The notes under the pieces: generated by a model | What the model saw: the letters and a program-made list of their open reading frames with translations, nothing else | Databases searched by the model: none | What the model was told of the DNA's origin: nothing | Translations under genes and position numbers: made by a program | Sequence record: ON528732 | Source of the DNA: Shigella phage ESh22 | Reading direction: 5' to 3' (one strand) | DNA: 64,000 nt | Shown here: one piece after another, positions 1-64,000 of the stretch | Numbering within the stretch: the stretch's first letter is position 1 | How the letters are laid out: the number at the start of each line of letters is the position of its first letter

Positions 1-253
1 CAATGTCAATACCAATTTTAGCGTAACGCTCTTTGATATCATTATCGTTCATCCAAACGAGACACCAATGATTTCTAACAGACTCTTCAAGCTTATGTAC
101 ACAATCTTGGAATGTTGGGGTATCACCTCTTGTACCAATCATGGCGATTACACCATATAGAAACTCACCATTGCCATATGTCACTTGGGCTACACCAATA
201 TCTTTCTCATTATCTGAGAATACGGCTACAATGGTTTTACCATTAAGTTCCAT
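1..253 (-). CDS. hypothetical protein, partial (N-terminal part only; 3' end lies beyond window start)
   Basis: Minus-strand ATG at 251-253, frame open to position 1; start overlaps the end of the upstream small ORF; no motif recognised. Confidence 0.4.
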   Translation of the reverse strand, partial: MELNGKTIVAVFSDNEKDIGVAQVTYGNGEFLYGVIAMIGTRGDTPTFQDCVHKLEESVRNHWCLVWMNDNDIKERYAKIGIDI

Positions 254-413
254 TAGAGATTACCTCTTTAATTTGTTGTAAGATTGCTTCTGAAGCTTCT
301 TCCCATAAGGTAGAGTTTTCAATTGAATCTTTAACCTGTGCAATACCAATATTAAAACGGGTATCACCATACTCTTCAATCAAGTTAAGAAGCTTCTGTT
401 TGTCCACAATCAT
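243..413 (-). CDS. small hypothetical protein (56 aa)
   Basis: Hand-translated minus-strand ORF (MIVDKQKLLNLIEEYGD...), below the ORF-track size cutoff; its ATG overlaps the TGA of ORF 410..679 (ATGA); same strand as flanking operon. Confidence 0.35.
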   Translation of the reverse strand: MIVDKQKLLNLIEEYGDTRFNIGIAQVKDSIENSTLWEEASEAILQQIKEVISNGT

Positions 414-679
414 TCCCTCGTTTTTAACGTTGCGTAGATTTCTTTGGAATCTTCACCGAACCAGATATAGTGATTCTCTTTGATTTCAGGATGGTTGTCA
501 ACACGAATCTTACATTCTCTTCCAACATGTTTTAACTGTGCCGTGATTCCCTGTATGAATAGGTGACACATGATATCATCCATGATTGTTGGTAAGAAGT
601 CAATTCTCATGTAAGTGTTGCTTGGTCTTGGGAGTAGTAGATAACCTTCTACATAGAACGTTTCATTCTTCTCTGTCAT
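410..679 (-). CDS. hypothetical protein (89 aa)
   Basis: ORF track; ATG at 677-679 overlaps the stop of the upstream o-spanin ORF (ATGA). Confidence 0.5.
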   Translation of the reverse strand: MTEKNETFYVEGYLLLPRPSNTYMRIDFLPTIMDDIMCHLFIQGITAQLKHVGRECKIRVDNHPEIKENHYIWFGEDSKEIYATLKTRE

Positions 680-945
680 TGCTGCTTATTCCCTAACAAA
701 ATCATATCAATCAAATTGTTTGCCTTGATAGCACATTCATAGAATCCATCACGATAAAACTCCATAGCACTAGCAAGGTCTTCACCCTTAGTACCTTTGA
801 CAGTGTACCTAGTTTCTTCCTGAGTGTACTTGTCACTCTCACTTACTTGGGAGTTTTTGAAGGTACTGTTCACCTTGTTCATTGAACACCCTGACATAAG
901 ACTCAGTAGCACAAATATTAAGAAACTCTGTCTTAGTTTTTTCAT
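676..945 (-). CDS. outer-membrane spanin (o-spanin, Rz1-like lipoprotein)
   Basis: 89 aa with signal peptide and lipobox (LSLMSG-C); gene starts inside the 3' part of the i-spanin ORF in another frame (overlap 839-945), the classic overlapped spanin architecture. Confidence 0.65.
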   Translation of the reverse strand: MKKLRQSFLIFVLLSLMSGCSMNKVNSTFKNSQVSESDKYTQEETRYTVKGTKGEDLASAMEFYRDGFYECAIKANNLIDMILLGNKQQ

Positions 946-1186
946 AAGTTAATACCTCTTTTGTGTGTTTGTTTTTAGCAAGCACATCTTTCAAATCGTT
1001 TTTGTAATTAGCGCTAAGGTTTGCTAAACCTTCTTGGTAAGCATCCTTAGCAACACTAACCAATCTCTGATTAGTCAACTCTTTCTCGTTAACTTGGCTG
1101 GTCTTGTAAGTATAACCTCCCCAAGCACCAACACCTAACAGAAACATGATTACAAAAGCAGCTTGACAAAATTCTTTAAATGTCAT
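839..1186 (-). CDS. inner-membrane spanin (i-spanin, Rz-like)
   Basis: 115 aa with N-terminal transmembrane helix (FVIMFLLGVGAWGG) then charged, helix-rich periplasmic domain; contains the embedded lipoprotein ORF; near the endolysin. Confidence 0.65.
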   Translation of the reverse strand: MTFKEFCQAAFVIMFLLGVGAWGGYTYKTSQVNEKELTNQRLVSVAKDAYQEGLANLSANYKNDLKDVLAKNKHTKEVLTYEKTKTEFLNICATESYVRVFNEQGEQYLQKLPSK

Positions 1187-1204
1187 TTAACTTCTCCTAG
1201 AAAT

Positions 1205-1229
1205 GAAAAAGGCTCCCGAAGGAGCCTCT
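1205..1229 (-). terminator. intrinsic terminator (GAGGCTCC-TTCG-GGAGCCTC hairpin + U5), placed directly before the RBS of the next gene
   Basis: Minus-strand reading: perfect 8-bp GC-rich stem, tetraloop, then TTTTT; between ORF 1239..1703 and the i-spanin start. Confidence 0.6.
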
Positions 1230-1238
1230 ATATTAACC

Positions 1239-1703
1239 TTAACCTAGAACTTTAGCAAGCACATTTGCAGCCATTGTTGAGGCTTTAGCAGCAGCGTTAA
1301 CCCCAGCTTTAATGGTGCTGTCCTTGATAGCTGATACCGTTGCAGCATCAGTAAACAGATAAGTGGTAGTCTTTTCACCACTTGTGAAGGAAAGCATAAG
1401 AGCAGTTTCCAGATTGAAGGAACGGTATGGTGCTCCCTGTTTTACAATCCCTGCTGCACCAAGTTCTGAAGCCATACCCATATCATAGATGGTCATCAGA
1501 TTTTCTTTGTGGGCAGTTGTAGAACCAACACCTTTAACGTGTTTAGAAACATTCAGCAGAGCACGATACTCACGAATTTCTCCGTCAGCTTTGACGTTTA
1601 CTGCTCGGAAGATTTTACCTTCAAAGTTGTCTTTGATGATACGACGAACAACTTCAGATTTGTTTCCGGTTGCATCGATAGCTACTGTGATAATATTTTG
1701 CAT
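1239..1703 (-). CDS. hypothetical protein (154 aa)
   Basis: ORF track; followed by an intrinsic terminator; no motif recognised. Confidence 0.55.
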   Translation of the reverse strand: MQNIITVAIDATGNKSEVVRRIIKDNFEGKIFRAVNVKADGEIREYRALLNVSKHVKGVGSTTAHKENLMTIYDMGMASELGAAGIVKQGAPYRSFNLETALMLSFTSGEKTTTYLFTDAATVSAIKDSTIKAGVNAAAKASTMAANVLAKVLG

Positions 1704-1714
1704 GGTTTTATCTC

Positions 1715-2410
1715 TCAGTTTTTAACTAACATTGTTTTAATGTGTGGAAGGATTCTTTCGACCTTTGCCACGTTCTTTACTGTATCTTCTATAAAGCATA
1801 CTACATCATAGTAAGGTAGAATGCAAGACTGAAGCATACGAACTTTCAAACTTTCTGCACTAATCTCATTGTCACCGAATCCACGCATAAATAGTAGGAA
1901 GTCACTGTCTGTGTTCTCATTCAGGAAGAGATGTGTAACCACTCTTTGTGATTCACCACGAGCAGTTAAGAATCCTATATCAGCATTCTGTGAGATTCCA
2001 CATAGGATGTTAAAAACATAAGTTGGTTTAGCCCTGTGAGAGTCTACCAAGTTTGTGTACTGTGAGTAAGTACCATCATCTAACAAGGTTGCATTAAGAC
2101 TTTTGTCAAAGCTTGTAAGAACTCCGTCAATATCTGCCAGAACCATTTTACGTTTTGCTTCTAAGTCTTTTGCAACTAAGATGAGGCTGTTACGATTTAC
2201 ATACACAGTCTTACCAGTTAGCAAATCTTGACAAGGAATCTTTGTCATCGTTGAGTGAAAATCTTCAAAACGACACACAACATATCTTGCTGTATCTGCA
2301 AAGTCAGCTTTAACAGTTTCTGACCAGCTTGCAGAACTGATATCTAAATCCAAAGGTTTGATATCATAAGCATGACACAGCACCTTATCAAATTGTTTTG
2401 ATTCGCTCAT
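1715..2410 (-). CDS. HAD-superfamily-like hydrolase (possible nucleotidase/phosphatase)
   Basis: 231 aa; 'VLADIDGVLT' resembles HAD motif I (DxDG[TV]); assignment by motif only. Confidence 0.4.
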   Translation of the reverse strand: MSESKQFDKVLCHAYDIKPLDLDISSASWSETVKADFADTARYVVCRFEDFHSTMTKIPCQDLLTGKTVYVNRNSLILVAKDLEAKRKMVLADIDGVLTSFDKSLNATLLDDGTYSQYTNLVDSHRAKPTYVFNILCGISQNADIGFLTARGESQRVVTHLFLNENTDSDFLLFMRGFGDNEISAESLKVRMLQSCILPYYDVVCFIEDTVKNVAKVERILPHIKTMLVKN

Positions 2411-2936
2411 ATTTTACCTTTTTAATGTTTGTTGCAAACTCACATTGAGCAAGCAGTTGCATGTTATTGTACACGTCTTGAGAGTATTGTCTAGCCTTTG
2501 GAATCTTATATTTGTAACCAGCATTATAAGATGCTAAGACACGCTTCATAGAATACTTTCCATTTGGGTGACCATGTACATTTGTCCAGAAAAGAAGTTC
2601 CTTGTGAGCCTCTTTAGCTGAGTAATGGAAATCACTGATAAGCTTTCTCTTTGCAACGTTAGGTGAAATCTTGTTACGCTTTACAACAGTCTTCAAATGA
2701 TTCTGGAACACTCCATAATCGTGAGTCTTTTTATTAACAACCTTGACACCTAATTGTGACTCTTGTAAGGCTATAGCTGCTAATGGGATTCCCCAACCTT
2801 GTCCCATCTCTTTCTCGCCATAATTGTAAGCCTTTAACATGTTAACTTTCTGGCTAATTGTTAGTTCTGGACAATCTGACGCTGTAGCAACCTGTGCTGT
2901 TAATAATAAGCACAAACCTAAAATGAATTTCTTCAT
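2388..2936 (-). CDS. endolysin, lytic transglycosylase-like (SLT domain) with N-terminal signal peptide
   Basis: ORF 2388..2960, start trimmed to the ATG (MKKFILGLCLLLTAQVATA) that follows an AGGAGA RBS; 'AIALQESQLG' (catalytic Glu-Ser), 'YGVFQ' and 'SYNAGY' resemble SLT signatures; sits in the lysis cassette with the spanins. Confidence 0.6.
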   Translation of the reverse strand: MKKFILGLCLLLTAQVATASDCPELTISQKVNMLKAYNYGEKEMGQGWGIPLAAIALQESQLGVKVVNKKTHDYGVFQNHLKTVVKRNKISPNVAKRKLISDFHYSAKEAHKELLFWTNVHGHPNGKYSMKRVLASYNAGYKYKIPKARQYSQDVYNNMQLLAQCEFATNIKKVKYERIKTI

Positions 2937-2967
2937 TGGGTCTCCTATTTTGTTAAACATGCAGACA

Positions 2968-2995
2968 ATTATACACCATCCTGCACATTTTTCAA
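2968..2995 (-). promoter_or_regulatory. sigma70-like promoter (-35 TTGAAA, 16-nt spacer, -10 TATAAT) upstream of the endolysin
   Basis: Minus-strand reading of 2968-2995 gives TTGAAA-N16-TATAAT; lies between the terminator at 2997-3021 and the endolysin RBS. Confidence 0.5.
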
Positions 2996-2996
2996 A

Positions 2997-3021
2997 TAAA
3001 AAAGGCTGCCGAAGCAGCCCT
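2997..3021 (-). terminator. intrinsic terminator (GGCTGC-TTCG-GCAGCC + U6) after rIIB
   Basis: GC stem, UUCG loop, U-tract on minus strand immediately 3' of the ORF ending at 3038. Confidence 0.6.
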
Positions 3022-3037
3022 TTAGGATTCTTACTAA

Positions 3038-4147
3038 TTAAACTTCACGTTTACGCTGAGAAATCAGTTCACCAGCAGTACCTACAACTACGTGTAGTGC
3101 TTCTGAACCATCCCACTCTTTAACAACTTCACGACGGCCATTCACGATTGCTGCTACTTCATAACGGGAAGCTCGCATTTTCATATCTTGGTAATCAGTT
3201 GGTACTGATACAACATCTCGTGGGTGTACACGAACTTTCAGGATGGTATCTCCAGAGAAGCTTGTTACATAATCCCAAGCACCAACATGAAGACCCTGAG
3301 AGCAAGTTACGTTACGGTTATTATCAACCATCCAACGTGGCATCTCTACAATGTTACCCAAATCATTAGGAACCTTGCAAGTACGAGAGTCAAACAGTTT
3401 ACCACCACGGCTAGTTACTTTCTTCCAACCAATAATGTAACCTTCTTCGTCAATCTCAACGTCAAGATGTGATACGAATCCCCAAAGTTGTTCTACAGAA
3501 TCTTTGGATGGGTTCTCCATCAGCTTCTCGAAGAACGCTAATAGATGGGTAAATCCTTCATCACCATTCTTCATCATGGTCAGGATACGGTCTACCAGAG
3601 TTGAACGCATCTGAACAGCACCGTAGTACAGGTTATCACCCTTGATAGTGATAGCACCCTGAGTGAAGTTCTCAATAGACTTACGGATATTCATAAGGTC
3701 AAATGCTTTCTTGTACTCACCTGAAACGACTGCTACTTTGATTTCTGCAAAGTTTGGATGAGTTGATTCAACAATCTCAGACTCTGCACCGAAAGTCATG
3801 ATAACAGAATCACCAGTAATCATGTACTCAATCTTGCTGTTACTTTGCATTGCATCATGTAGAGCATTTACTGGTTCGGCTTTGACTTCTTCTTTCTTAA
3901 CAGCTTTTACAACAGTAGTCTTGGAAGTTGCTTTCTTAGAAGTCTTAGCAGCTTTTGCAATAGACTTCAGAGTTTTGGCTAGTTTAGCTGGAGCCTTATC
4001 CAGAGTTGCTTGGTGACGTTCTACAGCACGACCAACAGAACGAGTTGAAGTTTTGTAACGATTTGCAATGGCAGTCTTGGTCAGTTTACCTTCCATTACC
4101 AGTGCATAGATTTCTGCGTCGATTTGTGCTTTAGTTTTAGTAGTCAT
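3038..4147 (-). CDS. rIIB: rIIB-like protein
   Basis: 369 aa, directly downstream of rIIA on the same strand (conserved rIIA-rIIB order); Lys/Ala-rich basic region; assignment mainly by synteny. Confidence 0.5.
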   Translation of the reverse strand: MTTKTKAQIDAEIYALVMEGKLTKTAIANRYKTSTRSVGRAVERHQATLDKAPAKLAKTLKSIAKAAKTSKKATSKTTVVKAVKKEEVKAEPVNALHDAMQSNSKIEYMITGDSVIMTFGAESEIVESTHPNFAEIKVAVVSGEYKKAFDLMNIRKSIENFTQGAITIKGDNLYYGAVQMRSTLVDRILTMMKNGDEGFTHLLAFFEKLMENPSKDSVEQLWGFVSHLDVEIDEEGYIIGWKKVTSRGGKLFDSRTCKVPNDLGNIVEMPRWMVDNNRNVTCSQGLHVGAWDYVTSFSGDTILKVRVHPRDVVSVPTDYQDMKMRASRYEVAAIVNGRREVVKEWDGSEALHVVVGTAGELISQRKREV

Positions 4148-4182
4148 CTTAATATCTCTCTTTAGTTAATTAACAGTTTCGT

Positions 4183-4211
4183 ATTCTAAGGGGCTTTTCA
4201 GCCCCTGTCAA
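4183..4211 (-). promoter_or_regulatory. promoter-like element with hairpin spacer: TTGACA-GGGGCUGAAAAGCCCC-TTAGAAT
   Basis: Minus-strand reading: consensus -35 TTGACA, 17-nt spacer made entirely of a GGGGCUG/CAGCCCC hairpin, -10-like TAGAAT; in the rIIA-rIIB intergenic gap about 30 nt upstream of the rIIB start. Confidence 0.45.
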
Positions 4212-4217
4212 ACTCTT

Positions 4218-6587
4218 TTAAGACCAAGAATTAGTATCTTCTGGGATGTGCTTAACATCAAACCCTAAGAACTTACCAACCTCAACAGGTGATACTTTAT
4301 TCCAGTCTAAGTTAGAAAGCAAGAAGTTTTCTGTGCGACGATGCTCAAAATACTTCTCAATTTTCCTTTTAAGACGGCTCTTAGCTTTGTCAAGAGACTG
4401 TCTCATCTTAGTCTTAGGCCGCATTGCTTTACGTAAGGACTCCAGAACACTGCTAGTACCCTCATAAGCAATAGTCCCAGCAGAGTAAGCCAAACGTCCA
4501 AACATTGCTTCTACAGCGTCTTCGTTACCTTCTAAGAACATCGTAAATTTGATATCCTTGGAGTAAACATAACCTTTAGACTTCTTCTTATTATTAAACG
4601 TAAATTCACGAGAAATAATATGTTTATCAGTCAGGTCACACTTATTTGCAGCCCACTGGTAAATCATGTGACGATGGTAATCTACCCAATGAGAACTGTC
4701 AACATAATCTTTGAAGACTTGTTCAGTTACTTCAATCCAGTCTTCCGGTACTTTCTTCCAGTTTGCTTTACGGAAGACATACACAGACTGCCCAGTTAAC
4801 TCTGTCACGAGTTTAGCAGCAGTCTCTGGAGAACATGAGAACAAGCCACCAATTACTTCATCACTTTGTGCTTTGATGTAAAGTTGTGGTTCTTCAATCT
4901 CATCAAAGTTCTCTTTAACTTCTGAGTAACCTACTTGGTCATCATTGAAGACAAAAGCTTTGTAGAGTTTAACAACTCCACGAGTAATTGTACGTTTCTC
5001 GTAATGGTGCTCTTTAGATGACATATTGTGAACACTTAGCAGACTCTTATCAAGCATGTGTAGCGTTACAAACGCATCAAATTGTTCCTGACTGTTAAAC
5101 AGGAATGCAATACCATTGTAGCGACGGAAGTTTGACTCTTCTTGTTCACGGTCACGGCAAGCACCACGAATAATCTGATTCTTACCAGTTGTCTTTTCAG
5201 TACCATTCTTGTTTCGACGGTCATTGATAAGGAACAGGTAATTGCTCAACTTATCTTTACTCATTGCACCGAAGATACTAAACATTGCAGAGTCTTGTGT
5301 ATGCGTGGCTGAAGTTGCACGAATACGATTCTCAAGACTGCTGTATTTGTAGTATGCAACAGGTTCATACAAGTTACCGATATTAGGAACCTGATTACCA
5401 TCTTTGTCAAGACGGAAGTTACCATTCTCATCTTTTAAGAAGGATGGTGAACCATCAGTCTCAGCCAATTGACCACGGCGAATACCCAAAAGTTTACGTT
5501 CAAGGTCTGCTAAGTTCTGACCTTGCCACTCTAACTTATCATTAACGTGATAGAATATTTCACGAGCATTCTTCCTCATATCATCATAAGCTTGTGCAGC
5601 GTCAATCAACGTGGGTTTGTCTGCAACCTCTTTAATAACATCCTCAACAATAGTTGAAGTAATCTTTTTAACTGCTTCAACAATTTTGTTTTTGGTAGTG
5701 TCGTTCATCTGCAATGCTTCACGAGATGCAGCAATAGCCACTGAACCAATCGGCATGTAGATGTTTACAAGGTCTACAGAACTACGGAAGAACTGAGGCA
5801 GAACCGTTGTAAATTCTGAACCAAGTAATTCACCCATTTCAACAGGGTATGCAATATTCCCCATTACAACGTTGAAGTGAACACTGTTATTGTTTGAGCG
5901 CCAACCCTCTTTGTATTTCATTGCATCATAAACACCATCTTCACGAGAGATTGAAGTCATTGCTGCAAGAATATCGAAGAACTCAATGTTGCAATCTGGT
6001 TTAACTTTAAAGTATGAGAATACATTACTTGCTTCTTCTTGGAACTTAGAAATGCGACTCTCAGAGACTGCTACTCGAACTGCTAAACCATTTGGTTCAG
6101 TTGTTGGGTTAGTAGTCAGTTTAGTAACTTGAGGAATACCATTCTCAAGATATACAGAGTACTTGTTAACAACACCATCAACGTAGCTTGATACAGTGAA
6201 TGATTGAGCAATTGCAAACGGTGACTTTGAACCGATACCCATAGCACCGATGTAGTCATTTGAGTCATTCTTTGTTGACTCTCCGTAGGTCATGTAAAGT
6301 TTCATTACTTTATCATGGGTCAATCCAGTACCAAAGTCTCGAACTTCAAAGTACGGCTCAAAACGAGTTGGTAAGTGAACCAAGAAAGGTTTATCACTAT
6401 TACCTGAATCAATGTGAGCATCTACTGCGTTACAGGATAACTCACGAATTACAGCACGTTCTTTGTAGGTGTATACACCAGAACTCAGAAGACTAAACAT
6501 TTCAGGTGTCATCTTAATCTGAGCTTGAGAAGTTTCTAAAGTGTCTGAACTTTTGATAATCTCTGCGTGGTCATTTACCATACGCAT
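4218..6587 (-). CDS. rIIA: rIIA protein (GHKL/histidine-kinase-like ATPase N-terminal domain)
   Basis: 789 aa; 'IRELSCNAVDAH' (N-box), 'RDFGTGL' (G1 box) and 'GAMGIGSKSPF' (G2 box) match the ATPase motifs recalled for T4 rIIA; followed by an rIIB-like gene. Confidence 0.8.
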   Translation of the reverse strand: MRMVNDHAEIIKSSDTLETSQAQIKMTPEMFSLLSSGVYTYKERAVIRELSCNAVDAHIDSGNSDKPFLVHLPTRFEPYFEVRDFGTGLTHDKVMKLYMTYGESTKNDSNDYIGAMGIGSKSPFAIAQSFTVSSYVDGVVNKYSVYLENGIPQVTKLTTNPTTEPNGLAVRVAVSESRISKFQEEASNVFSYFKVKPDCNIEFFDILAAMTSISREDGVYDAMKYKEGWRSNNNSVHFNVVMGNIAYPVEMGELLGSEFTTVLPQFFRSSVDLVNIYMPIGSVAIAASREALQMNDTTKNKIVEAVKKITSTIVEDVIKEVADKPTLIDAAQAYDDMRKNAREIFYHVNDKLEWQGQNLADLERKLLGIRRGQLAETDGSPSFLKDENGNFRLDKDGNQVPNIGNLYEPVAYYKYSSLENRIRATSATHTQDSAMFSIFGAMSKDKLSNYLFLINDRRNKNGTEKTTGKNQIIRGACRDREQEESNFRRYNGIAFLFNSQEQFDAFVTLHMLDKSLLSVHNMSSKEHHYEKRTITRGVVKLYKAFVFNDDQVGYSEVKENFDEIEEPQLYIKAQSDEVIGGLFSCSPETAAKLVTELTGQSVYVFRKANWKKVPEDWIEVTEQVFKDYVDSSHWVDYHRHMIYQWAANKCDLTDKHIISREFTFNNKKKSKGYVYSKDIKFTMFLEGNEDAVEAMFGRLAYSAGTIAYEGTSSVLESLRKAMRPKTKMRQSLDKAKSRLKRKIEKYFEHRRTENFLLSNLDWNKVSPVEVGKFLGFDVKHIPEDTNSWS

Positions 6588-6619
6588 AACAGGATTCCTC
6601 TTTGTTGTTTGGTGAGGTA

Positions 6620-6649
6620 ACTATATTCTTTTATAGATACCTCTGTCAA
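6620..6649 (-). promoter_or_regulatory. sigma70-like promoter candidate upstream of rIIA (-35 TTGACA, -10 TATAGT)
   Basis: Minus-strand reading TTGACA-N18-TATAGT about 35 nt upstream of the rIIA ATG. Confidence 0.35.
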
Positions 6650-6650
6650 G

Positions 6651-6830
6651 TTACTTTTTAAATTTCTTTCCAGTTCCGTTACAGTAAGGGCAACAATGCC
6701 CAATACCAGCTATTCCAGAACCTTCACACTCATTACATGGTTCAGTCTCTGCAAAGTACTTGCAAAGCAATACTGCAATAGCAACAATACAACCAAGTGA
6801 TAAGATAATCTCTAACCAATAACCTTGCAT
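6651..6830 (-). CDS. small membrane-anchored protein with two CxxCxGxG (DnaJ-type zinc-finger) motifs, 59 aa
   Basis: Hand-translated, absent from the ORF track (<60 aa): MQGYWLEIILSLGCIVAIAVLLCKYFAETEPCNECEGSGIAGIGHCCPYCNGTGKKFKK; hydrophobic N-terminus, then CNECEGSG and CPYCNGTG. Confidence 0.4.
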   Translation of the reverse strand: MQGYWLEIILSLGCIVAIAVLLCKYFAETEPCNECEGSGIAGIGHCCPYCNGTGKKFKK

Positions 6831-7147
6831 ACATTCTCTCCTACAGTTTTGAACAGGATAAAGCTTCTGTCATGAACGATGCTTGAAGAGACTGCAAAAT
6901 TATCTTCAAGGATTCTTTTGTTCGGATTATAGAAGTGTTCACAGAACAGGTCAAGGGCTTCTTGGTGATTTTGTGGAAGACCTTTGATGTAAACCTTCAA
7001 AGTAATCGTTGTATGAATCTCAGAAGCAAGTTGAGTCTGAGCTTCCTGCATAATCTTGTTAACAAACTTATAACCATCTTCAGTACATTTGATGTTTTCC
7101 CAACGTTCTTCTAAGATAAGGTTGATATTCATCTGCTTAATTTTCAT
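6812..7147 (-). CDS. hypothetical protein (111 aa)
   Basis: ORF track; preceded by a terminator-RBS block. Confidence 0.5.
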   Translation of the reverse strand: MKIKQMNINLILEERWENIKCTEDGYKFVNKIMQEAQTQLASEIHTTITLKVYIKGLPQNHQEALDLFCEHFYNPNKRILEDNFAVSSSIVHDRSFILFKTVGENVCKVIG

Positions 7148-7164
7148 AGCATTCTCCAGAAATT

Positions 7165-7187
7165 AAAAAGGCTCCCGTAGGAGCCTC
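7165..7187 (-). terminator. intrinsic terminator (GGCTCC-UACG-GGAGCC + U5); element about 45 nt long, near-identical to the one at 1205-1229
   Basis: Hairpin + U-tract on minus strand after the NAMPT-like gene; flanks (TATTATAAG ... AATTTCTGGAGAA-ATG) conserved with the 1205 copy. Confidence 0.6.
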
Positions 7188-7200
7188 TTATAATACTCAG

Positions 7201-9027
7201 TTAGAGTTGTTTGTCAATGTTATTTCGAACATCACGAAGGTTTACATAACCATATGGTTGAGAGTTGCTAAACACCAACTTCAAAGCACATTCTGGATTA
7301 TCCAGTACACCTTCAAACTCTGCAAAGCCAAAGCCGTCTACAGCTTCCAGTTTATCACCGTCACACATAGGAACTACACCACCAAAAGCAGACTTCTTAA
7401 GACCACTGTCAGTTTTAGGGTCTTTTGCCAGCATGATTTCTTCACCGTCCATCTGAGCAAGAGTAGCCTTGACAGCAAATGCAAAGGTATCACGAGTCAG
7501 GTACTGGTAAGTGTATGAACCAACACCAAAGACCACGTTAGAGCTTGCAAAACCTTTGTCAGCAAGACGACCAAGAATCTCATTAGCTCGCTCAAGGGTG
7601 ATAGAATCACCATAGATTAAACCGATGTGCTCATCCAGTACTTTGTAACCTTTACTGTTCACACGACCACCAAAGATGTTGTAGAGAGTTGGGATAGCCC
7701 CATCAATCTCTGCTGTCAGCATACGCTTAACAACAATATTTCCGGTCTTATTAAAATCTTTCAAGTTAACTGTTTCAGCAGTTTCAAAATCTTCTTTATC
7801 AACAACTAACTCATAACCTTCAGAGATAAGCCATGCAGCAAACCCATAACCCATATCCTGCAACTCACAATACTGAATAAGATTCAGGAGTTTATCATTG
7901 TTCGGTGCAATTTCTTTCATATGTTTGTAGAACATACTCTTGGCATTTTCCCACTCAACAGCACGATAACCAGCAACAATGTGAATGGGGTCTCCAGAGT
8001 CTGGACGTATTACCAGTTTACCTTCACGCTTCAGGATAACTTCACGGAGTTCTGGGAGAATCTCTGTAACAGTACGCCAGAAGTTGTAAGTATCTGAAAC
8101 AACACTTGCAATACCAGTTGGATATACGTCTACCAGTAAATGCTCAAAGGTTTTAACCTCACCACGCCAACGTTTTGCATCCAGCAAGCTATCAGACTGC
8201 ATGATGTACTGTGAATGAATATCTTCCTCTGACAAGTCTTTCATATTCCATGAAATGTTTGCGCACATCACAGAGTGTTCAGTAGCTGGTACAGAGTTGC
8301 CGATATCACTTACTTCCATAAACTGACCATAAGCACGTTTAGCAGTGTAGACAGCAGGGAAGCTGTCAGTACCTTTAAAGCTTGTCAGGTGACCTACAGC
8401 GTTAAAAGCATCATCTGTAAAGCCTGACATACCACGCATTGCAAAATCATGACACTGCCAAGGTAAATGGAAGTCATTATCACAGGTTACATCAGCCCAT
8501 TGCTTACAGATGCGTTTGTAGTGTAATGCAATAGTGGCAATCGTAGAAGCTTTCCAAATTTCAGCAGAGAAAGCATCTTCCAGATATCCAGCTACCCAAT
8601 GGAAGCCCTCTACAGTATTCTTGAAGATAATCATTGGAACACGCATTGGAACCACTGTACCCTCTTCTACAGAGTAGACTTCGACTGGCAGATAGCCTAA
8701 ATCGTGAAGTTCTTCCCAATGCTCACGACCAATCGCATCTGCACCGAGAACACCGTTCATGATTTCTAAGATTTCGTCAACAACTTCTTTCTTATCTCGT
8801 TCAAAGAAGGTAGCATTCCAGTGGTCTACTAAGTAATCTTTAACGAAACGTTGAATACCAAAAGCAACTACACCGTCAATATCAAGTGGAGTGTTAAACC
8901 ACTTATCACCACGAGGTGTAAGATTTAGCATCAGATACTGTGTAGCACTTGGGTACTGGTAGATATGGCCAGCTTTGTAAGCATCCGCATTAAGACCTGC
9001 TGGTACTGCATAAACTGATTTAGACAT
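7201..9027 (-). CDS. nicotinamide phosphoribosyltransferase (NAMPT/NadV)-family protein; possibly a nicotinamide ADP-ribose transferase
   Basis: ORF 7201..9069, start trimmed to the ATG at 9027 (MSKSVYAVPAGLNADAYKAGH...) preceded by a GAGAGAGA RBS; about 609 aa, longer than typical NAMPT; family assigned from N-terminal region and overall pattern recalled for NadV/PncB-like proteins. Confidence 0.7.
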   Translation of the reverse strand: MSKSVYAVPAGLNADAYKAGHIYQYPSATQYLMLNLTPRGDKWFNTPLDIDGVVAFGIQRFVKDYLVDHWNATFFERDKKEVVDEILEIMNGVLGADAIGREHWEELHDLGYLPVEVYSVEEGTVVPMRVPMIIFKNTVEGFHWVAGYLEDAFSAEIWKASTIATIALHYKRICKQWADVTCDNDFHLPWQCHDFAMRGMSGFTDDAFNAVGHLTSFKGTDSFPAVYTAKRAYGQFMEVSDIGNSVPATEHSVMCANISWNMKDLSEEDIHSQYIMQSDSLLDAKRWRGEVKTFEHLLVDVYPTGIASVVSDTYNFWRTVTEILPELREVILKREGKLVIRPDSGDPIHIVAGYRAVEWENAKSMFYKHMKEIAPNNDKLLNLIQYCELQDMGYGFAAWLISEGYELVVDKEDFETAETVNLKDFNKTGNIVVKRMLTAEIDGAIPTLYNIFGGRVNSKGYKVLDEHIGLIYGDSITLERANEILGRLADKGFASSNVVFGVGSYTYQYLTRDTFAFAVKATLAQMDGEEIMLAKDPKTDSGLKKSAFGGVVPMCDGDKLEAVDGFGFAEFEGVLDNPECALKLVFSNSQPYGYVNLRDVRNNIDKQL

Positions 9028-9042
9028 AATTTTATCTCTCTC

Positions 9043-9070
9043 AATAGTGGGGCTTTTCAGCCCCTTCAAA
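9043..9070 (-). promoter_or_regulatory. GGGGCUGAAAAGCCCC hairpin element (identical to the core at 4190-4205), no U-tract
   Basis: Exact 16-nt repeat of the hairpin in the rIIB promoter-like element; sits between the Prs-like gene stop and the NAMPT-like gene start. Confidence 0.4.
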
Positions 9071-9075
9071 GTTTA

Positions 9076-9957
9076 TTACTCAATGTTTGCTACAGTTACT
9101 TGTGAGAACTGATTCAGACCACGGTCTTCAGCATCCCCTAGCGAGTTTGTAGTGTAGATATGGTCAATGCCATTGTCAAGAAGATTTTCAACACCTTTTG
9201 AGAAAATCCCATGAGTTACATAAAGTTCTACACGGCTTGCACCAGCTTCACGAAGATGTTTTGCAGCTTCTACAAAGGTACGACCACCATCACAGATATC
9301 ATCGAGAATCATGACAGCTTTACCAGTTAAGTCTACATCATCAAGGATTCGCATACCAGTGATTTCACCAGTTTTCAGATTACGAATCTTAGCCATTGTG
9401 ATATATGGCTTATCAACCTCTTTAGCAGCCTCTTCAGTCTTCTTGGCTGCACCTGCATCTGGAGCCACTAAGAAATCAATACGTGGGTCACTTGCAAAGT
9501 GTACTGCTGCTTCTTTCTGGGGCAGGTTATGGAAGCACTTAAACAAGTTCTCTGCTACGTTGCTGTGAGTATCTAAAGCACATACTGCATCAAACTCCAT
9601 AGCATTTACCAGATTTGCAAAGACTTTCAATGCTGCTGCATCACCTTTAAACATGTGACGGTCATAACGAGCATTTGGTAAGAAGCCAAATACAGCAGTC
9701 TTCATAGTTGATTTCTGAGGAATTAGTTTGTCAATAGCTTCTTTCGCCAGAGCTAAAGCAAACAGAGTATCTTTGTCGTAACCCTGTACAGTGAGGATTA
9801 CATTCTCAATCTGGGAAGCATTCTGTTCAGCATAGGCTACTAGGTCTTCTGAGAAGTTACCACCAATTTCTCCAGACGGAAACTGGATAATGTTGAACTC
9901 TTCTTGGTGAGCACCTTTTTTACGTGAGTGTAACAGTACACTAATAATAGTTTTCAT
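9076..9957 (-). CDS. ribose-phosphate pyrophosphokinase (Prs)-family protein; PRPP synthetase or ADP-ribose pyrophosphate synthetase-like
   Basis: 293 aa; 'FPSGE', 'FGFLPNARYDR', 'LDTHS' and the PRPP-binding loop 'VMILDDICDGGRTF' follow the Prs pattern; immediately upstream of the NAMPT-like gene. Confidence 0.75.
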   Translation of the reverse strand: MKTIISVLLHSRKKGAHQEEFNIIQFPSGEIGGNFSEDLVAYAEQNASQIENVILTVQGYDKDTLFALALAKEAIDKLIPQKSTMKTAVFGFLPNARYDRHMFKGDAAALKVFANLVNAMEFDAVCALDTHSNVAENLFKCFHNLPQKEAAVHFASDPRIDFLVAPDAGAAKKTEEAAKEVDKPYITMAKIRNLKTGEITGMRILDDVDLTGKAVMILDDICDGGRTFVEAAKHLREAGASRVELYVTHGIFSKGVENLLDNGIDHIYTTNSLGDAEDRGLNQFSQVTVANIE

Positions 9958-9969
9958 ATTTAATATCTC

Positions 9970-10263
9970 TCAATCAAAAGTTACAAAGGTTACAGCCATA
10001 GCTGTTTTGCATTTCTTTGGGTCTACAGTATGATAAATCACTAAACAGTTACCTGTACCGTCTGGAACTGGTTTTGTCCAAGTGCGTTCAATGTTTGGCT
10101 CTCCAAACTCTTTGTAGTAGCCATTAGATTGATGGTCTACCATCTCAAGTGCAAGGGCATCTGGAACGTGACCACGTATCATGTACATTTCACAACCGTT
10201 ACCACCTTCACTAATAAGTTCTTTGATTTCCCATTGTTCTCTAGCCATTATAAGTCGCCTCAT
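9970..10263 (-). CDS. hypothetical protein (97 aa)
   Basis: ORF track; same strand and operon context. Confidence 0.45.
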   Translation of the reverse strand: MRRLIMAREQWEIKELISEGGNGCEMYMIRGHVPDALALEMVDHQSNGYYKEFGEPNIERTWTKPVPDGTGNCLVIYHTVDPKKCKTAMAVTFVTFD

Positions 10264-10756
10264 AAACAGTCTCGAACTTCAACAAGAGAGATATTGCCAG
10301 AACTGCATATTCCTTGTCAAGCATTGGTGGCATATTATTTTTAATATATTCTTTTTGTTCTGCATAGGTCATCTTAGGGGCTTCTAGAAGCTTCTCTCCT
10401 TGCTTCTGGTTATCAAGTTGAGTCTGGATAAACCAGTTAGAGCAATGGTGCTCCCCACCCTTTGTAACGGGCTTATGGTGGCCTAATGTGAAAGATTGCT
10501 TACCAGAGTAACGGCAAAGCTTGTTAAGAGTAGCTATAGTGTTCTTTACAACACAGTACTCATAGAGGTTGTCAATAGTGTAGTGAGGGTAATATGCAAA
10601 GAGGGAACTATCACGGTACTTCCCACGATTCCAAAGAACCATGTGATTAGAGTTTGAAGGGTCATATTGGTGAGACTCAATGAACTCTTGACGCTCATCA
10701 AAATCAAGACGTAAAACAGACATTGCAGCAGCACGTTTAAGGTTTGCGTAGTACAT
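10241..10756 (-). CDS. hypothetical protein (171 aa), His-rich patches (GHHKP, GEHHCS)
   Basis: ORF track; no confident motif. Confidence 0.5.
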   Translation of the reverse strand: MYYANLKRAAAMSVLRLDFDERQEFIESHQYDPSNSNHMVLWNRGKYRDSSLFAYYPHYTIDNLYEYCVVKNTIATLNKLCRYSGKQSFTLGHHKPVTKGGEHHCSNWFIQTQLDNQKQGEKLLEAPKMTYAEQKEYIKNNMPPMLDKEYAVLAISLLLKFETVYEATYNG

Positions 10757-10768
10757 GATTTCTCCAAA

Positions 10769-10796
10769 ATAAAAAGGGAACCTTTTACAGTTCCCT
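10769..10796 (-). terminator. intrinsic terminator (GGGAAC-loop-GUUCCC + U5)
   Basis: Hairpin + U-tract on minus strand between ORF 10809..11120 and ORF 10241..10756. Confidence 0.55.
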
Positions 10797-10808
10797 AATC
10801 ATATACTT

Positions 10809-11120
10809 TTACTGTGTGACTTTCAACACTTTGAAGAAACCTTCTTCACCGATGTTGCTTGTAACGTAATCTGTAGGTTTGATTGAATGGTTCAGACATA
10901 CAATCTTCTTAGCTTTCTTGTCATAAGTCAGCTTAAGTTGTTTTACCTCTTTGTCACTAGCTAGTGACTCATTGTACATCTTTACAGCTTTCTTAAACGG
11001 GATATATTCACCACCAAAAGCTAGAAAACCTGTGCCACAATAATGTGCATTATATTTCTCAACCATAAATTGGCACAGAACTGCAATCTGAATCTTACGA
11101 GTGTTATAAATCTTTTCCAT
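10809..11120 (-). CDS. hypothetical protein (103 aa)
   Basis: ORF track. Confidence 0.45.
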   Translation of the reverse strand: MEKIYNTRKIQIAVLCQFMVEKYNAHYCGTGFLAFGGEYIPFKKAVKMYNESLASDKEVKQLKLTYDKKAKKIVCLNHSIKPTDYVTSNIGEEGFFKVLKVTQ

Positions 11121-11132
11121 GTTGGGTATCCC

Positions 11133-11405
11133 TTATTTGCTACGTTTACGGTTGCGAGCTTTTTTAGCTGCACGTTTAATTGCTGCTGCACCAGACTGAC
11201 GGTGAGCTTGCTTCTTACCACCTTTACCACGTCCAACGTGAATGTAAGGCTGCTGTTCAATCTGGCTTGCAAGAACCTGTGCAACTGCTGAAGCATCTAC
11301 ACCGACCTGCTTACCTGTCATAGAAACAATTGCTGCTGCTTTTGCCAGTGCCGCTAAGAAACCCGCTTTCATGTTACTAAAAATTCCCATTTTAATCTCT
11401 CTCAT
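11133..11405 (-). CDS. hypothetical protein with strongly basic C-terminus (90 aa)
   Basis: ORF track; C-terminal KRAAKKARNRKRSK. Confidence 0.4.
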   Translation of the reverse strand: MREIKMGIFSNMKAGFLAALAKAAAIVSMTGKQVGVDASAVAQVLASQIEQQPYIHVGRGKGGKKQAHRQSGAAAIKRAAKKARNRKRSK

Positions 11406-11726
11406 TTAAAGTTTAATACAGAACTTATTAAGTTCTTCTTCAGTAACTGCGACAACTTTATCATCAACACGTAAGTTTGTCGCGTAAAAATTTGAGAAAT
11501 GTGCTTTGTATTTTACTTTAAATACTCCAGCATCCTCAATACATTTCAATGCTTCCATACCAGTGGAGTCAAACAGACTTTTAGTATAGACTTTCCACTC
11601 TTCAAGGGTTTCTGGATTTACTTTGTAGCTACCAAATAGTGACATGTTACAGTACGACATAACAAACTCACCGCGTTTGAATCCACCGCTACTCTGCTCT
11701 CCATTGACAGTCACCTTGCCAGCCAT
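11406..11726 (-). CDS. hypothetical protein (about 106 aa)
   Basis: ORF 11406..11807 trimmed to the ATG at 11726 (MAGKVTVNGEQ) preceded by GGAGAAAAG; upstream part overlaps nrdG. Confidence 0.4.
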   Translation of the reverse strand: MAGKVTVNGEQSSGGFKRGEFVMSYCNMSLFGSYKVNPETLEEWKVYTKSLFDSTGMEALKCIEDAGVFKVKYKAHFSNFYATNLRVDDKVVAVTEEELNKFCIKL

Positions 11727-12174
11727 ATTCTTTTCTCCACAAGTTTTGGTTGTCTGAACCACGATACGGTTTATTCGTTGGTTTAGAAGCATCATACTTA
11801 CCATCAATCACTACGTCAACATATTTCATCACCTCTTCATTGATTTTTTCATGAAGCTGAAAGCCTGTCCAAAGCCATATAGACTTTTCTGGGTAAACAG
11901 TTTTAATACGTTTACATATGTTGGTGACTTCTTGAATGTTTCTCTCATCCAGAGGCTCTCCACCAAGTATTGACAGCCCACTAATAGCATTATCATTCAT
12001 TAGCTGCATAATGCCATAAAGGTTTGCGTAAGTAAACTCTTTTCCTGCATTAAACTTCCAAGATTCCCTGTTAAAGCAACCCTCACAGTGGTGTCGGCAT
12101 CCAGCTACAAAAAGACTGACACGAGCACCTTCACCGTTAGCTGTATCAAATTTTCGTATTTCCATGTAATTCAT
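11689..12174 (-). CDS. nrdG: anaerobic ribonucleotide reductase activating protein (radical-SAM activase)
   Basis: 161 aa; CxxxCxxC cluster 'CRHHCEGC' near the N-terminus; same region as nrdD. Confidence 0.7.
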   Translation of the reverse strand: MNYMEIRKFDTANGEGARVSLFVAGCRHHCEGCFNRESWKFNAGKEFTYANLYGIMQLMNDNAISGLSILGGEPLDERNIQEVTNICKRIKTVYPEKSIWLWTGFQLHEKINEEVMKYVDVVIDGKYDASKPTNKPYRGSDNQNLWRKEYGWQGDCQWRAE

Positions 12175-12566
12175 TAAATCACCTCAAAATCTACCTTCTC
12201 ATATTTAACAACATACTCTTCACAGTGTTCTTTGATGAAGTCTGTTAGCAATTCATCTTCCTGTGCTCTTGTTATTAAAGCTACGTATTTGGGATTCATG
12301 ATTTGCTGGTGGCTGTGAATCTCGAAGCAACCTACATCTGTACCATCGTCATCAGACCAAGTACCGTGAAGGACTACAACTAACCCGTCAAGTTCTTGAG
12401 GAAGTTGTAGATTGGAATCAATAGCATCTGCAAAGACCTCTGAAGTAATCAAGCACTCTGCTGAGATGTAGAAAGTGCTTCCACGACGATGTTCTTTAGA
12501 AGAACTCCCAAACTCAAGAGCATACTCTACTAAGAACTCTTTCATATCTTTAGTTAGTTTTATCAT
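12174..12566 (-). CDS. hypothetical protein (about 130 aa)
   Basis: ORF 12174..12581 trimmed to the ATG at 12566 (MIKLTK) with AGGAAA RBS. Confidence 0.45.
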   Translation of the reverse strand: MIKLTKDMKEFLVEYALEFGSSSKEHRRGSTFYISAECLITSEVFADAIDSNLQLPQELDGLVVVLHGTWSDDDGTDVGCFEIHSHQQIMNPKYVALITRAQEDELLTDFIKEHCEEYVVKYEKVDFEVI

Positions 12567-12660
12567 TTTTATTTCCTGCAAAGTGTGTGTAAAGTAATCC
12601 TAAACAGAATCCTAGTGTAGTCGAACCTATTAGTGTTATCAATAAAAATTCTTTTATCAT

Positions 12661-12918
12661 TTAGTACCACCATATTGACTGATTGTTATCACAAGTATAC
12701 AAGTACTCTGTACCAGTTTGTGGGACTAGGATTGTTGTATTCCCTGCCTGAACTGACACATAATAAGTGTACTCTCTACTCTGTGAAGTTTGTTGACAGT
12801 GGTTTGCCTCCATCCAGATAGAAGTGTGATAAGCATAGTATGCAGCATAACCTATCATAGCTACTAAGAGAATGCCAATAACCCACATCCAAAAGTTATG
12901 CCAGAAGTCATAACTCAT
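12661..12918 (-). CDS. small membrane protein (85 aa), aromatic-rich transmembrane segment
   Basis: ORF track; WMWVIGILLVAMIGYAAYYAY hydrophobic segment. Confidence 0.45.
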   Translation of the reverse strand: MSYDFWHNFWMWVIGILLVAMIGYAAYYAYHTSIWMEANHCQQTSQSREYTYYVSVQAGNTTILVPQTGTEYLYTCDNNQSIWWY

Positions 12919-13097
12919 GGTGTTACCTCTTGATAGACTTTCCAGAACTCACCTGTTAACTTCTCATCGTACCAAGTGCCATTTGAAGTCTGCCAAGAGA
13001 CTACATAGCCATTGTCAAGAATGTATTTCAGTTTTGCTTCAAGAGTTGTGCCACCAACTTTACCAACAAACAGGTAGACTTTCCCAACTTCCAACAT
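12915..13097 (-). CDS. hypothetical protein (60 aa)
   Basis: ORF track; ATG at 13095-13097 follows a terminator-RBS block. Confidence 0.4.
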   Translation of the reverse strand: MLEVGKVYLFVGKVGGTTLEAKLKYILDNGYVVSWQTSNGTWYDEKLTGEFWKVYQEVTP

Positions 13098-13111
13098 TTT
13101 ATTCTCTCCAA

Positions 13112-13153
13112 TAAAAAAGGTAGTGCAAGCCTATCAAGACCTACACTACCTTG
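13112..13153 (-). terminator. intrinsic terminator (long imperfect hairpin + U6) after nrdD
   Basis: AAGGUAGUG...CACUACCUU stem followed by UUUUUU on minus strand, directly 3' of nrdD. Confidence 0.5.
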
Positions 13154-13161
13154 TCAATTAC

Positions 13162-15306
13162 TTACATAGATTTTCTGTCTTTAATCTCTGCAATTTTTGC
13201 ATCGTTCATTCTTGAGGTTCCCTTGATTTTAGTCCAACCAAGATACCCACAAACACGGTTAATAACAGAGATATCATGTGAGTGACACTTAGGACATTCT
13301 TCAACATCTGCACTTGGACGGTGACCACAATTTTCACAGATTGCTAAGTCAAAGTTAACACCTTGATAGAAGCCCTTACCCATACCCCTTGTAACACATG
13401 CTTCAATAGCTTTATGATTCTCTGGGTTAGCAATACGAACATATTGAATATGCCCTCCATTGCAGGAATGGAAGAAAGGTTCTTCTAAGTCTTGCTTCTC
13501 AAATGGTGTAATATCTGCTGCTACGTTCATGTGGAAGCTGTTTGTAAAGTACTCTTTATCGGAGACACCTTTAATAACTCCAAACATGTGACGAAACTGC
13601 TTCAATTGCGTACCACAAAGGCTCTCAGCAGGTGTACCATAAAGGGCATATAAGAATCCATCTTCTTGCTTAAACTGCTCCAGCTTGGTGTTTAGGTGCT
13701 CCATAACTTGATGTGCAATACCTTCTGAAGATGACTCATGAAGTCTACCTTCTCCAGCCAAAACAGAAAGCTCATCTAGTGCGGTAACACCAAAAGAAGC
13801 TGTGAAGGATTTCACAGTATCCCAACCAATCTTGTCAGTTGGTTTCTTATGACCTTTGTACAGTCCACCTTGAGTAAACGCCAGAGGGTTAGAACTTGCT
13901 GGCATGTTAGCAATCATTTCATAACGCTTCTGGTGGAATGCTCGAATCATTTCAAGGTACTTGTCAATCTCTTCAAAGAAATCAAGTTGATTCTCCTTAG
14001 CATACTGATAAATCATTGGCAAGTTCAGTGAGACAGCACCAATGTTAGCACGTCCTACATAGAACTCTCCACCATCTTCATCAAGGTATGGTGACAGATA
14101 AGCCCTGCAACCCATCGGTGAAATCACTTTACCCGAGCGTTTAAAAGCATCTGCTGCAGCACCATGACCAGATACACTCAGGAAGTCTGGGTACATTGCT
14201 TTAGAGCAACACTCAATAGCTTTTCCATAAAGTTGACCTTGCCAGATATCCAGAGAGTGTCTTTTCTCATCATAGATATATACCAGTTTAGGGAATACTA
14301 CTGGTTTCTTGGCTTTACCTTGACCATTCATACGAACATCCAAGATAGTCTTAGCAATCATATATTGTAGACGGTTATCATGATTTGATATATCTGGTTC
14401 AAGTAATCCAAATGTTAAAGTTGTAAAAGCAAAGTCACCACGACTGCAAGGGACAGTGTTAAGTTTCATCTCAAGGGATTGAAAGCCCTGAGTTAACTCA
14501 ATTTGTAACTGGTTCTTGACATAGTGGTAAATCTTGTCTTGAGGGATTCCATAAGCAATAGCCATTTCCTCATGATACTTCTGAGACTTCTTAGCATATG
14601 GTACTAAAATCTTATCAATCTCTGGGATAGTGAATCCACCAAATTGCTGTGCAGTTGCTGATAGAACAACGTCACCGATAACCTGTAAAGCTGACAGAAC
14701 AGACTTTGGTTCACAGTATTCAATACCAGACATTTCAAAGCCACCTTCCAAGACTTTGCCAATATCAAATAAGCAACAGTTGATTCCACCAAATACCAAG
14801 TCTCTTAGGTCGTGAATGTAGATAAATCCATCTTCAATAGCTCTTATTTCTTCTGGTGTTAAGTGATACTGTTTAAAGATTTCTTTTGTCAGGTATCCAC
14901 GAATAATAGAACCCTTTGTAGAGATTAAGCTACTGTCAAAGTTAGCATTCTCACGGTCACCTAAGAAGAGAGTGTCTTTAGTCTTCTGATACAGATAATC
15001 CCAATTCTGTGCCACCTCTTTACGGTAGTTACGATACGTTGAGTATGACTCATAAATCTCATGGTTAGTGACAGCCAGAGCACCTTCTACAATACTGTGA
15101 ATGTCATCTACAGAGATTAGTAAAGCATTCTGATTAGATGCCTTTGCAAGAATCCTCTTGAAAGCTGCTTCTAAAGCATGGATAACTTCTAGTGGAAGTT
15201 CTTTGTAGCCAACACGATTAGCTGATTTCTCAACGGCTGTCAAGATTTTGTTAATATCTGGTTTTTCCAGTGAGCCGTTCTTTTTGATAATTTGTACTTT
15301 AACCAT
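13162..15306 (-). CDS. nrdD: anaerobic ribonucleoside-triphosphate reductase (class III, glycyl-radical)
   Basis: 714 aa; C-terminal Cys cluster (CENCGH...CPKC) and glycyl-radical motif 'RVCGYLG'. Confidence 0.85.
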   Translation of the reverse strand: MVKVQIIKKNGSLEKPDINKILTAVEKSANRVGYKELPLEVIHALEAAFKRILAKASNQNALLISVDDIHSIVEGALAVTNHEIYESYSTYRNYRKEVAQNWDYLYQKTKDTLFLGDRENANFDSSLISTKGSIIRGYLTKEIFKQYHLTPEEIRAIEDGFIYIHDLRDLVFGGINCCLFDIGKVLEGGFEMSGIEYCEPKSVLSALQVIGDVVLSATAQQFGGFTIPEIDKILVPYAKKSQKYHEEMAIAYGIPQDKIYHYVKNQLQIELTQGFQSLEMKLNTVPCSRGDFAFTTLTFGLLEPDISNHDNRLQYMIAKTILDVRMNGQGKAKKPVVFPKLVYIYDEKRHSLDIWQGQLYGKAIECCSKAMYPDFLSVSGHGAAADAFKRSGKVISPMGCRAYLSPYLDEDGGEFYVGRANIGAVSLNLPMIYQYAKENQLDFFEEIDKYLEMIRAFHQKRYEMIANMPASSNPLAFTQGGLYKGHKKPTDKIGWDTVKSFTASFGVTALDELSVLAGEGRLHESSSEGIAHQVMEHLNTKLEQFKQEDGFLYALYGTPAESLCGTQLKQFRHMFGVIKGVSDKEYFTNSFHMNVAADITPFEKQDLEEPFFHSCNGGHIQYVRIANPENHKAIEACVTRGMGKGFYQGVNFDLAICENCGHRPSADVEECPKCHSHDISVINRVCGYLGWTKIKGTSRMNDAKIAEIKDRKSM

Positions 15307-15322
15307 TCTAACTCCTGATATG

Positions 15323-15345
15323 AAAAAGGTCTCCGAAGAGACCCT
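15323..15345 (-). terminator. intrinsic terminator (GGGUCUC-UUCG-GAGACC + U5) directly before the nrdD RBS
   Basis: Hairpin + U-tract on minus strand; about 17 nt upstream of the nrdD ATG. Confidence 0.55.
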
Positions 15346-15349
15346 TATT

Positions 15350-15556
15350 TTAATTTTTGTTTAAGAGATTATCAAGGAAGTTTTTAACCTTGGTACTCCA
15401 TCCAAACTGAATGTCTAGAATTTCAATGATTAGCCATACTAGCATAAACCCGAACATTAAACCTTGTTTAAAGTCAATGAACATGTTCAGCAAGAAAATT
15501 ACCCAGAGAAGCATAGGAGCATCTTCTTTGAAGCCTTTAAAGATTTTATCCAGCAT
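15350..15556 (-). CDS. small membrane protein (68 aa)
   Basis: ORF track; two hydrophobic segments. Confidence 0.45.
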   Translation of the reverse strand: MLDKIFKGFKEDAPMLLWVIFLLNMFIDFKQGLMFGFMLVWLIIEILDIQFGWSTKVKNFLDNLLNKN

Positions 15557-15791
15557 TATTCACCTCTGCCATGAAGTTTTGTAAAGTACCTACAGGAGTT
15601 AAAACTGTATCTTCCGTTTTCATGATGAACGGCATTTGACGAACTGGCATTTTTGCAATGCCCATCAAATCTTGGAGTTCATAGTCTTTGCCAAGCATTC
15701 TTACAATGTGGTCAATCCCACGAGCTTGAGCAAAATTCTTTGCGGTTACACACTGAGGGCAACCGTCTTTTGAATAAATTACATAAGTCAT
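15546..15791 (-). CDS. glutaredoxin/NrdH-like redoxin
   Basis: 81 aa; CxxC active site 'CPQC' near the N-terminus; sits between nrdB and nrdD. Confidence 0.65.
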   Translation of the reverse strand: MTYVIYSKDGCPQCVTAKNFAQARGIDHIVRMLGKDYELQDLMGIAKMPVRQMPFIMKTEDTVLTPVGTLQNFMAEVNNAG

Positions 15792-16864
15792 TAAGGAACC
15801 TCTAAAAATCCTGAAGATAAATCATCTACAACTGTGTTAAGCAAGTAAGCACCATTTTGCTGTTCTTGGTTAGCATTTTGCTCTTTGTCGATTTCCATCT
15901 TCTTAATCATGTAAGCAAGTGGAGCTTCTTTAGGAGCTACGAAATCTCTTGGGATTCCAAACATATCATACAGCGGTGCAGCATTATAGTAAACCCATTC
16001 GTGAAGAAGTTTTGTGTTTAAACCTACAACTGCTCGACCTTCAGAGAAGATATAGTAAGACCACTTCTCTTCACATTCAACAACTTCGTCCAGAATAACT
16101 TTAATCTCTGGCATAATCTGTCTGAATGCTTCCTGCCAGTTCTCATCCTTCAGAGTTTCTTTCAACACTTCGATATCAATTTTGGTGTGAATAATTTCAT
16201 CAAGCATAATCTTTTGAACAGCTTGTGCAATACCTTGGAACTTATCTTGTGCATCCAGTGCAAAAGTACATGCAAAAGATGCCATGAAGGAAATGCCTTC
16301 CAAAGCAGTCACTGCAAAGAGAGCCTTTAAGATTGCCTTATGGAAATGTAAAGGGTCTTTATCTGTCAGTTCCTGACGAACGTAACTTAAACGATAGTTG
16401 ATACCTTCGTCAAGTAGTTCTTGTAAAGTTCTGTTCACTGTCTTCAGACGGTCTTGAACAGCAACGTTATTGTTAATCTCATCAAGGATTGTTTCAGGAT
16501 TCTTGATACACTGACGAACAATCTCAGAATAAGTTAAAGCATGAAGGTTCTCAATTTCAGATTGCTTCATGATTGCAGTTGCATAAATGTCATCAGAGAT
16601 AAACGGTGCAAAAGCGAATGCTAAACTCTTGGCAACTTGGGTATCTGCTTCCCATTGCCATTTAAGAATTTCAAGCATAACCCCAGACATTGACTGAGGG
16701 ACACTCTCAAAGTCTAAGCGTGATTGCTCAAATGGAAATTCCTCTTCAGACCAGTCTTGAGCTTTCTGCTGCTTATACAGTTCAAAGATTTTTGGATAGT
16801 ATTTATTAAGTGAATCAAAAGTCTTACGTTCTTCACCTAAGAAGATTGGATGTGAATTAATCAT
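15791..16864 (-). CDS. nrdB: ribonucleotide reductase class Ia small subunit
   Basis: 357 aa; ferritin-like di-iron region with spaced Glu/His residues; immediately downstream of nrdA. Confidence 0.8.
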   Translation of the reverse strand: MINSHPIFLGEERKTFDSLNKYYPKIFELYKQQKAQDWSEEEFPFEQSRLDFESVPQSMSGVMLEILKWQWEADTQVAKSLAFAFAPFISDDIYATAIMKQSEIENLHALTYSEIVRQCIKNPETILDEINNNVAVQDRLKTVNRTLQELLDEGINYRLSYVRQELTDKDPLHFHKAILKALFAVTALEGISFMASFACTFALDAQDKFQGIAQAVQKIMLDEIIHTKIDIEVLKETLKDENWQEAFRQIMPEIKVILDEVVECEEKWSYYIFSEGRAVVGLNTKLLHEWVYYNAAPLYDMFGIPRDFVAPKEAPLAYMIKKMEIDKEQNANQEQQNGAYLLNTVVDDLSSGFLEVP

Positions 16865-17136
16865 TCTGGTAATTTTCCTGTTCTGAACATATCTCTCGCA
16901 GCTTGTCTTGTAAGGACTAGCCAGTTTTCCATATTAAATAACTCAGGTGCTCTAACATATTCTTTGCCGCCATTAAAGCAGTCAATATATCTCACACATT
17001 TCTTCCAAGAATCATCATCCTGCTTTACCATTACCTCTGTACTGGCAACATAGTAAAGTGTATTTCTTGGCTTATACATCAGATAAACAGATTTGCCTTC
17101 TGCTTTATTTCTTGCGGATTCTATTAAGTCTATCAT
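16861..17136 (-). CDS. hypothetical protein between nrdA and nrdB (about 92 aa)
   Basis: ORF 16861..17247 trimmed to the ATG at 17136 (MIDLIES) with GGAGAG RBS; upstream part overlaps nrdA. Confidence 0.45.
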   Translation of the reverse strand: MIDLIESARNKAEGKSVYLMYKPRNTLYYVASTEVMVKQDDDSWKKCVRYIDCFNGGKEYVRAPELFNMENWLVLTRQAARDMFRTGKLPE

Positions 17137-17191
17137 AGACTCTCCAAAGTTAATTTTAGAGGGTCTTTTACGACCCTCATAGTTATTGAAA

Positions 17192-19426
17192 CTAAACACC
17201 ACAACCTTCACAGTAAGTATCTTGTAGTGCTGACTTACCAACACCAATACGACTGTTAAGGTAATACATGGTTTTCATACCAACTGAGTTAGCATAAATC
17301 ATGTACTTCAGAGCTTGCTCTAATGATACCTTCTTAGACTTCGAGTAGTCAACATAGAAATCTGAAGAGATAGCTTGACCAGTGAATTTTTGAACAATTG
17401 CATAGCAATCAATCATATCAAATGTGTCAATATCCCAAGCAATTTCATAGACATACTTCAACTCTTCGTAGTCTGGTACGATAAACAGTACGTTACCAGT
17501 TGCAGACTTTTTAGTTAAAATAAAGTCACGGATTGGGTACAAGCCATTTGTCGTATTAGTTGCTAGTGAAGAACTCTCGTTAGGCATGTAAGCTTCTAAT
17601 ACAGAGTTTCGGATTCCACCATTTTCTTTGATACGTTGTGCTAAGTCATCCCAATCATATCTTAGTTTTGCATCATGTTTTTCATCAATCTTCTTGTTAG
17701 CTGTCTTAGTTGGAACCCAACCATCAGGGTACTTAGTAAACTTCATGTACTCAGGTACACCACGCTCTTTAGACAGTCTCAGTGAAGCCTCATGCAGATA
17801 GAATGAGTGCATCTCTGCAAGTTCATGTAGCTTCGTTTTACCAGCCCTTGAAGAGTAGTTCACGTAGTTCTTTGCAAGGTAATGAGCCACATTTGTAAGG
17901 CCAATCCCAACAGAGCGACGTTTCTGTACATGGTTACACATCGACGGATACGGGTAATCCATAAGGTCAATAACGGAGTCAACCATTGCAAGAGCATAAT
18001 AAGCAACGTCAGCGTATTCATCTTCTGAAATTCTCCCTGCAACCAAACTAGCTAGGAAGCAAAGAGCTACTTCACCATCTTCTTTAGCAGCATTGTAGCT
18101 GTAAAGGTCTGTCTCTTTCTCAAATCCATAAACTGGCAATATAATTTCCATGCACAGGTTAGACATTTTCAAAGGTTCTTTGAACGGCGTATGTGTGTTT
18201 GCGTTGTTCGTAAAGAACGGATAAACACGACCAGTTGCATAACGTTGCTGGATAAACAACTTAGCAATCTCACGAGCTTTTACTCGTTTATGTTTAACAC
18301 CAGTGTGAACCGCATGTCCAACAGCCATTGCAAACTCATCTGCACTTGCTGTATAGAACATATCATACAATTTTGGAGCGTCCTTGTAAGAGAACAGTAG
18401 CCAATCTGTATCGTACTGCACACATTGCCAGAAGTAATCGTTTGTTCCAAATGAGTAATCCATCTCATTAATACGCTTTGAAGTAACCGTTGTAGGGTGC
18501 TTCAGACGAAGTAAATCTTCAATCTGAGGGTCAAGAGCAGTGTAGAAGTTGTTCGCTGAACCACCTCGACTCTTTTGTTTATTAGCCTCTACAGCAGCAC
18601 GTACAAGCTTATAATAAGGGAGTTTCCCCATATGCTCAATGGTATTCTGACGAATCCCGTCACCAATCGTTCTGGTCTCCATAAGCATACCAATACCAGC
18701 TTGCTTTGTAGTCATATCATAAGCTACCTTTGTAGCAATACCAAGTGATTCAGCGGTATCGTTAGCTTTAATCAAGCAGCATGAAGCATAACCTGACTTA
18801 GTAGCTCTCAAACCATTCAGGTAAGGAGTTGGAGCATTAATTTTCAAGTCTGACAGATAAGTATACAGCTTGATAACATCCTCTAAGCGACGGTGCTTAG
18901 GCTGTCTCTCAAAGGCTTTCATAGCCATTCCCATAAACATAAACTGAGGTGACTCAAAGAGTTGTCCAGTTTTAATGTCACGGATTCCGTACTTGTCACG
19001 GAACTGTTTCAGTACTGCATAACCATATGAGATATCTTTTGAGTGAACGATGAAGCCTTGAAGGTATTCTAACTCTTCTCGTGAGTAATCCATCTTCTCC
19101 CATAAACCTGACTCTTCCATATTCTTAACAAATACGTAAAGATTTGGAACTTTAGTGAATCCACCAAAAGCTTCTTTATAGATAATACCTAACAGAAGTC
19201 GTCCAGCCATGTCAGAGTATTCTTGACTTTGCTTATCAATACAAACGTCAATCATAGCTTGGTGCATCTCTTTAGTGGTGCAACCTTCATAGACACGTTT
19301 CATAGCTTCCATTGTAACTTCTGACCAGATAATACCTCGTTTGTCAGCCCATGAAGCCCACTTATTCAAACGTTCAGGCTCGAATGTTACAACGTTTCCG
19401 TTAGATTTGCGAATAGTTTTAATCAT
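17192..19426 (-). CDS. nrdA: ribonucleotide reductase class Ia large subunit
   Basis: 744 aa; N-terminal ATP-cone-like segment (MIKTIRKSNGNVVTFEPERL), C-terminal Cys pair '...CEGCGV'. Confidence 0.85.
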   Translation of the reverse strand: MIKTIRKSNGNVVTFEPERLNKWASWADKRGIIWSEVTMEAMKRVYEGCTTKEMHQAMIDVCIDKQSQEYSDMAGRLLLGIIYKEAFGGFTKVPNLYVFVKNMEESGLWEKMDYSREELEYLQGFIVHSKDISYGYAVLKQFRDKYGIRDIKTGQLFESPQFMFMGMAMKAFERQPKHRRLEDVIKLYTYLSDLKINAPTPYLNGLRATKSGYASCCLIKANDTAESLGIATKVAYDMTTKQAGIGMLMETRTIGDGIRQNTIEHMGKLPYYKLVRAAVEANKQKSRGGSANNFYTALDPQIEDLLRLKHPTTVTSKRINEMDYSFGTNDYFWQCVQYDTDWLLFSYKDAPKLYDMFYTASADEFAMAVGHAVHTGVKHKRVKAREIAKLFIQQRYATGRVYPFFTNNANTHTPFKEPLKMSNLCMEIILPVYGFEKETDLYSYNAAKEDGEVALCFLASLVAGRISEDEYADVAYYALAMVDSVIDLMDYPYPSMCNHVQKRRSVGIGLTNVAHYLAKNYVNYSSRAGKTKLHELAEMHSFYLHEASLRLSKERGVPEYMKFTKYPDGWVPTKTANKKIDEKHDAKLRYDWDDLAQRIKENGGIRNSVLEAYMPNESSSLATNTTNGLYPIRDFILTKKSATGNVLFIVPDYEELKYVYEIAWDIDTFDMIDCYAIVQKFTGQAISSDFYVDYSKSKKVSLEQALKYMIYANSVGMKTMYYLNSRIGVGKSALQDTYCEGCGV

Positions 19427-19444
19427 TATTTGAATCCTACAGGT

Positions 19445-19470
19445 GAAAAGGGTCTCCGAAGAGACCCCTT
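19445..19470 (-). terminator. terminator-like hairpin (GGGGUCUC-UUCG-GAGACCC + U4) before the nrdA RBS
   Basis: GC-rich hairpin with short U-tract on minus strand, about 18 nt upstream of the nrdA ATG. Confidence 0.45.
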
Positions 19471-19475
19471 AGAGA

Positions 19476-19811
19476 TTAAATGCTAAAAATCTTTTGATTA
19501 TCCCAGAGTTCGTAGAATCTTTGAGATACTTTGGTAATTGAGCCTTTAGACATTGCATTGCAATACCAGCTACCATATTGGTCACTGAAGATTCTTTCAA
19601 GTTTTTCATGGATATTGTCATCAATCCTTGCAATTGAAAAGTTACCACGAACTTTAGAAACAACACGACCAAACTTAATATCACTACGACCTTTGCAATC
19701 TTCTGTATACATTACAAAGTCACCGAAGTGGAGTGGTTCTCCATATTTGTCAACACCTAGTTCTACACCAGATTTAACATCTTCAATAGTCAACTTTTTA
19801 GCTTTAGACAT
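19476..19811 (-). CDS. hypothetical protein (111 aa)
   Basis: ORF track. Confidence 0.45.
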   Translation of the reverse strand: MSKAKKLTIEDVKSGVELGVDKYGEPLHFGDFVMYTEDCKGRSDIKFGRVVSKVRGNFSIARIDDNIHEKLERIFSDQYGSWYCNAMSKGSITKVSQRFYELWDNQKIFSI

Positions 19812-20127
19812 GGTATCTATCCAGATTTCGTTTTAAATAAGTCCACTGCTCATCTGTGCGTTCTACACCAATAAACAGAGGAGCTACAACTACTTGACCA
19901 TAAGTATTTCTGTGCTGACAAATCTCATAAGAGAACTTTTTATCAATGTTAAAGCCATATTTGTACAGGACAGCTTTAAGAACTTGTTCGTTATCCAGAA
20001 GTGTATCTGGAGTTTCACCATATTTCGCTAACAGTGAATCATTCATGAATACTGTCATAGAAATATTATAGTTTGAGAAATGGCTCTCCTGAGCCACCTC
20101 TGCTTTATTAGTGTTCTGTGAATCCAT
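19804..20127 (-). CDS. hypothetical protein (107 aa)
   Basis: ORF track. Confidence 0.45.
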   Translation of the reverse strand: MDSQNTNKAEVAQESHFSNYNISMTVFMNDSLLAKYGETPDTLLDNEQVLKAVLYKYGFNIDKKFSYEICQHRNTYGQVVVAPLFIGVERTDEQWTYLKRNLDRYHV

Positions 20128-20863
20128 TATAACCTACCCCTTTTAACCAATTCTTCAGGTTATTTGCATCATAGTTCAACTTCGGGTATGAGGTCGTATG
20201 GAACTTCTCACCATCGTAGTAAACGATATCTGCAACCCACAAGTCATTATCTCTACAGAAATCTCTATCAGCTTTAGAACTGATTGGAGTAATTTCTGTG
20301 AAGTTATCTACACCAAGGCTTCTCAGACTTCCTAGTAAGCCCTGACAGATAACACATGTGTCAGATACTACCACGAATAACTCTTTAGATTCAACCTCTG
20401 CGATAAACTCTGCAAGCTGAACTTTTGGGAGATTAGACTGCTTCATAATCTTACCATCTGATTTACGTACTACTGCAAACCACTCTTTACCTTCAACCAT
20501 TGACGGGCGTAGATAGCATTCATCACCAGTACGTTTCTCAATGTCAAACATACGTTGTACAGCTTCTTGATAGTTATCTGTATATTTCAGGTTGTTATTC
20601 TGGCAAACAGCTTCCATAGCACCATCGTGGTCATGCTGTGACAAGAATACCAAACCATCTAAAACATACTGCAAATCAGCCTGAGCATCAAGGGTTTCAA
20701 CAGGGTCTTTTGCTTCAACTGCTGACACTAACTCTTTAGCTTCTTCCAACATACAAAGAGATTGACTCTTCAGTGATTCCCAATATTCAGGGCTGTATAG
20801 AACCTTTGGAGTATTACCACAACGAAGATTCCAATTTACTACGGATTCTCTGGAATTAAACAT
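20108..20863 (-). CDS. two-domain protein: MazG-like NTP pyrophosphohydrolase segment + thioredoxin-like CxxC segment (tentative)
   Basis: 251 aa; N-terminal 'LEEAKELVSAVEAKD...ETLDAQADLQYVLDG' resembles the MazG acidic helix pattern; C-terminal 'VVVSDTCVICQGLLGSL' has a CxxC in a thioredoxin-like context. Confidence 0.35.
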   Translation of the reverse strand: MFNSRESVVNWNLRCGNTPKVLYSPEYWESLKSQSLCMLEEAKELVSAVEAKDPVETLDAQADLQYVLDGLVFLSQHDHDGAMEAVCQNNNLKYTDNYQEAVQRMFDIEKRTGDECYLRPSMVEGKEWFAVVRKSDGKIMKQSNLPKVQLAEFIAEVESKELFVVVSDTCVICQGLLGSLRSLGVDNFTEITPISSKADRDFCRDNDLWVADIVYYDGEKFHTTSYPKLNYDANNLKNWLKGVGYNGFTEH

Positions 20864-21072
20864 TAAACCTCCTGAAACAATTCCTGTTTAGACAAAATAT
20901 AATCCAGACGGGCTTTCAGTTCAACACGTTTGTTAATCAGGTGCTGAATTTGAGACTCCAGAGCATCCATCTCTGTTTCAGTGGCTTCTTTAGCCTTTGC
21001 AATAACCGTCTTCAGATTATCCAAGCCAGCTTCGATTTTAGCTTGATGGTCGTGCTTGATAGATTTAAACAT
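20863..21072 (-). CDS. small coiled-coil protein (69 aa)
   Basis: ORF track; heptad-like charged sequence. Confidence 0.4.
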   Translation of the reverse strand: MFKSIKHDHQAKIEAGLDNLKTVIAKAKEATETEMDALESQIQHLINKRVELKARLDYILSKQELFQEV

Positions 21073-21577
21073 GATTTTCTCTCTCGTTAAGCTTCATGAT
21101 TTTGTTAATACGTTTCTCAGCTTCTTCATAAGTTTCTTTTGTAAGGAACTTGATAGCTGCAATATTGGCATTGTAGAAGAGTCTGAGTTTCGAGTCAATC
21201 CTTTTTGTCATAACATCGAACTTATGTTGGAGATTTGCTTCTCCGTAGACTAATCCACCTCGTGTATAATAGGTTTGCACAATGTAGAAGTCAAACTCTT
21301 TCATACCAAAAGCTTCAATATCTTTCTTAATGTACTCAGAAGAAGTCTGGTAAACCATCCAGTCACTCTCTTTGGTGACAACCTTACGTCTGGTCTTTCC
21401 AGCAACCTTCTTCTTAGTGATACTATTGAACTGTTTTTTACCCAAATAGTACTGACCAGTCTTTTTGCAGTAGACTAGATAAACGAAGCCAAAGTACTTT
21501 GCAGGGTCAATTTCACCACATAATGATACCCAATGTCCGTAAGTAGGGCAATTACCAAAACCTTTAATCTTTATCAT
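21065..21577 (-). CDS. GIY-YIG-like homing endonuclease (tentative)
   Basis: 170 aa; 'GFVYLVYCKKTGQYYLGKK' fits the GIY-(10-11)-YIG spacing; adjacent to an HNH endonuclease. Confidence 0.4.
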   Translation of the reverse strand: MIKIKGFGNCPTYGHWVSLCGEIDPAKYFGFVYLVYCKKTGQYYLGKKQFNSITKKKVAGKTRRKVVTKESDWMVYQTSSEYIKKDIEAFGMKEFDFYIVQTYYTRGGLVYGEANLQHKFDVMTKRIDSKLRLFYNANIAAIKFLTKETYEEAEKRINKIMKLNERENHV

Positions 21578-22110
21578 TCATAAGTTTCTCCGTGATTTGC
21601 AAACTCTCTATGGAGTTCTTCTCTTTTCTTTCTAACAACATTTTCAGCCTCAGCTACAGAATCAAACAGTCCGAGGTGATAGCAAACTTTATTATGTTTA
21701 ACCTGCGCAACCCATCTGCATCTTTGCTTGTGGTAATAGACACCCTTCACACCAGACTTGTTGTCTTTCCTCTTAGTTGCGTTGCAGTTATTATCTGACC
21801 TGCTGCACTCTCTTAAATTGTCGAACCAGTTTTCGTGCCTAATACCGTTCTTATGGTCAACTAATTTAGGTAGGTAACCTTTTATGTATAAAAATGCTAA
21901 CCTGTGTGCTGCGTACCTTTTACCAAAAAGTTTTATATAAACATAGCCGCTATGGTGTTTAACTCCAGCTACAGAGCCAGCTTTAGCCTTACCAGTTCTA
22001 TCTACTAACCAAGTAAAGACCCCTGTTTCGGGGTCATAGTGTAGGTATTCTTTAAGAATCTGCTGAGTTAACATTTGGTGTCCACCCATACTTATCAAAA
22101 GTGAAATCAT
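21574..22110 (-). CDS. HNH homing endonuclease with AP2-type DNA-binding domain
   Basis: 178 aa; 'VDHKNGIRHENWFDNLR' HNH motif; 'GVKGVYYHKQRCRWVAQV...GLFDSVAEAE' AP2-like domain; ORF start overlaps the 3' end of the exonuclease gene, so the true start may be an internal ATG. Confidence 0.7.
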   Translation of the reverse strand: MISLLISMGGHQMLTQQILKEYLHYDPETGVFTWLVDRTGKAKAGSVAGVKHHSGYVYIKLFGKRYAAHRLAFLYIKGYLPKLVDHKNGIRHENWFDNLRECSRSDNNCNATKRKDNKSGVKGVYYHKQRCRWVAQVKHNKVCYHLGLFDSVAEAENVVRKKREELHREFANHGETYE

Positions 22111-23098
22111 CTTTCTTGTTTCTTTCCTGATAGGCTAAGAAGAAGTGTTGCTGCATTAACTCTAAAGGTGTTCTGGTAATTGTCTGGCCATCCCATGAAA
22201 CATAAGTATAAGAGTCTTTCTTAGCGTAGAGTTCGTAAATTGCATCAAGACATTCTTTATAAGTGGTTTTACCTTCAAGAGCTTTCATTACTGCAACTTT
22301 ACCAGCACCTTTTAAACCAAAGTAGTTATCTGCATTATCACCAGCGACAGCTTGGTAGCAGAGGAATTTAAATCCCACTCCGACCGCCTTCTTAGCTTTT
22401 GGTGTAGATTTTATTGGACAATCCCAAATCTCACCAACGTTATTATCAGCAATAAAAATCAATGGGTTTTTCTCATAAGTCATATCAATGCAATAAGTAC
22501 CTTCAGCTTGACGAAGGTCTTTGTCAATACTCATGAGGGCAGCTTTTTTACCCATCTTCTCAGCTTTCGCAATAACGATAGAGTCAGCTTCAAATCCATC
22601 AAGAATCAGCTTAAACTCAGGTCGTGACAGAAGATACTCACGACAAGCAACTAGGTGCGTAGGTGTCACCGCTTCTTTTCTGTTACCTTGATATTGGTGT
22701 TCAAGACCTTTGATATCCTTGTGTTTGTGAACACCTTTCTCAGTAAGGTAACCCATCCATTTTCGCTCTTTACCAACGACTTTCAACCACTCCTGAAGAA
22801 CCTGCTGAGTCGCCATAATAGCTTCTTTTTCACTCTTGGCTTCCTTCCAAGTCTGTCTTTCCCATTCATCTTCATCAAAGTCAAGTCCAAGTTCCTCTGT
22901 AAGAACTCTCTGGTCAGCTAACCATTGTGAAGATAACTTAGCACTATCAAAGTCATCAGACTCTTCAGCGGTAAGTTTATTCACATACTTGTACTTTGCT
23001 TTTTCAACTACACAAGCACCCTTGTAAGCAATGCTGTCTGCGTCAATGAAGACGTGTGTAACGCTTTCTGGGAGCTTTGTAAGTGTATACTGATTCAT
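22052..23098 (-). CDS. 5'-3' exonuclease / flap endonuclease (FEN/RNase H-like)
   Basis: 348 aa; N-terminal 'VFIDADSIAYKGA' acidic motif typical of FEN family; in the replication block. Confidence 0.5.
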   Translation of the reverse strand: MNQYTLTKLPESVTHVFIDADSIAYKGACVVEKAKYKYVNKLTAEESDDFDSAKLSSQWLADQRVLTEELGLDFDEDEWERQTWKEAKSEKEAIMATQQVLQEWLKVVGKERKWMGYLTEKGVHKHKDIKGLEHQYQGNRKEAVTPTHLVACREYLLSRPEFKLILDGFEADSIVIAKAEKMGKKAALMSIDKDLRQAEGTYCIDMTYEKNPLIFIADNNVGEIWDCPIKSTPKAKKAVGVGFKFLCYQAVAGDNADNYFGLKGAGKVAVMKALEGKTTYKECLDAIYELYAKKDSYTYVSWDGQTITRTPLELMQQHFFLAYQERNKKDDFTFDKYGWTPNVNSADS

Positions 23099-23111
23099 TG
23101 TACCTCCATAC

Positions 23112-23143
23112 GAAAAAGCCCTATACGTTCTGTACAGGGCTTT
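23112..23143 (-). terminator. intrinsic terminator (AGCCCU-loop-AGGGCU + U5)
   Basis: Hairpin + U-tract on minus strand between the SSB-like gene and the exonuclease gene. Confidence 0.5.
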
Positions 23144-23160
23144 GTAGTAACTACTGAGAA

Positions 23161-24006
23161 TTAATCTTCAGTATCGAAATCATCATCATCATCCGGTGTT
23201 GGTAGGTCGTCATCGTCATCACCACCTTTATCATCATCAGAATCTTTTGCATCTTCTTCAGAGATTTCACCGTTGTCTTCAACACCTGCGAGACCAAGCA
23301 GTGCCAGTTCGTCTTCATCAAGTTCAGTCTCGGTTGCACCACCAGTACCACCAGTGTATGGAACCAGAGTATCAATGATAAACTGCTCCTGAATTGGCTT
23401 AGTCAGAACGTTACCTTCGAAGGTGTAGAAGTGAGTCGAAAGAATCACACTACCAAAAGAACCATTACCGACTGCAATATCTGGACAGACAACATCGTAA
23501 GTCTTGTCATCGTCATGCTTGTCAGATTTTGCTGCCTTAATTTTCTTCATAGGTTGCTTAACCGCAACACGTTTACCGTTCAGTTCTTCAACCAGCATCA
23601 CAGGAAAACTCTGTTTTGCTGACCATACAGCACCATCTTTGTAAGCTGCTGAACGGCTAACCTTCAGGATGTAATAAGTGTCAGCTTCGAATGGAGGCTC
23701 ACAACCAAACTTCTCTTCAAAGTCATCTGCATCAACAGTCTCTGTAGTGACCTTATCCCAACCATCTGGATTTTTTTTAGACTTGGTGAACTCTTTAAAG
23801 AGCTTGTTACCGTCTTTTGCCAGAATTGAAACGCTGTAATTACAGTCTTTGCCTGGGAAATGTTTGTCTACAGACTTGCCCTTCTGAGGGCGTGGAATAG
23901 TATTCAGGTAGTAGAACCAAACATCTTTCAGCAGGTAACGATAAGTTTCAAGTTCTTTACCGTTGTATTTTTCTACCGGAGATTTCATTTTAACAACTTT
24001 AGACAT
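23161..24006 (-). CDS. candidate single-stranded DNA-binding protein with poly-acidic C-terminal tail
   Basis: 281 aa; C-terminus '...DDDKGGDDDDDLPTPDDDDDFDTED' resembles the acidic tails of T7 gp2.5/T4 gp32-type SSBs; in the replication block. Confidence 0.35.
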   Translation of the reverse strand: MSKVVKMKSPVEKYNGKELETYRYLLKDVWFYYLNTIPRPQKGKSVDKHFPGKDCNYSVSILAKDGNKLFKEFTKSKKNPDGWDKVTTETVDADDFEEKFGCEPPFEADTYYILKVSRSAAYKDGAVWSAKQSFPVMLVEELNGKRVAVKQPMKKIKAAKSDKHDDDKTYDVVCPDIAVGNGSFGSVILSTHFYTFEGNVLTKPIQEQFIIDTLVPYTGGTGGATETELDEDELALLGLAGVEDNGEISEEDAKDSDDDKGGDDDDDLPTPDDDDDFDTED

Positions 24007-24095
24007 TTTAATACCTCTTTCTCAAATTAACTATCAATTCAAATCTTATTGGGAGTACAATCTTACATGCTTCATACCCCCATGTCAAACATTTT

Positions 24096-24233
24096 AAGCA
24101 GCTTTCTTGGCAGCTTTACGAGCAGTCTTACCAGTGCGAACTCGCTTCGTTTCGTAATGTTCAGCAGACTTACCAGCAGTTGCTTTCAGGGAATCACCAA
24201 ATACTGCTTCAAATGCTTTAGAGTGTTTCATTT
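24096..24233 (-). CDS. small basic protein (45 aa)
   Basis: Hand-translated MKHSKAFEAVFGDSLKATAGKSAEHYETKRVRTGKTARKAAKKAA; its ATG overlaps the stop of the upstream ORF (ATGA). Confidence 0.3.
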
Positions 24234-24506
24234 TGTGCTCCGATATATTTCATATTCAAATGTTTTTAAAGTCAAGGTAAAAAGATAAATTGTTTCAGCT
24301 TTGTCAATTGACAGTGCAAACAAGTCTTTATCTTCACGGCTTTCATGTTCATAAGTAACATCATGCCCCTTGTTGATTAGTACTTTAGCGAACTCTTCAA
24401 TCTTAGTCAAGCAATCTTTTGCAAATTTTTTAGTGCTATTTTCTGAATAGAAGGGCGTGATGCCCTCCTTCAGATAACTATCAGTCAGTTTCAAACGGGC
24501 AGTCAT
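24228..24506 (-). CDS. hypothetical protein (about 92 aa)
   Basis: Downstream part of ORF-track 24228..24773; only the segment after the primase-helicase stop (24481) is likely coding; candidate ATGs at 24506/24509/24515. Confidence 0.35.
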   Translation of the reverse strand: MTARLKLTDSYLKEGITPFYSENSTKKFAKDCLTKIEEFAKVLINKGHDVTYEHESREDKDLFALSIDKAETIYLFTLTLKTFEYEIYRSTK

Positions 24507-26469
24507 CATCACCATCCTCATTGATTGCAGGAGGAATTGTAGAACTCTGACGTTGCTCTTGAGTATACAACTCTCCAGTGTCACGGTCAAATGCTTCATC
24601 TTCATAGTGTGGCATGGTATCATCGTAATGGTCTTCAGCATCACCAATACCATACTGCTGACGGATATTCTCTGCTGCACCATCAATATCAACACCACAA
24701 CCAGCAGCCTTGATAAGACGGCCTGTTTCTGGATTATACCAAGTGTGACCAGCAATACCAGTGGATTTACCATGACGACGACATTTAGTTAACTTGATTT
24801 TTGTCAAGTTTTTCTTAACAGGGTCTGGGTCAACCTTGTTGCGCATTAACAAAATGTTGTTCATAGAAATCTGGAAGTATGCACCAGAACCCTTGATATC
24901 TTCTTCAGAGATATCTCCACCTTCAGAGTTAGCTTTCTGACCACCTGCACTCTTACGAACGTGACAGACGTTTACCTGAGCATACTGATAACGCTTGCAA
25001 CGACGCAACAGTTCAGACAGGACTTCTTCTTCGTCAGTATCAGAGCGTGACAAAGCCAATGTAATTGGGTCAAGGATGATAATCTTACAATCAAGACTAT
25101 TAACAAGATAGTCAACAAATTCTAGCAAGTTGTCTTGGTCAATTGCCCCTTGATGGTCTACGATGTGAATACGACGACCTTTTGACAAATCCGCATGTGC
25201 TCCTTTTAGCTCATCCCAATCTCGCTCATCGTAAGGAATCTCTGAAATCTGCTTACTTAGATGGATTGCACAGAGCATTTCCATAAGTTCTTCGTAAGTA
25301 TCTTCTACAGGAATTACACCAATGTTGTACTCAGTATCTTTCCATGCTGTATAAATCATTTCACGAGTATAGGCAGATTTACCAACAGATGACGGTGCAG
25401 CCAGTGTAGTGATTTCGCCTAACCCATAACCACCATAAGTTAACTTGTTCAAATCCCCGAAAGATTCTGGAAAAGGAATCAAAGGAATCTGACCACGATT
25501 CTTCATTGCTTCGAAACCATCTGCAAAGTTCTTAATACCAGCAGGGCAGTAACGAGGTGCATTATAGATTCTCTGCTTAAACCCTTCTAAGACTGTATCT
25601 TTGTCTTTAAAGAATTTAGTCCACCACTCACTAAGGTCTTTGACACCTTCAGGGTACTGGAACAGTCGAACCTTTTCAATAGGAAGGATACCAGCAGCTT
25701 CCTTAGTTACCTTGGCACCTGCTTCATCGTTGTCGAAGCAAAGGTAAATCTCATCAAAGGATGTGATGTACTGATAATTCTCCTTGATAGACTTAACGTT
25801 TGCACCAGATGGGACAGATACGTGACAGTAGTTCTTTCTACGTGACTTATCCTTAATTGCCAAAGAAGTCATATAGACTGCTGTAGCACACTCCATCTCA
25901 CCTTCCCAGATGAATAAGCGATTACCACCTTCAGGTGCAATCCATGAACCGAACATAGCCAGTTCACCTTTGATATCACCTACACCACCTGAGAAGTCTT
26001 TTAACTTACCACGAAGCTGTTCTTTAGGGTGGTCATCAGGGTATTTGTGACGAACTCGATAACCAACATGCTTCAATTTCCCATCTTCATCCTTCTTATA
26101 AGTTGGATAGAAATGAGCGTCAATATCTCCATTCTCATCTACGTCAACTTTAATACCAAGACGTTCTAAAACCTTTGCAGGAATCTTCCTGTCTTTTAAA
26201 TCCATTGCTTCGAGGTTTTCTTTAACATCATCTAAATCCATACCACGAAACTTACGATTTTTACTATCAGAACCTGTAGACATTGTGCTAACAATTTGAC
26301 CTTTATCAAAATCCCACTCTGGAAAACCTTTACCACAACTAAAACAAGTCATTGAATATGAGTCGTCGTCGTGATGATAAATTGAACCTGCATCTGAAGA
26401 ATCACATTTAGGACATGCACAATGTCCTACAAATTGACCAGCTTCTTTTAATTTTCTTGGTTTAGCCAT
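24481..26469 (-). CDS. DNA primase-helicase (T7 gp4-like: zinc-ribbon primase + DnaB-type helicase)
   Basis: ORF 24481..26511 trimmed to the ATG at 26469 (MAKPRKL) with AGAGGTG RBS; N-terminal Cys4 cluster (CACPKC...CFSCGKGF); helicase P-loop 'AAPSSVGKSA'. Confidence 0.75.
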   Translation of the reverse strand: MAKPRKLKEAGQFVGHCACPKCDSSDAGSIYHHDDDSYSMTCFSCGKGFPEWDFDKGQIVSTMSTGSDSKNRKFRGMDLDDVKENLEAMDLKDRKIPAKVLERLGIKVDVDENGDIDAHFYPTYKKDEDGKLKHVGYRVRHKYPDDHPKEQLRGKLKDFSGGVGDIKGELAMFGSWIAPEGGNRLFIWEGEMECATAVYMTSLAIKDKSRRKNYCHVSVPSGANVKSIKENYQYITSFDEIYLCFDNDEAGAKVTKEAAGILPIEKVRLFQYPEGVKDLSEWWTKFFKDKDTVLEGFKQRIYNAPRYCPAGIKNFADGFEAMKNRGQIPLIPFPESFGDLNKLTYGGYGLGEITTLAAPSSVGKSAYTREMIYTAWKDTEYNIGVIPVEDTYEELMEMLCAIHLSKQISEIPYDERDWDELKGAHADLSKGRRIHIVDHQGAIDQDNLLEFVDYLVNSLDCKIIILDPITLALSRSDTDEEEVLSELLRRCKRYQYAQVNVCHVRKSAGGQKANSEGGDISEEDIKGSGAYFQISMNNILLMRNKVDPDPVKKNLTKIKLTKCRRHGKSTGIAGHTWYNPETGRLIKAAGCGVDIDGAAENIRQQYGIGDAEDHYDDTMPHYEDEAFDRDTGELYTQEQRQSSTIPPAINEDGDDDCPFETD

Positions 26470-26659
26470 TGACACCTCTACGACGCAGTTCTGCTTTAAG
26501 ACCATTCTCAATCTTATCTAATTCATGAATTTCTTCTGCAATCTCTTTCCGACGAGAAGCGACCCTTTCAAGTCGCTCCATCATTACTTCTTTAGAAAGA
26601 GATGAGAGTTCTACACTACGGTGGTCAACAACTTTCAAGTTATTATCTCTCATCTTCAA
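26462..26659 (-). CDS. small coiled-coil protein (65 aa)
   Basis: ORF track. Confidence 0.4.
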   Translation of the reverse strand: MKMRDNNLKVVDHRSVELSSLSKEVMMERLERVASRRKEIAEEIHELDKIENGLKAELRRRGVNG

Positions 26660-26666
26660 TATCTCT

Positions 26667-27404
26667 CTATTTTATGATGACTTTCAGTTTATCTGCAAGT
26701 TCATCTATTGTTCCGTTGTTCTGAATAATATCTCTTTCGAAGCGTGTAGAGATACCTTTTTCAGAATGGTGTGAAGCAACCTGCTCAATACCATTTCTGG
26801 TCACTTCGATGATTTGACTATTATAGCTCTTGATAAATTCCGCTTCAATATCAAACCTCAAATCACAAATTAGGATTACTGGAATGTGGCCTTTTCTTTC
26901 TGTTTCACCATAAAACTTTTCTATTCTTTCTGCAAGGTCAATAATCCAGAAACGCTCCCCAAGGATTTTACGAATAACCTCACTACCCCAAACTTGTTGG
27001 ATTTGTCGTGAAGAGAAGATGTATTCATTCCTGAAACCCATCCTTGTCAAGAGAGTCGGTTTAGCAACCTTCTTCAGTTCTTTGATAAGTCTGTCTGTGA
27101 TTTCACCACAAAGTTTCTCATCATTATGTATACCTTTATCTTTCAAGTGTCTGAAGAAAGAATATTTAACGTTACTATGCACATTTGAGAATGTTAAGTC
27201 AAATTTCTGAGGTTTCTCTTTGGTGTCGCCATACAAGTCTTGCCAATCTAAGTCAAAGATATCTCCAGCAGTTGCTTTAAGATTATCTGCGAACGCAAAG
27301 ACTTTAACAGTGTAGCCTTCTTCAATCAAGTGGTTCTTAACGATGGTGCAGGAAGTATCTTTACCAGAACGTGCCTTACCAGTGAATGCAATAATACTCT
27401 TCAT
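26667..27404 (-). CDS. P-loop nucleotide kinase (dNMP kinase-like)
   Basis: ORF 26667..27434 trimmed to the ATG at 27404 (MKSIIAFTGKARSGKDT) with GAGAGG RBS; Walker A 'GKARSGKDT'. Confidence 0.55.
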   Translation of the reverse strand: MKSIIAFTGKARSGKDTSCTIVKNHLIEEGYTVKVFAFADNLKATAGDIFDLDWQDLYGDTKEKPQKFDLTFSNVHSNVKYSFFRHLKDKGIHNDEKLCGEITDRLIKELKKVAKPTLLTRMGFRNEYIFSSRQIQQVWGSEVIRKILGERFWIIDLAERIEKFYGETERKGHIPVILICDLRFDIEAEFIKSYNSQIIEVTRNGIEQVASHHSEKGISTRFERDIIQNNGTIDELADKLKVIIK

Positions 27405-27421
27405 AATATACCTCTCATAAT

Positions 27422-27452
27422 AAAAAGCCCCCAATTAAGGAGGCTTGGGGAA
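27422..27452 (-). terminator. intrinsic terminator (CCCCAA-loop-UUGGGG + U5) before the kinase RBS
   Basis: Hairpin + U-tract on minus strand. Confidence 0.5.
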
Positions 27453-27462
27453 AACAATTGTA

Positions 27463-28266
27463 TTAGTGAATCTGGTTAGAGTCCAGTTTTTCTTTTTCAG
27501 AGATAGCCTGAAGAGTCTCAACAAACTCATCACCGAAGTGGATAGCAATTTTCTCTTGGAGTACTGCTGCACCAGTCTGCATAATGACTTCGCGTAGTGC
27601 TTCACCACTTACATCACCAGCAATCTGTTCAACAAACTCGATAGGTGCATCAATCAGTTGAGCGACTTCAAACAGAGCGTGGATACCCATTACAGTGATG
27701 ATTGATGGGACCAATGCGGTAAGTTTAACCTGAATCTCATCAAGTCCATGTTCAGCTTCACGCGCAACAACCTCTTTAAGTTGCTCACTAGTAAGGGCCA
27801 CCATCTCCAGCACTCGCTCAAAGATATCTACGAATCCCCAATCAAGTTGTTCATAGCGTGGAAGTTTATCTTGAACACGCTTCTCAAGAACAGCCATAAC
27901 ACTTGCAATTGAGTTGATAATCAGTTCAAAGGTAGCATCTTCAGAGAAGTTAAGGATTCCTTCTTTCTCTTCCTCAGAAAGAACTTTGAAGTCACCAGTC
28001 TGCATGTTGTCAAAGATATAACCAGCAAAGGCATCTACACCAACCGCTACAGATGCCAGAGCTAGTTTACGGTCACTTAGAAGGAGTTTAACTTGCGAGC
28101 GAAACGATGACTCATCAGAGATATCTCCATTAACCTGATATGATTCAGGCATTACCTTGGAACTAAATGTGTTGCTACGCATTACAATAGCAAGACTTTC
28201 AATTGTATTGAGCATAAAGTTGCTATCAATACCTTTTGAGGACAGCATTTCATTTACAGTAGTCAT
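27463..28266 (-). CDS. hypothetical protein (267 aa)
   Basis: ORF track; first or second gene of the minus-strand transcription unit leaving the divergent region. Confidence 0.5.
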   Translation of the reverse strand: MTTVNEMLSSKGIDSNFMLNTIESLAIVMRSNTFSSKVMPESYQVNGDISDESSFRSQVKLLLSDRKLALASVAVGVDAFAGYIFDNMQTGDFKVLSEEEKEGILNFSEDATFELIINSIASVMAVLEKRVQDKLPRYEQLDWGFVDIFERVLEMVALTSEQLKEVVAREAEHGLDEIQVKLTALVPSIITVMGIHALFEVAQLIDAPIEFVEQIAGDVSGEALREVIMQTGAAVLQEKIAIHFGDEFVETLQAISEKEKLDSNQIH

Positions 28267-28267
28267 A

Positions 28268-28690
28268 TTAATTCTCTCTTATTTTGTTAATAGTTAGTCG
28301 TGATAATCTTAAGCTTTCTTGTGAAGAGAAGTCAAGTCCTTTTTCAGACCTTGGGAAGTAATTCCTGTCCCATGTATTCTCTGCATCCTGAAGCAGTTGT
28401 GATAGACTATCTAAATCCGTTCCATTTTGCAACTTATTTTTTAAGGTATCTATCAAAAAGATAGTATCTTTTGCTTTACGTCTTTCTGAAGATATCTCTT
28501 TCATGTGCTCAAAGACTGAACACTTCATCTTATCGTCGTACCCTTCTGACAACTCTATCTCATGCTGCACATCAACCATACGTCGATGATGGAAAGCATA
28601 TTCCTTCTGTGCTTCTAAGTCAAGCCTTTCAAGTTTCTCTAAAGCATCAATGAAGTTTTGTATATCTGGGTGAATGTACATCCTCTGCAT
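28268..28690 (-). CDS. hypothetical protein (140 aa)
   Basis: ORF track. Confidence 0.5.
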   Translation of the reverse strand: MQRMYIHPDIQNFIDALEKLERLDLEAQKEYAFHHRRMVDVQHEIELSEGYDDKMKCSVFEHMKEISSERRKAKDTIFLIDTLKNKLQNGTDLDSLSQLLQDAENTWDRNYFPRSEKGLDFSSQESLRLSRLTINKIREN

Positions 28691-28949
28691 AATTGCCTCT
28701 ACTAAGTTTCTATAAAGATTTTAATCTCTTATCTTTACGTATTCTATACGTATAACTTTAAAGCTTTTAAAAGACTATTAAAAATCTTTTAAGGGTTTTA
28801 AAGAATCTGTATAGTTAACCTGTAAAGAGAGTCTATTAAGATAAAACCCACTCCGCAAAGATTAACACCTTGTCAAGTGCTTTGTCAACTTGCTTTTTCA
28901 TAAAAATTGGAGTAGGGTATTAAGCAGTATGATTTGAGAGGGAGTTAAA
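28691..28949. promoter_or_regulatory. divergent intergenic control region (259 nt, AT-rich) between the minus-strand early block and the plus-strand polymerase block
   Basis: Strand switch; two TTGTCAA direct repeats 10 nt apart (TTGACA on the minus strand), several TTTAAAG repeats; GAGGGAG RBS before the polymerase ATG. Confidence 0.45.
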
Positions 28950-31649
28950 ATGAACAATGTAGATTTTGAGAACTTACATTTGGTTGGTGATACAGAAACT
29001 GACGGGTTGCTGCTTGAGTTTACAAAAGCTCACGTTATGGCATTCGCAGATTACAAAGATGATAGTGATGAACCTGCTGTGTGGGTTTTCACTGATGAGC
29101 CTATCCTTGGTCACAAGTATACAAAATACATCAAAGGTGGTTTGCGTGAAGGTGTGGAGTTTGCATTGAAAGCCAAACGCCTTTGTATCCACAATGGTCT
29201 TGGTTATGACTGGTGGGTGTTCAACCATATTGCACCTGACCTGTGGAACTTTGATAATCCTAAGTGTAAACCTTGGAGTGACTTCTTTCAGGATTCACTT
29301 ATCCAATCTCGTGTGCAGTGGATGGATAGACCTACACCAAAAGGCTACAAGGGTGCTCATGGCTTGGCTGCATGGGGTGCTCGTGTCGGTGTTCGTAAAC
29401 CAGAGATTGAAGAGTGGGGTGTGTGGAACGCTGATATTCTTAACCGTGTTGTTGAGGATATTCGAATCAACGCCAAAGCAAAACGTGCTATGGATAATGA
29501 ATACCTTAAGCTTAAGAAGTGTGGTGTAGATACTTACGAAACCTACATGCGAGCTAAAGAGACTTCTTTCTGGATGAGTCAACAAGCTATTAATGGTTGG
29601 AAAGCTAACATTGACCTTATGAAGTCCTGTGTAGAAGAACTGGATAAGATGACTTCTGAGTTAGCCTCTGAAGTTGAACCGTTCCTACCTCCGACTATTA
29701 AGACGAAAGGTAAAGTAACTGGTGAAGAGTTTGCCAAGGCATGGAATGAGTATGTTGAAACATTTGGTCATGTAGATGGTTTGAAACGTATCACAAAGTA
29801 TCCAAAGACAAAGTATCGTGAGCAGATGCGTGAAGGGGAACTGAAGACGTACCCTATCAAGCCATATGGGAAACCAACTACAAAGATTTTCAACATTGAG
29901 AAACGTAATTGCTACACTCCAACTAACACTGTCACTGGCGAAGAGTACAGGGAAGGTTTTGTAGCAATGAAAGATGCTCGTGCAATCTGCAATGAGTTGA
30001 ATGCTAAGGTTGGCAAGAAGTGTAAGGATTGGAAGCCAGTTAAGACAGTTAAAACTGTGAAGTACTACAATAACCACGTAGTAAATCACTTTGAAATGGA
30101 GTCAAGCCGTTACACAGGTCTTGTTGATGCACCTTATACACCAATTGAGTTTGAAGTTTCACGTATGACTCAAGTTGCAGTGGTGAAGGAATACTTGAAA
30201 TCTGTTGGCTGGATTCCTGATGATTGGAACTACAAAAAGGATTCTGATAACCGTCCAATCAAGGTATGCCGCTTCAAAGATAATAAGAAGATGATTCGTA
30301 AACATCCTAAGTGGGATGAGATGGTTGAACGTTGTGGATTGAACTACATTGAGCATGAAGGGGTTCATTACATTGAGTATAACTGGTCTGTTAGGAAGTA
30401 CACAGATTTGCTTGAGCCTTGCTTGATTCGTACTTCACCTAAACTTACTGAATCTTCTTATGACACCATTGAAGGTGAACTTGGACAAAAGATTGCGAAG
30501 TACTATACTTTGATGCACCGACGTAGAACTATTGAGAACTCAAAAGATGACGAGAAAGGTTGGTTAAACCAGATTCGTCCAGATGGTCGCTTGAGTGCTG
30601 GTGCAATGGTGTTTGGTACTTCAACTGGTCGTATGACACAGTATGGTATTGTGAACGTACCTTCTGGGGCTGCTGTTTACGGGGAACCAATGAGGGCAGT
30701 CTGGATTTGTGAAGAAGGAACCAACGTAGTATCCGTTGATATGAACTCTGCACAGCTTGTGTTACTGTGTAACTTTATGGGTGATAAAGAGTTCACCAAA
30801 GCAGTAACAGAAGGTAAGGAAGAAATTGAGTTTATTCGTCAAGAAGATGGTCGCTATTACTGCAAACACTTCGACGAATACCTTAACCCAGAAGTTGACA
30901 AGTATCTGCGTTATGACTCTGAAAACGACTTGTACGTAGTCTATTCAGGCACTGATGCTCACACACTGAACAGTATTTACTTCAGCTTGAATGATGAGCA
31001 GGATATCTTGACTTGTCGTATGACTCAGGATGAGAATCTTCTCCATGAGATTAGTAAGGGTCGTAAGAAAGCTAAGAACGGTATCTATGCACTGCTGTTC
31101 GGTGCGGGTGATGAGAAGTTTGCTAAGACCATCAAAGCTTCAACTACTCAAGAAGGTGCATTGACTAAGCAGACTTACTTTGTTCGTTTGCCGAAGATTA
31201 AGAAACTGATTGATAACTTAGAAGCTGACTTTAAAGCAACTAAGAAAGCTCTTGAAGAGGTCTTTGGTAAAACTGCTGCAATTGCTAAAGGTGGATTTGT
31301 TCAGGTTGCTGGGGCGTGGTTGTGGTGTAAATCTCCACACAAACTCTTGAACTATCTGTTGATGGGTTCAGAAGCACAAGTTCAGAATGAAGCAATCAAC
31401 CTTGCTTGTCGTCGTATGATTGATGAAGGTTTGATGAAACTAAATGGTCGTAAGCCAGCTATCGGTGCTCGTTTACTTTGTGCTTACCACGACGAAACAA
31501 GCTGGGAATGTCCAGAAAGCATGACAGCAGAAGTTAAGGCAGTAACTGACTGGTATTATGGTCAAGCTTCTAAAAACTTGGGACTGAAGAAGGATACTTT
31601 GGTAACGGGTACTGGTAAGGTTGGTAAATCGTGGCTTGAAGTCCACTAA
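28950..31649 (+). CDS. DNA polymerase, family A (Pol I-like) with 3'-5' exonuclease domain
   Basis: 899 aa; Exo I 'GDTETDGL'; polymerase motif A 'VVSVDMNSAQLVLL', motif B 'RKKAKNGIYALLFGAG', motif C 'YHDE'. Confidence 0.85.
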   Translation: MNNVDFENLHLVGDTETDGLLLEFTKAHVMAFADYKDDSDEPAVWVFTDEPILGHKYTKYIKGGLREGVEFALKAKRLCIHNGLGYDWWVFNHIAPDLWNFDNPKCKPWSDFFQDSLIQSRVQWMDRPTPKGYKGAHGLAAWGARVGVRKPEIEEWGVWNADILNRVVEDIRINAKAKRAMDNEYLKLKKCGVDTYETYMRAKETSFWMSQQAINGWKANIDLMKSCVEELDKMTSELASEVEPFLPPTIKTKGKVTGEEFAKAWNEYVETFGHVDGLKRITKYPKTKYREQMREGELKTYPIKPYGKPTTKIFNIEKRNCYTPTNTVTGEEYREGFVAMKDARAICNELNAKVGKKCKDWKPVKTVKTVKYYNNHVVNHFEMESSRYTGLVDAPYTPIEFEVSRMTQVAVVKEYLKSVGWIPDDWNYKKDSDNRPIKVCRFKDNKKMIRKHPKWDEMVERCGLNYIEHEGVHYIEYNWSVRKYTDLLEPCLIRTSPKLTESSYDTIEGELGQKIAKYYTLMHRRRTIENSKDDEKGWLNQIRPDGRLSAGAMVFGTSTGRMTQYGIVNVPSGAAVYGEPMRAVWICEEGTNVVSVDMNSAQLVLLCNFMGDKEFTKAVTEGKEEIEFIRQEDGRYYCKHFDEYLNPEVDKYLRYDSENDLYVVYSGTDAHTLNSIYFSLNDEQDILTCRMTQDENLLHEISKGRKKAKNGIYALLFGAGDEKFAKTIKASTTQEGALTKQTYFVRLPKIKKLIDNLEADFKATKKALEEVFGKTAAIAKGGFVQVAGAWLWCKSPHKLLNYLLMGSEAQVQNEAINLACRRMIDEGLMKLNGRKPAIGARLLCAYHDETSWECPESMTAEVKAVTDWYYGQASKNLGLKKDTLVTGTGKVGKSWLEVH

Positions 31650-31710
31650 TAGTGTTGACAAGGTGCTCATGGAAGAGTACCATATACTCTATATTGTATA
31701 GGAGACTTGT

Positions 31711-31911
31711 ATGACTATTTCAGAAATTGAAGTTCAACTGCAATGTGCTGGATATTCTCAAAGTGAGATTGAGGCTATGTGCATCATCATTTGCAGTAGC
31801 CATAAGCACCTCAAGCTTTCTAATGAAAATCTTTTCAAGGTTGATATTTTTATCGCTGGGGGCAAGATTATCAAGGATAAGACAGGCTACCTTAAAGGTG
31901 AACGTCTATGA
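31711..31911 (+). CDS. hypothetical protein (66 aa)
   Basis: ORF track; AGGAGA RBS. Confidence 0.45.
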   Translation: MTISEIEVQLQCAGYSQSEIEAMCIIICSSHKHLKLSNENLFKVDIFIAGGKIIKDKTGYLKGERL

Positions 31912-32120
31912 GCCACCGTGGAAGAACCCATCTCGCCATGATGCAAGGTGCTTCAAAAGATACTATCAAGAATCGGAAGAAAACTCTTTTTGACAGAATG
32001 AATAGACTCATTGATAATGCGAGCCTACCTAACTCTGAAAAGGTTTTCTTGAAAGGGAATCTGAAGAGTATTGCACAGGAACTTATTGACATTGAATTTT
32101 GGAGAAATCAAAATGAGTAA
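31908..32120 (+). CDS. hypothetical protein (70 aa)
   Basis: ORF track; ATGA start/stop overlap with the upstream gene. Confidence 0.45.
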   Translation: MSHRGRTHLAMMQGASKDTIKNRKKTLFDRMNRLIDNASLPNSEKVFLKGNLKSIAQELIDIEFWRNQNE

Positions 32121-32361
32121 AGAGCAAGAAGCAATAGATATCTTTAAAAATGACGATAAGTCAATAGCTTATATCTCAGAAGCTTGGTGCAGAGGGCTAG
32201 GTTATGACTGGTATCTTTTCCTATGTGCTAAAAAGGATGTTAAACCAGTTGATGAAACCAGATTCAAAGAACTGTATAATATCTGTCAAGAAGGTTATGA
32301 AGAACATTACGAAGGTTCTTTGAATCCTGTAAATTCAAAAGCTTCAGATTTATTTTATTGA
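32113..32361 (+). CDS. hypothetical protein (82 aa)
   Basis: ORF 32071..32361 trimmed to the ATG at 32113 (MSKEQEA) with GGAGAAA RBS. Confidence 0.45.
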   Translation: MSKEQEAIDIFKNDDKSIAYISEAWCRGLGYDWYLFLCAKKDVKPVDETRFKELYNICQEGYEEHYEGSLNPVNSKASDLFY

Positions 32362-32371
32362 GAGGTTTGAA

Positions 32372-32617
32372 ATGTTAAAATTATTGATACCAGCTTTAGT
32401 AGTCCTACTGGTTGGATGTAACCCTTCTTATGAGAATAAGGATGCTTCTTACAGACTTCCTCCAGAAATGCAAGACTGCAAGATTTATAAACTTAATGGT
32501 GATGCCATTAGCAGGGATGTTATTGTAGTTCGCTGCCCAAATTCTCAGACTACAACTTCTTACAAGTATGGAAAGAATAGTCAGTCACACACCACAGTTT
32601 TTGATGGAGGATATTGA
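32372..32617 (+). CDS. small lipoprotein (81 aa)
   Basis: Signal peptide with lipobox 'LLVG-C'; GAGAGG RBS. Confidence 0.5.
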   Translation: MLKLLIPALVVLLVGCNPSYENKDASYRLPPEMQDCKIYKLNGDAISRDVIVVRCPNSQTTTSYKYGKNSQSHTTVFDGGY

Positions 32618-32618
32618 T

Positions 32619-32825
32619 ATGCAGGTTCTGGTAAACTTTATCTATAAGTATGAAAACATCTTCAGCACTATGACTGAAGGTCAACGCAATCCAGTTATCC
32701 CACGAGAAGGGGAGACTGTTGAGATTAATGATTGGAACCACAGAGTTGCAGAGGTCAAGCATAAACTTAAAGATGATTATGACCACCAAGTTGTAAATGT
32801 GTATTTAGAAGGTAAGTGGCAATGA
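32619..32825 (+). CDS. hypothetical protein (68 aa)
   Basis: ORF 32568..32825 trimmed to the ATG at 32619 (MQVLVNF) with GGAGGA RBS. Confidence 0.4.
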   Translation: MQVLVNFIYKYENIFSTMTEGQRNPVIPREGETVEINDWNHRVAEVKHKLKDDYDHQVVNVYLEGKWQ

Positions 32826-32916
32826 GAATCTTACATATCATCTCTGAAGATTTTGGAGGGTGCTCTTGGCACTCATTTTTCACAAAAGGTTGTCTAGCTT
32901 GTGAGGCACGTAATAA

Positions 32917-34017
32917 ATGACAATTCTGTACAAACAAAATAAAGATGGTTCTTTCAACGTCTGGTCATGTGTTGCTGTAGGTGATAAAGTCGTCACAACT
33001 TATGGTAAAGAAAATGGCAAGATGATGTTTGAAGAGTACACAGCAGAATCTAAGAACATCGGTAAGAAGAATGAGCGTAATGCTGAACAGCAAGCTCTCT
33101 TTGAAGTTTCTGCAAAGTACAAGAAGCAAGTAGACCGTAAAGGTTATGCTTACACAAAGTCTGAAGCAGAGAACGTTGAAAAGGTTGGTGTACAGCTTGC
33201 TCACGATGCTGTAAAGATTAGTCACGCAAAATACCTGAAGTTCCCTGCTGACGCTCAACCTAAACTTGATGGTGTTCGTTGCAGGATTTCAAGAGATGTT
33301 GATACAGTAAGCTTCACGGCTTATTCTCGTGAAAACACTGTTTATAATGTACCAGCAGAGCTAATCCCAGATTTGTTCCTAATGCTGAAGTGTCACCCAC
33401 AAGTTGAAGATTTTGATGGTGAGATTTACGCTCATGGTTGGGACTTAGAGGATATTGTATCCATGATTAAGAATACTGACAATCCAGACCGTCACCTTCT
33501 TAAGTTCTACTGGTATGATATCTGTGATAATACCAAGACTTGGCCTGAGCGTCGTGAAGTTATTGACAATTCACCTCTTGTTGAACTTGGTGAAGCTTGC
33601 AGGGTTGTTCCTGTACAGACTATCCGTGTTAATTCTTGGGAAGAGTTCGACAAAGCACATGATAATTGGGTTAAGCTGAAGTTTGAAGGGGCAATGTACC
33701 GTTCAATCTCCCCAGAATCCTTCTATGAGTGTGGTCACCGTTCTTACTTCCTGATTAAACACAAGAAGATGCACACTCAGGAGTTTAAAGTCACTGGTGT
33801 GAAGACTGACAAACGGGGTCATGGTAAGTTCGTTGTAGAGACTCTTCCTAACGTCTTTGTAGATGTTTCATGGAAAACTACCCATGAGAAGAAGAAGTAT
33901 CTTGCTGAACATCCTGAAGAGTTTATCGGTAAACCTCTGACGGTTCAGTTCCAGAAGATGACTCGTAAGGGGTCTTTACAGTTCCCTGTTGGGCTTGTTA
34001 TTAGAGATTATGAGTGA
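32917..34017 (+). CDS. ATP-dependent DNA ligase
   Basis: 366 aa; adenylation motif I 'KLDGVRC' (KxDGxR); size similar to T7-type ligase. Confidence 0.7.
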   Translation: MTILYKQNKDGSFNVWSCVAVGDKVVTTYGKENGKMMFEEYTAESKNIGKKNERNAEQQALFEVSAKYKKQVDRKGYAYTKSEAENVEKVGVQLAHDAVKISHAKYLKFPADAQPKLDGVRCRISRDVDTVSFTAYSRENTVYNVPAELIPDLFLMLKCHPQVEDFDGEIYAHGWDLEDIVSMIKNTDNPDRHLLKFYWYDICDNTKTWPERREVIDNSPLVELGEACRVVPVQTIRVNSWEEFDKAHDNWVKLKFEGAMYRSISPESFYECGHRSYFLIKHKKMHTQEFKVTGVKTDKRGHGKFVVETLPNVFVDVSWKTTHEKKKYLAEHPEEFIGKPLTVQFQKMTRKGSLQFPVGLVIRDYE

Positions 34018-34174
34018 TTACACTATGGGGATTGCAATTGCAGTAGTGATTATCGGTATCTTATTTTTCTCTTGGTTATACATGTAGAAAGTTGTTGACA
34101 TGAGATTCTTAGTGGGTATACTAGCAATATACAAGATATTATATAGGAACCCACTAGTTAGTTTGGAGGTAATT

Positions 34175-34555
34175 ATGAAAAAGCTTGCACTATGTCTCTT
34201 TGCAGTACTAAGCTTCAATGCTTATGCGGTTATGCCAAATATGGACTACGGTAAAGTTAAACTGGAGTCTTGTGAGCTTTCTCAAAAGATTGTTTCTAAG
34301 TCTGGAGAGTTAACTAAACCAATCACTCAAGAAACTTTTCAGGAAATGACAGACCGTACAACTGACCTCATCTACCACACTATGGGTGGTTACTACAACG
34401 ATGTGGCTGATATGATGGTTTCTGAGAATATTGATGTGCTAAGTTCTGAACAGATTTCTGAAACTAAAGCTGTAGAAGAACGTGTTACACAGTCTGTTTT
34501 AGATGGGTTTGAGTACTTTATCATTAACCGTCACTGCATGGGTCTGCCACAATGA
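34175..34555 (+). CDS. secreted/periplasmic hypothetical protein (126 aa)
   Basis: ORF 34100..34555 trimmed to the ATG at 34175 with GGAGGT RBS; signal peptide MKKLALCLFAVLSFNAYA. Confidence 0.45.
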   Translation: MKKLALCLFAVLSFNAYAVMPNMDYGKVKLESCELSQKIVSKSGELTKPITQETFQEMTDRTTDLIYHTMGGYYNDVADMMVSENIDVLSSEQISETKAVEERVTQSVLDGFEYFIINRHCMGLPQ

Positions 34556-34755
34556 AAAAGAACATCTGTAGAATCGACTATGGTGAAGTTGTTGACGACG
34601 ATGGAGTAGTTATTTACAGAGTTTGGGCTAAGGATTTTAATACAGTTGTAGAGGCTCTAGACCACTTCGTCAACGGGACTCGTGAGAATGTAAGAGCAAC
34701 CAGTATAGATTCCTTAATAGACACTTCGCGTAAACGGAGGAAGAAGGATGAATAA
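34552..34755 (+). CDS. hypothetical protein (67 aa), basic C-terminus
   Basis: ORF track; ATGA overlap. Confidence 0.4.
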   Translation: MKKNICRIDYGEVVDDDGVVIYRVWAKDFNTVVEALDHFVNGTRENVRATSIDSLIDTSRKRRKKDE

Positions 34756-35047
34756 AGTCTTCGACCCTTATGCACCCCAAGATGATTGGGAAGCTGATAG
34801 AGAGTCTGAAATGGAAGCATACATAGCTGGAATGGATGTGGATGAGATGAAGTTCTATATCTCTGAGAAACTACACATTCACATGAAAAGAAACAATCTA
34901 TCACAAGTTCAGGTAGCAAAGATTTGTGAGATTTCTCAAGCAAGAGTTTCAAACATCTTAAACGGTAGCGGTAAAGTTTCTCTTGACTACATGATTAGTG
35001 TTTGTGATAAACTTGGTTTAAACTTCAACTTAAGTAAGGCAGATTGA
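34748..35047 (+). CDS. helix-turn-helix DNA-binding protein (XRE/Cro-like HTH)
   Basis: 99 aa; 'LSQVQVAKICEISQARVSNILNG' matches the HTH_XRE pattern. Confidence 0.5.
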   Translation: MNKVFDPYAPQDDWEADRESEMEAYIAGMDVDEMKFYISEKLHIHMKRNNLSQVQVAKICEISQARVSNILNGSGKVSLDYMISVCDKLGLNFNLSKAD

Positions 35048-35049
35048 TT

Positions 35050-35409
35050 ATGAAACGTAAGAATGCAATTTTCAACGACAACTTTGCACTTGGTTTCTAC
35101 GGGAAACCGACGAGTGCTGAGAAGTCATTTGGTGAAGAACTCTTGGGAGTCCTGAAGCAGATGTATCAAGAAGGAAGAATCAAGCATACTGAGAAGAGGC
35201 GTATTGCTGGTTATATGACAATTGGCTCCGCTATCTCTAACATTAAGCTTGAGACAACTTGTGCTCATGATGTTCGTAACAAGTTCATCAAAGAACTGGT
35301 TGGCAATATTGATGGTGTATCTGTTAAGGCTATCTGGCTAAATGTTGATGGGACTAACTACACCACGTTCACCTTTAAAAATGAGGATATTAAATGTCTC
35401 TTCCCGTAA
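35050..35409 (+). CDS. hypothetical protein (119 aa)
   Basis: ORF 35044..35409 trimmed to the first ATG. Confidence 0.45.
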   Translation: MKRKNAIFNDNFALGFYGKPTSAEKSFGEELLGVLKQMYQEGRIKHTEKRRIAGYMTIGSAISNIKLETTCAHDVRNKFIKELVGNIDGVSVKAIWLNVDGTNYTTFTFKNEDIKCLFP

Positions 35410-35897
35410 AACTGAACTTGTACTTTGGATACAATGTATTACAAGATTGTATTCTAAGCCTCCCTAAATCAGATTATCGTGCTGATTTAGGTTCTGTGAA
35501 ACGTGCTGCTCACTTCAACAACGTGATTTTTGGTCTCCAGAGTCTTTATCGTTGGCTTGAAGAAGACGGTCGCCTTAACGAGTACCTTCATAACCTAAAG
35601 ATTGCCAGAGAGAAAGGTCAAATGGGTTATGAGCTTCTTCCAAGACTCTACAAAGTTGGTAGTGTTAGTGAGCAACGTTGGAATGAGCAAGCTGTTGAGA
35701 GCTATAAGAGAGCCAATATAACTATTGGTACAAGAGCTTGGAAGGAATATGACGCTCTGCGTGAAATTATCTATCAAACAGTTGGTAAGAGAGTCTCTCA
35801 AGGTCTTTCTTATGACCAAAAGATTGACTGGAAGACTCAGAAGTGTATAAAATTCTTCAAGTTTGATAATGACAAAAACACCTTTGTAGAGGTATGA
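35394..35897 (+). CDS. hypothetical protein (167 aa)
   Basis: ORF track. Confidence 0.45.
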   Translation: MSLPVKLNLYFGYNVLQDCILSLPKSDYRADLGSVKRAAHFNNVIFGLQSLYRWLEEDGRLNEYLHNLKIAREKGQMGYELLPRLYKVGSVSEQRWNEQAVESYKRANITIGTRAWKEYDALREIIYQTVGKRVSQGLSYDQKIDWKTQKCIKFFKFDNDKNTFVEV

Positions 35898-35898
35898 C

Positions 35899-36420
35899 AT
35901 GCAAAAGATTGGAATCAACTTACTGCTCCCAGAAGCATCAATGTTGAGAGGTATTATCACCACTCACCTTGAAACCAAAAAGTCACAAGAAGGTGAAATA
36001 CTGATTAAAACAAACTATGATGCAGGAACTATTGAGTTGGTTGATGAAGATACTGGGGACTCACTTTGTATTCTTCCTGCTCATCTGTTCGCAACTGAGT
36101 TCAGAGATGCTAAATCAATCTCTGTAAAGACTGAAGCAAGCATTGACTTGTATGAAGGGACTCAGTACCCTAAATCCTTCAAAGCTCTTTTGAACATCTT
36201 CATAGATGATATCAGAGAGGTTGTGAAGCCATACATAGGCCGACATGTAGTTAACGCAACCTGTGAAAACAATTATTACATTCGCTTAGTAGGTGACTTA
36301 GGTTCTATGGACTTCCTAAGCTTTATACCCAAGCACTTTGAAGATTTCTTATCAAGTGAGTGTGATGATTTAGACTTCGTAGTTGATATCCAGCAAACTT
36401 TTAAGGTAAACAAAAAATGA
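35899..36420 (+). CDS. hypothetical protein (173 aa)
   Basis: ORF track. Confidence 0.45.
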   Translation: MQKIGINLLLPEASMLRGIITTHLETKKSQEGEILIKTNYDAGTIELVDEDTGDSLCILPAHLFATEFRDAKSISVKTEASIDLYEGTQYPKSFKALLNIFIDDIREVVKPYIGRHVVNATCENNYYIRLVGDLGSMDFLSFIPKHFEDFLSSECDDLDFVVDIQQTFKVNKK

Positions 36421-36689
36421 AACTTTTTGAGAAGTTTGAGCAATGCTACAACCAAGATGGTGAACCTCTAAAATGCCCCCATTGTGGGGGTACAAATTTC
36501 CAAGGTGAGATTACAGAGATTGTGGCAGGGAACGTAGCAGAAGAGTACACACGTTGCACTGATTGTGACAACATCATCTCTTTCTGGGCTTATGGCAGTT
36601 ATCAACCACAACCACGCTTAGTATTCCATCCAGTAAAAACTGTGAAGAATATTGCTAACTGGTTTATTGTAAAAGGGTTCACACAATGA
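36417..36689 (+). CDS. small zinc-ribbon protein (90 aa)
   Basis: CPHCGG ... CTDCD Cys4 arrangement. Confidence 0.45.
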   Translation: MKLFEKFEQCYNQDGEPLKCPHCGGTNFQGEITEIVAGNVAEEYTRCTDCDNIISFWAYGSYQPQPRLVFHPVKTVKNIANWFIVKGFTQ

Positions 36690-37231
36690 TTAAATTGGTT
36701 TTTGCAAACGGTCTTAACGGGGAGTTTGGTTGCCCCTCTGGTATGCCTTGGCCTCGTAATAAGCAAGATATGCAAGAGTTCAAGAGGATTACTACAGGTC
36801 AATTGGTAGTTATGGGTAATGACACTTTCAAGAGTCTTGGAAGTAAACCTTTACCAGACCGTGATAATCTTGTTCTGACAAACTCATTACCGTATGAAGG
36901 TATAGATTTTGGTAGAGAAGATGTAATGTTTGCTAAGGTTCACCCAGACGCTTTTGGGGCATTCTTAAAACATCTGGATAGTAGTATTGAGCAAGATGTT
37001 TGTATAATTGGTGGAGCAGGTATTCTTATCCAAGCTTTACCATATGCAGATGCAATTTGTCAAACATATATCCGTGAAGTGACTGAAGAAGCAACTGTTA
37101 AGCTGCCTTATAAGGGTTTCTTTGAGCACTTGTATGACGAGTCAACTTTTGCTAGAATACAGTCAAAACCGTCGAAAGATGACAGCGTTGTATTCAACAT
37201 TTATGTTCCACAAGTAAGAGGACGTTTCTAA
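36686..37231 (+). CDS. frd: dihydrofolate reductase
   Basis: 181 aa; N-terminal 'MIKLVFANGLNGEFGCPSGMPW' DHFR signature; immediately upstream of thymidylate synthase. Confidence 0.8.
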   Translation: MIKLVFANGLNGEFGCPSGMPWPRNKQDMQEFKRITTGQLVVMGNDTFKSLGSKPLPDRDNLVLTNSLPYEGIDFGREDVMFAKVHPDAFGAFLKHLDSSIEQDVCIIGGAGILIQALPYADAICQTYIREVTEEATVKLPYKGFFEHLYDESTFARIQSKPSKDDSVVFNIYVPQVRGRF

Positions 37232-37232
37232 T

Positions 37233-38132
37233 ATGTCACAAGCAGATGTAAGCTACAAAGGGATTCTCAACCATGTTCTTTCTGTTGGTGAAGAACGTAA
37301 AACCAGAACTGGAAAGGTTATTACAACGTTTGCACCTCCAGAGTTTCGTTTTGACATGCGTAGTGGTTTCCCATTAATTACTTCAAAGCAAACCTTCATG
37401 CGTCAAGTTTTAGGTGAAGCATTGTGGTTTTTGAATGGTGAAAACAAGTTGGGTGATTTACGCTACAGAACTTGGGGAGAGAACGATGGAGAGCGTTGGA
37501 CTATCTGGACAGATGATTTTGAACGTTGGTTAAAGACAACCTATGCAACTGAAAATGATTGGTTGGAAGACGCAGGTGGGCGAATCTATGGTGTCCAATG
37601 GAGGTCTTTTGAGGGGCATGGTGGGGTTGTCGTTGACCAGTTGAGTAATCTTGTGGATAAGATGAAAAAGTCTCCTACAGACCGTTACATGCTGGTTAAC
37701 GCATGGAATGCAGCAGATATCTCAAGCAACTCTATGGCATTAGCACCTTGTCATGTTCTTTTCCAGATTTATATCTCGAATACTGGAGAGGTTGACTTGA
37801 AATGGTATCAACGTTCATGTGATACGTTCTTAGGTTTACCATTTAACATTGCTTCTTATGGGTTTATCTTGCAAGTTCTTTGTAAGATGACAGGATTAAC
37901 TCCACGTTATCTTGTTGGTACTTTTGGTGATACCCAGATTTATCTGAACCATATGCAGCAAGTTTATCAGTTGTTAGGTAACGAAGATTACCCAGCACCT
38001 AAGTTTGAGATTGATGTTGAGTTAAACAGTATTGATGACCTGAAGCACTTAACAGCAAGTGACTTTATAGGTGGTTTGAAAGATTACCGACATGCTGGTA
38101 AGATTGAAGCTCCCTTGTCAGTAGGTAAGTAG
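37233..38132 (+). CDS. td: thymidylate synthase
   Basis: 299 aa; active-site region 'LAPCHVLFQIY' with catalytic Cys; uninterrupted ORF (no intron). Confidence 0.85.
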   Translation: MSQADVSYKGILNHVLSVGEERKTRTGKVITTFAPPEFRFDMRSGFPLITSKQTFMRQVLGEALWFLNGENKLGDLRYRTWGENDGERWTIWTDDFERWLKTTYATENDWLEDAGGRIYGVQWRSFEGHGGVVVDQLSNLVDKMKKSPTDRYMLVNAWNAADISSNSMALAPCHVLFQIYISNTGEVDLKWYQRSCDTFLGLPFNIASYGFILQVLCKMTGLTPRYLVGTFGDTQIYLNHMQQVYQLLGNEDYPAPKFEIDVELNSIDDLKHLTASDFIGGLKDYRHAGKIEAPLSVGK

Positions 38133-38135
38133 ATA

Positions 38136-38166
38136 CAAAAAAGGCTCCTTTTTACGGGAGCCTTAG
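38136..38166. terminator. bidirectional intrinsic terminator between convergent td (+) and the minus-strand late genes
   Basis: AAGGCUCC-loop-GGGAGCCUU hairpin flanked by A6 on one side and U-rich sequence on the other. Confidence 0.55.
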
Positions 38167-38168
38167 CA

Positions 38169-38543
38169 TTATTTCTTTTTAACATTCTGTGTATTTTGTT
38201 CGGTAATTGCTTGTAAAGCTGATACAGACTGTGCTAAGTTGTTCACACTATCTGAGAATTTATCAAGGGTTTTGGTCAACTTAGCGTTTTCCCCTTTAAC
38301 GTTCTCTAACTGCACTTTCTGGTTTTCCATCCCTAACTGAAGGAGTTTCATATCAGACTGTAAATCACGAATAGCTGAATAGTTACCTTTTGAGTAACCA
38401 TCCAACTGTTGTAACTTTGTGTTGATAGAAACTTCTTGCTTTCCATCAGAGACCTGCATCGTAGTGTACATACCAATTACACTGAAAATACCTACAACAA
38501 TTGCGCCAATGTTGTTCTTAAAAGCCTCTTCAATCCACTTCAT
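38169..38543 (-). CDS. membrane protein with N-terminal TM helix and coiled-coil periplasmic domain (124 aa); lysis-related candidate
   Basis: TM 'IGAIVVGIFSVIGMYTTM' then heptad-rich charged sequence; directly follows a small membrane protein, downstream of the tail-fibre genes. Confidence 0.4.
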   Translation of the reverse strand: MKWIEEAFKNNIGAIVVGIFSVIGMYTTMQVSDGKQEVSINTKLQQLDGYSKGNYSAIRDLQSDMKLLQLGMENQKVQLENVKGENAKLTKTLDKFSDSVNNLAQSVSALQAITEQNTQNVKKK

Positions 38544-38737
38544 TATTTTTCACCCTTAAAAGCCTTTTCCAAGGTATCTACAAATTCATCATCAATAGGT
38601 GTGTCTGTTTTACTCGCAAGGTATCTTGCAAGCTTGAAGAACACTTTTTCAATCATGTATTCGCTAAGAAGAGAAAGTAGAAGCTTCCAGAAGAATGCCC
38701 CAAGATTTTTCAAGAGGATTGCTAGAATGGTTGGCAT
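38543..38737 (-). CDS. small hydrophobic membrane protein (64 aa); holin candidate
   Basis: N-terminal hydrophobic segment 'ILAILLKNLGAFFWKLLLSLL', charged C-terminus; AAGGTGA RBS. Confidence 0.35.
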   Translation of the reverse strand: MPTILAILLKNLGAFFWKLLLSLLSEYMIEKVFFKLARYLASKTDTPIDDEFVDTLEKAFKGEK

Positions 38738-38759
38738 TTAATCACCTTACTTCTTAAGC

Positions 38760-38815
38760 CAAGATGGTGAGAATACCTACTAAGAAATATTAACACCATC
38801 TTGACAGTTAGTCAA
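38760..38815. repeat. inverted repeat (10-bp arms CAAGATGGTG / CACCATCTTG, 24-nt loop) followed by palindrome TTGAC-agtta-GTCAA
   Basis: Perfect 10-bp inverted repeat at 38760-38769 / 38794-38803; palindrome at 38801-38815; intergenic between the tail-fibre stop and the next gene. Confidence 0.5.
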
Positions 38816-38823
38816 CAAGGTAA

Positions 38824-41199
38824 TTATGCAGTTCTTACCCAAGCCATTAGTTTAATGTAAGTGTTAAGAACACTGAATGCTGCACCAGAACCAGTCGCAC
38901 CAGTGTCACCACTGAATGTGTGGTTGTGTCCACCAATGCCTACACCGTGAGCATGAGCACCTACCCAACTTGTTCTACCTGTCCAAGTTCTGGAAGCATA
39001 GAAGTTAACTGGCGCACCATAAGTGAAGTTAGAACCTGTCCAGCTATGCAAACCTTGGCTACCACTCATTGCAAAAGCACCGTCTGCAACGTAGAACGAG
39101 TTATTATCACTTCTAAACCATCCAAAGTTACCAGAGATTTCCATATTACCTCTGTCATGGTCGTGAGCACCCTGACCATCTGTGTACTTAGTTCCATAGT
39201 CAAACCAAGAAGTTGTCCCAGAGAAGCCGTGAGTGTGTGCAGGGATGTGACCAACACTTAATGCAACCGTATCAGCACCACCAAGACCTTTCACATCAGA
39301 GCCATTTTCAGAACCAATCCTAATAGTTCTGTTTGCACCCTCAGTTAAGTAAGTCCAAGTAGTGCCTGGGAAAGCTGTATTTGGGTTGACATTAGAAGCA
39401 AAGAACGTCACAATACCAACTGGATACACTTTCTTAAGGTCTGTAGCATCAGTTACAGCGGAAGCAATACGTTGGTCTACTTCAGCCTTGGTGTAAGCAC
39501 CAAGTTCAGAAGGTGTAGGCTTAGCCTTATCTGTATAGATTTTAGTCCAAAACTCTTCAAAACCAACACTATCCCTTGCTGTTCTATAGTAGATTCCACC
39601 ATTTTTGTATTCGAACCTAAGCTGTGCAGAAGGTGTAGATGCACCAATTCCAAGGTGCATTTGGTAAACTAAGTGAGATGAACCACCACTTGCACTTGTA
39701 ACATTGTACAAACCTGTTTTTGCATCCCAAGCAACACCTGTGCCATCACCTACTTCTGTTCCAGTTCCAGATACACCAGACAACATATATCTTGAGTTTG
39801 CAGCAGATTGTGTGTAGTATCTTGAGTCAAAGTTTGACCAATCGCTTGGTCTTACTTGTCCAACAATATTCACATGTGTATTCACATCTAAATCAGTACC
39901 AATATTGATTGCCTTTCCTGTTACATCATTGTTAAGTACCACATTGTTTTGACCAGCATCACCAATACCCAACCACCATCTCCTGCTCCCATTAGCATTA
40001 TGTGCAGACATGTAGATTCCAGAGTCTTGTACTGTTGCCTGTAGTCTAAAAGGATTGTCGCTGTCAGTATTGATAGTCTGTGGACTAGTAAAAACGTTTG
40101 CAGCATTAGTTCTTGCAAGAACGTTCGTCAAAGAGCTTGGAACATATCTTGTATCAAAGTTAGAAAAGTCACTTGGTTTTACCTGACCAGCTACATTGAT
40201 AGCTTTGTTAAATGAAAACTCTGTAGCAATTTTCAAGTTAACATTTGTCATCTGGTTTGCTAAAACAATCTCAGACTGCGTACCATCTGGTTGACCTACA
40301 TACCAAGTTCCTGTCCCAGCACTGTTATAACCACGCATAAATAATGCAGCATTCTCTGTAACCGCTCTTAAGTTAAGTGCATTACTATCTGCAATAACAT
40401 AAGTCTTACCATTGAAGTTGTTAACCCCAACAAAGTTATTACTTGCATTAAGTTTTGCAAATCTCTGGTCAGCAGCAGTCTGTGTAAAGAATCTTGCATC
40501 AAGGTTATTCCAGTTATTAGGCTGAACCTGTCCATTGATTTCAAAATTCTTATCAACACTAACAGAGTTTGTGCCAAGAGTCAACGTAGCACCCTTGCTA
40601 TTAACTAATGTAACATCAGTACTAGAAGTCAAGTTACCAACTGTGAATCTTAAAGCATTATTTGAATCCCTTGCTTCAATATATGCTCCACCATCTGGTA
40701 AGATACTTTTAAGTGTTAGACCAACACCGTTGATATTAATGATTTGTCTTGCCAAGAAAGTATTTTCAGTTTCCTTCATAGCATATCTTGCATCATTTTC
40801 AATATTAGTTCTCATACCTAATTCATTAGGAGATGGTTTATTAAGTGTGTGATAAACTGTTGCAGACCTTGTGGCATCGTTTACAGTTAATCTTAAAGCA
40901 CTCGCATTAATTCTAAAGGTTTTGGCAGTGTCACCAAGAATAACCTCAGAAGAACCTGTTGGGTCTAATAAGTCTTTTCCACCGTATCTTAATTTAACGA
41001 TTCCAAGATTCCCTACCATATCTCCACCAGTTAGTTGTAAGAATCTTTCTAGTTTGAAAGAGGCAAGGAAATTTGCATAGGTCATTTTACGGTCTTCATC
41101 ACCAAGCATATCAGACCTTTTGATAACTCTTAGGTGAAGTAAATCTTCTGAGCGAACTGTGTCAATACTGTTTAGCTCACTTAGCTTATATTCAGCCAT
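38824..41199 (-). CDS. tail fibre protein (long, His-rich C-terminal receptor-binding region)
   Basis: 791 aa; Gly/Ser/Thr/Asn-rich repetitive body; C-terminal HxH repeats (HIPAHTHGF, GAHDHD, GAHAHGVGIGGHNHTF); ends '...MAWVRTA' like the neighbouring fibre. Confidence 0.7.
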   Translation of the reverse strand: MAEYKLSELNSIDTVRSEDLLHLRVIKRSDMLGDEDRKMTYANFLASFKLERFLQLTGGDMVGNLGIVKLRYGGKDLLDPTGSSEVILGDTAKTFRINASALRLTVNDATRSATVYHTLNKPSPNELGMRTNIENDARYAMKETENTFLARQIININGVGLTLKSILPDGGAYIEARDSNNALRFTVGNLTSSTDVTLVNSKGATLTLGTNSVSVDKNFEINGQVQPNNWNNLDARFFTQTAADQRFAKLNASNNFVGVNNFNGKTYVIADSNALNLRAVTENAALFMRGYNSAGTGTWYVGQPDGTQSEIVLANQMTNVNLKIATEFSFNKAINVAGQVKPSDFSNFDTRYVPSSLTNVLARTNAANVFTSPQTINTDSDNPFRLQATVQDSGIYMSAHNANGSRRWWLGIGDAGQNNVVLNNDVTGKAINIGTDLDVNTHVNIVGQVRPSDWSNFDSRYYTQSAANSRYMLSGVSGTGTEVGDGTGVAWDAKTGLYNVTSASGGSSHLVYQMHLGIGASTPSAQLRFEYKNGGIYYRTARDSVGFEEFWTKIYTDKAKPTPSELGAYTKAEVDQRIASAVTDATDLKKVYPVGIVTFFASNVNPNTAFPGTTWTYLTEGANRTIRIGSENGSDVKGLGGADTVALSVGHIPAHTHGFSGTTSWFDYGTKYTDGQGAHDHDRGNMEISGNFGWFRSDNNSFYVADGAFAMSGSQGLHSWTGSNFTYGAPVNFYASRTWTGRTSWVGAHAHGVGIGGHNHTFSGDTGATGSGAAFSVLNTYIKLMAWVRTA

Positions 41200-41211
41200 T
41201 TATAAATCCTC

Positions 41212-41242
41212 TTTCTAGGGGCTGTGCAGCCCCTTATAAAAT
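41212..41242 (-). promoter_or_regulatory. GGGGCUG-CAC-CAGCCCC hairpin element between the two tail-fibre genes (no U-tract)
   Basis: Same GGGGCUG/CAGCCCC stem as the elements at 4190 and 9049; flanked by a TAGAAAG box and the AAGAGG RBS. Confidence 0.4.
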
Positions 41243-41244
41243 AA

Positions 41245-42420
41245 TTACGCAGTTCTCTTCCAAACATATACAACATAAGAAGGTTGCTCAATATTAAATG
41301 CTTGTCCAGCACCAAATGCACCAGTTGTGCCTGAGTGAGTGTGTTCAGAAGATTGAACTGTCACAGTACCAGAGTGTCCATGCGAACCAATTACAACACT
41401 GTGTCCATGTGCTCCAATATACACACTGTGAGAGTGGTTACCACCAACTGAAGAGTTAACGTTGAATGTATGTGTATGAACCCCATCAAAGTCTGTATAT
41501 GACGCATTACCAATACCTGCATCAGCCGATGCTGTGATAGCGTTCACACCACCCCTGTCAGAACCCCTCAATGGAATCCTGTGGCTGTGACTACCAGCAC
41601 TGCTTACAGAACCATTAACGTTATGAGCGTGGCTTCCAGAGTCATTTGTGGCCTTAGAATCATAATCAAAACTTGATGTGTTCCTAATCCCATAGTCAAA
41701 GCTAGAAATTACTACTGTTGCATTATGAGAGTGCCCACCACCAGTTAGCAACACAGAGTGTGTGTGACTTGGAATGTTATTTTGTGTAAGTGTTGCAGTA
41801 GCAGAACCAAATACTGATTCTACAGGTCTTGTATCTGTGTCATAACCAACAAGAGACCTTCCTTTAGAAACTAACTCCCAAGTACCACCACAAAGTAAAT
41901 ATGTAGTTGGGTTCGCAGGGTTAACTGATAAATGAATAGTACCAATTGGATAGCTATCCTGAATAGCTCTGTATAAAGCATTCACAGCTTTTGCAGTAGC
42001 ATACTTATCAGCATCTTCAGAATAAGAGTTTGAATATGTCCAGTTTTGGATATTAGACAAACCTACTTGAATCTTGTTGGTGTTGTGAGGATTATTCTTG
42101 TCATTAATGTGGTTCTGGATAAGAGTATTGACTTCATCACTTGATAGAATATTAAGATTCTGTCTAGCCTCTTCAACACTGACCACATCTGACAAGTTAT
42201 TAGCAGCCACTAATTGGAGTGCGTTAACAACATTCCCAAGGTCTACGTGAACCTTTGTAACACCGTGTGGGTTATTTCTCAAAGATGCGTGTGGAGCAAG
42301 TAATTGCTCAAGTGTGCATCGCCTATCCTCAATACCTTGCTTAAGGTGAAAGATATCACTTAAATCAATAGGTAATGAGGCTTGAGGTAATGCACTAATT
42401 TGAATTTCACCGACTGCCAT
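41245..42420 (-). CDS. tail fibre / receptor-binding protein with dense HxH repeats
   Basis: 391 aa; 'GGGHSHNATV', 'GSHAHNVNG', 'GSHSHRIP', 'VHTHTFNVN', 'GNHSHSVYIGAHGHSVVIGSHGHSG', 'EHTHSG'; C-terminus '...YVVYVWKRTA'. Confidence 0.7.
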   Translation of the reverse strand: MAVGEIQISALPQASLPIDLSDIFHLKQGIEDRRCTLEQLLAPHASLRNNPHGVTKVHVDLGNVVNALQLVAANNLSDVVSVEEARQNLNILSSDEVNTLIQNHINDKNNPHNTNKIQVGLSNIQNWTYSNSYSEDADKYATAKAVNALYRAIQDSYPIGTIHLSVNPANPTTYLLCGGTWELVSKGRSLVGYDTDTRPVESVFGSATATLTQNNIPSHTHSVLLTGGGHSHNATVVISSFDYGIRNTSSFDYDSKATNDSGSHAHNVNGSVSSAGSHSHRIPLRGSDRGGVNAITASADAGIGNASYTDFDGVHTHTFNVNSSVGGNHSHSVYIGAHGHSVVIGSHGHSGTVTVQSSEHTHSGTTGAFGAGQAFNIEQPSYVVYVWKRTA

Positions 42421-42422
42421 TA

Positions 42423-42722
42423 TTAGCTCCCTTTATATTCATATGTGTAAAGGTTAGTAGTGCTGGTGTGTGCAGTCCCTGTTACTGTGTCAATTAATTC
42501 CCAACCATTGGCAACTAAATCAGGTTGCTCCGTAGCAAATGAACGAACCTCTCCAACCGTACCATTTACTTTATTAAGCAAATAGTTGATAATATAGTTG
42601 AACCACTGACGACCCATAGGCTCACCCCTTAATAGGCCAGTGGCTTGAATTTCTGGAGGTGGTAAAACTTTAAGCTGGTTACCATCAGCATCCACTGTGT
42701 CTGTAGACCATGAAAGAGACAT
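42423..42722 (-). CDS. hypothetical tail/baseplate-associated protein (99 aa)
   Basis: ORF track; inside the structural operon. Confidence 0.45.
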
Positions 42723-43618
42723 TATGAACTTCCTTCTTGTTGAGATTTATCTTTTCTGCCTTTGACGATTTGGGCGACTTCTGCCATAACCCCATAATCA
42801 CCACCCGCTACTGTTTCTTTACCAGCAATAAAATAGTCGTTGCTATTGTTTGTTTTGCTGACTTTTAAATAATCTTTACTGGCACTGCCACCAGTTTTAT
42901 CAACTCTGACATAACCATCTCTTACACCTGCATCTGCAAAACTACCTAATTTATTTGCTTCTAGGGAGCCACCTGTGTTGTTCGTAATTAGACCCTTGTT
43001 AGTGTTGGTTACGAACCAGTTGTTGCTCTCATCAGTGATTGCCAGAGATGAATCAGCAACCTCTACAGGAGTCCAAGCAGTACCATTTAAGGTAACATCT
43101 CTAAGGATAACTGCTGAACCAATAGTTGTTGCAGCAATCTTAGAAAGCGTGTATGCTGTATCTAACACATTATTACGAGTGTTTACACGGACAACAATCC
43201 CACCAGTCTTTGGCGTAATATGCTCAAAAATCTGGCTGAATGAGGCATCGTAAAGAGTCATGACAGCTTTTTGTAAAAAGCTTGGTGTAGTGTCAGAACG
43301 TCTTAAGAAAATTTGAATGTAGAGGATAGCTCTGTAAGTGTCATCATCAGCACCAATAGGTCTAGGGACTTTAATTAAAGCCCCGATGTTATCAAGTTGT
43401 GTGCCAACACCTACACGAATATTCCTTTCAGTATATAACTGATTACTAATATCCTCTAATAATTGTAACTCATCTGTGATAGATTTCAATAGGCTTGTGT
43501 AGATAAACTTGTCTTTGAATTGAGTTACAGTTCTTTCGTCCAATGTTTTCTCATAAAAGTTTTCAATCTTTTTAAACATTGTTACTCCTTGGCAATTGTA
43601 TACTGTGAGCTTTCCCAA
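42722..43618 (-). CDS. baseplate/tail-fibre-associated structural protein (298 aa)
   Basis: ORF track; position between the baseplate J-like gene and the fibres. Confidence 0.45.
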
Positions 43619-45051
43619 ACAGTGTACTGGTCACCATCAATAGTGATTCTTGAAGTAGTGTACTGGCCCTCAGCAGGTGAGATTGCTTGGTTATTTGAGA
43701 GTGCAACCTTAATCTCATTAATTTCAATACCTTGAAGCACATCATAGATATGTCCATAGATTCTATTAGGGATTACATCATTACCCACTTTCAATGTTCT
43801 ACCATAGGCATTAATGCCTTGAACAATCCTGTCGTGAATATCCTGTTCAGGGATGTTAAGAGTTTCTTCATCGTAAAGAGAGTAAGCAACCTTGACAAAA
43901 ACATATTTAGGCATTGGTCTGCTAAAGTAAACATCATGAGGGAGAGAACCTAAGTCATATGCAGTCCCAAAGATTGAACCAAATGGGCGAATACCAGCAG
44001 GTTTCGTGTCCCAGATTGCCTGTGCAATATTATCATTCTGACCACCAACTACAACAATCTTAAAAGACTTCGGAGGAAGACCATCAGAGTTTGTTGTCTC
44101 AGTGTCATTCTCTACACCAGAAGCGTCAGACACACCTTGAACTCTCTTTACAGCAGCTACAATAGCATCCAGAGTACCCACACCAGTAACAGCCAAAGAT
44201 TCTAAGTAACGTTGTCTCAGTTCTGTGTCAGTTTCCTCATCACGACCAGTTGTCAAGTCATATCTGTTGAAAACACTGTCAAGACCATCTACAGTTGTTT
44301 CAATCTCAATCAAGGTTCCTGCCAGAGTCTGGATAGCTCCAGTTTCATCTGCTACAACGTCACTGATTGAGGTAATCTTTGTAAATGTTAAGAATGTCGT
44401 TGCAGTCACAACCATAGGGTTAGTTCTGGCAATGATATCTCCAGTGTCTTTATAAATTCTTAGCACTGAACCATCATTAATAACTTCAGCCTTTGCAACA
44501 ATACCACCATTGATAGAGTCTGCAAGTTTCTGTAGCAATGTTGTAATGGTGTCAGAGCTAGTCGGCTGATATGAATACTCAATGTTGTCAATGATAATGA
44601 CATAGTTTGCATCTGTTCGTAAAGAGTTAACTTCTAAGTTTGCCTCTACACAATAAGATGGAGTCAGTGTGAAAGTTGACACAGGGTAAAAGATGTTACC
44701 TGCTGTGCTTCTTAATCTTGTAGTGGCTGGTACAGGAGCACCAGAATTACCAGTGAACTCAGCTTGACCTCTTGTAGCCTGTGCCACATATCTGTATACA
44801 GCATTCAAAGCTGTTACATCATCTAAACTGAATCCTTCAGCTTTGTCAATAGTACCACCATCATAGATTTCTGACAAGATTTCATGAACGTCTGCAAGAC
44901 CTCGGCAAACAGAAGCTAAGAATAACCCAAGTTCGCTATCTTCAGAAACATCAAGGTTTGGTGAGATATCTCTATACAGACTTGCTTTAACATCATCCAA
45001 GATTTCTTGATATCTTTTTGTTTGTAAACCTGTATTTGTTAATCCAGCCAT
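43582..45051 (-). CDS. baseplate wedge protein (J-like), tentative
   Basis: 489 aa; size and position downstream of small baseplate genes; no motif verified. Confidence 0.45.
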
Positions 45052-45466
45052 TAAATGTTTACCTCTGTATTAATTTCAACATTGTCAGCAGTTGTCGTTG
45101 CATTAAATCTGACTGACACTTTTCTCATTGCATTGTCCATTGTTGAAGAGTAGTTGTAGATGTTTGTTACATCTCTCGTTTCAACAAGGTAACCTTTCAT
45201 ATAATTATCAAAAATAGAGGTCTTCTGTTTAAACTTAGCAAGCTGCAAATAAGGGAACCCAGCAGAGGTATTAAAGAATACTTCTCCAGCCCTTAGAAGA
45301 CACCTAATATGTAATCTCTGTGCTACCTGTGTAGCTTTATCATCTTCTGGGATAATTCTAATTTGATTACCCGTAATTTTTAAATCTCCGTGAGCTACGT
45401 ATACAGAGTCATTACCCATTTTTGCTACGTAGTCTCCACCAAGATTAATTGCAAAATCTGTCTTCA

Positions 45467-45467
<1 letters not shown>
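45051..45467 (-). CDS. baseplate wedge protein (gp25/W-like), tentative
   Basis: 138 aa; position immediately upstream of the J-like gene. Confidence 0.4.
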
Positions 45468-47422
<1,955 letters not shown>

Positions 47423-47423
<1 letters not shown>

Positions 47424-48229
47424 TAGTAAGTTCCTTTTTTGTTAGGGTTTACAGAATGAGTCTTAAGTGCATTACCTTCACCAGCAGTAAGTTGAGACTG
47501 CCTAATTGCACTTGCAGCATCAGCGTTAGCTTTATCACTAAATGATGTGACACCTTTACTAGTGTTTGCAGAAAGACCGCAATTACCTAAAGCTTTCTGT
47601 TCTGCACTAGAAAGTGGTCTTACTCCGTTAGCTCGCAAGTCATATAATAGTTGACAGTTCAGTTTACCATTTCCAATAGATGTTGTAGTGTTACCTGTAT
47701 TCTTCTTAGAAGTAACTCCATCATCTTTTGTCGTCGCTGTTTTACCAGTTGCAGCAGAAACATCAGTTGTCCCAACTACAGCTTTAAAGTTAATTTCTTG
47801 AAAGGTCATCTGAATACGAAGACCATTAGCAATTGTATGTTCCTTCGAAGCTTTAAACTGTGTAATAATAGAATCATCAATCTTGATACCATCTTTACAG
47901 ACAATTGAAATAATCTGTTTCTGGTCTCTCCACGTTTCAACTGTGCTAATGAAGTTCTCTACAAGTTGACCTTGACGAGTTAATAGAAGGCTACCTTCGT
48001 AGCCCACTACAACAACACCACTAATGGAAATAGTCTTTGGAGAACGCTGTACGTTATCTGTGACTGTTTGACCACTTTGAACCGATTGAGTTGTCACCAA
48101 CATAGGTGAGTCATACTCCATGTTTTCTGTTGCAGATAGTGTAAGGAAAGCATCTACATTATCCCTCAGATGGAAATAAATACCATCCTTTCCAGAATAC
48201 TTGATTTGCATGTTGTTATCCCATAACAT
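47423..48229 (-). CDS. tail/baseplate protein (268 aa) directly after the tape measure
   Basis: ORF track; position. Confidence 0.45.
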
Positions 48230-50463
48230 TATTCATCCTCTGGGTAGCTAGAACTTAACAGAATATCTTCCTGACTCTTATTAGTGATATCCACCATTTT
48301 ATTAGCAATCTGCTTACCATCCAGATTAAAGGAAACATTAAGCGTCTGCTTAGTTTGTAATGGGAATCCAGATGGACTCATCATCATTGGTGTCTGGTTA
48401 AACTTAGTTGCAAAGTTGTTTAAAGACTCAGACAGGTTGTTCATGATGATATCCCAATTTGACAATCCATTATCCACTCTCTGAATATTTCCAGAAGTGT
48501 CAGTGGTATATTGTGCGAACCTCAACTGTCCATTTTGGTCAAAGAACATCGGACGTTTAGCATTGGTAACTCCAGCAATAGCTTCGTTGAAAGGGTTTGG
48601 TGTATTAACATCACTAAATCTCTTCCCAGCATTTGGGTCAGCCGAACTTGAAAGCATAAGTGCAGAACCACCTACACCAAGAGCCATTCTAGTTCCTGTT
48701 ACACCAGCCGTTGTAGCTACTGTCTCTGCTGCTGTTGTCAGACCAAGCTTTTGAGCAATCTTAGCCAAAATACCTTCTTCAAAAATACTCTTGACAAATG
48801 CTACAGTACCACCGAAGATTTTAGCAACTTTCGTGATAGCTGCAATTGCAACACCGATAGCAGTGAACGTTGCAACTAACTCAGCAGAGTCCTTGATAAG
48901 TTTCTGTTGACTTGCACCTAAATCACTGTAATATCCCATTGCTAGGTAGTACAGTCCAGAGATTCGATACATGATATCTGTGATGAAGTCCAGAAGGTTA
49001 CTAGCACCTTTTAACAGGTAGTCAATACCAGTACCAAGAGCTTCAGTAGTCCCAAGGGAACCTTGCAAGAACATTGCAACGGAGTTAGACAACTGTGAGA
49101 TACCATTACTAGAGTTGTTGAAGAGAGCCACTAAGGTGTTATCCCACATCGCTTTTGCTTGACCCATTGATGTAGCAGTCTGCTTAGATACAGCATTCAT
49201 ACCACCTGCTGCGTCAACCAATTCTCTCATCTTCTCAGAGACTTTTGGAAGAACGTCTTTAGCAAGTAGCTTACCATCCTGCATCAACTTATCAAGTTCT
49301 TGTGGAGTCTTACCAATAGCATCAGAGAACAACTGAACAGCACCTGCCAAACGGTCACCTAACTGACCACGAAGTTCTTCAGCCTGAACTTTACCCTTAG
49401 ATGCCATTTGCTGGAAAGCAACCATGATACCTTTCAAGTCTTCATCAGATGCCCCTCTAATACGAGAGAACATTGCAGCGTTCTTATAGAACTCCTGAGT
49501 ACCTTTGAAACCAAGTGCAGGTTGAGCACCAGCAGCAAAGTTTGAGTACTGCTTCATAGTGTCTGTGTAGTTCTGACCAATCTGGTGAGAGAATGCAGCA
49601 GCGAACATTCTAGCTTGCTGTGTATCTGCTCCAAAGATAGCTGTAGAGGCTAACTGTGCAGACTGTCTTTTAACACCTGCATCAATGGTCTTCTGAGCTA
49701 ATTCTAACAAAGCATAGGCAGAAACAAAACCACCAATTAACTGTCTTAGTGAAGAGTTTGCTCTATCCTGTAGCCAAGCTGATTCTTTGACTGCCTTGAT
49801 TCTAGCATTTTCTGCAATAACCCAACGTTTGGTTGTGTCAATGAGTTTTTTAACTTCCATCTCATATTCACCAACCTTACCACTCCCTTTATACTTGTTA
49901 TAGATTCCTTGCAAGTTGCCTCTGAAAGAAGCAGCCATTTGGTTACCCTGTCCACCAATAGTTTCAAGACGACGAGTAAGACCAGAGTAGAAGTTGTTAT
50001 TAAACATCCTTTCCATTTGTCTCTGAGCAATATCAGGTCTAACTCTTGGTGAACCTCCACCCATTGGGGGAACGGTATTCCCACGACCTCTACCAGCACC
50101 ACCACGAATATTAACTTTACCGTCAACGTTCATAGCTTGTCTTAGAGCCTTATTAATTTCTTTGGCTGTCTTCTTCCCTTGTGTCTCTAATTTACGTAGA
50201 GATTTAACACCTTGAGAATCTAAATTGAGAGCGTTGTTTAGGGATTTATTGATTCTGCCCGAAGCAGTCTGAGCGTTTTTAACAAGTCTGTTTAGAGCTT
50301 CTTGAGAACTTTTATTAGGCTTCACGTCAAAGGCTTTGTTAATGTTTCTTTCGATGCGTTGAGCAGATTGCATAGCCATCTTTTCAACTCTCTGTAAACC
50401 TTTTACAACCTTTTCACTGAATCCAAGTTCCACAATAAAACTATCAACTGTATACTGTGCCAT
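48229..50463 (-). CDS. tail tape measure protein
   Basis: 744 aa, Ala/Gln/Lys-rich low-complexity helical sequence; immediately downstream of the chaperone pair and tail tube/sheath. Confidence 0.7.
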
Positions 50464-50690
50464 TAAATTTTACCTGCCTTTCTGAGTTCGTTATAGGCCA
50501 TTTCTTCTTTGTATGACTTCTGGATTTCCAGATATTGACGAAGAGATAATAGGTCAACGAAAGTCATTGAGAAAAGTTGGTCGAGTGTTTCTTTACACCC
50601 TTCCATTCCATAAATGGCAAGCACAAATTTCATCTCATCTGCTTCTTCATAAGTTGATTCTACAGCCCCGTCAGTCAGCGGGGTCTGCAT
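50463..50690 (-). CDS. tail assembly chaperone, -1 frame extension ORF (T-like part of a G/GT pair)
   Basis: 75 aa ORF in the -1 frame relative to ORF 50699..51106; that frame is open from the slippery site into this ORF. Confidence 0.5.
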   Translation of the reverse strand: MQTPLTDGAVESTYEEADEMKFVLAIYGMEGCKETLDQLFSMTFVDLLSLRQYLEIQKSYKEEMAYNELRKAGKI

Positions 50691-50698
50691 AACATACT

Positions 50699-51106
50699 TT
50701 AAGCTTCCTGAGAAGTTAGGCTTTTGAAAATGCTTGCCTCGAAAAAACTTCCGAAGTTTGCCTCCAAAGCAAAGGCTAAGAAGTCAATAAATTCACCGTA
50801 GTTTGCTTGGAAGTAACTATCAATTTTCAGTGGGAAGTCATCAACAGTTGCCCCCTGAAATAGTAATTCTGCCATTGAGTCAATATCTAACTCATCAATT
50901 CTGTCAAAGCAAGCTTCTACCAGTTCTTTGAAAGGAACTTTAGGAGCTTCTGGATTCTCATCTTTACCAGCAAGACTAGTAATCATCTGAGCAAAGGTGG
51001 GTACAACGACCTTACCAAGCTTCATAGAAATTTTGATACCATCTCTTGCACCAAGAAGGATAATTGTCACCTTCTTACCATTAATATGTTTTGTTTCAGT
51101 CTTCAT
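50699..51106 (-). CDS. tail assembly chaperone (G-like)
   Basis: 135 aa between tail tube and tape measure; contains slippery heptamer U_UUU_UUC near its 3' end. Confidence 0.55.
   Translation of the reverse strand: MKTETKHINGKKVTIILLGARDGIKISMKLGKVVVPTFAQMITSLAGKDENPEAPKVPFKELVEACFDRIDELDIDSMAELLFQGATVDDFPLKIDSYFQANYGEFIDFLAFALEANFGSFFEASIFKSLTSQEA
50741..50747 (-). other. candidate -1 programmed ribosomal frameshift slippery site (T_TTT_TTC)
   Basis: Heptamer in the zero frame of ORF 50699..51106 (codons AGT TTT TTC); the -1 frame from here is stop-free and runs in frame into ORF 50463..50690. Confidence 0.5.
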
Positions 51107-51137
51107 TGTGATTCCTTAAAAGTTATGCTATAAAAAC

Positions 51138-51170
51138 ACAAAAGGGGAAGACCTTTTACAGTCTCCCCCT
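51138..51170 (-). terminator. intrinsic terminator after the tail tube gene (GGGGGAGAC-loop-GGUCUUCCCC + U4)
   Basis: Hairpin + U-tract on minus strand between the tail tube and chaperone genes. Confidence 0.5.
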
Positions 51171-51182
51171 TATTAGGATTTG

Positions 51183-51629
51183 TTAAACGTTTGATGCAGG
51201 GATTGTTGAAGTGTAATCTAACTTCTCACAACCGAAAATCCAAGTTTTCGAGTTCTGGTCACGACCTAATTCAATCTGTGGAAGCTCTTGCAACCAAGCA
51301 TTAATACCTGTTGCCAGAACTGAACCAGATGGGTCATAAATTACAAAGTTAGATGAGATATCTTCTTCAAGTTCCATGTCATCTTGTTTAGCTTGAATTG
51401 CAGAAAGCATCTGGTTAGAGAGAGAAGTCTGCATTAGCTCAATCTCAATAGTACCTGTCTTATCTGCATTTCTTGTCAGAGCTACTTGACCACCTGCACC
51501 TACAACTGGCGTAACAAGTGGAGAAGTTCTCTGTAGACGCAAGAATGAGTCTGGGGCAAAGCCTTCAATAGCAATGCCGTTCCAGCTACATACAACGTCT
51601 TTAGGGGAATATTGCTGATACATAGCCAT
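51183..51629 (-). CDS. tail tube protein
   Basis: 148 aa, immediately downstream of the sheath gene (conserved myovirus order). Confidence 0.55.
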   Translation of the reverse strand: MAMYQQYSPKDVVCSWNGIAIEGFAPDSFLRLQRTSPLVTPVVGAGGQVALTRNADKTGTIEIELMQTSLSNQMLSAIQAKQDDMELEEDISSNFVIYDPSGSVLATGINAWLQELPQIELGRDQNSKTWIFGCEKLDYTSTIPASNV

Positions 51630-51644
51630 TCCAATTTACCTCTA

Positions 51645-52997
51645 TTATTCGTAAGCCACTGTACCTTTCAAGTCAACATCCAAGATAGCTCCTGCTAAGA
51701 TACCTGCGAAGGTAACATCTTTCAGGATACGAGCTTTCTTATCTGCCAAAGCAACTTGAGAGGCTTTAGGAACATTAACTGTGTAAGATGACAGGAAGTT
51801 TCTGTTAACTGCTCTTTGTAGAGAGGTTTCAATGACTTGACGAATACGGGTAATACCAGTATCATCATAAGTAATCTTACCACCCTTCTGGTTAATTAGC
51901 AAGTCTCTCAGAGATGTTTTCAAATCAGATTCAAGCCAATCAACACCACGTACAATATCAATCCATTCACCACCAGAAGTGATACCTCTACGCACTACAG
52001 GAACTCCACCATCAAGGTCAATGAAGTTACAGTTACGAGTGTCCAAAGCTGACTTCTGAATACTTGTCAGTGGTCTCTGGTTAGCAGGTTGTAGAGATGC
52101 TGCAACACCAGTTAATTGAGCATTACCCCAAGCAATTGAACCTGCATCATATGGTGCTCCATATGCGATGTAAGCCATTTCTGGGTAGTCATACTCAGAT
52201 TTGTGATGCCACAAGCAAACTGTACGAGTGTACTTATTTTTAGCTAACTGTGCCGGAACATCGGTTGCAGAGGTTAATTCAGTTCCTTGCAAAGCTTTAA
52301 CGTCAGCATTAGCTGTGAAGAAAATCTTCTTACGAGCCTGAATCTCTGAAGCCATTGCCAAGACAAACTGTTGAGTTCTGTCTTCTGCTGAGATGAAGTA
52401 CCAATCTGTTGAATAAGTTTCGATGGACGCCAGAGCAGCGGAAGCTGTGTCAGCAGTTGTAGCTGCAATAGATGTTGTAGCCGTGATAGATGTTACTTTT
52501 ACGAAATCATTATCACCAGCTTTAGTAATAATCATCGTCGCAGAAGCACCAGTACCTGTTACACTAACATTCACACCATCTTTAATTGTTGGGCTTGCTT
52601 CAATCTGTGATTTAAACTCACTCAAGACAATAAGTGCTGTGTCACTTTCTTTTGCAGTGTATTGGAATGGCTGAGAAACACCACCACCAATAGCAACTGT
52701 TAATGAATATTCACTTCCTTCAGCAACTGTATCAGGAATAGAAACGGTATATTGCATAGTTCTTCTACCAATATACAGTTGAGTTACTTTTGGAGTTTGG
52801 CTCCATAGCTGTTTTGCAGCTTTATATGCAGCAGTACTTTCATCAAAGTCTTCAGCCACTTCTGTTAATGAAGTATAACCACGGATTCTTTCTTCAAAGT
52901 TATCTGTTGAAGCAAGGAATAATGGTAAACCAAAACCTTCTCTTGTAGTCCCTGCTGTGTTCAATGTAATATCTACATTAACAATTGGATTCCACAT
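51645..52997 (-). CDS. tail sheath protein
   Basis: 450 aa, directly upstream of the tube/chaperone/tape-measure genes. Confidence 0.6.
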   Translation of the reverse strand: MWNPIVNVDITLNTAGTTREGFGLPLFLASTDNFEERIRGYTSLTEVAEDFDESTAAYKAAKQLWSQTPKVTQLYIGRRTMQYTVSIPDTVAEGSEYSLTVAIGGGVSQPFQYTAKESDTALIVLSEFKSQIEASPTIKDGVNVSVTGTGASATMIITKAGDNDFVKVTSITATTSIAATTADTASAALASIETYSTDWYFISAEDRTQQFVLAMASEIQARKKIFFTANADVKALQGTELTSATDVPAQLAKNKYTRTVCLWHHKSEYDYPEMAYIAYGAPYDAGSIAWGNAQLTGVAASLQPANQRPLTSIQKSALDTRNCNFIDLDGGVPVVRRGITSGGEWIDIVRGVDWLESDLKTSLRDLLINQKGGKITYDDTGITRIRQVIETSLQRAVNRNFLSSYTVNVPKASQVALADKKARILKDVTFAGILAGAILDVDLKGTVAYE

Positions 52998-53597
52998 TTA
53001 TTTTACCCCTTTGGAGTCTACATCTAGATGGATAGTATATTCTGGTGGCTCCTGTCCTTCCTCGTAAACCAATTCACCATCCACAATGACATGTTCAATA
53101 ATACTCCCATGTTCATCTTTTAATACTGAATTTTTTACAAGGGTTACAACAAGAGGTGCAGAATTTTCAAAGTCTGTGTTGAGATAAGTGTAGTCATTTG
53201 GGATAGCCCCTGTGTCAAGTACTGAAGCACCTGTCTCTTGAGCTAATAAATCTCTTGTCGTACTCATCTCTAATCTTTGTTTTAGCTCCAGCATAATACT
53301 GTGAGCACCTTTACCATTTACGGTAATTAATACTGGAATCTGAAAAGCAATTCTGTAACAAACTACATCGTCTTCCACAAACTTATCAAGAACCCATCCA
53401 TAAGGAGTGGTAGCATCTTGACAATAAACCGTAATAAATGGCTGGTCAGGTTTTAAACCTTTGTCATTAGAATTGTCAGAAGGGTAAGCCCTAATAACGT
53501 TTGGTCTGTTATTCTTATCTCTTGCTAAACGGTGACCGATAACATCTACCAAAGTTCTAACAATCCCCTTTTCAAGTTCTGCTGTTTCTAACTGCAT
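52998..53597 (-). CDS. tail completion / sheath terminator protein, tentative
   Basis: 199 aa; position between the head-completion genes and the sheath. Confidence 0.4.
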   Translation of the reverse strand: MQLETAELEKGIVRTLVDVIGHRLARDKNNRPNVIRAYPSDNSNDKGLKPDQPFITVYCQDATTPYGWVLDKFVEDDVVCYRIAFQIPVLITVNGKGAHSIMLELKQRLEMSTTRDLLAQETGASVLDTGAIPNDYTYLNTDFENSAPLVVTLVKNSVLKDEHGSIIEHVIVDGELVYEEGQEPPEYTIHLDVDSKGVK

Positions 53598-53973
53598 TCA
53601 TCTTATCCCTTCTAATGATGATATATTCATAATGGGATGTGTGAGCTAATTGTTCAGACCAATCCATCGTCATGAAGACTTCGTATTCGTGTCCATCAAT
53701 CATAACAATGTCAGATTCAGTCCAATCAACGTCATCAGACGTTCTTAATTTAGCTACAGTGAAAAGGATTCTTGTATCTGTTAATCTGATACCTTCAGGT
53801 AAAACAATCTGAGTACCATTCTTTACAGAACCCTTGATATAAGGTTGAATATTACCTTTGCAGTTAATTGCTACAATATCCTGAGAAGCTACCCAATCAC
53901 CATCGTTATTGTAATAACCATCTTCAGAAACCTTACGTTTAACTACAAAACTGTGTCTGTTCAAGAGCCTCAT
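53572..53973 (-). CDS. neck / tail completion protein, tentative
   Basis: 133 aa; position. Confidence 0.4.
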   Translation of the reverse strand: MRLLNRHSFVVKRKVSEDGYYNNDGDWVASQDIVAINCKGNIQPYIKGSVKNGTQIVLPEGIRLTDTRILFTVAKLRTSDDVDWTESDIVMIDGHEYEVFMTMDWSEQLAHTSHYEYIIIRRDKMNAVRNSRT

Positions 53974-54452
53974 TTCTTAATACCTTTCTTTGTAGAAATT
54001 TTATAAGCAAGGTTATCTCGTAAATCTCCAGTTTCCACAAGAGGGGCATTAAAGCCTTTCTTTTTAACTGTAGATGGAGCGTTAGGAGGCAATATAGCCG
54101 TATTACCAAAACCTCTTTTAATTGCTTTCTGAGCACTCTTTGCAAACGCTTCTAAAGTATCTGAGGGGTCAGTATTAAGACTGTTTAATTGCTTATAGAG
54201 ATTCTTCTTAGTCTGCTCTAACAAGGTCTGTCGAGATAACATCATAGTAATTTCAAACAGCCTACGATAAACTTTACCAGAAGCAGAGGGAACCCCAATA
54301 ACTTCGTGTAAATACATTAAAGCAGGATAAGAAAAACCAGAGCTATGTTGACCTTGTTCTTGAAAATACCCAACTTGAGCATTAGCCGTATGCAAGTTCT
54401 TCATAGCCCCGACTAATTTAGCTCTAGCGGGGTGAATAACCCTTTTAACCAT
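53970..54452 (-). CDS. head completion / neck protein, tentative
   Basis: 160 aa; position. Confidence 0.4.
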   Translation of the reverse strand: MVKRVIHPARAKLVGAMKNLHTANAQVGYFQEQGQHSSGFSYPALMYLHEVIGVPSASGKVYRRLFEITMMLSRQTLLEQTKKNLYKQLNSLNTDPSDTLEAFAKSAQKAIKRGFGNTAILPPNAPSTVKKKGFNAPLVETGDLRDNLAYKISTKKGIKK

Positions 54453-54901
54453 TATTCATCTCGCTCGATAACAAATACACCATTCACACGTTCACAGTAA
54501 TCTCTACCATAATAACGTGCAGCATCACCGTATTCAGTATATTTCTTGACAGAGCAAGGATTTTGACGACGCATATCAATGTCGCACTGATTAATACCTC
54601 CCGCATAAGGGATTCCATTAACAGAGCTTTTAACTAGGTCGTCATATGCAGCTTTTAGAGATTTGAATCTGGAAGAGTTACGTAAATAAACACCACCAAC
54701 TTTCTCATCTCCCATCTTGGCTACTTGAAAGAGTAAATATTTAAGAGCTTTGATGGCTGCTTTATTTTCATCCTTTCCAGATTCTTGGTAGAACCACTCA
54801 AGCACCGACTGTTCAATAAGTAATTCATTATTGTCAGTATCGGTGCAGAGGATTCTAACTCTATCAAGAGGGTTATTGGCTGGGTCGCCTGTGTAACACA
54901 T
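54452..54901 (-). CDS. head-tail adaptor/connector protein, tentative
   Basis: 149 aa; first gene after the major capsid gene. Confidence 0.4.
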   Translation of the reverse strand: MCYTGDPANNPLDRVRILCTDTDNNELLIEQSVLEWFYQESGKDENKAAIKALKYLLFQVAKMGDEKVGGVYLRNSSRFKSLKAAYDDLVKSSVNGIPYAGGINQCDIDMRRQNPCSVKKYTEYGDAARYYGRDYCERVNGVFVIERDE

Positions 54902-54922
54902 TAATAACCCTCCTTATCTGTA

Positions 54923-56029
54923 TTAAGCAGCATCTGAACGAACGTCAACCAGTAACTGAGGACGTGTGCAGTATGGAAGCATGTAAGAGTGAGCTTCGAA
55001 GTCAATACCTTCGTCACGGTCTTTTTCATATTCGAATACGTACAGTTCCTGACCAAGAGTGTTTGCGTAACCCATCTTAGGACATGGAGCATAAGCCACT
55101 TCAAAGATGTTGTTTGCTTCACCCAGCATTGCAACGTTAGGGAAAGCGTGACCTACACCGATATTAACATCGGACACACCGTCAATGCTCACCAGAGTGT
55201 GAGTCTTGTTACGCTTGTCTTTGAACTTACCGTTGTACTGGACAAACTTAACACCACCGTAGTAGAATGTGTTCATATGAGCCTGAACACCATCAGAACC
55301 ACCAGTTCTTAGAGAACCAGTAATCTGCTGCCAAGCCAGAGGGGTCTGCTGTGCAAGGTATGCGTCACGAATCTTCGGATGCTTGGTAAGTTTGCTGAAG
55401 AAAGTTCTGTCAACAACGATGTGAATTTCTTCACCGTTAATTACAGTACCTGTCTTAGCTTCGTCTTCCATGTGCATACGCAGGTCTTCAATGTGCGCAT
55501 CGATATCAGAGTTCGGGTTGTCAAGGTCGAAGTAGATAGTCTTCTTAGTTACATCGAACTGCTTGTACAGGTCTGCGTACAGAACACCGTTAGCGTCAAT
55601 TACTTTACCCTTCAGGGCTTGCATGAACAAGAACTCACGAGTAATATCGAACTTGGTACGAATCTTCATCAGCTTCTTAGCACGTACAACTGCTTCAGTA
55701 GTCAGTTCATTTGCAGTGCCTGGCTGACGTACACCCTGAATTTCGTCAGGAGTGATGCTTTCAACTTCCTTGAAGTACATCATTGGGAAGCTAATCTGCT
55801 TAACACGTTCAGGTGCACTTGTTTCAGCTTTACGACTAGTGCGGTCTACAGCGTCAAGCAAGCTGATATCCCAATCTGTCAAGTCCATCAGGAAAGTAGT
55901 TTGAGTCTGTGGAGCAGAACGGAACAGTCCCAAACCGGAAATATAACCGTAAGTATTTGGGATAGACTGGACTTCACCAGTCAGGTCAGCAAGGAAAAAT
56001 CTGCTTTTTTCAGAATTAGTTAATGCCAT
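54923..56029 (-). CDS. major capsid protein
   Basis: 368 aa; follows protease/scaffold and decoration genes; size typical of HK97-fold capsid proteins. Confidence 0.6.
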   Translation of the reverse strand: MALTNSEKSRFFLADLTGEVQSIPNTYGYISGLGLFRSAPQTQTTFLMDLTDWDISLLDAVDRTSRKAETSAPERVKQISFPMMYFKEVESITPDEIQGVRQPGTANELTTEAVVRAKKLMKIRTKFDITREFLFMQALKGKVIDANGVLYADLYKQFDVTKKTIYFDLDNPNSDIDAHIEDLRMHMEDEAKTGTVINGEEIHIVVDRTFFSKLTKHPKIRDAYLAQQTPLAWQQITGSLRTGGSDGVQAHMNTFYYGGVKFVQYNGKFKDKRNKTHTLVSIDGVSDVNIGVGHAFPNVAMLGEANNIFEVAYAPCPKMGYANTLGQELYVFEYEKDRDEGIDFEAHSYMLPYCTRPQLLVDVRSDAA

Positions 56030-56060
56030 TATAAAATTCTCCAGAATGTCTTATTATTAA

Positions 56061-56438
56061 TTACAGGCCAGTTGGTACGAAATCAATACCTTTTGCTTTC
56101 AGGGCAGACTTAACAGCAGCAGCATCAACACCATCTGCTAATGTCAGTAAGTCCTTGAGTTCAGCGTCACGGTAGATACCAACAACTTTCAACTGACCGT
56201 GGTAAGACAGTTGCAGGTCTGCATAGAAGTTTACGATACAAACAGAGTCAGCCTGAGCTTCTTGACCAGCAGCTACTTTAGAGCCGTCAGCTTTCAGAAC
56301 TTCACCTACACGGTATTCTGTGCTGGCTACAGGAGCATACTCTTTACGAGAGTGACCAGTTGGTGTAATCTGTTCCCATAGAATGATATCATTCAGAGGT
56401 TCTCTTTCACCTAATTTAGTAAAACCTTGATATGCCAT
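56061..56438 (-). CDS. head decoration / capsid accessory protein, tentative
   Basis: 125 aa between protease/scaffold and the major capsid gene. Confidence 0.4.
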   Translation of the reverse strand: MAYQGFTKLGEREPLNDIILWEQITPTGHSRKEYAPVASTEYRVGEVLKADGSKVAAGQEAQADSVCIVNFYADLQLSYHGQLKVVGIYRDAELKDLLTLADGVDAAAVKSALKAKGIDFVPTGL

Positions 56439-56450
56439 TATTTGTGTTCC

Positions 56451-57788
56451 TTATTTGATAAGAGATTTCAAAGCATTCTGGAGAGCCAGTTTGCGTTGGT
56501 CGGTGTTTGCATCAGCATTTGGAGCTTCTTGTTCTTCTTCCAAATCTGCTTCACCGTTATTGCCAATTTCTTCCATTGCTGTAGAATGTTCCAGAACAGC
56601 ACCAGCAGTTTCTTTCAGCTTAGTGATTTCTGAGTCCTTCTCAGACATTGCAGAAGCATGGGACGCGATAGTTTCATTAAGTTTCTGGTTAGCACCTTCC
56701 ATAGCATTCATAAACAGAACACTCAGAGGGTTGTCAAGACCAGCACCTAAAATAGCTGTTGCAGCTTCTTTTGCATCAAACCCAAAAGCTTCAGCAGAAG
56801 CAGAAATCTTGCCAGTTAAATCTGACAGAGTAGCTTCCTGTTCTTTAGCTTTCATTTGAGCAACCTGAAGACGCAAAGCTTCTAGTTCTTGCTTTTCTTG
56901 TTCAGTCATTTCTTCACCTGAATTGTCAACGTTTAAACTTACAGGAGCCTCTTCAGAACCTTGTAAGTAATTTAAGAAATCATCTTGAGACATGATTGAA
57001 TTGATTAAACCAAGTTCAAGAGCTTCCTGAGCAGAATAAACATTCGCCTCAGTATTCTTTACAGCTTCTTCAGAGAGATTACGAGATTCAGCTACAAAAC
57101 CTGTAAAGGTTGAATAGGTGTCATTAATTCTCTTTTGAAGTCTTTCTTTGCTTTCTTCTGAAAGTGCTTGGAAGGGAGAACCCATACCTTTAAACTCACC
57201 AGCTTTAATAACGTTAATTGTAACGCCATTTTTTTCAAAAGCCTTTGTTAATTCTTGGTGAACCATAATTACACCGATTGAACCAACGTCTGCGTCTGGT
57301 GATGAAATAATTTCTTCGGCAGAAGATGCAAGAGCATATGCAGCGGAACAAGCGAACTCATCTACATAAGCGATAATTTTCTTTTGGCCTCTTGAAGCCA
57401 TGATGTGACGTGCCAACTCAAAGCAACCTGACGCTTCACCACCACCTGAGTCAACATGCAGTACGATAGTCTTAATAGATTCATCTGCTAAAGCTTCGTC
57501 GAAGCCTCTGCGTAAACCTTCATAAGAACTCAGACCACCAGTACACATAGCATCCATAAATGTCATACGATGTGTTAGGCCACCCATAATAGGGATAATA
57601 GCAATATCGTCTTTAACTTTTAAAAGACTTCTTGCTTCACCTTTAGGTTTGTCGAAGTTTACTGCTGCTTGTACTTCACCTAGCAAGCGGTTATTTACAT
57701 AAGTCGCTGCTGAGTGAGCTAATGATTCAGTGGCTAGTAAAGGTTGGTTGAATAATCTATCAGCAAGTCTGAAGATATTCGAACTCAT
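56451..57788 (-). CDS. prohead protease (S49/ClpP-like) fused to a scaffold-like coiled-coil C-terminal region
   Basis: 445 aa; 'IVLHVDSGGGEASGCFELARHI' and 'DEFACSAAYALA' resemble the S49 family core; C-terminal half Glu/Ala/Lys-rich coiled coil. Confidence 0.7.
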   Translation of the reverse strand: MSSNIFRLADRLFNQPLLATESLAHSAATYVNNRLLGEVQAAVNFDKPKGEARSLLKVKDDIAIIPIMGGLTHRMTFMDAMCTGGLSSYEGLRRGFDEALADESIKTIVLHVDSGGGEASGCFELARHIMASRGQKKIIAYVDEFACSAAYALASSAEEIISSPDADVGSIGVIMVHQELTKAFEKNGVTINVIKAGEFKGMGSPFQALSEESKERLQKRINDTYSTFTGFVAESRNLSEEAVKNTEANVYSAQEALELGLINSIMSQDDFLNYLQGSEEAPVSLNVDNSGEEMTEQEKQELEALRLQVAQMKAKEQEATLSDLTGKISASAEAFGFDAKEAATAILGAGLDNPLSVLFMNAMEGANQKLNETIASHASAMSEKDSEITKLKETAGAVLEHSTAMEEIGNNGEADLEEEQEAPNADANTDQRKLALQNALKSLIK

Positions 57789-57799
57789 TATTACTCACC

Positions 57800-58132
57800 C
57801 TATTTGTTTAAGTCAACGGACACTGAAGAGATAACATAGATACCTTCTTCAGCAAAGAACTGAGGTTTACTCAAAGCACCTGTTGCCACGCACTTGATAT
57901 TCTCATCCCATAGGCTATAATGTGAAACCGTTGCAGAAGCCGGAACAGTAATGTTTACCGTATCTTCTGAGGCAATTAGACCGTTATCAGGTTCCGAAAA
58001 GAAGATAGCCACTGGCTGAGTAACCTTATTTGCTGTAGGGTCTGCCGTTGGGTCTACATTGTGTAATACAATAGTCGTCGGGGTTAGTGTGGCTAGGATT
58101 TTATTCTTACCATCAATAGTTAATGTTCCCAT
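57800..58132 (-). CDS. hypothetical head protein (110 aa)
   Basis: ORF track; between portal and protease. Confidence 0.45.
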   Translation of the reverse strand: MGTLTIDGKNKILATLTPTTIVLHNVDPTADPTANKVTQPVAIFFSEPDNGLIASEDTVNITVPASATVSHYSLWDENIKCVATGALSKPQFFAEEGIYVISSVSVDLNK

Positions 58133-58632
58133 TAATTAAACCTTACTTTTTGTTTAAGGACTGTTGAATGGTTACCAGATTCATCCACCACATTTACAAT
58201 CATATCATAAACTTTACCTTTGACAAGTACTTTGTAATCATTTTGTGAAAAAATGTATTCAAGTCTGTTAGTAGACTTGTTTACTGTCATTGGAGATTGA
58301 AATGCTGTATCAATGGTAATGAAAGCAGCTTCAACACTATTAACGTTAACACGTTTATTCTCACAGTTATATAACTTTACACCCAAAAGGCATGAACTGT
58401 CAAATGGAATTTTAACAATTTCGCTACAATTGTTTGAAATAAACGGATTTCCGTTCATTGGAGCATCAAGTAACCTGCAAATAGTGAAAACGTCAGAGGT
58501 TCCACCACCACTAATATACCCTGATAGGCTGACTCTTGAGCCAGCCTCTATAGTTAAATCATCAGTGATAATTAAGACACCTCTATAGGAATGCACTCTA
58601 GTAGCATTTGAAATAGAGATAACTTCTGCCAT
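58132..58632 (-). CDS. hypothetical head protein (166 aa)
   Basis: ORF track; directly downstream of portal. Confidence 0.45.
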   Translation of the reverse strand: MAEVISISNATRVHSYRGVLIITDDLTIEAGSRVSLSGYISGGGTSDVFTICRLLDAPMNGNPFISNNCSEIVKIPFDSSCLLGVKLYNCENKRVNVNSVEAAFITIDTAFQSPMTVNKSTNRLEYIFSQNDYKVLVKGKVYDMIVNVVDESGNHSTVLKQKVRFN

Positions 58633-60098
58633 TATTTGTTTGCCTTGTTAGCTGTACTTGGGTCTTTTGCTGAAGGAGTCTTAGCAGTTCCATCTCCAGC
58701 AGTCTTATAACCATCTCCAGAACGACTTTGAGTGTTAGGAGATAATTCTTCAGATACAGGTTTAGATGAATCAGCAGGTGGTAAACCAATATGTTCTCTT
58801 AACTTATCAGACAATGGCTTATCAACTTCCATAGCCCCAACTGCAACGGTCTTCTGAATATAAGCACCAATAGCTTCTAGGTCTGGAGTTTCAATATCAT
58901 CATAAACAATCTCAACGTGTTCTTCGTCATCCCACATATTCAGAGCGTAAGTCTGTGCTACTAGGTCACGGTTAATAACGTTCTTGATTTGCTTCAGAAG
59001 AATATCTACAGACATTGCTAACAAGCTTGTCTTAGAGTCTGCCAAAGAGAATGAACCATATTTTGATTGCCCCATAGCAAGAACATCTGACATAAAGGCC
59101 ATCATAATCTGCTTAGAATATCTGTCAATGATTGAACCTGTATCATAAGCCTTAGCACCCTGTCTAGAAACTAATGAGAACTCAAAGATATCTTCTTTAG
59201 TTTCTGGGTCGATAAATCTAGGCCAGATAATACCTGCTCTATCATTTGCAATTAAATCATTCACGATATCTTTGCAATACTTCACGAAAGCTTTCTTTTC
59301 AGGTTCTGCATTCTCATCCAGATAATCTGGTGGAAGACCAATCTTAGGCATACCCACTAAGTCTCTTGATACACCAACTGCTTCATACTCTTCAATCTGA
59401 ACCTTATATTTCCAAGGTACATAAGCATTAAGGAGTGGTGAACGTCCCTCTGGGTTTCCATATTCATCATCGTACTTGAATAGCAAGAATTTACTTCTAG
59501 GGAGTTTTCTTGTCAATGGTTGTTCTGCAAGATTAATTGCACCAGTAATATAAGAGACATTTCTCAGGTTCTGTCTAACTCCAGTAACTTTTCTGTAGTC
59601 AGCATCAAAATACCACTTATCCAGTGTTGACTGATTTCTGATTGGTAACTTAGCCCAACCAATTAAACCATCATTGTACTTGGAAGGATATTTACCTTTC
59701 TTACCTTGACGTTTCTTATAAACCTTTTCATTTACGCAGAAGCCATAAGTACAGAATGACATAACAGAGTTAATAAAGTCAGCCCAATCATGCTCCATGT
59801 CATTCATTAATGAGTTGAAGAACTCTGCTCTTTCAATTAGCTTCGCATCTTTCTCTTTACCCTTCGGTGGTACGAATCTCCAGTTAACCTTTCTGACAAA
59901 CATTTTAATAATGTTCACAGATGCAGCTACTGCTGGGTCTCGCATCATAAGTTGGAAAGTCTTAATACTTTCTGGGAATCTTAAAGCCTGTCTAGGTTCT
60001 TCATAGATTCTTCCTGAACGAACTTTAAGGCCAAGACTCCCAACCTCACCCATTCTGAATGGAGGAAGGCTTTCTTGTGTTTCTGTGATATCTGCCAT
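58632..60098 (-). CDS. portal protein
   Basis: 488 aa, immediately downstream of the terminase large subunit; size typical of portals. Confidence 0.6.
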   Translation of the reverse strand: MADITETQESLPPFRMGEVGSLGLKVRSGRIYEEPRQALRFPESIKTFQLMMRDPAVAASVNIIKMFVRKVNWRFVPPKGKEKDAKLIERAEFFNSLMNDMEHDWADFINSVMSFCTYGFCVNEKVYKKRQGKKGKYPSKYNDGLIGWAKLPIRNQSTLDKWYFDADYRKVTGVRQNLRNVSYITGAINLAEQPLTRKLPRSKFLLFKYDDEYGNPEGRSPLLNAYVPWKYKVQIEEYEAVGVSRDLVGMPKIGLPPDYLDENAEPEKKAFVKYCKDIVNDLIANDRAGIIWPRFIDPETKEDIFEFSLVSRQGAKAYDTGSIIDRYSKQIMMAFMSDVLAMGQSKYGSFSLADSKTSLLAMSVDILLKQIKNVINRDLVAQTYALNMWDDEEHVEIVYDDIETPDLEAIGAYIQKTVAVGAMEVDKPLSDKLREHIGLPPADSSKPVSEELSPNTQSRSGDGYKTAGDGTAKTPSAKDPSTANKANK

Positions 60099-60110
60099 TC
60101 TTTCTACCTA

Positions 60111-61712
60111 TTAGAATCTCAGCCCTTCGTATGGATTACTTCTTACAATATCTGTATGAGTACCCATTGAAGGTGGCTTGAATAGTTTAACTTCATTAAG
60201 ACTGTTGAAAGCATCACTGGTAGCGTCCACTTGGTCATCCTTAGTACGACCATCACCACAAAAACCTTCTAGTTCTTGGAAATAAGCTTCATTCCAAGAG
60301 CCTCTAACAATTTTAACAAGACCAGCTTCTGAAGCAGCAGAGAAACCCGCAAAACGGGTAACTTTATCTTTATTGGTAGGTTTAGCTCTTGCTCTATAGC
60401 CTTTCTCAGCAAGTTTTCTAATAAGAGATGTTGCGTAGGATTTACCAGCAGCGCCTGGGTCTTGTGGGATAAAAATACCAGTACGTTTACCATCACCTTC
60501 AGCAGTCATATTAATTTGTGTTTCAACTCCAGAAGGTCTATCTCTAAATCTTACTACGTTAATTACATAATAGCAACCATCTTTTTTAGATTTACCCATT
60601 TTCACACCTGCTGTCCAGTCAGGATTAGGGTTAACTTCTGAGGGTAATGTTGCTGCTAAGTCCCAAGCACGAACATCAAATACGTCTGCTGGAACACTAT
60701 CAACAATCTCACACCATTGTCTTTGCCAATAGTTTGAACCTTCTGCACGAGCTTTCCAGTTACCAAAACGAAGACGAGCAACGTTAACTGGTGTGTTGTT
60801 TTCCAATTTACCACGATACTTAGGTTCTAAGAAATCAAGAATTGGGTTGTCATCAATCGTACCAGAAATAAAGGTATATGTTTGAGGAATCTCTAGAGGG
60901 AACATTTCAAGAATCTTATTCTTGTCCCAATCAGAAACCATTACACCATCACTCATAACATACCAACGAATCCTGCCGCATTTAGCTGGGTCTGGATAAC
61001 CTTCTTCATCTAGGAAAGGTTCTACCCAATCATAAATAAAGTGGTCTCTGTCGGGGTTCATTGAGATTTTCATATATGAGTCACCTTCAGCGCCAGAACG
61101 TAAACGTGTCTGAAGATATGAAATCTGTGAAGCCGAGAAGTGTGTACCTTCATCGAAGTAAATAGCTGAGTATTCGATACCTTGGTGACCTTCTGAGTGT
61201 TTTTCAAGTTCCAAATAAGTAAACTTAATAGTCGCCCCTGAAGGGAACGTAATAGTCATTTTCTGTTCGTGTGGGATTCCACCAAACTTACCAAATAGCT
61301 TTTTAGCTGCTGGCCATAAACCACCTTGTAACTGTGTAGTATTTCGACGGAAATATACAGCGTTATAGTTAGGGTCATCAATGAATCTCAAAGAGTCCAT
61401 TAAAAGGGCAGCAGTCTTACCAGCACCAGCAGCACCACCATATAACACCAAGTCAGCATTGGTATTCAAGAATACCTCTTGAGAGCCAGGCTGTGGAGCT
61501 ACATAGTTCTTGTCAGTCATCAATTTAAAGATGAGTCTTACTTGGTCTGGGGTATATCTTAATAAAGTCAGAATTTGAGTTGGAAGGAATTTAGAGGGGT
61601 CTTTACCAAAGGATTTGATAATATCTTTTACTTCTTCAGAAAGCCCCAACTCACCTGCTAGGACTTTCCTTACATCTTCCACTCGCTTCTGCTTAATAAC
61701 ATTTAAGTCCAT
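60111..61712 (-). CDS. terminase large subunit
   Basis: ORF 60111..61727 trimmed to the ATG at 61712 (MDLNVIK) with GAGGTG RBS; Walker A 'LYGGAAGAGKTAAL'; C-terminal nuclease-like acidic residues. Confidence 0.8.
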   Translation of the reverse strand: MDLNVIKQKRVEDVRKVLAGELGLSEEVKDIIKSFGKDPSKFLPTQILTLLRYTPDQVRLIFKLMTDKNYVAPQPGSQEVFLNTNADLVLYGGAAGAGKTAALLMDSLRFIDDPNYNAVYFRRNTTQLQGGLWPAAKKLFGKFGGIPHEQKMTITFPSGATIKFTYLELEKHSEGHQGIEYSAIYFDEGTHFSASQISYLQTRLRSGAEGDSYMKISMNPDRDHFIYDWVEPFLDEEGYPDPAKCGRIRWYVMSDGVMVSDWDKNKILEMFPLEIPQTYTFISGTIDDNPILDFLEPKYRGKLENNTPVNVARLRFGNWKARAEGSNYWQRQWCEIVDSVPADVFDVRAWDLAATLPSEVNPNPDWTAGVKMGKSKKDGCYYVINVVRFRDRPSGVETQINMTAEGDGKRTGIFIPQDPGAAGKSYATSLIRKLAEKGYRARAKPTNKDKVTRFAGFSAASEAGLVKIVRGSWNEAYFQELEGFCGDGRTKDDQVDATSDAFNSLNEVKLFKPPSMGTHTDIVRSNPYEGLRF

Positions 61713-61733
61713 TAAGCACCTCTGCAAATAGAA

Positions 61734-61940
61734 TTATTCAGAAACTTCTTCAGATTCCTGTTTAGGTTCTACACCAAACTTTTCATCTACTAAATTAAGA
61801 AGTTTATCCATCGTTGCTTCTTGTGGGTTAATACCAGTTGCAACAATTAAACGTTCAGCCACAGCCATTACAGTTGCTTGAAGCATTTGAGCCTGTTTCT
61901 GAGTTTCATATAGTTCTTTGTAAACATTAGTCTCGTTCAT
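61734..61940 (-). CDS. small protein upstream of terminase (68 aa); possible small terminase-associated protein
   Basis: ORF track; first gene after the terminator that closes the tRNA cluster. Confidence 0.4.
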   Translation of the reverse strand: MNETNVYKELYETQKQAQMLQATVMAVAERLIVATGINPQEATMDKLLNLVDEKFGVEPKQESEEVSE

Positions 61941-61978
61941 TGTATTTCTCCAAAATTAAAGTTATAGTGATTCTCCTG

Positions 61979-62003
61979 AAAAAAGACGGTGCAGAGACCG
62001 TCA
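61979..62003 (-). terminator. intrinsic terminator (GACGGU-CUCUGC-ACCGUC + U6) between the tRNA cluster and the terminase operon
   Basis: Hairpin + UUUUUU on minus strand, downstream of tRNA-Cys. Confidence 0.55.
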
Positions 62004-62160
62004 AGGAGAAACCACAATGTATGCCAGAGACATACTGTATAGGTCTTCCCATAAAGTATAACTCTACAAAAAAGCCCTGTCTAAAAATACTCTCCGGTAG
62101 CGAAAGGGAGAATACTCATAGCAGGGCATATAATAACTTTGAGAGAGATATTATTTAAAT

Positions 62161-62237
62161 TGGAGTATCGGAAGGGACTTGAACCCTTATATACCTGTTT
62201 TGCAGACAGGCGCATAATCCATTTCTGCCACCGACAC
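62161..62237 (-). tRNA. tRNA-Cys (anticodon GCA)
   Basis: Hand-folded cloverleaf: acceptor GUGUCGG/CCGAUAC, anticodon stem CCUGU/ACAGG with loop CUGCAAA, T-arm AAGGG-UUCAAGU-CCCUU, encoded CCA. Confidence 0.75.
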
Positions 62238-62244
62238 ATTAATT

Positions 62245-62337
62245 TGGAGGAAGATACCAGACTTGAACTGGTACGCCGATTTCTCGGTTACTGGCAGTTT
62301 AGCAAACTGCTCCCTTACCTTTTAGGGTTAATCTTCC
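62245..62337 (-). tRNA. tRNA-Ser (anticodon GCU), type II with long variable arm
   Basis: 93 nt; acceptor GGAAGAU/AUCUUCC perfect 7 bp, anticodon loop UUGCUAA, variable-arm hairpin CCGA-GAAA-UCGG, T-arm ACCAG-UUCAAGU-CUGGU, encoded CCA. Confidence 0.75.
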
Positions 62338-62340
62338 AAA

Positions 62341-63066
62341 TTATTTGTTTAGAGCATCTTTCATCTCTGGAGTTGCGATTGTATCAATCACACCAGTTTT
62401 ACAAGCATCATCAAACCAATCTGGTAAGACATTAGCAAGAAAACCGTTAATATTCGTTTTAAGGTAGTCAGCAATCAGGGCTGCTTCATCTGCAATCATC
62501 TGAGCCACTTCATTAGCGTAGGCAGTAATCTTTGCCATACCCTCATTAATCGCTGTAACAGCTTGTGTAGCGAGTTCAGAGATAGTGTCTAGTCCTTTAT
62601 CAATCGCATCTTGTAAATCGCTTAGAACGCCATTTACAGCGTCTATGGATGTATTAATCAAATCCATAGCTTTGTTACCGTACTCTGTAGCAACTCCCAT
62701 GATTCCACTAAACGGTGTACAACCGACTTGTTCACCTGCTGCTCCCATAACGTTAGAGTAACCTTTAGCTACTTGCATACGTTGTGAAAACTCATCTACA
62801 GACTTCTGTCCATAGTCAGTTAAAGTAGTTGTCGTTGAAGTGGTGCTACCAAGGCTTGTTGTAAAGCTGCTTAGTAAGGCAGTTGTCAAGCCAGCAGCAA
62901 TAAGAATTTGCTGGGTAGCTGGGTCTGATACAGAACCAATAGAAGTTACTAATGACTGAGAAGCAGCAACTGTACCACCAAGAACTGCTGCACCAGTAAT
63001 AAGAGGGTTAGAGAACCCGTTACCGGATTTAAGGAGACTGAAAATCTCTTTACCTTGTCCTGTCAT
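62341..63066 (-). CDS. hypothetical Ser/Thr/Ala-rich protein (242 aa) embedded in the tRNA cluster
   Basis: ORF 62341..63138 trimmed to the ATG at 63066 (MTGQGKEIF) because the upstream part overlaps a tRNA-like gene; stop lies 3 nt from tRNA-Ser. Confidence 0.5.
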   Translation of the reverse strand: MTGQGKEIFSLLKSGNGFSNPLITGAAVLGGTVAASQSLVTSIGSVSDPATQQILIAAGLTTALLSSFTTSLGSTTSTTTTLTDYGQKSVDEFSQRMQVAKGYSNVMGAAGEQVGCTPFSGIMGVATEYGNKAMDLINTSIDAVNGVLSDLQDAIDKGLDTISELATQAVTAINEGMAKITAYANEVAQMIADEAALIADYLKTNINGFLANVLPDWFDDACKTGVIDTIATPEMKDALNK

Positions 63067-63091
63067 CTCTTTCATTATGCACCTATAAAAT

Positions 63092-63167
63092 TGGTAGCCC
63101 ATCGGGATTTGAACCCTGTTCTCATGTTTTTCAGACACGCGCTTTAACCATATAAGCTAATTGAGCT
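63092..63167 (-). tRNA. aberrant tRNA-like gene (anticodon-loop candidate CUGAAAA, GAA/Phe-like); possible pseudo-tRNA
   Basis: Clear T-arm/3' end (GGG-UUCAAAU-CCC ... CCA) and anticodon hairpin CGUGU-CUGAAAA-ACAUG, but no hand-fold gives consistent acceptor and D-arm pairing (5' half and 3' half imply different acceptor stems); 5' boundary uncertain. Confidence 0.35.
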
Positions 63168-63174
63168 GTTGAAT

Positions 63175-63251
63175 TGGGGTGACCTACGGGAATCGAACCC
63201 GTATAGACCATGTTCACAGCATGGGTCATTATCCATTTATGATAAGGCCAC
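63175..63251 (-). tRNA. tRNA-His (anticodon GUG)
   Basis: Acceptor GUGGCCU/AGGUCAC, D-stem UCAU/AUGA, anticodon stem CCAUG/CAUGG with loop CUGUGAA, T-arm ACGGG-UUCGAUU-CCCGU, encoded CCA; no encoded G-1. Confidence 0.75.
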
Positions 63252-63282
63252 ATTTAAGGACTCTCGTAAGAACCCTTAGAAG

Positions 63283-63358
63283 TGGCAGCAGCGTAAGGAT
63301 TTGAACCTTAATCGTTCAGCTTCAGAGGCTGGAGCATTGCCAGTTATGCTACACTGCT
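63283..63358 (-). tRNA. tRNA-Gln (anticodon CUG), isotype by anticodon only
   Basis: 76 nt; acceptor AGCAGUG/CGCUGCU, D-stem GCAU/AUGC, anticodon loop CUCUGAA, T-arm UAAGG-UUCAAAU-CCUUA, discriminator G, CCA. Confidence 0.6.
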
Positions 63359-63364
63359 AATATT

Positions 63365-63443
63365 TGGTACTCCATATCGGATTCGAACCGATACATAACA
63401 CAGATTTTAAGTCTGGCCTCTCTGCCAATTGGAGTAATGGAGT
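63365..63443 (-). tRNA. tRNA with anticodon UAA (Leu-like) but short variable region; atypical, isotype uncertain
   Basis: 79 nt; acceptor ACUCCAU/AUGGAGU perfect 7 bp, T-arm AUCGG-UUCGAAU-CCGAU, anticodon loop CUUAAAA; 7-nt variable region instead of the long arm expected for Leu. Confidence 0.5.
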
Positions 63444-63445
63444 AT

Positions 63446-63521
63446 TGGCGGGGGATGTTGGAATTGAACCAACTTCTTCGATTTCAAAGACCGAGGTTTT
63501 AACCTTGTAAACTAATCCCCT
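63446..63521 (-). tRNA. tRNA-Gln (anticodon UUG)
   Basis: 76 nt; acceptor AGGGGAU/AUCCCCC with G73 discriminator (as recalled for E. coli tRNA-Gln), D-stem GUUU/AAAC, anticodon loop CUUUGAA, T-arm GUUGG-UUCAAUU-CCAAC, CCA. Confidence 0.7.
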
Positions 63522-63747
63522 AACGAACTCTTGTCAGGACATATGCGTTATTACACGTATCCTGATTTTCTGGTAATAGCGTTTCAAATATGATTTGATT
63601 AAATTCAATTCCTGCAAAACCATGAACAACCTTCATAGCTGCTATTGGGTCACATTTCCAACCTACAAGAATGAAGTCAGTGTCCCCAACTTGTGTTGTT
63701 TCAATCTTGTCAGCATCTTTATGCTTTTCAATAATGAGTTTACGCAT
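63520..63747 (-). CDS. hypothetical protein (75 aa) between tRNA genes
   Basis: ORF track; GAAGG RBS upstream of the ATG at 63747; stop abuts the 5' end of tRNA-Gln(UUG). Confidence 0.45.
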   Translation of the reverse strand: MRKLIIEKHKDADKIETTQVGDTDFILVGWKCDPIAAMKVVHGFAGIEFNQIIFETLLPENQDTCNNAYVLTRVR

Positions 63748-63766
63748 ATAATTACCTTCTAGTAAT

Positions 63767-63843
63767 TGGTGCAGAATAAGGGATTCGAACCCCTAACAAA
63801 CAACTTCGTAGGCTGCTGCTCTATCCGTTTGAACTAATTCTGC
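63767..63843 (-). tRNA. tRNA-Arg (anticodon ACG)
   Basis: Acceptor GCAGAAU/AUUCUGC perfect 7 bp, D-stem GUUC/GAGC, anticodon loop CUACGAA, T-arm AGGGG-UUCGAAU-CCCUU, CCA. Confidence 0.75.
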
Positions 63844-64000
63844 AATATTATTTCGAGATTCCTGTCTAGCTTTCTTCTTATCTCTTCTGAGAAAGCGTCT
63901 ACGATGGTCTGTACGCCACTTGTAGTAATCTTCTTCACCATCGTGAGAAGCACAGCAACCACAACTTGCAATTTCAACTTTACCATGTCTACCATAAGGC
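63834..64000 (-). CDS. partial ORF at window end (3' portion only; frame ambiguous)
   Basis: Two minus-strand frames are stop-free over 63844-64000; one encodes a Cys/His-containing segment (GRHGKVEIASCGCCASHDG...), both terminate only inside the tRNA-Arg gene; start lies beyond the window. Confidence 0.2.
   Translation of the reverse strand, partial: LMVDMVKLKLQVVVAVLLTMVKKITTSGVQTIVDAFSEEIRRKLDRNLEIILQN

Follow-up and report, generated by a model that had tools for sequence, protein, structure and literature searches.

Two side tail fibre genes of a Felix-O1-like Shigella phage whose products very probably carry T4 gp37-type needle tips

Two adjacent genes of Shigella phage ESh22 (accession ON528732; "the window" is the whole 64,000 nucleotide stretch that was analysed) encode proteins that are rich in His-x-His (HxH) motifs and share a W-[KV]-R-T-A C-terminus, which raises the question of whether this terminus is a receptor-binding tip and, if it is not, which part of each protein would touch the host. 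The fibre region of the window is 99.2% identical in DNA to Shigella phage ESh21 and 93–96% identical to phages Sf13–Sf19, whose records list the two genes as tail fibres; the phage is a Mooglevirus (Ounavirinae), a Felix-O1-like myophage of Shigella and E. coli. Both genes are complete open reading frames on the minus strand, 41245..42420 (391 amino acids) and 38824..41199 (791 amino acids), and every motif string quoted in a preliminary description of this DNA is present in them. The 391 amino acid protein is the short side tail fibre (phrog_2097 tail fibre, E 4e-125; 96% identical to Sf14 gp52) and the 791 amino acid protein the long one (phrog_4277 tail fibre over its full length; 88% identical to Sf14 gp53). 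By sequence comparison they are orthologues of gp52 (391 amino acids) and gp53 (792 amino acids) of Mooglevirus Sf14, with like gene order and endings, and of gp26 (short fibre) and gp27 (long fibre) of the Felixounavirus Bas63 (Escherichia phage JohannRWettstein; Sci Adv 2025, PMC12609058), which are described in the same terms. Cryo-EM studies of 2025 show these orthologues as 430-Å and 630-Å fibres and give each a T4 gp37-like tip made of collar, HxH needle and head (PMC12609058, and, for Sf14, Commun Biol 2025, PMC11821841). The pair of fibres with T4 gp37-type His-rich needles is thus real, yet ordinary, since close relatives have already been described in this way.

The 391 amino acid gene comes directly after the baseplate genes. 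Just upstream of it on the same strand lies a gene for a 99 amino acid protein (42423..42722; phrog_4141, E 7e-61), whose position matches that of Sf14 gp51 and bas63_0025 and whose product is the orthologue of Bas63 gp25, the T4 gp9-like platform of the long fibre (PMC12609058). The fibre operon is closed by a bidirectional hairpin terminator at 38141..38164, and a terminator is annotated at the equivalent place in phage Michonne; the two open reading frames downstream of the long fibre gene encode small proteins that begin with a hydrophobic segment. T4 gp37 depends on two chaperones, gp38 and gp57A, for neither of which tblastn detected a homologue in the 64,000 nucleotide window, so folding of these fibres may differ from that in T4.

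The short fibre has nine HxH motifs in two clusters (amino acids 219, 230, 264 and 278, then 315, 329, 338, 347 and 360) and the long fibre four (655, 679, 749 and 758). Shuffled versions of the two proteins average 1.54 and 0.30 motifs, respectively, and reach the observed number in 0 and 2 of 20000 shuffles, so the dense HxH content first noticed in the C-terminal parts is genuine. In the short fibre 18 of the 25 histidines lie within HxH motifs and the 34 residues that separate its two clusters contain none; in both fibres Gly, Ser and Thr make up 42–44% of the needle segments versus 16–24% of the N-terminal parts. The repeats had been likened to those that bind metal ions in T4 gp37, and they are indeed homologous to its needle. 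Short fibre amino acids 147–363 match the T4 tip structure 2XGF (collar D10, needle D11) with E 1e-22 and are 46% identical to it over 121 amino acids across the needle, gap-free between the HxH motifs that flank the head, whose spacing of 37 residues is the same in both proteins. Each of the seven T4 needle motifs pairs with one in the short fibre (T4 883 with 219 or 230, depending on the alignment). For the long fibre module the match to 2XGF is significant at the profile level (E 9e-11), again with HxH motifs in register. T4 gp37 makes up only the distal end of a fibre built from four proteins, whereas here there is one protein per fibre.

In T4 gp37 the needle (882–1009) is inserted into a collar domain (811–881 plus 1010–1026; PMC6957217), and the collar of both fibres is likewise split by a needle insertion. 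Both halves match the C-terminal domain of T4 gp10 (2FKK; Pfam Gp10_C), including its YPIGT...W segment and its terminal W-x-R-x-A strand; this fold also occurs in T4 gp11 and the T4 gp12 collar. T4 gp10, a baseplate wedge protein, has a 40-residue loop without HxH motifs at the site of the needle-and-head insertion. Gp10_C is the sole Pfam match of the short fibre (63 bits, amino acids 156–390 against positions 5–139 of the 139-position profile). The long fibre matches gp37_trimer (three stretches, E 1e-44), gp37_C and, weakly, Gp10_C (25.6 bits, below the curated cut-off of 27).

The short fibre, whose parts like those of the long fibre are all given on the minus strand, begins with a region that includes a short helical shaft (amino acids 1–145, 41986..42420; predicted helices at 68–106 and 143–156) and is assigned a putative baseplate-binding role by analogy with the Bas63 structure; its first 50 residues are about 80–90% identical across 42 orthologues. 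The N-terminal half of the collar (amino acids 146–218, 41767..41985; YPIGT...GGTW...) matches 2FKK with E 3e-7 and also the T4 gp37 collar. The outgoing needle strands (amino acids 219–280, 41581..41766) carry the first four HxH motifs, align to T4 gp37 HxH 883, 915 and 929, and retain both histidines of a motif in 43–52 of 54 short fibre relatives. The head, or tip, subdomain (amino acids 281–314, 41479..41580), the predicted receptor-contact region, aligns without gaps to T4 gp37 between HxH 929 and 966, an interval that spans the T4 tip subdomain (about 932–959). The returning strands (amino acids 315–362, 41335..41478) carry the other five motifs, align to T4 HxH 966, 980, 989 and 998, and include a 9-residue repeat (HSHSVYIGA / HGHSVVIGS / HGHSGTVTV) that is encoded by a 27-nucleotide tandem copy at 41374–41427. 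The closing part of the collar (amino acids 363–391, 41248..41334), which ends in ...YVVYVWKRTA, can be aligned both to the final positions of the Gp10_C profile and to IQPYITVYRWIRIA, the C-terminus of T4 gp10. HxH sites are retained in 40–53 of the 54 relatives, and W387 and R389 are invariant in all of them. Identity among orthologues is 12–22% in the head (amino acids 281–310), its minimum in the protein, and 72–76% in the last 20 residues. An AlphaFold2 monomer model is of moderate quality overall (mean pLDDT 64, pTM 0.29), with the head below pLDDT 50 and the collar halves (amino acids 150–220 and 370–391) as the confident parts, at block means of about 72–90; residues 146–218 reach 80–90, and the closing part, at 85–87, is comparable to the rest of the collar.

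The long fibre has an N-terminal attachment region and a shaft of repeated beta-helix units (amino acids 1–475, 39775..41199; Pfam gp37_trimer), with G-Q-V-x-P-x-D/N-W/F-x-N-x-D-x-R-Y/F at the unit boundaries; the Bas63 long fibre has five such repeats, which are T4 gp34-like (PMC12609058). One shaft repeat contains a mosaic block (amino acids 376–450, 39850..40074) that is replaced relative to Sf14, being 28–40% identical to gp53 where the flanking 25-residue windows are 92–100% identical, and because of it megablast matches come in two pieces with 94% coverage. An internal knob follows (amino acids 476–586, 39442..39774; Pfam gp37_C, E 3e-18), and amino acids 476–581 match residues 327–429 of the phage Mu tail fibre S (gp49/gp52; PDB 8JU3, E 2e-21). 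In Mu this region lies near the receptor-binding end, whereas here it is succeeded by the T4-type tip; Mu fibres also consist of a fibre protein plus a chaperone, and there is no Mu-type chaperone gene after the long fibre gene of the window. The N-terminal collar half (amino acids 587–654, 39238..39441), which aligns with the short fibre collar, is nearly invariant among five long fibres, and HxH 655 and 679 of the outgoing needle (amino acids 655–681, 39157..39237) are invariant in them. The enlarged head region (amino acids 682–748, 38956..39156) has no HxH motif, is 19% aromatic and varies more than any other part of the module; of the final 209 residues of this protein, many Felixounavirus long fibres match just the first 99. 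The returning needle (amino acids 749–760, 38920..38955; HxH 749 and 758) aligns with T4 gp37 DHSHSVGIGAHTH, and the closing part of the collar (amino acids 761–791, 38827..38919) aligns residue for residue with the short fibre end, its last nine residues, KLMAWVRTA, being identical across the five long fibres.

These features very probably describe short and long side fibres that each end in a T4 gp37-type tip of collar, HxH needle and head. Each protein would form a homotrimer docked by its N-terminus on the baseplate, and its C-terminal 210–250 residues or so would be the receptor-binding module, a small globular collar of gp10 C-terminal domain fold that is split by a long insertion. The chain would run from the collar outward along the needle to a small distal head and back along the return strands, the last ~30 residues closing the collar; the Bas63 fibre chain likewise turns round at the head and comes back to the collar (PMC12609058). 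Three copies of each HxH would point six imidazoles inward. In the T4 tip each such set of six imidazoles coordinates a single iron ion located on the three-fold axis, and there are seven such ions (PDB 2XGF); by homology, as many as nine ions could sit in the short fibre and as many as four in the long one, and these would act as rivets that fix the register of the chains and stiffen the needle. Receptor contact would be made by the head, in mid-module in the sequence, at about amino acids 281–314 of the short fibre and 682–748 of the long one.

The internal position of the head in the linear sequence might instead mean that a needle-like domain sits in mid-fibre and a gp10-like domain at the distal end, with receptor contact through the collar-like domain or the side of the needle. 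The Sf14 paper, in the part cited, does place a needle-like (C24-like) domain of gp52 in the fibre centre and not at the tip, and uses "HxH" solely for the central tail needle (PMC11821841). An internal head is, however, to be expected of an out-and-back topology. Conservation in both fibres is among the highest in the collar halves, which fits a structural role and not specificity, and variability is concentrated in the head; we consider the mid-fibre arrangement improbable. C24 itself, the Bizionia argentinensis prophage protein to which that paper compares gp52 (PDB 6OV6), is a needle-type fibre tip and the next structural match of the short fibre model after T4 gp10, at weak scores (E 0.25, TM 0.17–0.26), and gave no match in a sequence search with the short fibre.

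The preliminary description took the shared W-[KV]-R-T-A terminus to suggest that a receptor-binding tip had been duplicated or exchanged. In its favour, R-T-A ends both proteins, and alignment of the two C-terminal domains, which it had proposed, shows homology to the last residue (BLASTP of long fibre amino acids 588–791 against short fibre 153–391, 27% identity, E 3e-14; profile-profile comparison of the long fibre module with the short fibre family, 99.9% probability, E 2e-36). At 27% identity, and with DNA repeats of only 14–34 nucleotides at 68–93% identity between the genes, this homology over the whole length points to ancient kinship and not to recent exchange; the short fibre needle, 46% identical to T4 gp37, is nearer to that protein than to its own neighbour. 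The terminus falls on the last positions of the Gp10_C profile and shares a hydrophobic-x-R-x-A pattern with the C-termini of T4 gp10 (...YRWIRIA), gp11 (...HFERTA) and gp37 (...NYIVRLA). It is among the most conserved stretches of the module, while variability lies between the HxH clusters, in the short fibre's least conserved part, and T4 topology places it at the needle base. Sequence homology thus identifies it as the closing strand of the collar, and a role as the tip is very unlikely. That the 391 amino acid protein is instead a T4 gp10-like wedge component anchoring another fibre is hardly tenable: Gp10_C is its only Pfam match, T4 gp10 structures are the top Foldseek matches of its model (at low TM-scores, 2XGF not being among the matches returned) and its gene follows the baseplate genes, but similarity to gp10, which has no HxH motifs, is confined to the collar (amino acids 144–228), the remainder has a much stronger match to the gp37 needle (E 1e-22), and the published Sf14 and Bas63 maps already show a 430-Å fibre along the sheath (PMC11821841, PMC12609058).

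In the Bas63 fibres the tips are the variable parts (PMC12609058). Bas63 fibres end in VWQRTA and AWVRTA (VWKRTA and AWVRTA here) and have 7 and 6 HxH motifs by our count, equal to the published figures (PMC12609058), compared with 9 and 4 here; missing from the Bas63 short fibre are the two head-proximal outgoing motifs, and the Bas63 and Michonne long fibres have two additional head-proximal ones (693 and 728 in Bas63) where the window has its aromatic-rich segment. The short fibre differs from Sf14 gp52 at 14 positions, and the long fibre head has changed relative to gp53 (68% identity at amino acids 701–725). Most surface residues essential to the T4 tip are not conserved in the short fibre, N937, G938, G940, G943, S947 and Y949 being replaced by G, S, R, V, T and S; I933 and G942 are kept. 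Neither the length nor the composition of one head is related to that of the other, so each fibre probably binds a surface structure of its own, most likely as part of the lipopolysaccharide. Dual receptor specificity is therefore a plausible candidate reading for this phage, and the Sf14 paper already puts forward the hypothesis that its two long tail fibres may bind different receptors (PMC11821841).

The two adjacent fibre genes of phage ESh22 lie on the minus strand at 41245..42420 and 38824..41199, as the preliminary description had placed them, and encode proteins of 391 and 791 amino acids, here called the short and the long fibre. Over the 3.6-kb stretch that they occupy, DNA identity is 99.2% with Shigella phage ESh21 and 93–96% with phages Sf13–Sf19 and other Mooglevirus members (Ounavirinae, Felix O1 group), and the records of these relatives carry a tail fibre annotation on both genes. 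The short fibre is 96% identical to Sf14 gp52 (391 aa) and the long fibre 88% identical to Sf14 gp53 (792 aa). In the direction of transcription the locus encodes a Baseplate_J-like wedge protein, a second wedge protein (wedge 1), a 99-aa platform protein, the short fibre and the long fibre, followed by two small open reading frames (ORFs), a putative bidirectional terminator and a convergent thymidylate synthase gene; the order at the fibre locus is identical in phages Sf14, HY02, Michonne and Bas63. Sequence, length and synteny identify both proteins as orthologues of the Ounavirinae short and long side fibres, and as judged from these comparisons both genes represent a known architecture, seen here in a phage closely related to ones that have been characterised. 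By cryo-electron microscopy Sf14 gp52 and gp53 form fibres of ~430 Å and ~630 Å that are folded back along the sheath (PMC11821841), and the corresponding Bas63 fibres have seven and six di-histidine motifs, their tips being the variable regions (PMC12609058). The Sf14 and Bas63 papers differ on the location of the needle. A tail-fibre atlas preprint places Ounavirinae fibres in its class TC6, in which a T4-like needle tip is linked to the rod via a gp10-like domain.

The putative terminator that separates the fibre operon from the convergent thymidylate synthase gene is a hairpin at 38141-38164 with a perfect 9-bp stem and T-runs on both strands, and it looks like a bidirectional one. The thymidylate synthase gene (37233-38132, plus strand) and a dihydrofolate reductase gene (36686-37231, plus strand) belong to a block of plus-strand genes (~28000-38132) that is set between minus-strand blocks, and the sign of the GC skew flips at both of its borders. 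At the end of the window are eight tRNA genes (Cys, Ser, Phe, His, Gln x2, Leu and Arg; 62161-63843, minus strand), a cluster of the kind usual in Felix-O1-like phages. The baseplate protein gene at 42722-43618 (minus strand) begins with TTG in a mechanical ORF list, giving 298 aa; the protein is annotated as 285 aa in ESh21, Sf14 and Bas63 and its PHROG match starts at residue 14, so the true start is probably the ATG at residue 14.

The preliminary description had reported dense His-x-His (HxH) repeats in both fibres and a common W-[KV]-R-T-A ending, and both observations hold: all of the motif strings that it quoted are present, and the proteins end in ...VYVWKRTA (short) and ...LMAWVRTA (long). 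The short fibre has nine HxH motifs, at aa 219, 230, 264, 278, 315, 329, 338, 347 and 360, against a mean of 1.5 in shuffled sequences, none of which reached nine in 20000 trials, and the long fibre has four, at aa 655, 679, 749 and 758, against a mean of 0.3 (two of 20000 shuffles reached four). The segments that contain them are 42-44% Gly+Ser+Thr, as opposed to 16-24% in the N-terminal parts. Individual HxH sites are retained in 40-53 of 54 short-fibre sequences, and nine is the commonest count (35 of the 54). The short-fibre gene also contains a tandem pair of 27-nt units, 74% identical to each other, at 41374-41427 (aa 332-349), which encodes the returning-needle units SVYIGAHGH and SVVIGSHGH. 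A comparable repeat of nine residues is seen in T4 gp37 (HSHSVGIGA / HTHTVAIGS), so duplication of such units may be a way in which needles change in length.

The HxH repeats had been likened to those of the T4 gp37 needle, and sequence comparison bears this out. Residues 147-363 of the short fibre match the gp37 receptor-binding tip structure (2XGF) with an E value of 1e-22, the start of its collar matches the T4 gp10 C-terminal domain (2FKK; E 3e-7), and in a BLASTP alignment with full-length gp37 46% of 121 residues are identical (E 1e-23). The HxH pair that flanks the head aligns without gaps, 278 to 315 in the short fibre against 929 to 966 in T4. All seven HxH motifs of the T4 needle (883, 915, 929, 966, 980, 989 and 998) pair with short-fibre motifs, the partner of 883 being either 219 or 230 according to the alignment used, and the short fibre has two more than T4, namely the other one of 219/230 and that at 360. 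The long fibre is more distant: as a single sequence it matches 2XGF at E 8e-4, and a profile built from five long-fibre modules does so at E 9e-11. Against the short-fibre family of 54 members, the same profile gives a probability of 99.9% (hhalign; E 2e-36) in an alignment that extends from the YPVG motif in the collar to the final residue. The four motifs of the long fibre are arranged as 2 + 2, the returning pair being aligned with T4 980 and 989, and its shaft contains three gp37_trimer repeats. Both proteins resemble gp37-type tips in their needle sequence, in a split collar and in the presence of HxH on outgoing and returning strands, and on these alignments the gp37-type reading of the repeats is correct.

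The common ending belongs to a different part of this structure from the one the preliminary description had assigned to it. In T4 gp37 the collar (D10) consists of residues 811-881 plus 1010-1026, and the needle (D11, 882-1009) is inserted in it with the tip subdomain in the middle of the insertion (PMC6957217). The Pfam Gp10_C profile matches the short fibre with 63 bits, profile positions 5-139 of 139 being spread over aa 156-390, so the domain is split by a needle plus head of about 150 residues; for the long fibre the score is 25.6 bits, slightly below the cut-off of 27. The T4 proteins gp10, gp11 and gp37 end in ...YITVYRWIRIA, ...VFYHFERTA and ...FNYIVRLA, respectively, and the terminus of the short fibre aligns with those of gp10 and gp37. 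Residues W387 and R389 are invariant in 54 short-fibre relatives, almost all of which end in W-x-R-T/V-A, and the final nine residues of the long fibre (KLMAWVRTA) are identical in five long fibres. These alignments indicate that the terminal motif characterises the fold family in general, with no special tie between the two genes, and that it marks the end of the collar; its assignment to a receptor-binding tip is wrong in topology. An AlphaFold2 monomer model of the short fibre has only moderate overall confidence (pLDDT 64); both halves of the collar, at aa 150-220 and aa 370-391, reach block means of ~72-90, and the head stays below 50. Its best Foldseek matches in the PDB are T4 gp10 structures with low TM-scores, and 2XGF is absent from the matches to this model; this evidence is informative for the collar only.

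The shared ending had further been taken as a sign of a tip duplicated or exchanged between the two genes. The two modules are indeed homologous, but their protein identity is only 27% and a DNA repeat search between the genes found only imperfect matches of 14-34 nt; a recent duplication or gene conversion is rejected on these grounds, and the short-fibre needle is much nearer to that of T4 gp37 (46%) than to that of the neighbouring long fibre. Together these values point to an ancient common origin or to separate acquisition of the modules. The observation on which the earlier idea rested is real, and the inference drawn from it is mistaken in evolutionary meaning as well as in topology.

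The most variable part of each module lies in its middle. When 42 orthologues are compared with the ESh22 short fibre, identity starts at ~80-90% in the first 50 residues, is 42-48% along the outgoing needle, falls to 12-22% at aa 281-310, and recovers to 53-65% along the returning needle and 72-76% in the final 20 residues. The minimum falls exactly between the outgoing (219-280) and returning (315-362) motifs and is the counterpart of the T4 interval from HxH 929 to 966, which contains the receptor-binding tip. The essential T4 tip residues N937, G938, G940, G943, S947 and Y949 are replaced in the short fibre by G, S, R, V, T and S, respectively, and I933 and G942 are retained; with most of these residues unconserved, a different ligand is expected. 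The long-fibre head region (aa 682-748; 67 residues, 19% F/W/Y) is variable among the long fibres compared and has no HxH. The Bas63 and Michonne long fibres have two further HxH motifs there (693 and 728 in Bas63), which are missing from those of ESh22, Sf14 and HY02, and in many long fibres of Felixounavirus the match covers no more than the first 99 of the final 209 residues, which takes in the collar and outgoing needle and leaves out the head. From these profiles the variable heads, aa ~281-314 of the short and aa ~682-748 of the long fibre, are the predicted carriers of receptor specificity. Binding of different receptors by gp52 and gp53 has been proposed for Sf14 (PMC11821841), and Ounavirinae are generally dependent on the LPS core; a literature search for the receptor of each individual fibre found only this general dependence.

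One repeat of the long-fibre shaft is a mosaic block, aa 376-450 (39850-40074) being 28-40% identical to Sf14 gp53 and the flanks 92-100% identical, which looks like the replacement of a cassette within a beta-helix shaft repeat. It matches the unexpected shaft variability in Felixounavirus described in the Bas63 paper (PMC12609058). In all relatives examined the long fibre gene is followed by the two small ORFs, of 64 aa (38543-38737) and 124 aa (38169-38543), both on the minus strand, which are annotated there as putative holin (the 124-aa ORF in Sf14 and Michonne) or hypothetical. Visual inspection shows a hydrophobic segment at the N-terminus of either protein, and the long C-terminal stretch of the 124-aa protein has the appearance of a putative coiled coil. 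In a table of the Sf14 paper the orthologue of the latter (gp55, FDI99_gp102) is listed as "Holin or lysozyme" and marked "Yes" (PMC11821841).

Membership of other fibre systems was considered as well. Folding of T4 gp37 requires gp38 and gp57A (PMC6957217), and a tblastn search of the 64-kb window (of a ~86-kb genome) with these two chaperones gave nothing better than E 1.2, so that within the window the locus lacks the chaperone component of the T4 long-fibre assembly system. A Mu-type fibre with its assembly protein finds no support either: the similarity to protein S of the Mu fibre (8JU3; E 2e-21) is confined to an internal long-fibre domain (aa 476-581), and the downstream ORFs, considered as candidate fibre-assembly proteins, match only PHROGs of unknown function; the Sf14 paper likewise reports no Mu-type fibre chaperones in that genome (PMC11821841). 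A gp12-type short tail fibre is not supported, since neither protein has a PF07484 (Collar) match at E values up to 0.1, and T4 gp12 has a single, zinc-binding HxH (445) compared with nine and four in the ESh22 fibres. The gp37-type needles may fold unaided or with a helper that has escaped recognition.

By analogy with T4 gp37 and with the Bas63 and Sf14 maps, we infer that each fibre would be a homotrimer, in which every HxH contributes two imidazoles per chain, so that six histidines would surround a metal ion octahedrally on the three-fold axis. T4 gp37 has seven sites of this kind, which are occupied by iron and whose histidines are essential for function (PMC6957217). By homology the maximum would be nine metal sites in the short fibre and four in the long one, and these metal rivets would set the register of the six-stranded needle, while the head would touch the receptor and the collar would hold both ends of the insertion. 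With aromatic-rich sequence where Bas63 and Michonne have their two head-proximal HxH, the long fibre might be a natural metal-depleted needle of the gp37 type, both needles folding without gp38- or gp57A-type chaperones, although we regard this combination as rather unlikely. If it were true, the needles at the tips of Ounavirinae fibres would assemble by themselves and a hydrophobic core could take the place of metal rivets in them, and the enlarged aromatic head of the long fibre might bind another class of receptor than the T4-like head of the short one.

The general architecture of both fibres had already been described for Sf14 and Bas63 in 2025, so the ESh22 fibres leave current understanding unchanged. 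The range of Shigella, E. coli and Citrobacter strains open to attack by the phage is determined by these fibres, so the position of the specificity residues matters for host-range engineering and the design of phage therapy. The residues to swap or mutate would be those in the middle of each C-terminal module, aa ~281-314 of the short and ~682-748 of the long fibre, and the conserved W-x-R-T-A end would be scaffold, to be kept intact in chimeras.

What the first reader, a model, noticed from the sequence alone, without database searches (positions are those of the whole stretch)
50463..51106. Programmed -1 ribosomal frameshift joining the two tail-assembly chaperone ORFs
A U_UUU_UUC slippery heptamer (minus strand, 50741-50747) sits in the zero frame near the 3' end of the 135-aa ORF between tail tube and tape measure. 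The -1 frame is stop-free from that point and runs in frame into the 75-aa ORF 50463..50690. This is the position and architecture of the conserved G/GT chaperone frameshift of tailed phages, predicting a roughly 210-aa fusion product.
Basis: seen in the sequence. Interest (0 to 1): 0.55.

Follow-up and report, generated by a model that had tools for sequence, protein, structure and literature searches.

The report
Known tail-chaperone −1 frameshift site
This is the standard programmed −1 ribosomal frameshift that lets a Felix O1/Moogle-like phage make a short and a long tail-assembly chaperone from one gene; it is real and strongly conserved, but it is already annotated and published for this phage group.

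Summary
On the minus strand, T_TTT_TTC (50747..50741) lies in the zero frame, 13 codons before the stop of the 135-aa chaperone ORF (51106..50699; Pfam Phage_TAC_15, 7e-21). The −1 frame is open from there to TAA at 50465..50463, which overlaps the tape-measure ATG. The predicted fusion is 214 aa.

It is not chance:
- Of 49 in-frame X_XXY_YYZ heptamers in the window, only this one has a −1 frame running past its own stop (92 codons; next best 33).
- 23 of 25 Phe-Phe dipeptides in the window's genes avoid the TTT-TTY run.
- All 37 unique homologous genes keep the heptamer at synonymous sites, including relatives at 28–47% protein identity.
- The internal ATG at 50690 is not conserved.
- Nucleotide identity to divergent clades peaks at 90% at the site, against 52–56% overall.

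No downstream RNA structure is supported. A GGAGG 13 nt upstream is a possible stimulator.

The window is a Mooglevirus, 99% identical to Shigella phage ESh21. Phage Moogle's GenBank record carries the joined CDS. The Moogle and Mijalis announcements state the frameshift. A 2025 paper reports the conserved GTTTTT motif across 231 Andersonviridae.

Verdict: supported and already known. I found no experimental demonstration in this clade. One oddity: Sf14 virion proteomics detected the T-ORF product but not G.

The parts
50699..51106 (-). G / TAC-N ORF: 135-aa tail assembly (tape measure) chaperone, the zero-frame product
   Evidence: ORF list and translation. Pfam PF21822 Phage_TAC_15, E 7.2e-21, 75.5 bits against a cut-off of 22. 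phrog_1613 'tail assembly chaperone', 5.5e-49.
50741..50747 (-). Slippery heptamer T_TTT_TTC (U_UUU_UUC) in the zero frame (AGT TTT TTC)
   Evidence: Conserved in all 39 loci and 37 unique genes; one relative has T_TTT_TTT. It is the only T_TTT_TTY among 25 Phe-Phe dipeptides in the window. The motif class H_HH.U_UU.Y is among the most efficient in E. coli (PMC4066793).
50463..50741 (-). -1 frame extension (T / TAC-C part): 92 sense codons plus the TAA stop, read after the slip
   Evidence: The -1 frame is open to this stop in every relative, at 92-94 codons. Residues 139-214 of the fusion match phrog_4963 'tail assembly chaperone', 2.6e-50.
50463..51106 (-). Predicted GT (TAC-NC) fusion product, 214 aa (122 aa from the zero frame plus 92 aa from the -1 frame)
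   Evidence: The span is 644 nt, and 644 + 1 re-read base = 645 = 215 codons including the stop. The homologous Moogle two-piece CDS spans 638 nt, so 639 = 213 codons with the re-read base, which is likewise consistent with a -1 shift.
50463..50690 (-). 75-aa ORF as listed from its internal ATG (the 'T' ORF of automatic annotation)
   Evidence: The ATG sits at this position only in the Moogle and Susp clades. The Felix clade has CTA here, with an ATG 4 codons upstream that is ATA in L025. There is no ATG for 36-57 codons in L025 and in the Erwinia, LPML1, Wc4-1 and H101 clades.
50761..50765 (-). Internal Shine-Dalgarno-like GGAGG ending 13 nt 5' of the heptamer; a possible upstream frameshift stimulator (inferred)
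   Evidence: Present in the window and in the Moogle, Susp, Felix and Wc4-1 clades. H101 has AAGGAG 11 nt upstream. Absent from the Erwinia and LPML1 clades. It meets the criterion of SD-like GGNGG 6-17 nt upstream in PMC4066793.
50714..50740 (-). Near-invariant block immediately 3' of the heptamer (GARGCAAGCATTTTCAAAARCCT...), a dual-coding overlap of the G C-terminus and the start of T
   Evidence: 32 of 37 positions are identical to Erwinia-clade phages that are 55-56% identical overall. It is the only stretch blastn finds in Erwinia phages (query 349-389). It occurs only in this gene in IMG/VR. It is not conserved in Wc4-1 or H101.
50661..50689 (-). Stable hairpin that pairs the U and G of the internal ATG at 50690
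   Evidence: -15.9 kcal/mol, z = -4.06. Present in the Moogle and Susp clades with one G-C to A-U double change; weak (-7.3) in the Felix clade. It lies about 52 nt from the heptamer, too far to stimulate the slip.
51132..51171 (-). Intrinsic-terminator-like hairpin plus T-run between the tail tube gene and G
   Evidence: 12-bp stem, TTGTGTTTTT tail. (-20 kcal/mol, z = -3.5). Relatives annotate a terminator under the same 5-kb stretch.
48229..50463 (-). Tape measure protein gene; its ATG overlaps the T-frame stop (TAATG)
   Evidence: Pfam TMP_3, 1.7e-17.
51183..51629 (-). Tail tube gene (148 aa)
   Evidence: Pfam KPP10_Orf10, 5.3e-07. The Sf14 homologue gp40 is modelled as the tail tube (PMC11821841).
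51645..52997 (-). Tail sheath gene (450 aa)
   Evidence: Pfam DUF3383, 5.6e-25. Annotated as tail sheath in the Sf14 and Moogle RefSeq records.

Best explanation
This is the tail-assembly-chaperone (G/GT, also called TAC-N/TAC-NC) programmed -1 ribosomal frameshift of a Felix O1/Moogle-like myovirus.

Ribosomes start at ATG 51106. Most terminate at TAA 50701..50699 and give the 135-aa chaperone. A minority slip back one base when two tRNA-Phe(GAA) occupy UUU UUC of U_UUU_UUC (50747..50741) and re-pair with UUU UUU. They then read CGA and 91 more -1 frame codons, and terminate at the TAA that overlaps the tape-measure ATG. This gives a 214-aa protein with the same N-terminal 122 residues and a new C-terminal domain.

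By analogy with lambda G/GT and P2 E/E+E', the shared N-terminal part coats the tape measure protein, and the rarer C-terminal domain recruits tail tube subunits. The frameshift therefore fixes the ratio of the two forms.

Shown here: the sequence architecture, family membership, conservation of the signal, and non-conservation of an independent start. Inferred: that slippage occurs on the ribosome, its efficiency, any stimulation by the upstream GGAGG, and the binding partners.
For: - Architecture verified.
- G is a Phage_TAC_15 member, and both ORFs hit PHROG tail assembly chaperone families.
- Gene order is sheath, tube, G, T, tape measure.
- The site is unique in the window: 1 of 49 in-frame heptamers has a -1 ORF passing its own stop, at 92 codons against 33 or fewer.
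- The genome avoids TTT-TTY elsewhere: 23 of 25 Phe-Phe dipeptides start with TTC.
- The heptamer is fixed at synonymous positions in 37 of 37 unique genes (NNT, TTT, TTC/T), while other Phe, Ala, Leu and Glu codons in the gene vary.
- The same site and a 92-94-codon open -1 frame occur in Erwinia phages (44-47% identity), LPML1, Pectobacterium Wc4-1 and Pseudoalteromonas H101 (28% identity, a different genus, outside Ounavirinae).
- In those four clades, and in the Felix-clade variant L025, the -1 ORF has no ATG for 36-57 codons, so frameshifting is the only conserved route to a full T domain. Database gene calls there are truncated 43-71-aa fragments.
- Nucleotide identity to divergent clades peaks at the site, at 90% against 52-56% overall.
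- U_UU.U_UU.C belongs to the efficient E. coli motif class and is used by IS elements (PMC4066793).
- Moogle carries a two-piece CDS whose span fits a -1 shift.
- The frameshift is stated for Moogle and Mijalis (PMC4319497, PMC5543628). A conserved GTTTTT motif is reported across 231 Andersonviridae (PMC12846349).
- The T-ORF product is detected by mass spectrometry in Sf14 particles, so this frame is translated (PMC11821841).
Against: - I found no direct evidence of the fusion protein or of a frameshift rate for any Ounavirinae phage.
- No significant or conserved downstream stem-loop or pseudoknot was found (z from -1.5 to +0.8), so the efficiency may be low.
- In this clade an ATG (50690) lies 8 nt after the G stop, so some free T could arise by re-initiation.
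- Sf14 virion mass spectrometry detected the T-ORF product but not G, although the G part has 4-5 usable tryptic peptides. That is not what a GT-only source predicts.
- No natural in-frame G-T fusion was found in protein databases to corroborate covalent linkage.
- Conservation of the T6 run cannot by itself separate ribosomal from transcriptional slippage.
Confidence: 0.85

Rival explanations
1. The T domain is made only as a free 75-aa protein from its own ATG (50690). One route is termination-reinitiation after the G stop 8 nt upstream. In this view the heptamer is an incidental consequence of a conserved Phe-Phe.
For: - The ATG exists in the window and lies 8 nt after TAA.
- The Felix clade has TAAacATG, a typical coupling arrangement.
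- Most records annotate two separate ORFs.
- Sf14 particle mass spectrometry found the T-ORF product but not G.
Against: - The ATG is not conserved: CTA in the Felix clade, the alternative ATG is ATA in L025, and none for 36-57 codons in L025 and the Erwinia, LPML1, Wc4-1 and H101 clades. The heptamer and the open -1 frame are universal.
- The heptamer is fixed at synonymous sites, although the genome otherwise encodes Phe-Phe as TTC-TTY in 23 of 25 cases.
- There is no well-spaced SD; AGGAAG lies 13 nt upstream.
- The U and G of the ATG are paired in a -15.9 kcal/mol hairpin.
Confidence: 0.06
2. The same GT product arises by transcriptional slippage. RNA polymerase inserts one extra U in the U6 run, and ribosomes then read the T frame without shifting.
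For: - The site is a homopolymeric T6 run, and T7 in H101.
- U7 and A7 runs are under-represented in E. coli genes, possibly because of transcriptional slippage (PMC4066793).
- Sequence conservation alone cannot separate the two mechanisms.
Against: - The conserved unit is exactly a zero-frame X_XXY_YYZ heptamer: the register is kept in 37 of 37 genes, and the base before the run is never T. That is what tandem tRNA slippage requires and polymerase slippage does not.
- From my own knowledge, productive bacterial RNA polymerase slippage is usually reported for runs of about 8-9 or more. This was not tested here.
- The motif is an experimentally efficient ribosomal shift site.
Confidence: 0.06
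3. Chance: a fortuitous heptamer and a fortuitously open -1 frame with no recoding.
For: Heptamers of this form are common: 49 lie in frame in the window.
Against: - It is the only one with a -1 ORF extending past its stop.
- It is conserved to 28% protein identity with 92-94-codon -1 ORFs.
- The -1 ORF is a recognised protein family (phrog_4963, 3e-51) and is detected by mass spectrometry in Sf14.
Confidence: 0.01

Closest known systems
Tape measure chaperone frameshift of Citrobacter phages Moogle and Mijalis (Mooglevirus), and the conserved GTTTTT site reported for 231 Andersonviridae phages
   Same: It is the homologous gene pair, with the identical heptamer and flanks (AAGTTTTTTCGAGGCAAGCATTTTCAAAAGCCT) and the same -1 architecture. 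Moogle carries a joined CDS. The frameshift is stated in PMC4319497 and PMC5543628. The motif is reported family-wide in PMC12846349.
   Different: There is essentially no biological difference. The window's nearest record (ESh21, 99% identical), Sf14 and the Felix O1 RefSeq annotate two separate ORFs without the join. G is 135 aa here against 133 aa in Moogle.
Phage lambda G/GT -1 frameshift (Levin, Hendrix & Casjens 1993; Xu, Hendrix & Duda 2004, 2013, 2014)
   Same: A short chaperone ORF sits just upstream of the tape measure gene. A -1 slip near its 3' end gives a minor long form. The function is to set a fixed ratio (PMC5009743).
   Different: The slippery sequence in lambda is G_GGA_AAG (from my own knowledge), against U_UUU_UUC here. 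Lambda is a siphovirus, and this phage has a contractile tail. I detected no sequence similarity to lambda G or T. In lambda neither product is in virions, whereas the Sf14 T-ORF product was detected in particle preparations.
Phage P2 E / E+E' tail chaperone frameshift (myovirus counterpart)
   Same: It is a contractile-tailed phage with the order sheath, tube, chaperone pair, tape measure, and a -1 frameshift. The review notes 2-3-fold higher efficiency in P2-like phages (PMC5009743).
   Different: Homology to P2 E was not tested here. The Pfam family matched is Phage_TAC_15. The efficiency in this phage is unknown.
E. coli dnaX / IS911-type -1 frameshift signals with an upstream SD-like stimulator
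   Same: A heptamer of an efficient class, with an SD-like GGAGG 13 nt upstream. That is within the experimentally stimulatory 6-17 nt range (PMC4066793).
   Different: No downstream hairpin or pseudoknot. The SD-like element is absent from the Erwinia and LPML1 clades although the heptamer is kept there, so it is at most an accessory.
T4-like phage TAC genes (Vladimirov, Gautam & Davidson 2022), with separate short and long genes instead of frameshifting
   Same: The same functional requirement for a short and a long chaperone form.
   Different: According to the PRFect paper's description of that work, those phages carry two genes. The window has only one G-like and one T-like sequence.

Membership tests
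Tailed-phage tail assembly chaperone G/GT (TAC-N/TAC-NC) programmed -1 frameshift | The gene pair lies immediately upstream of the tape measure gene and downstream of the major tail/tube gene | tested here: met
   The order is sheath (DUF3383), tube (KPP10_Orf10), G, T, tape measure (TMP_3) on the minus strand. The T stop overlaps the tape-measure ATG.
Tailed-phage tail assembly chaperone G/GT (TAC-N/TAC-NC) programmed -1 frameshift | The downstream ORF is in the -1 frame relative to the upstream ORF, with no stop between the shift site and the downstream ORF | tested here: met
   The -1 frame is open from 50783 to 50466. The same holds in all 39 loci examined.
Tailed-phage tail assembly chaperone G/GT (TAC-N/TAC-NC) programmed -1 frameshift | [quoted passage not shown] | tested here: met
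   T_TTT_TTC lies 13 codons before the stop. It is conserved in 37 of 37 unique genes, to 28% identity. The site is the peak of nucleotide identity.
Tailed-phage tail assembly chaperone G/GT (TAC-N/TAC-NC) programmed -1 frameshift | The upstream ORF belongs to a recognised tail assembly chaperone protein family | tested here: met
   Pfam PF21822 Phage_TAC_15, 7.2e-21 and above the gathering score. phrog_1613 and phrog_3840. No solved structure is detectable by sequence.
Tailed-phage tail assembly chaperone G/GT (TAC-N/TAC-NC) programmed -1 frameshift | A fusion protein is actually produced, at a low fixed ratio to the short form | not testable with these tools
   This needs a reporter assay or junction peptides. 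Only indirect evidence exists: the T-ORF product was detected by mass spectrometry in Sf14 particles, with no peptide-level data held.
Tailed-phage tail assembly chaperone G/GT (TAC-N/TAC-NC) programmed -1 frameshift | The chaperones are assembly factors absent from mature virions (as in lambda) | tested here: inconclusive
   For lambda, neither product is in virions (PMC5009743). For Sf14, G was not detected but the T-ORF product was detected in particle preparations. This could be carry-over, a processed GT or free T.
dnaX/IS-type -1 frameshift signal with stimulators | An SD-like sequence 6-17 nt upstream of the motif | tested here: met
   GGAGG at 50765..50761, with a 13-nt spacer and the criteria from PMC4066793. 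It is not conserved in the Erwinia and LPML1 clades.
dnaX/IS-type -1 frameshift signal with stimulators | A stable downstream hairpin or pseudoknot 5-9 nt after the motif | tested here: not met
   Folding 45-101 nt downstream in 8 diverse relatives gives z-scores from -1.5 to +0.8 and no shared helix.
T4-like two-gene TAC arrangement | A second gene encoding the long form as an in-frame fusion | tested here: not met
   tblastn of G and T against the window finds only the one locus. No in-frame fusions appear in protein databases.
Programmed transcriptional slippage | A long homopolymer run (typically about 8-9 or more, from my own knowledge) whose register relative to codons is irrelevant | tested here: inconclusive
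   The run is T6 (T7 in H101). The codon register is strictly conserved, which favours ribosomal slippage but does not exclude polymerase slippage.

The most novel reading that the evidence does not exclude
In Moogle-like phages the locus may yield three products rather than two: G, the frameshifted GT, and a free T polypeptide. Free T would be made by termination-reinitiation at the ATG 8 nt after the G stop. The hairpin that sequesters this ATG would open only when a ribosome terminates on G. Free T, or a T domain cleaved from GT, would stay associated with the particle. That would explain why Sf14 virion proteomics detected the T-ORF product but not G, unlike lambda, where neither chaperone is in virions.

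A second, weaker possibility is that the near-invariant 27-nt block after the heptamer is an unstructured 3' frameshift stimulator rather than only a dual-coding constraint.
Probability: 0.15. Interest if true: 0.4.

Novelty: already known. Interest (0 to 1): 0.12.

Why it matters
The practical value is for annotation. The nearest database record (ESh21), Sf14 and the Felix O1 reference genome list two separate small ORFs, and some relatives name the G homologue 'head closure protein' or 'tape-measure protein'. The correct model is one gene with a -1 recoded long form.

Biologically, this is one more confirmation that the G/GT strategy extends through contractile-tailed Andersonviridae and beyond, to Pseudoalteromonas phage H101, using U_UUU_UUY. 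It opens no new question by itself. The only loose end that could lead somewhere is the reported presence of the T-ORF product, but not G, in Sf14 particles.

Tried and rejected
1. Downstream stimulatory RNA structure. I folded the 101 nt after the heptamer (z = -1.48), and 45 and 70 nt in eight diverse relatives (z from -1.4 to +0.8, no shared helix). Rejected.
2. The strong hairpin at 50689..50661 as a frameshift stimulator. Rejected because it lies about 52 nt downstream of the heptamer and is weak in the Felix clade. Kept only as a possible occluder of the internal ATG.
3. Rosetta-stone test for covalent G-T linkage. The 214-aa fusion searched against 5.8 billion proteins gave 85 hits, all G-only at 124-136 aa. 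The 92-aa T extension searched against 1.84 billion representatives gave 8 hits, all small ORFs of 43-79 aa. No natural in-frame fusion was found. The result is uninformative rather than negative, because gene callers do not predict frameshifts.
4. Solved structures by sequence for G. Nothing significant; best E-value 0.037, to an unrelated enzyme.
5. Peptide-level data for Sf14 gp41 and gp42. Not in the held supplements.
6. Primary papers Xu et al. 2004 and Vladimirov et al. 2022. Not held. Their content is cited only through papers that describe them.
7. The conserved block as a wider element. An exact-pattern scan of IMG/VR found it only in the same 31 contigs.
8. A second slippery site. 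None; other in-frame heptamers in G homologues have -1 frames of 3-4 codons.
9. I did not run structure prediction, because family membership was already settled by Pfam and PHROG hits.
Full report
**What is in the sequence**

On the minus strand, ATG 51106 opens a 135-aa ORF that ends at TAA 50701..50699. TTTTTTC occupies 50747..50741, and the zero-frame codons there are AGT TTT TTC. The heptamer is therefore T_TTT_TTC in the X_XXY_YYZ register that tandem −1 slippage requires. It lies 13 sense codons before the stop.

After a −1 slip the next codon is CGA. The −1 frame has no stop from 50783 down to TAA 50465..50463. It passes in frame through the ATG at 50690 of the listed 75-aa ORF, and its stop overlaps the ATG of the next gene (TAATG). 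The predicted fusion is 122 + 92 = 214 aa.

- sheath, 450 aa (DUF3383, 5.6e-25);
- tube, 148 aa (KPP10_Orf10, 5.3e-07);
- the 135-aa ORF (Pfam Phage_TAC_15, 7.2e-21);
- the 75-aa ORF (phrog_4963 'tail assembly chaperone', 3.3e-51);
- tape measure, 744 aa (TMP_3, 1.7e-17).

**Is it more than chance?**

Across 73 likely genes (19,252 codons) the window holds 49 in-frame X_XXY_YYZ heptamers. This is the only one whose −1 frame runs past the gene's own stop, at 92 codons. The next longest −1 frames are 33 and 24 codons, both well inside their genes.

The genome also avoids this motif elsewhere. Of the 25 Phe-Phe dipeptides in those genes, 23 start with TTC, although TTT is 53% of Phe codons. Only one is T_TTT_TTY, and it is this site.

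**Identity of the window**

The 5-kb stretch is 99.1% identical to Shigella phage ESh21 and 87–91% identical to Sf14, Sf17, KPS64 and Citrobacter phages Moogle and Mijalis. These belong to genus Mooglevirus, subfamily Ounavirinae, family Andersonviridae.

**Comparative evidence**

I examined 39 homologous loci: the window, 31 IMG/VR contigs and 7 GenBank records. They contain 37 unique G genes.
- Every locus has the heptamer in the zero frame at the homologous ...NF(G/S/E)(S/G)FF... position.
- Every locus has a −1 frame open for 92–94 codons, ending at or just before the tape-measure start. L014 is cut off by the contig end.
- Codon by codon, the preceding codon ends in T in 37 of 37 genes (AGT 36, GGT 1). 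The next codon is TTT in 37 of 37. The next is TTC in 36 and TTT in 1. Other Phe, Ala, Leu, Glu, Tyr and Asp codons in the same gene drift freely.

The set reaches well beyond close relatives:
- Erwinia phages, 44–47% protein identity;
- 'Listeria phage' LPML1, 46%;
- Pectobacterium phage Wc4-1;
- Pseudoalteromonas phage H101, 28% identity, genus Shandongvirus (outside Ounavirinae), which has T_TTT_TTT.

Against these divergent clades, overall nucleotide identity across G–T is 52–56%. The 30-nt windows at the heptamer reach 90% and are the maximum of the profile. In sensitive blastn, the only part of the query that matched Erwinia phages was positions 349–389, which is the shift site.

**The internal ATG is not conserved**

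- It sits at this position only in the Moogle and Susp clades.
- The Felix clade has CTA there and an ATG four codons upstream. That ATG is ATA in one variant (L025).
- L025 and the Erwinia, LPML1, Wc4-1 and H101 clades have no ATG in the −1 frame for 36–57 codons after the slip site.
- Consistent with this, the exhaustive HMMER search with the 92-aa extension found only eight clusters, all small ORFs of 43–79 aa. Several begin deep inside the domain, as expected when a gene caller has to use an internal Met.

Frameshifting is therefore the only route to a complete T domain that is conserved across the family.

In the window itself the ATG has no well-placed SD; AGGAAG lies 13 nt upstream. Its U and G are paired in a −15.9 kcal/mol hairpin with z = −4.06.

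**Signals that might tune the shift**

I found no support for a downstream stem-loop or pseudoknot. The 101 nt after the heptamer fold with z = −1.48. The 45- and 70-nt stretches in eight diverse relatives give z from −1.4 to +0.8, with no shared helix.

Two other features stand out.
- A GGAGG at 50765..50761 ends 13 nt upstream of the heptamer. It is kept in the window and in the Moogle, Susp, Felix and Wc4-1 clades, through both CTG and TTG Leu codons and a GAG Glu codon, although GAA is 65% of Glu codons. H101 has AAGGAG 11 nt upstream. The Erwinia and LPML1 clades lack it. It meets the criterion of Sharma et al. 2014, an SD-like GGNGG 6–17 nt upstream, a range they describe as experimentally stimulatory. 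A stimulatory role here is an inference.
- The roughly 27 nt after the heptamer are almost invariant, even in the Erwinia clade. This stretch encodes both the G C-terminus (EASIFK.L) and the start of the extension (R.KHFQKP), so dual coding is a sufficient explanation. The block is not kept in Wc4-1 or H101.

Sharma et al. place U_UU.U_UU.C in the H_HH.U_UU.Y class, among the most efficient −1 motifs in E. coli. They also note its use in IS elements.

**Mechanism (best explanation, confidence about 0.85)**

Most ribosomes make the 135-aa chaperone. A minority slip −1 on U_UUU_UUC, with tRNA-Phe(GAA) in both the P and A sites, and produce the 214-aa long form.

By analogy with lambda G/GT, the shared N-terminal part binds the tape measure protein, and the rarer C-terminal domain recruits tube subunits (review PMC5009743). 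P2 E/E+E′ is the contractile-tail counterpart.

The architecture, family membership and conservation are shown here. The act of slippage, its rate and the binding partners are inferred.

**Rivals**

1. *Free T only, made from the internal ATG.* It gains some support from the ATG lying 8 nt after the G stop, from TAAacATG in the Felix clade, and from a published table. In Sf14 particle proteomics the T-ORF product (gp42, FDI99_gp115) was detected and G (gp41, FDI99_gp116) was not (PMC11821841). The G part has 4–5 usable tryptic peptides against 6 for T, so digestibility does not explain the asymmetry. However, this rival cannot explain the synonymous-site conservation of the heptamer or the clades that lack an ATG. 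Free T may exist in addition to GT; that is the 'novel case'.
2. *Transcriptional slippage on the T6 run.* It would give the same protein and cannot be excluded from sequence alone. The strict codon register of the conserved motif favours the ribosome.
3. *The T4-like solution of two separate genes* (described). It does not apply, because the window has a single G-like and a single T-like sequence.
4. *Chance.* Excluded by the comparative data.

**What is already known**

- The GenBank record of Citrobacter phage Moogle carries a two-piece 'tape measure chaperone' CDS at the homologous position. Its 638-nt span fits a −1 shift.
- The Mijalis announcement says the same and cites Xu, Hendrix & Duda 2004 (PMC5543628).
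- A December 2025 paper on Pseudomonas phage Adele aligned the chaperone region of 231 Andersonviridae phages. [quoted passage not shown]
- The Atkins et al. review describes the G-T frameshift as widely conserved among long-tailed dsDNA phages.

The finding is therefore correct but already known. What remains missing is experimental proof in this clade and consistent annotation: ESh21, Sf14 and the Felix O1 RefSeq still list two separate ORFs.

**Verdict**

Observation confirmed. Interpretation supported. Novelty: already known. Interest is low at 0.12. The one loose end worth a cheap follow-up is to re-search the public Sf14 mass-spectrometry data for junction peptides. That would both prove the frameshift and resolve why T, but not G, was seen in particles.

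Noticed in passing
window 50661-50689 (-), with the ATG at 50690: A stable hairpin (-15.9 kcal/mol, z = -4.06) pairs the U and G of the internal ATG of the 75-aa ORF. It is present in the clades that have the ATG at this position (Moogle, Susp), with one G-C to A-U double synonymous change. It is weak (-7.3) in the Felix clade, where the codon is CTA. It may suppress or gate independent initiation of T.
   Followed up: partly
Sf14 homologues of window 50463-50690 and 50699-51106 (L003; PMC11821841 Table 1): Published Sf14 particle proteomics lists the T-ORF product (gp42, FDI99_gp115) as detected and G (gp41, FDI99_gp116) as not detected. In lambda neither chaperone is in virions. The G part has 4-5 usable tryptic peptides, so a GT-only source would be expected to show G peptides too. 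No peptide-level data were held.
   Followed up: partly
window 50714-50740 (-): The roughly 27 nt after the heptamer are nearly invariant, even in Erwinia-clade phages at 44-47% protein identity (32 of 37 positions across the junction). They diverge in Wc4-1 and H101. The stretch is a dual-coding overlap, and an RNA-level role cannot be separated from that.
   Followed up: partly
window 50761-50765 (-): An internal SD-like GGAGG lies 13 nt upstream of the heptamer. It is preserved through synonymous Leu codon changes (CTG/TTG) and a minority GAG Glu codon in most clades. H101 has AAGGAG at 11 nt. It is absent from the Erwinia and LPML1 clades.
   Followed up: partly
window-wide (73 likely genes): There is a strong codon-pair bias at Phe-Phe. 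23 of 25 dipeptides start with TTC, although TTT is 53% of Phe codons. This suggests genome-wide avoidance of slippery T-runs, or a general codon-pair effect.
   Followed up: no
window 51132-51171 (-): An intrinsic-terminator-like hairpin (12 bp, -20 kcal/mol, z = -3.5) followed by TTGTGTTTTT lies between the tail tube gene and the chaperone gene. It would lower chaperone and tape-measure transcript levels relative to sheath and tube.
   Followed up: partly
window 62161-63843 (-): A cluster of eight phage tRNA genes: Cys, Ser, Phe(GAA), His, Gln x2, Leu(TAA) and Arg(ACG). The phage carries its own copy of tRNA-Phe(GAA), the only tRNA species involved in the proposed slip. Whether it differs from the host tRNA-Phe in a way that affects slippage was not examined.
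   Followed up: no
window 50461-50465 (-): The T-frame stop and the tape-measure start overlap as TAATG. This is conserved in the Escherichia, Salmonella, Shigella and Citrobacter phage clades, so tape-measure translation could be partly coupled to ribosomes finishing the T frame.
   Followed up: no
L038 (OK283618.1, 'Listeria phage LPML1') compared with L031 (IMG/VR 3300045988_028620): A record labelled as a Listeria monocytogenes phage is classified in Ounavirinae. Its G and T extension translations are identical to those of the IMG/VR contig L031, and the DNA around the junction is nearly so. The clade otherwise infects Gram-negative hosts, so the host label looks doubtful.
   Followed up: no
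database names of G homologues (P0012, P0020, P0032): Some records name the G homologue 'head closure protein', 'Hc1 head...' or 'tape-measure protein'. The ESh21 record, the window's closest match, is flagged UNVERIFIED, and both ORFs are 'hypothetical protein'.
   Followed up: no

Follow-up and report, generated by a model that had tools for sequence, protein, structure and literature searches.

The eight tRNA-like genes at this locus are real tRNAs, and two of them, tRNA-Phe(GAA) and tRNA-Leu(UAA), depart from the standard cloverleaf in ways that are conserved across related phages. The cluster had already been annotated, and its structural quirks are genuine but of known kinds. Our full explanation is an annotated tRNA array that contains type I leucine tRNAs, a non-canonical but conserved phenylalanine tRNA, and a normal second glutamine isoacceptor; we consider it probably right, with good confidence.

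The tRNA genes and their array

ARAGORN called eight minus-strand tRNA genes (Cys-GCA, Ser-GCU, Phe-GAA, His-GUG, Gln-CUG, Leu-UAA, Gln-UUG, and Arg-ACG), in exact agreement with the coordinates given by an earlier sequence-only reading of this DNA, and the two ORFs that it placed between tRNA genes are both present (Table 1). All eight (8/8) match the Rfam tRNA model RF00005 at 39.2-58.3 bits (E-values 2e-11 to 4e-6), where the gathering score is 29 bits; the gathering run over the whole window, the 64-kb stretch of DNA analyzed here, skipped tRNA-His through its speed filters. The covariance-model check that had been proposed for the cluster thus detects every gene as a tRNA, while a conventional structure fails for Phe and Leu.

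Table 1. Features of the tRNA locus, in window coordinates
Feature	Position	Strand	Evidence and remarks
Terminator-like hairpin GACGGTCTCTGCACCGTC followed by TTTTTT	61975..62002	-	3' of the last tRNA; consensus scan only
tRNA-Cys(GCA)	62161..62237	-	Encoded CCA; last gene of the array; ARAGORN; Rfam 56.7 bits
tRNA-Ser(GCU)	62245..62337	-	93 nt, normal long variable arm; ARAGORN; Rfam 46.0 bits
ORF, 241 aa, DUF7217 / phrog_2114	62341..63066	-	Pfam PF23854, E=2.8e-82; PHROGs
tRNA-Phe(GAA), non-canonical	63092..63167	-	ARAGORN; Rfam 39.2 bits; covariation counts
tRNA-His(GUG), good cloverleaf	63175..63251	-	U at -1, discriminator C73; Rfam 49.3 bits
tRNA-Gln(CUG), canonical	63283..63358	-	ARAGORN; Rfam 58.1 bits
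tRNA-Leu(UAA), type-I-like	63365..63443	-	ARAGORN; Rfam 48.3 bits
tRNA-Gln(UUG), canonical but A1.C72 mismatch	63446..63521	-	ARAGORN; Rfam 56.6 bits
ORF, 75 aa, phrog_14202	63520..63747	-	PHROGs; annotated in ESh21 and Sf18
tRNA-Arg(ACG), canonical	63767..63843	-	ARAGORN; Rfam 58.3 bits

The whole window shares 99.9% identity with ESh21, a Shigella phage of the genus Mooglevirus (Ounavirinae), and 92-94% with phages Sf13-Sf19, in which the same tRNAs have been annotated by tRNAscan-SE. The locus is the promoter-distal end of the well-known tRNA gene array, ~5 kb long, of Felix-O1-like myoviruses, here that of a Mooglevirus (Ounavirinae). The array holds about 25 tRNA genes on a single strand, each with its own CCA and with small conserved ORFs in between, and it extends past base 64000. 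The 241-aa DUF7217 ORF is conserved within the array (27 related loci), and the stop codon of the 75-aa ORF overlaps the 5' end of tRNA-Gln(UUG). The arrays of Felix O1, wV8, Sf14, and ESh21 have the same gene set, order, and strand as this one, with no material difference at the sequence level and with tRNAs already called by tRNAscan-SE; those of Sf14 have been tabulated with isotype scores (PMC12482277, Table 2). In the published accounts of Felix-O1-like arrays consulted here, the short leucine variable loop and the phenylalanine architecture go unmentioned (the word “variable” occurs 0 times in PMC12482277).

Gene structures, conservation, and covariation are directly visible in the sequences, and from them we infer that the eight tRNAs are expressed, processed, aminoacylated, and used in translation. 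The array genes would be co-transcribed, and individual tRNAs would be released by host RNase P and 3' nucleases. Host synthetases would charge them, and the charged phage tRNAs could then serve the translation of AT-rich phage genes. A promoter scan at the locus gave matches that were not commoner than in shuffled sequence.

tRNA-Phe(GAA): a conserved non-canonical structure

The most irregular of the eight genes has the loop CUGAAAA, which gives the anticodon GAA (Phe), and it is the sole tRNA-Phe of the array. It had been described as D-arm-defective, with a perfect T arm and with no acceptor pairing that could be reconciled with it. We found a different picture: The D arm is a perfect 4-bp GCUU/AAGC stem with a GG-containing loop (AUAUGGUUA, G18G19 present), invariant in six homologues, and the acceptor has six clean pairs. 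The T arm is imperfect, with only GGG/CCC solid and a short 3' side. Hand-folding error, which the sequence-only reading had itself allowed for, accounts for the claimed D-arm and acceptor defect; the gene is irregular all the same. Eight nucleotides come before U8-A9, the continuous 3' strand has only 11 nt, and the canonical 7/5 cloverleaf (7-bp acceptor, 2-nt connector, 5-bp T stem, 12-bp stack) is not attained. ARAGORN folds the gene only by allowing an irregular T arm, a spacer of 3 nt, and one mismatch, and the RF00005 alignment has the lowest score of the eight, with two gaps on the 3' side and four non-standard pairs.

In our best model, with positions numbered from the tRNA 5' end, the acceptor is predicted to pair 1-6 with 67-72, to bulge A7, and to add a covarying 8:66 pair; the T stem would have 4 bp with a bulged A51, and the acceptor/T stack would have 11 bp. 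Compared with a canonical relative, the 5' acceptor strand is longer by one base and the 3' T-stem strand shorter by one, and these two changes would result in the two single-A bulges and the 11-bp stack. The same architecture recurs in six distinct homologues, which represent at least four genera. Across them, 95.8% of cells are paired under the bulged model, with both-sided changes at 10 pairs; the alternative 8/3 and 6+5 pairings, which leave fewer cells paired (90.8%), were rejected. The 8:66 pair is U-A in three of the six sequences and G-C in the other three, although this covariation comprises no more than two states, and positions 50 and 65 change along with them; Felixounavirus sequences have G.A at 50:65, where C66 is an alternative partner for G50. 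Nearest-neighbour energies (ViennaRNA), which are unreliable for structures with non-standard pairs, did not separate the models or favour the bulged one, and the preferred model differed between variants.

A different explanation is that tRNA-Phe(GAA) is a decaying pseudo-tRNA, neither processed nor charged, and that the phage uses the host tRNA-Phe. The low Rfam score with its gaps and non-standard pairs and the 11-bp rather than 12-bp stack would fit such decay. So would the near-identical Sf14 gene, which has the lowest tRNAscan-SE isotype scores, all at or below 34.1 and only 13.8 for the Phe model (PMC12482277, Table 2), and the omission of the gene from several deposited annotations, GenBank entries among them. 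A decaying gene would, however, gather unpaired changes, whereas the acceptor and anticodon stems show compensatory substitutions only, with hardly any change in the D arm or in the anticodon and T loops; the anticodon loop is CUGAAAA in 5/6 homologues and CUGAAGA in contig L044. Felixounavirus, Mooglevirus, Suspvirus, Kolesnikvirus, and L044 all share the odd architecture, even where the gene's position in the array differs. Neither unpaired substitutions nor patchy conservation, the marks of a pseudogene, were found: The loops are conserved, and the gene is consistently present in at least 27 loci. The E. coli tRNAPhe identity set is G34, A35, A36, and A73, plus U20 and U59 (PMC9976931). GAA, A73, and U20 are present here, and position 59 is A; the Suspvirus and Kolesnikvirus homologues carry G73. 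Since both odd genes, Phe and Leu, are conserved with compensatory changes, the pseudo-tRNA option raised for them is unlikely, and for Phe we give decay a small probability. We therefore read tRNA-Phe(GAA) as a conserved non-canonical tRNA, with an oddity that reflects neither decay nor recoding.

This architecture recalls the 8/4 tRNAs (selC* tRNACys, minor tRNASec, and allo-tRNAs), which share with tRNA-Phe(GAA) a 4-bp T stem with one bulged adenosine and an 8-nt 5' acceptor strand (PMC7609411). In contrast to these, the phage tRNA has an acceptor of 7 pairs plus a bulge in place of 8 pairs, an 11-bp instead of a 12-bp stack, no long variable arm, and an ordinary GAA anticodon. Membership in the 8/4 allo-tRNA or selC* class was rejected, as the 8/3 pairing leaves 7:66 unpaired in 6/6 sequences and pairs 8:65 in only 3/6.

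tRNA-Leu(UAA) and the short leucine class

The ARAGORN fold bears out the 7-nt variable region without an extra arm that had been noticed in tRNA-Leu(UAA). The gene has a 3-bp D stem, an 11-nt D loop (CAAUUGGCAGA), U48, A73, and CCA. Its variable region is unpaired and falls short of the stem-loop arm of at least 10 nt that defines class II tRNALeu; the array genes for UAA, CAA, and UAG all combine a Leu anticodon with a short variable loop, as in type I tRNALeu. These three constitute the leucine set of the phage, with no type II member. In all the loci examined from Felixounavirus, Mooglevirus, Suspvirus, and Kolesnikvirus they are 77-79 nt long, while the Ser and Tyr tRNAs retain long arms. 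RNAalifold on 14 short Leu tRNAs gave a plain cloverleaf with no variable helix and with compensatory change in 17/20 pairs. Among Ounavirinae short Leu tRNAs, A73 and U48 each occur in 89/90; an IMG/VR survey, whose search pattern left positions 73 and 48 unconstrained, found A73 in 151/160 and U48 in 158/160. Members of the short class were also found in over 115 unrelated viral contigs, many GenBank phages, and chromosomes of Actinomycetota. tRNA-Leu(UAA) thus belongs to a widespread short-variable-loop (“type I”) leucine class, and the short form is conserved across related phages rather than a product of decay or recoding.

Known type I tRNALeu species, from Streptomyces coelicolor (CAA) and human mitochondria, likewise have a Leu anticodon and a short variable loop; they keep U8:A14 and coexist with the cells' type II Leu tRNAs (PMC6614811). 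The phage case differs in that the phage is enterobacterial, all three isoacceptors are short, and they bear the E. coli-type set (A73, A15:U48, and a Leu-type D loop), whereas S. coelicolor does not use A73 for tRNALeu identity. For the S. coelicolor tRNA, leucylation is demonstrated, while the phage tRNAs are known here as genes. With the type II tRNALeu of E. coli (leuZ, leuW, and leuT), phage T5, and Pectobacterium phage Wc4-1, the phage genes share the 3-bp D stem, A73, anticodons, and an 11-nt D loop of the form NAAUUGGNAGA; the type II genes are 85 nt (T5), 87 nt (Wc4-1), and 85-87 nt (E. coli), and the long variable arms of the E. coli genes stand against the 7 nt of the phage. T5 is not a precedent for the short class: Its tRNA-Leu(UAG) is 85 nt and type II.

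Can such tRNAs be charged in the host? E. coli LeuRS is reported to require A73, A15-U48, G18G19, and A20a, with the long arm dispensable (PMC9976931). tRNA-Leu(UAA) carries the full set (A73, A15:U48, G18G19, A20a, and U8:A14); it would therefore lack the long arm only and retain the other reported needs of the enzyme, including the Leu-type 11-nt D loop. Against this, E. coli LeuRS failed on the natural S. coelicolor type I tRNALeu(CAA) and was described there as charging type II only (PMC6614811). In view of this failure, charging of the phage Leu tRNAs by enterobacterial LeuRS is plausible but unproven. The same failure leads to a rival view, in which the short Leu tRNAs would not accept leucine in enterobacteria and would instead be uncharged or mischarged decoys, regulators, or recoding agents; it could also draw on the fact that none of the 5,426 E. 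coli genomes searched has a gene similar to tRNA-Leu(UAA). We think it quite unlikely: About 95-99% of short Leu members retain A73, U48, and the A14/A15/G18G19 D loop, no determinant of another synthetase was identified, and Leu is the top tRNAscan-SE isotype model for all three Sf14 genes (60.2, 49.1, and 67.4; PMC12482277, Table 2). With three short isoacceptors and no type II Leu, they would moreover be the only Leu decoders of the phage. Leu codons in the window include TTA (23%), TTG (17%), CTA (9%), and CTG (17%).

Recent capture of tRNA-Leu(UAA) from the host was also considered and set aside: blastn against 5,426 E. coli genomes gave no match at E<=10, a result that is uninformative on distant similarity with so short a query. 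A literature search returned no paper naming a phage type I tRNALeu; this is weak evidence, with most subscription journals outside its coverage.

Implications

The classical coliphages and Salmonella phages of an entire subfamily have no Leu tRNAs other than arm-less ones, and the textbook rule of a universal long arm on bacterial-type Leu tRNAs is overstated. In annotation, the Phe and Leu genes should not be dropped as pseudo-tRNAs. The arm-less phage Leu tRNAs offer a natural test of E. coli LeuRS on type I substrates, with in vitro selection speaking for charging and the 2019 cross-species assay against it. The bulged tRNA-Phe is a compact natural case in which violation of the 12-bp acceptor/T ruler can be set against RNase P, PheRS, and EF-Tu function. 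If late phage translation uses phage tRNAs, as proposed for Sf14, the odd tRNAs must function.

As a speculation to which we attach little probability, Felix-O1-like phages may keep by selection an “off-shape” yet chargeable tRNA set, namely the three arm-less Leu tRNAs, the Phe tRNA with an 11-bp bulged stack, and the His tRNA without G-1, and so escape host or competitor enzymes that read tRNA shape. Were this true, the evaded enzymes could be, for example, nucleases or toxins that recognize acceptor geometry or the type II arm, and enterobacterial LeuRS, PheRS, and HisRS would tolerate substrates considered poor.

Glutamine and histidine tRNAs and other readings

The difference between the acceptor stems of the two Gln tRNAs, which had been listed as an irregularity, is seen in the ARAGORN folds, and tRNA-Gln(CUG) is an ordinary second isoacceptor; E. 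coli and phage T5 likewise carry both. It shows compensatory acceptor and anticodon-stem variants among relatives. Compared with the E. coli tRNAGln set (weak 1:72, G2-C71, G3-C70, G73, G10, and anticodon YUG), it has A1-U72, G2-C71, G73, G10, and CUG, with C3-G70 at the third pair, and tRNA-Gln(UUG) has the A1.C72 mismatch, G2-C71, G3-C70, and G73. The hallmark of bacterial tRNAHis, an encoded G-1 opposite C73, is absent from the window's tRNA-His. U at -1 is also found in 58 Felixounavirus/Mooglevirus loci and in T5, whereas Kolesnikvirus has G-1.

The suggestion that any irregular gene encodes a suppressor or stop-recoding tRNA, for which we found nothing in favour, is excluded for practical purposes by the anticodons: All eight, in 7-nt loops, read sense codons, none is complementary to UAA, UAG, or UGA, and the UAA anticodon reads UUA/UUG. 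A Y RNA-like element, YrlA (RF02553), was rejected at 21.6 bits (E=0.2), below its 69-bit gathering threshold; the partial match, which lies over tRNA-His and tRNA-Phe, is a cross-match of shared tRNA-like modules.

The tRNA array and its surroundings

The tRNA genes examined here belong to an array shared with related phages. A 2.5-kb query around the cluster is 99.9% identical over its full length to Shigella phage ESh21, and 290 further phage records match it at 80-94%, nearly all from Felix-O1-like myoviruses (Ounavirinae: Mooglevirus, Felixounavirus, Suspvirus and others). In the tRNAscan-SE annotation of ESh21 and Sf18, the same stretch forms the end of a one-strand array of ~25 tRNA genes adjoining terminase and head genes; base 64000, the end of the window, falls inside it, with ~17 further tRNA genes beyond. 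The array is already deposited and annotated, and the tRNAs of the close relative Sf14 are the subject of a 2025 paper, which mentions neither the variable loop (“variable” occurs 0 times) nor the Phe architecture (PMC12482277).

ARAGORN placed eight tRNA genes on the minus strand, each exactly where the sequence-only reading had put it, and the covariance check agreed: the Rfam tRNA model scored all eight at 39.2-58.3 bits (E 2e-11 to 4e-6; threshold 29 bits). All eight encode their own CCA. An Rfam gathering-threshold run of the whole window with default filters returned seven tRNAs, since the speed filters dropped tRNA-His, which scores 49.3 bits in the 2.5-kb region alone; this loss matters for tRNA counts taken from default Rfam runs. 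Both interleaved ORFs noticed earlier proved real and conserved, and in the shorter one the stop codon extends over the two leading bases of tRNA-Gln(UUG). Of additional note, the conserved 471-aa protein in the upstream flank is named “RNA-binding protein” in one relative's annotation and has no sequence match to any solved structure. At the upstream array end, two Kolesnikvirus loci carry a tRNA-like gene whose anticodon loop is abnormal (ARAGORN “tRNA-???”, anticodon “tt”), which is “Undet” in the tRNAscan-SE annotation.

Features of the array and its flanks (window positions unless a comparison locus, L001 or L002, or a Kolesnikvirus locus, L030 or L033, is named)
Feature	Position	Strand	Remarks
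Terminator-like hairpin and T run	62002-61985		After last tRNA; consensus match only
ORF, 241 aa			DUF7217 (Pfam E=2.8e-82); function unknown
tRNA-Phe(GAA)	63092-63167	-	
tRNA-His(GUG)	63175-63252	-	
tRNA-Leu(UAA)	63365-63443	-	
tRNA-Gln(UUG)	63446-63521	-	
ORF, 75 aa	63520-63747	-	phrog_14202; function unknown
Leu(UAG) slot	L001:9098-9175; L002:9095-9171		Beyond window end
ORF, 471 aa	L001:11563-12978	-	DUF2828 and DUF7788; outside window
tRNA-like gene	L030 and L033, ~10334-10410		

A conserved tRNA-Phe with a proposed bulged T stem

The gene first read as D-arm-defective, with an unpairable acceptor and a perfect T arm, is actually a tRNA-Phe(GAA). It has a perfect GCUU/AAGC D stem, a GG-containing loop and six clean acceptor pairs; its weakness lies in the T stem and on the 3' side. 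Compared with the canonical 7/5 Phe tRNA of contig L038, which has the same D arm, the 5' acceptor strand is one base longer, with eight bases preceding U8-A9, and the 3' T-stem strand is one base shorter. This architecture recurs in homologues from Felixounavirus, Mooglevirus, Suspvirus, Kolesnikvirus (at a different place in the array) and comparison contig L044.

We compared three pairing models on an alignment of six distinct sequences, taking as the measure the cells that form a standard pair. A bulged model, with acceptor pairs 1-6:67-72, a bulged A7, pair 8:66 and a 4-bp T stem with a bulged A51, pairs 95.8% of cells, compared with 90.8% for the 8/3 pairing and 90.8% for the 6+5 pairing; folding energies did not discriminate between the models. 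Under the bulged model, 10 pairs change on both sides, and pair 8:66, U-A in three of the six sequences and G-C in the other three, covaries between two states only. In the Felixounavirus state, 50:65 is G.A.

Phe is the weakest tRNA of the eight, and the near-identical Sf14 gene has a top tRNAscan-SE isotype score of 34.1, with 13.8 for the Phe model (PMC12482277 Table 2). Its acceptor and anticodon stems, however, diverge among the six sequences solely through compensatory changes, and there is almost no variation in the D arm, anticodon loop or T loop. This pattern indicates a gene that is probably under structural selection, and not the pseudo-tRNA that had been considered. The bulged tRNA-Phe represents a conserved fold variant, in which acceptor and T stem stack to 11 bp rather than 12. 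Its T stem, 4 bp with one bulged A, is reminiscent of the 8/4 selC* tRNACys and minor tRNASec, but those are defined by an 8-bp acceptor and a 12-bp total (PMC7609411), and the phage Phe has neither. In the literature, which we covered incompletely, we found no description of this architecture.

Short leucine tRNAs

In Leu(UAA), the 7-nt variable region was read correctly from the sequence and is unpaired. The D arm of the tRNA consists of a 3-bp stem and an 11-nt loop (CAAUUGGCAGA), and U48, A73 and CCA are present. This arm closely resembles those of E. coli leuW, leuZ and leuT (GAAUUGGUAGA or GAAUCGGUAGA), but unlike them the phage tRNA lacks the long arm. Leu tRNAs (UAA, CAA, UAG or AAG) are without exception 77-79 nt including CCA at the Felixounavirus, Mooglevirus, Suspvirus and Kolesnikvirus loci examined; the long arms are retained in Ser (89-93 nt) and Tyr (83-88 nt). 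The more distant Pectobacterium phage Wc4-1 combines an 87-nt type II Leu(UAA) with a short Leu(UAG), and in the model coliphage T5 Leu is type II (85 nt).

An IMG/VR pattern requiring only an NAR anticodon, a D loop of Leu type and close spacing to the T loop matched at least 120 stretches from unrelated viral contigs, on which ARAGORN found at least 116 short Leu tRNAs. Of the short Leu tRNAs, 89 of 90 from Ounavirinae and 151 of 160 among the survey matches listed have A as discriminator, and the variable region ends in U in 89/90 and 158/160, respectively; the search pattern constrains neither base. For 14 short Leu tRNAs, RNAalifold gave a plain cloverleaf without a variable helix, with compensatory change in 17 of 20 pairs. 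Among bacterial genomes, many Actinomycetota have one chromosomal copy of a gene of this class, which also lies inside tRNA arrays of cyanobacteria and myxobacteria, with no Enterobacterales among the matches listed. In GenBank, full-length short homologues are annotated tRNA-Leu in phages of Mycobacterium (98 records), Streptomyces (56), Klebsiella, Enterobacter, Enterococcus and Lactobacillus and in other phages. Since type I tRNALeu is already published for S. coelicolor and mitochondria (PMC6614811), and our sequence scans show it to be widespread in phages and Actinomycetota, the Leu(UAA) of the window would be one more member.

We infer that the phage Leu tRNAs would be charged with leucine. 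The review PMC9976931 gives A73, the A15-U48 pair, G18G19 and A20a as the elements that E. coli LeuRS needs; the anticodon and the long arm are dispensable to it, armless variants staying active. The phage Leu(UAA) carries all the needed elements. Leu ranks first among the isotype models for all three Leu genes of Sf14 (PMC12482277). On the other hand, E. coli LeuRS is described as charging type II only and failed to charge S. coelicolor's natural type I tRNALeu(CAA); since A73 is not an identity element in that system (PMC6614811), this failure may not transfer. Leucine codon use in 46 long ORFs of the window (TTA 23%, TTG 17%, CTA 9%, CTG 17%) fits a decoding role, and TTA and CTA were found enriched relative to the host in the Sf14 study (PMC12482277).

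Two variants were also noted. In contig L019 (IMGVR_UViG_2974574300_000001), Leu(taa) is chimeric, the 5' part matching Leu(CAA) exactly and the 3' part Leu(UAA), and Leu(CAA), Arg(ACG) and Gln(UUG) are absent from the array. The arrangement resembles the product of a recombinational deletion inside identical D-loop sequence, with a mismatched acceptor stem as its result. The Leu(UAG) slot holds two unrelated alleles in different phages. The first has the standard Leu-type D arm and closely resembles type I Leu tRNAs of actinobacterial chromosomes; in the second the D arm is irregular, with a 3-4-nt connector and a 9-nt loop.

Proposed use of the array

Suppression, raised by the sequence-only reading, is excluded because none of the eight anticodons reads a stop codon. 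To the gene structures, conservation and covariation shown by our analysis, we add four steps drawn from general knowledge of phage tRNA arrays. The array would be co-transcribed; host RNase P and 3' nucleases would excise the tRNAs, CCA addition being unnecessary; host synthetases would charge them; and they would serve AT-rich phage codons. For Sf14, a late-infection drop in host tRNA supply has been proposed (PMC12482277).

Glutamine and histidine tRNAs

The acceptor stems of the two Gln isoacceptors do differ, as first noticed, but Gln(CUG) is no anomaly: it is a clean cloverleaf with the second-best Rfam score of the eight (58.1 bits). It has A1-U72, G2-C71, G73, G10 and anticodon CUG, and departs from the E. 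coli Gln pattern at 3:70, which is C-G in the phage. Gln(UUG) has an A1.C72 mismatch, kept in all 27 copies seen, followed by G2-C71, G3-C70 and G73. Both genes show compensatory changes among relatives, E. coli and T5 also carry both isoacceptors, and the differing stems are unremarkable.

The tRNA-His(GUG) has U instead of G at -1 and keeps C73. E. coli HisRS is reported to require an encoded G-1:C73 pair, which this gene therefore does not provide. A U at -1 is also found in 58 Felixounavirus/Mooglevirus loci and in T5, which has a clearly homologous His tRNA; in the Kolesnikvirus relatives G-1 is encoded. Some GenBank records give the phage gene the label “tRNA-Pseudo-GTG” or “tRNA-OTHER”.
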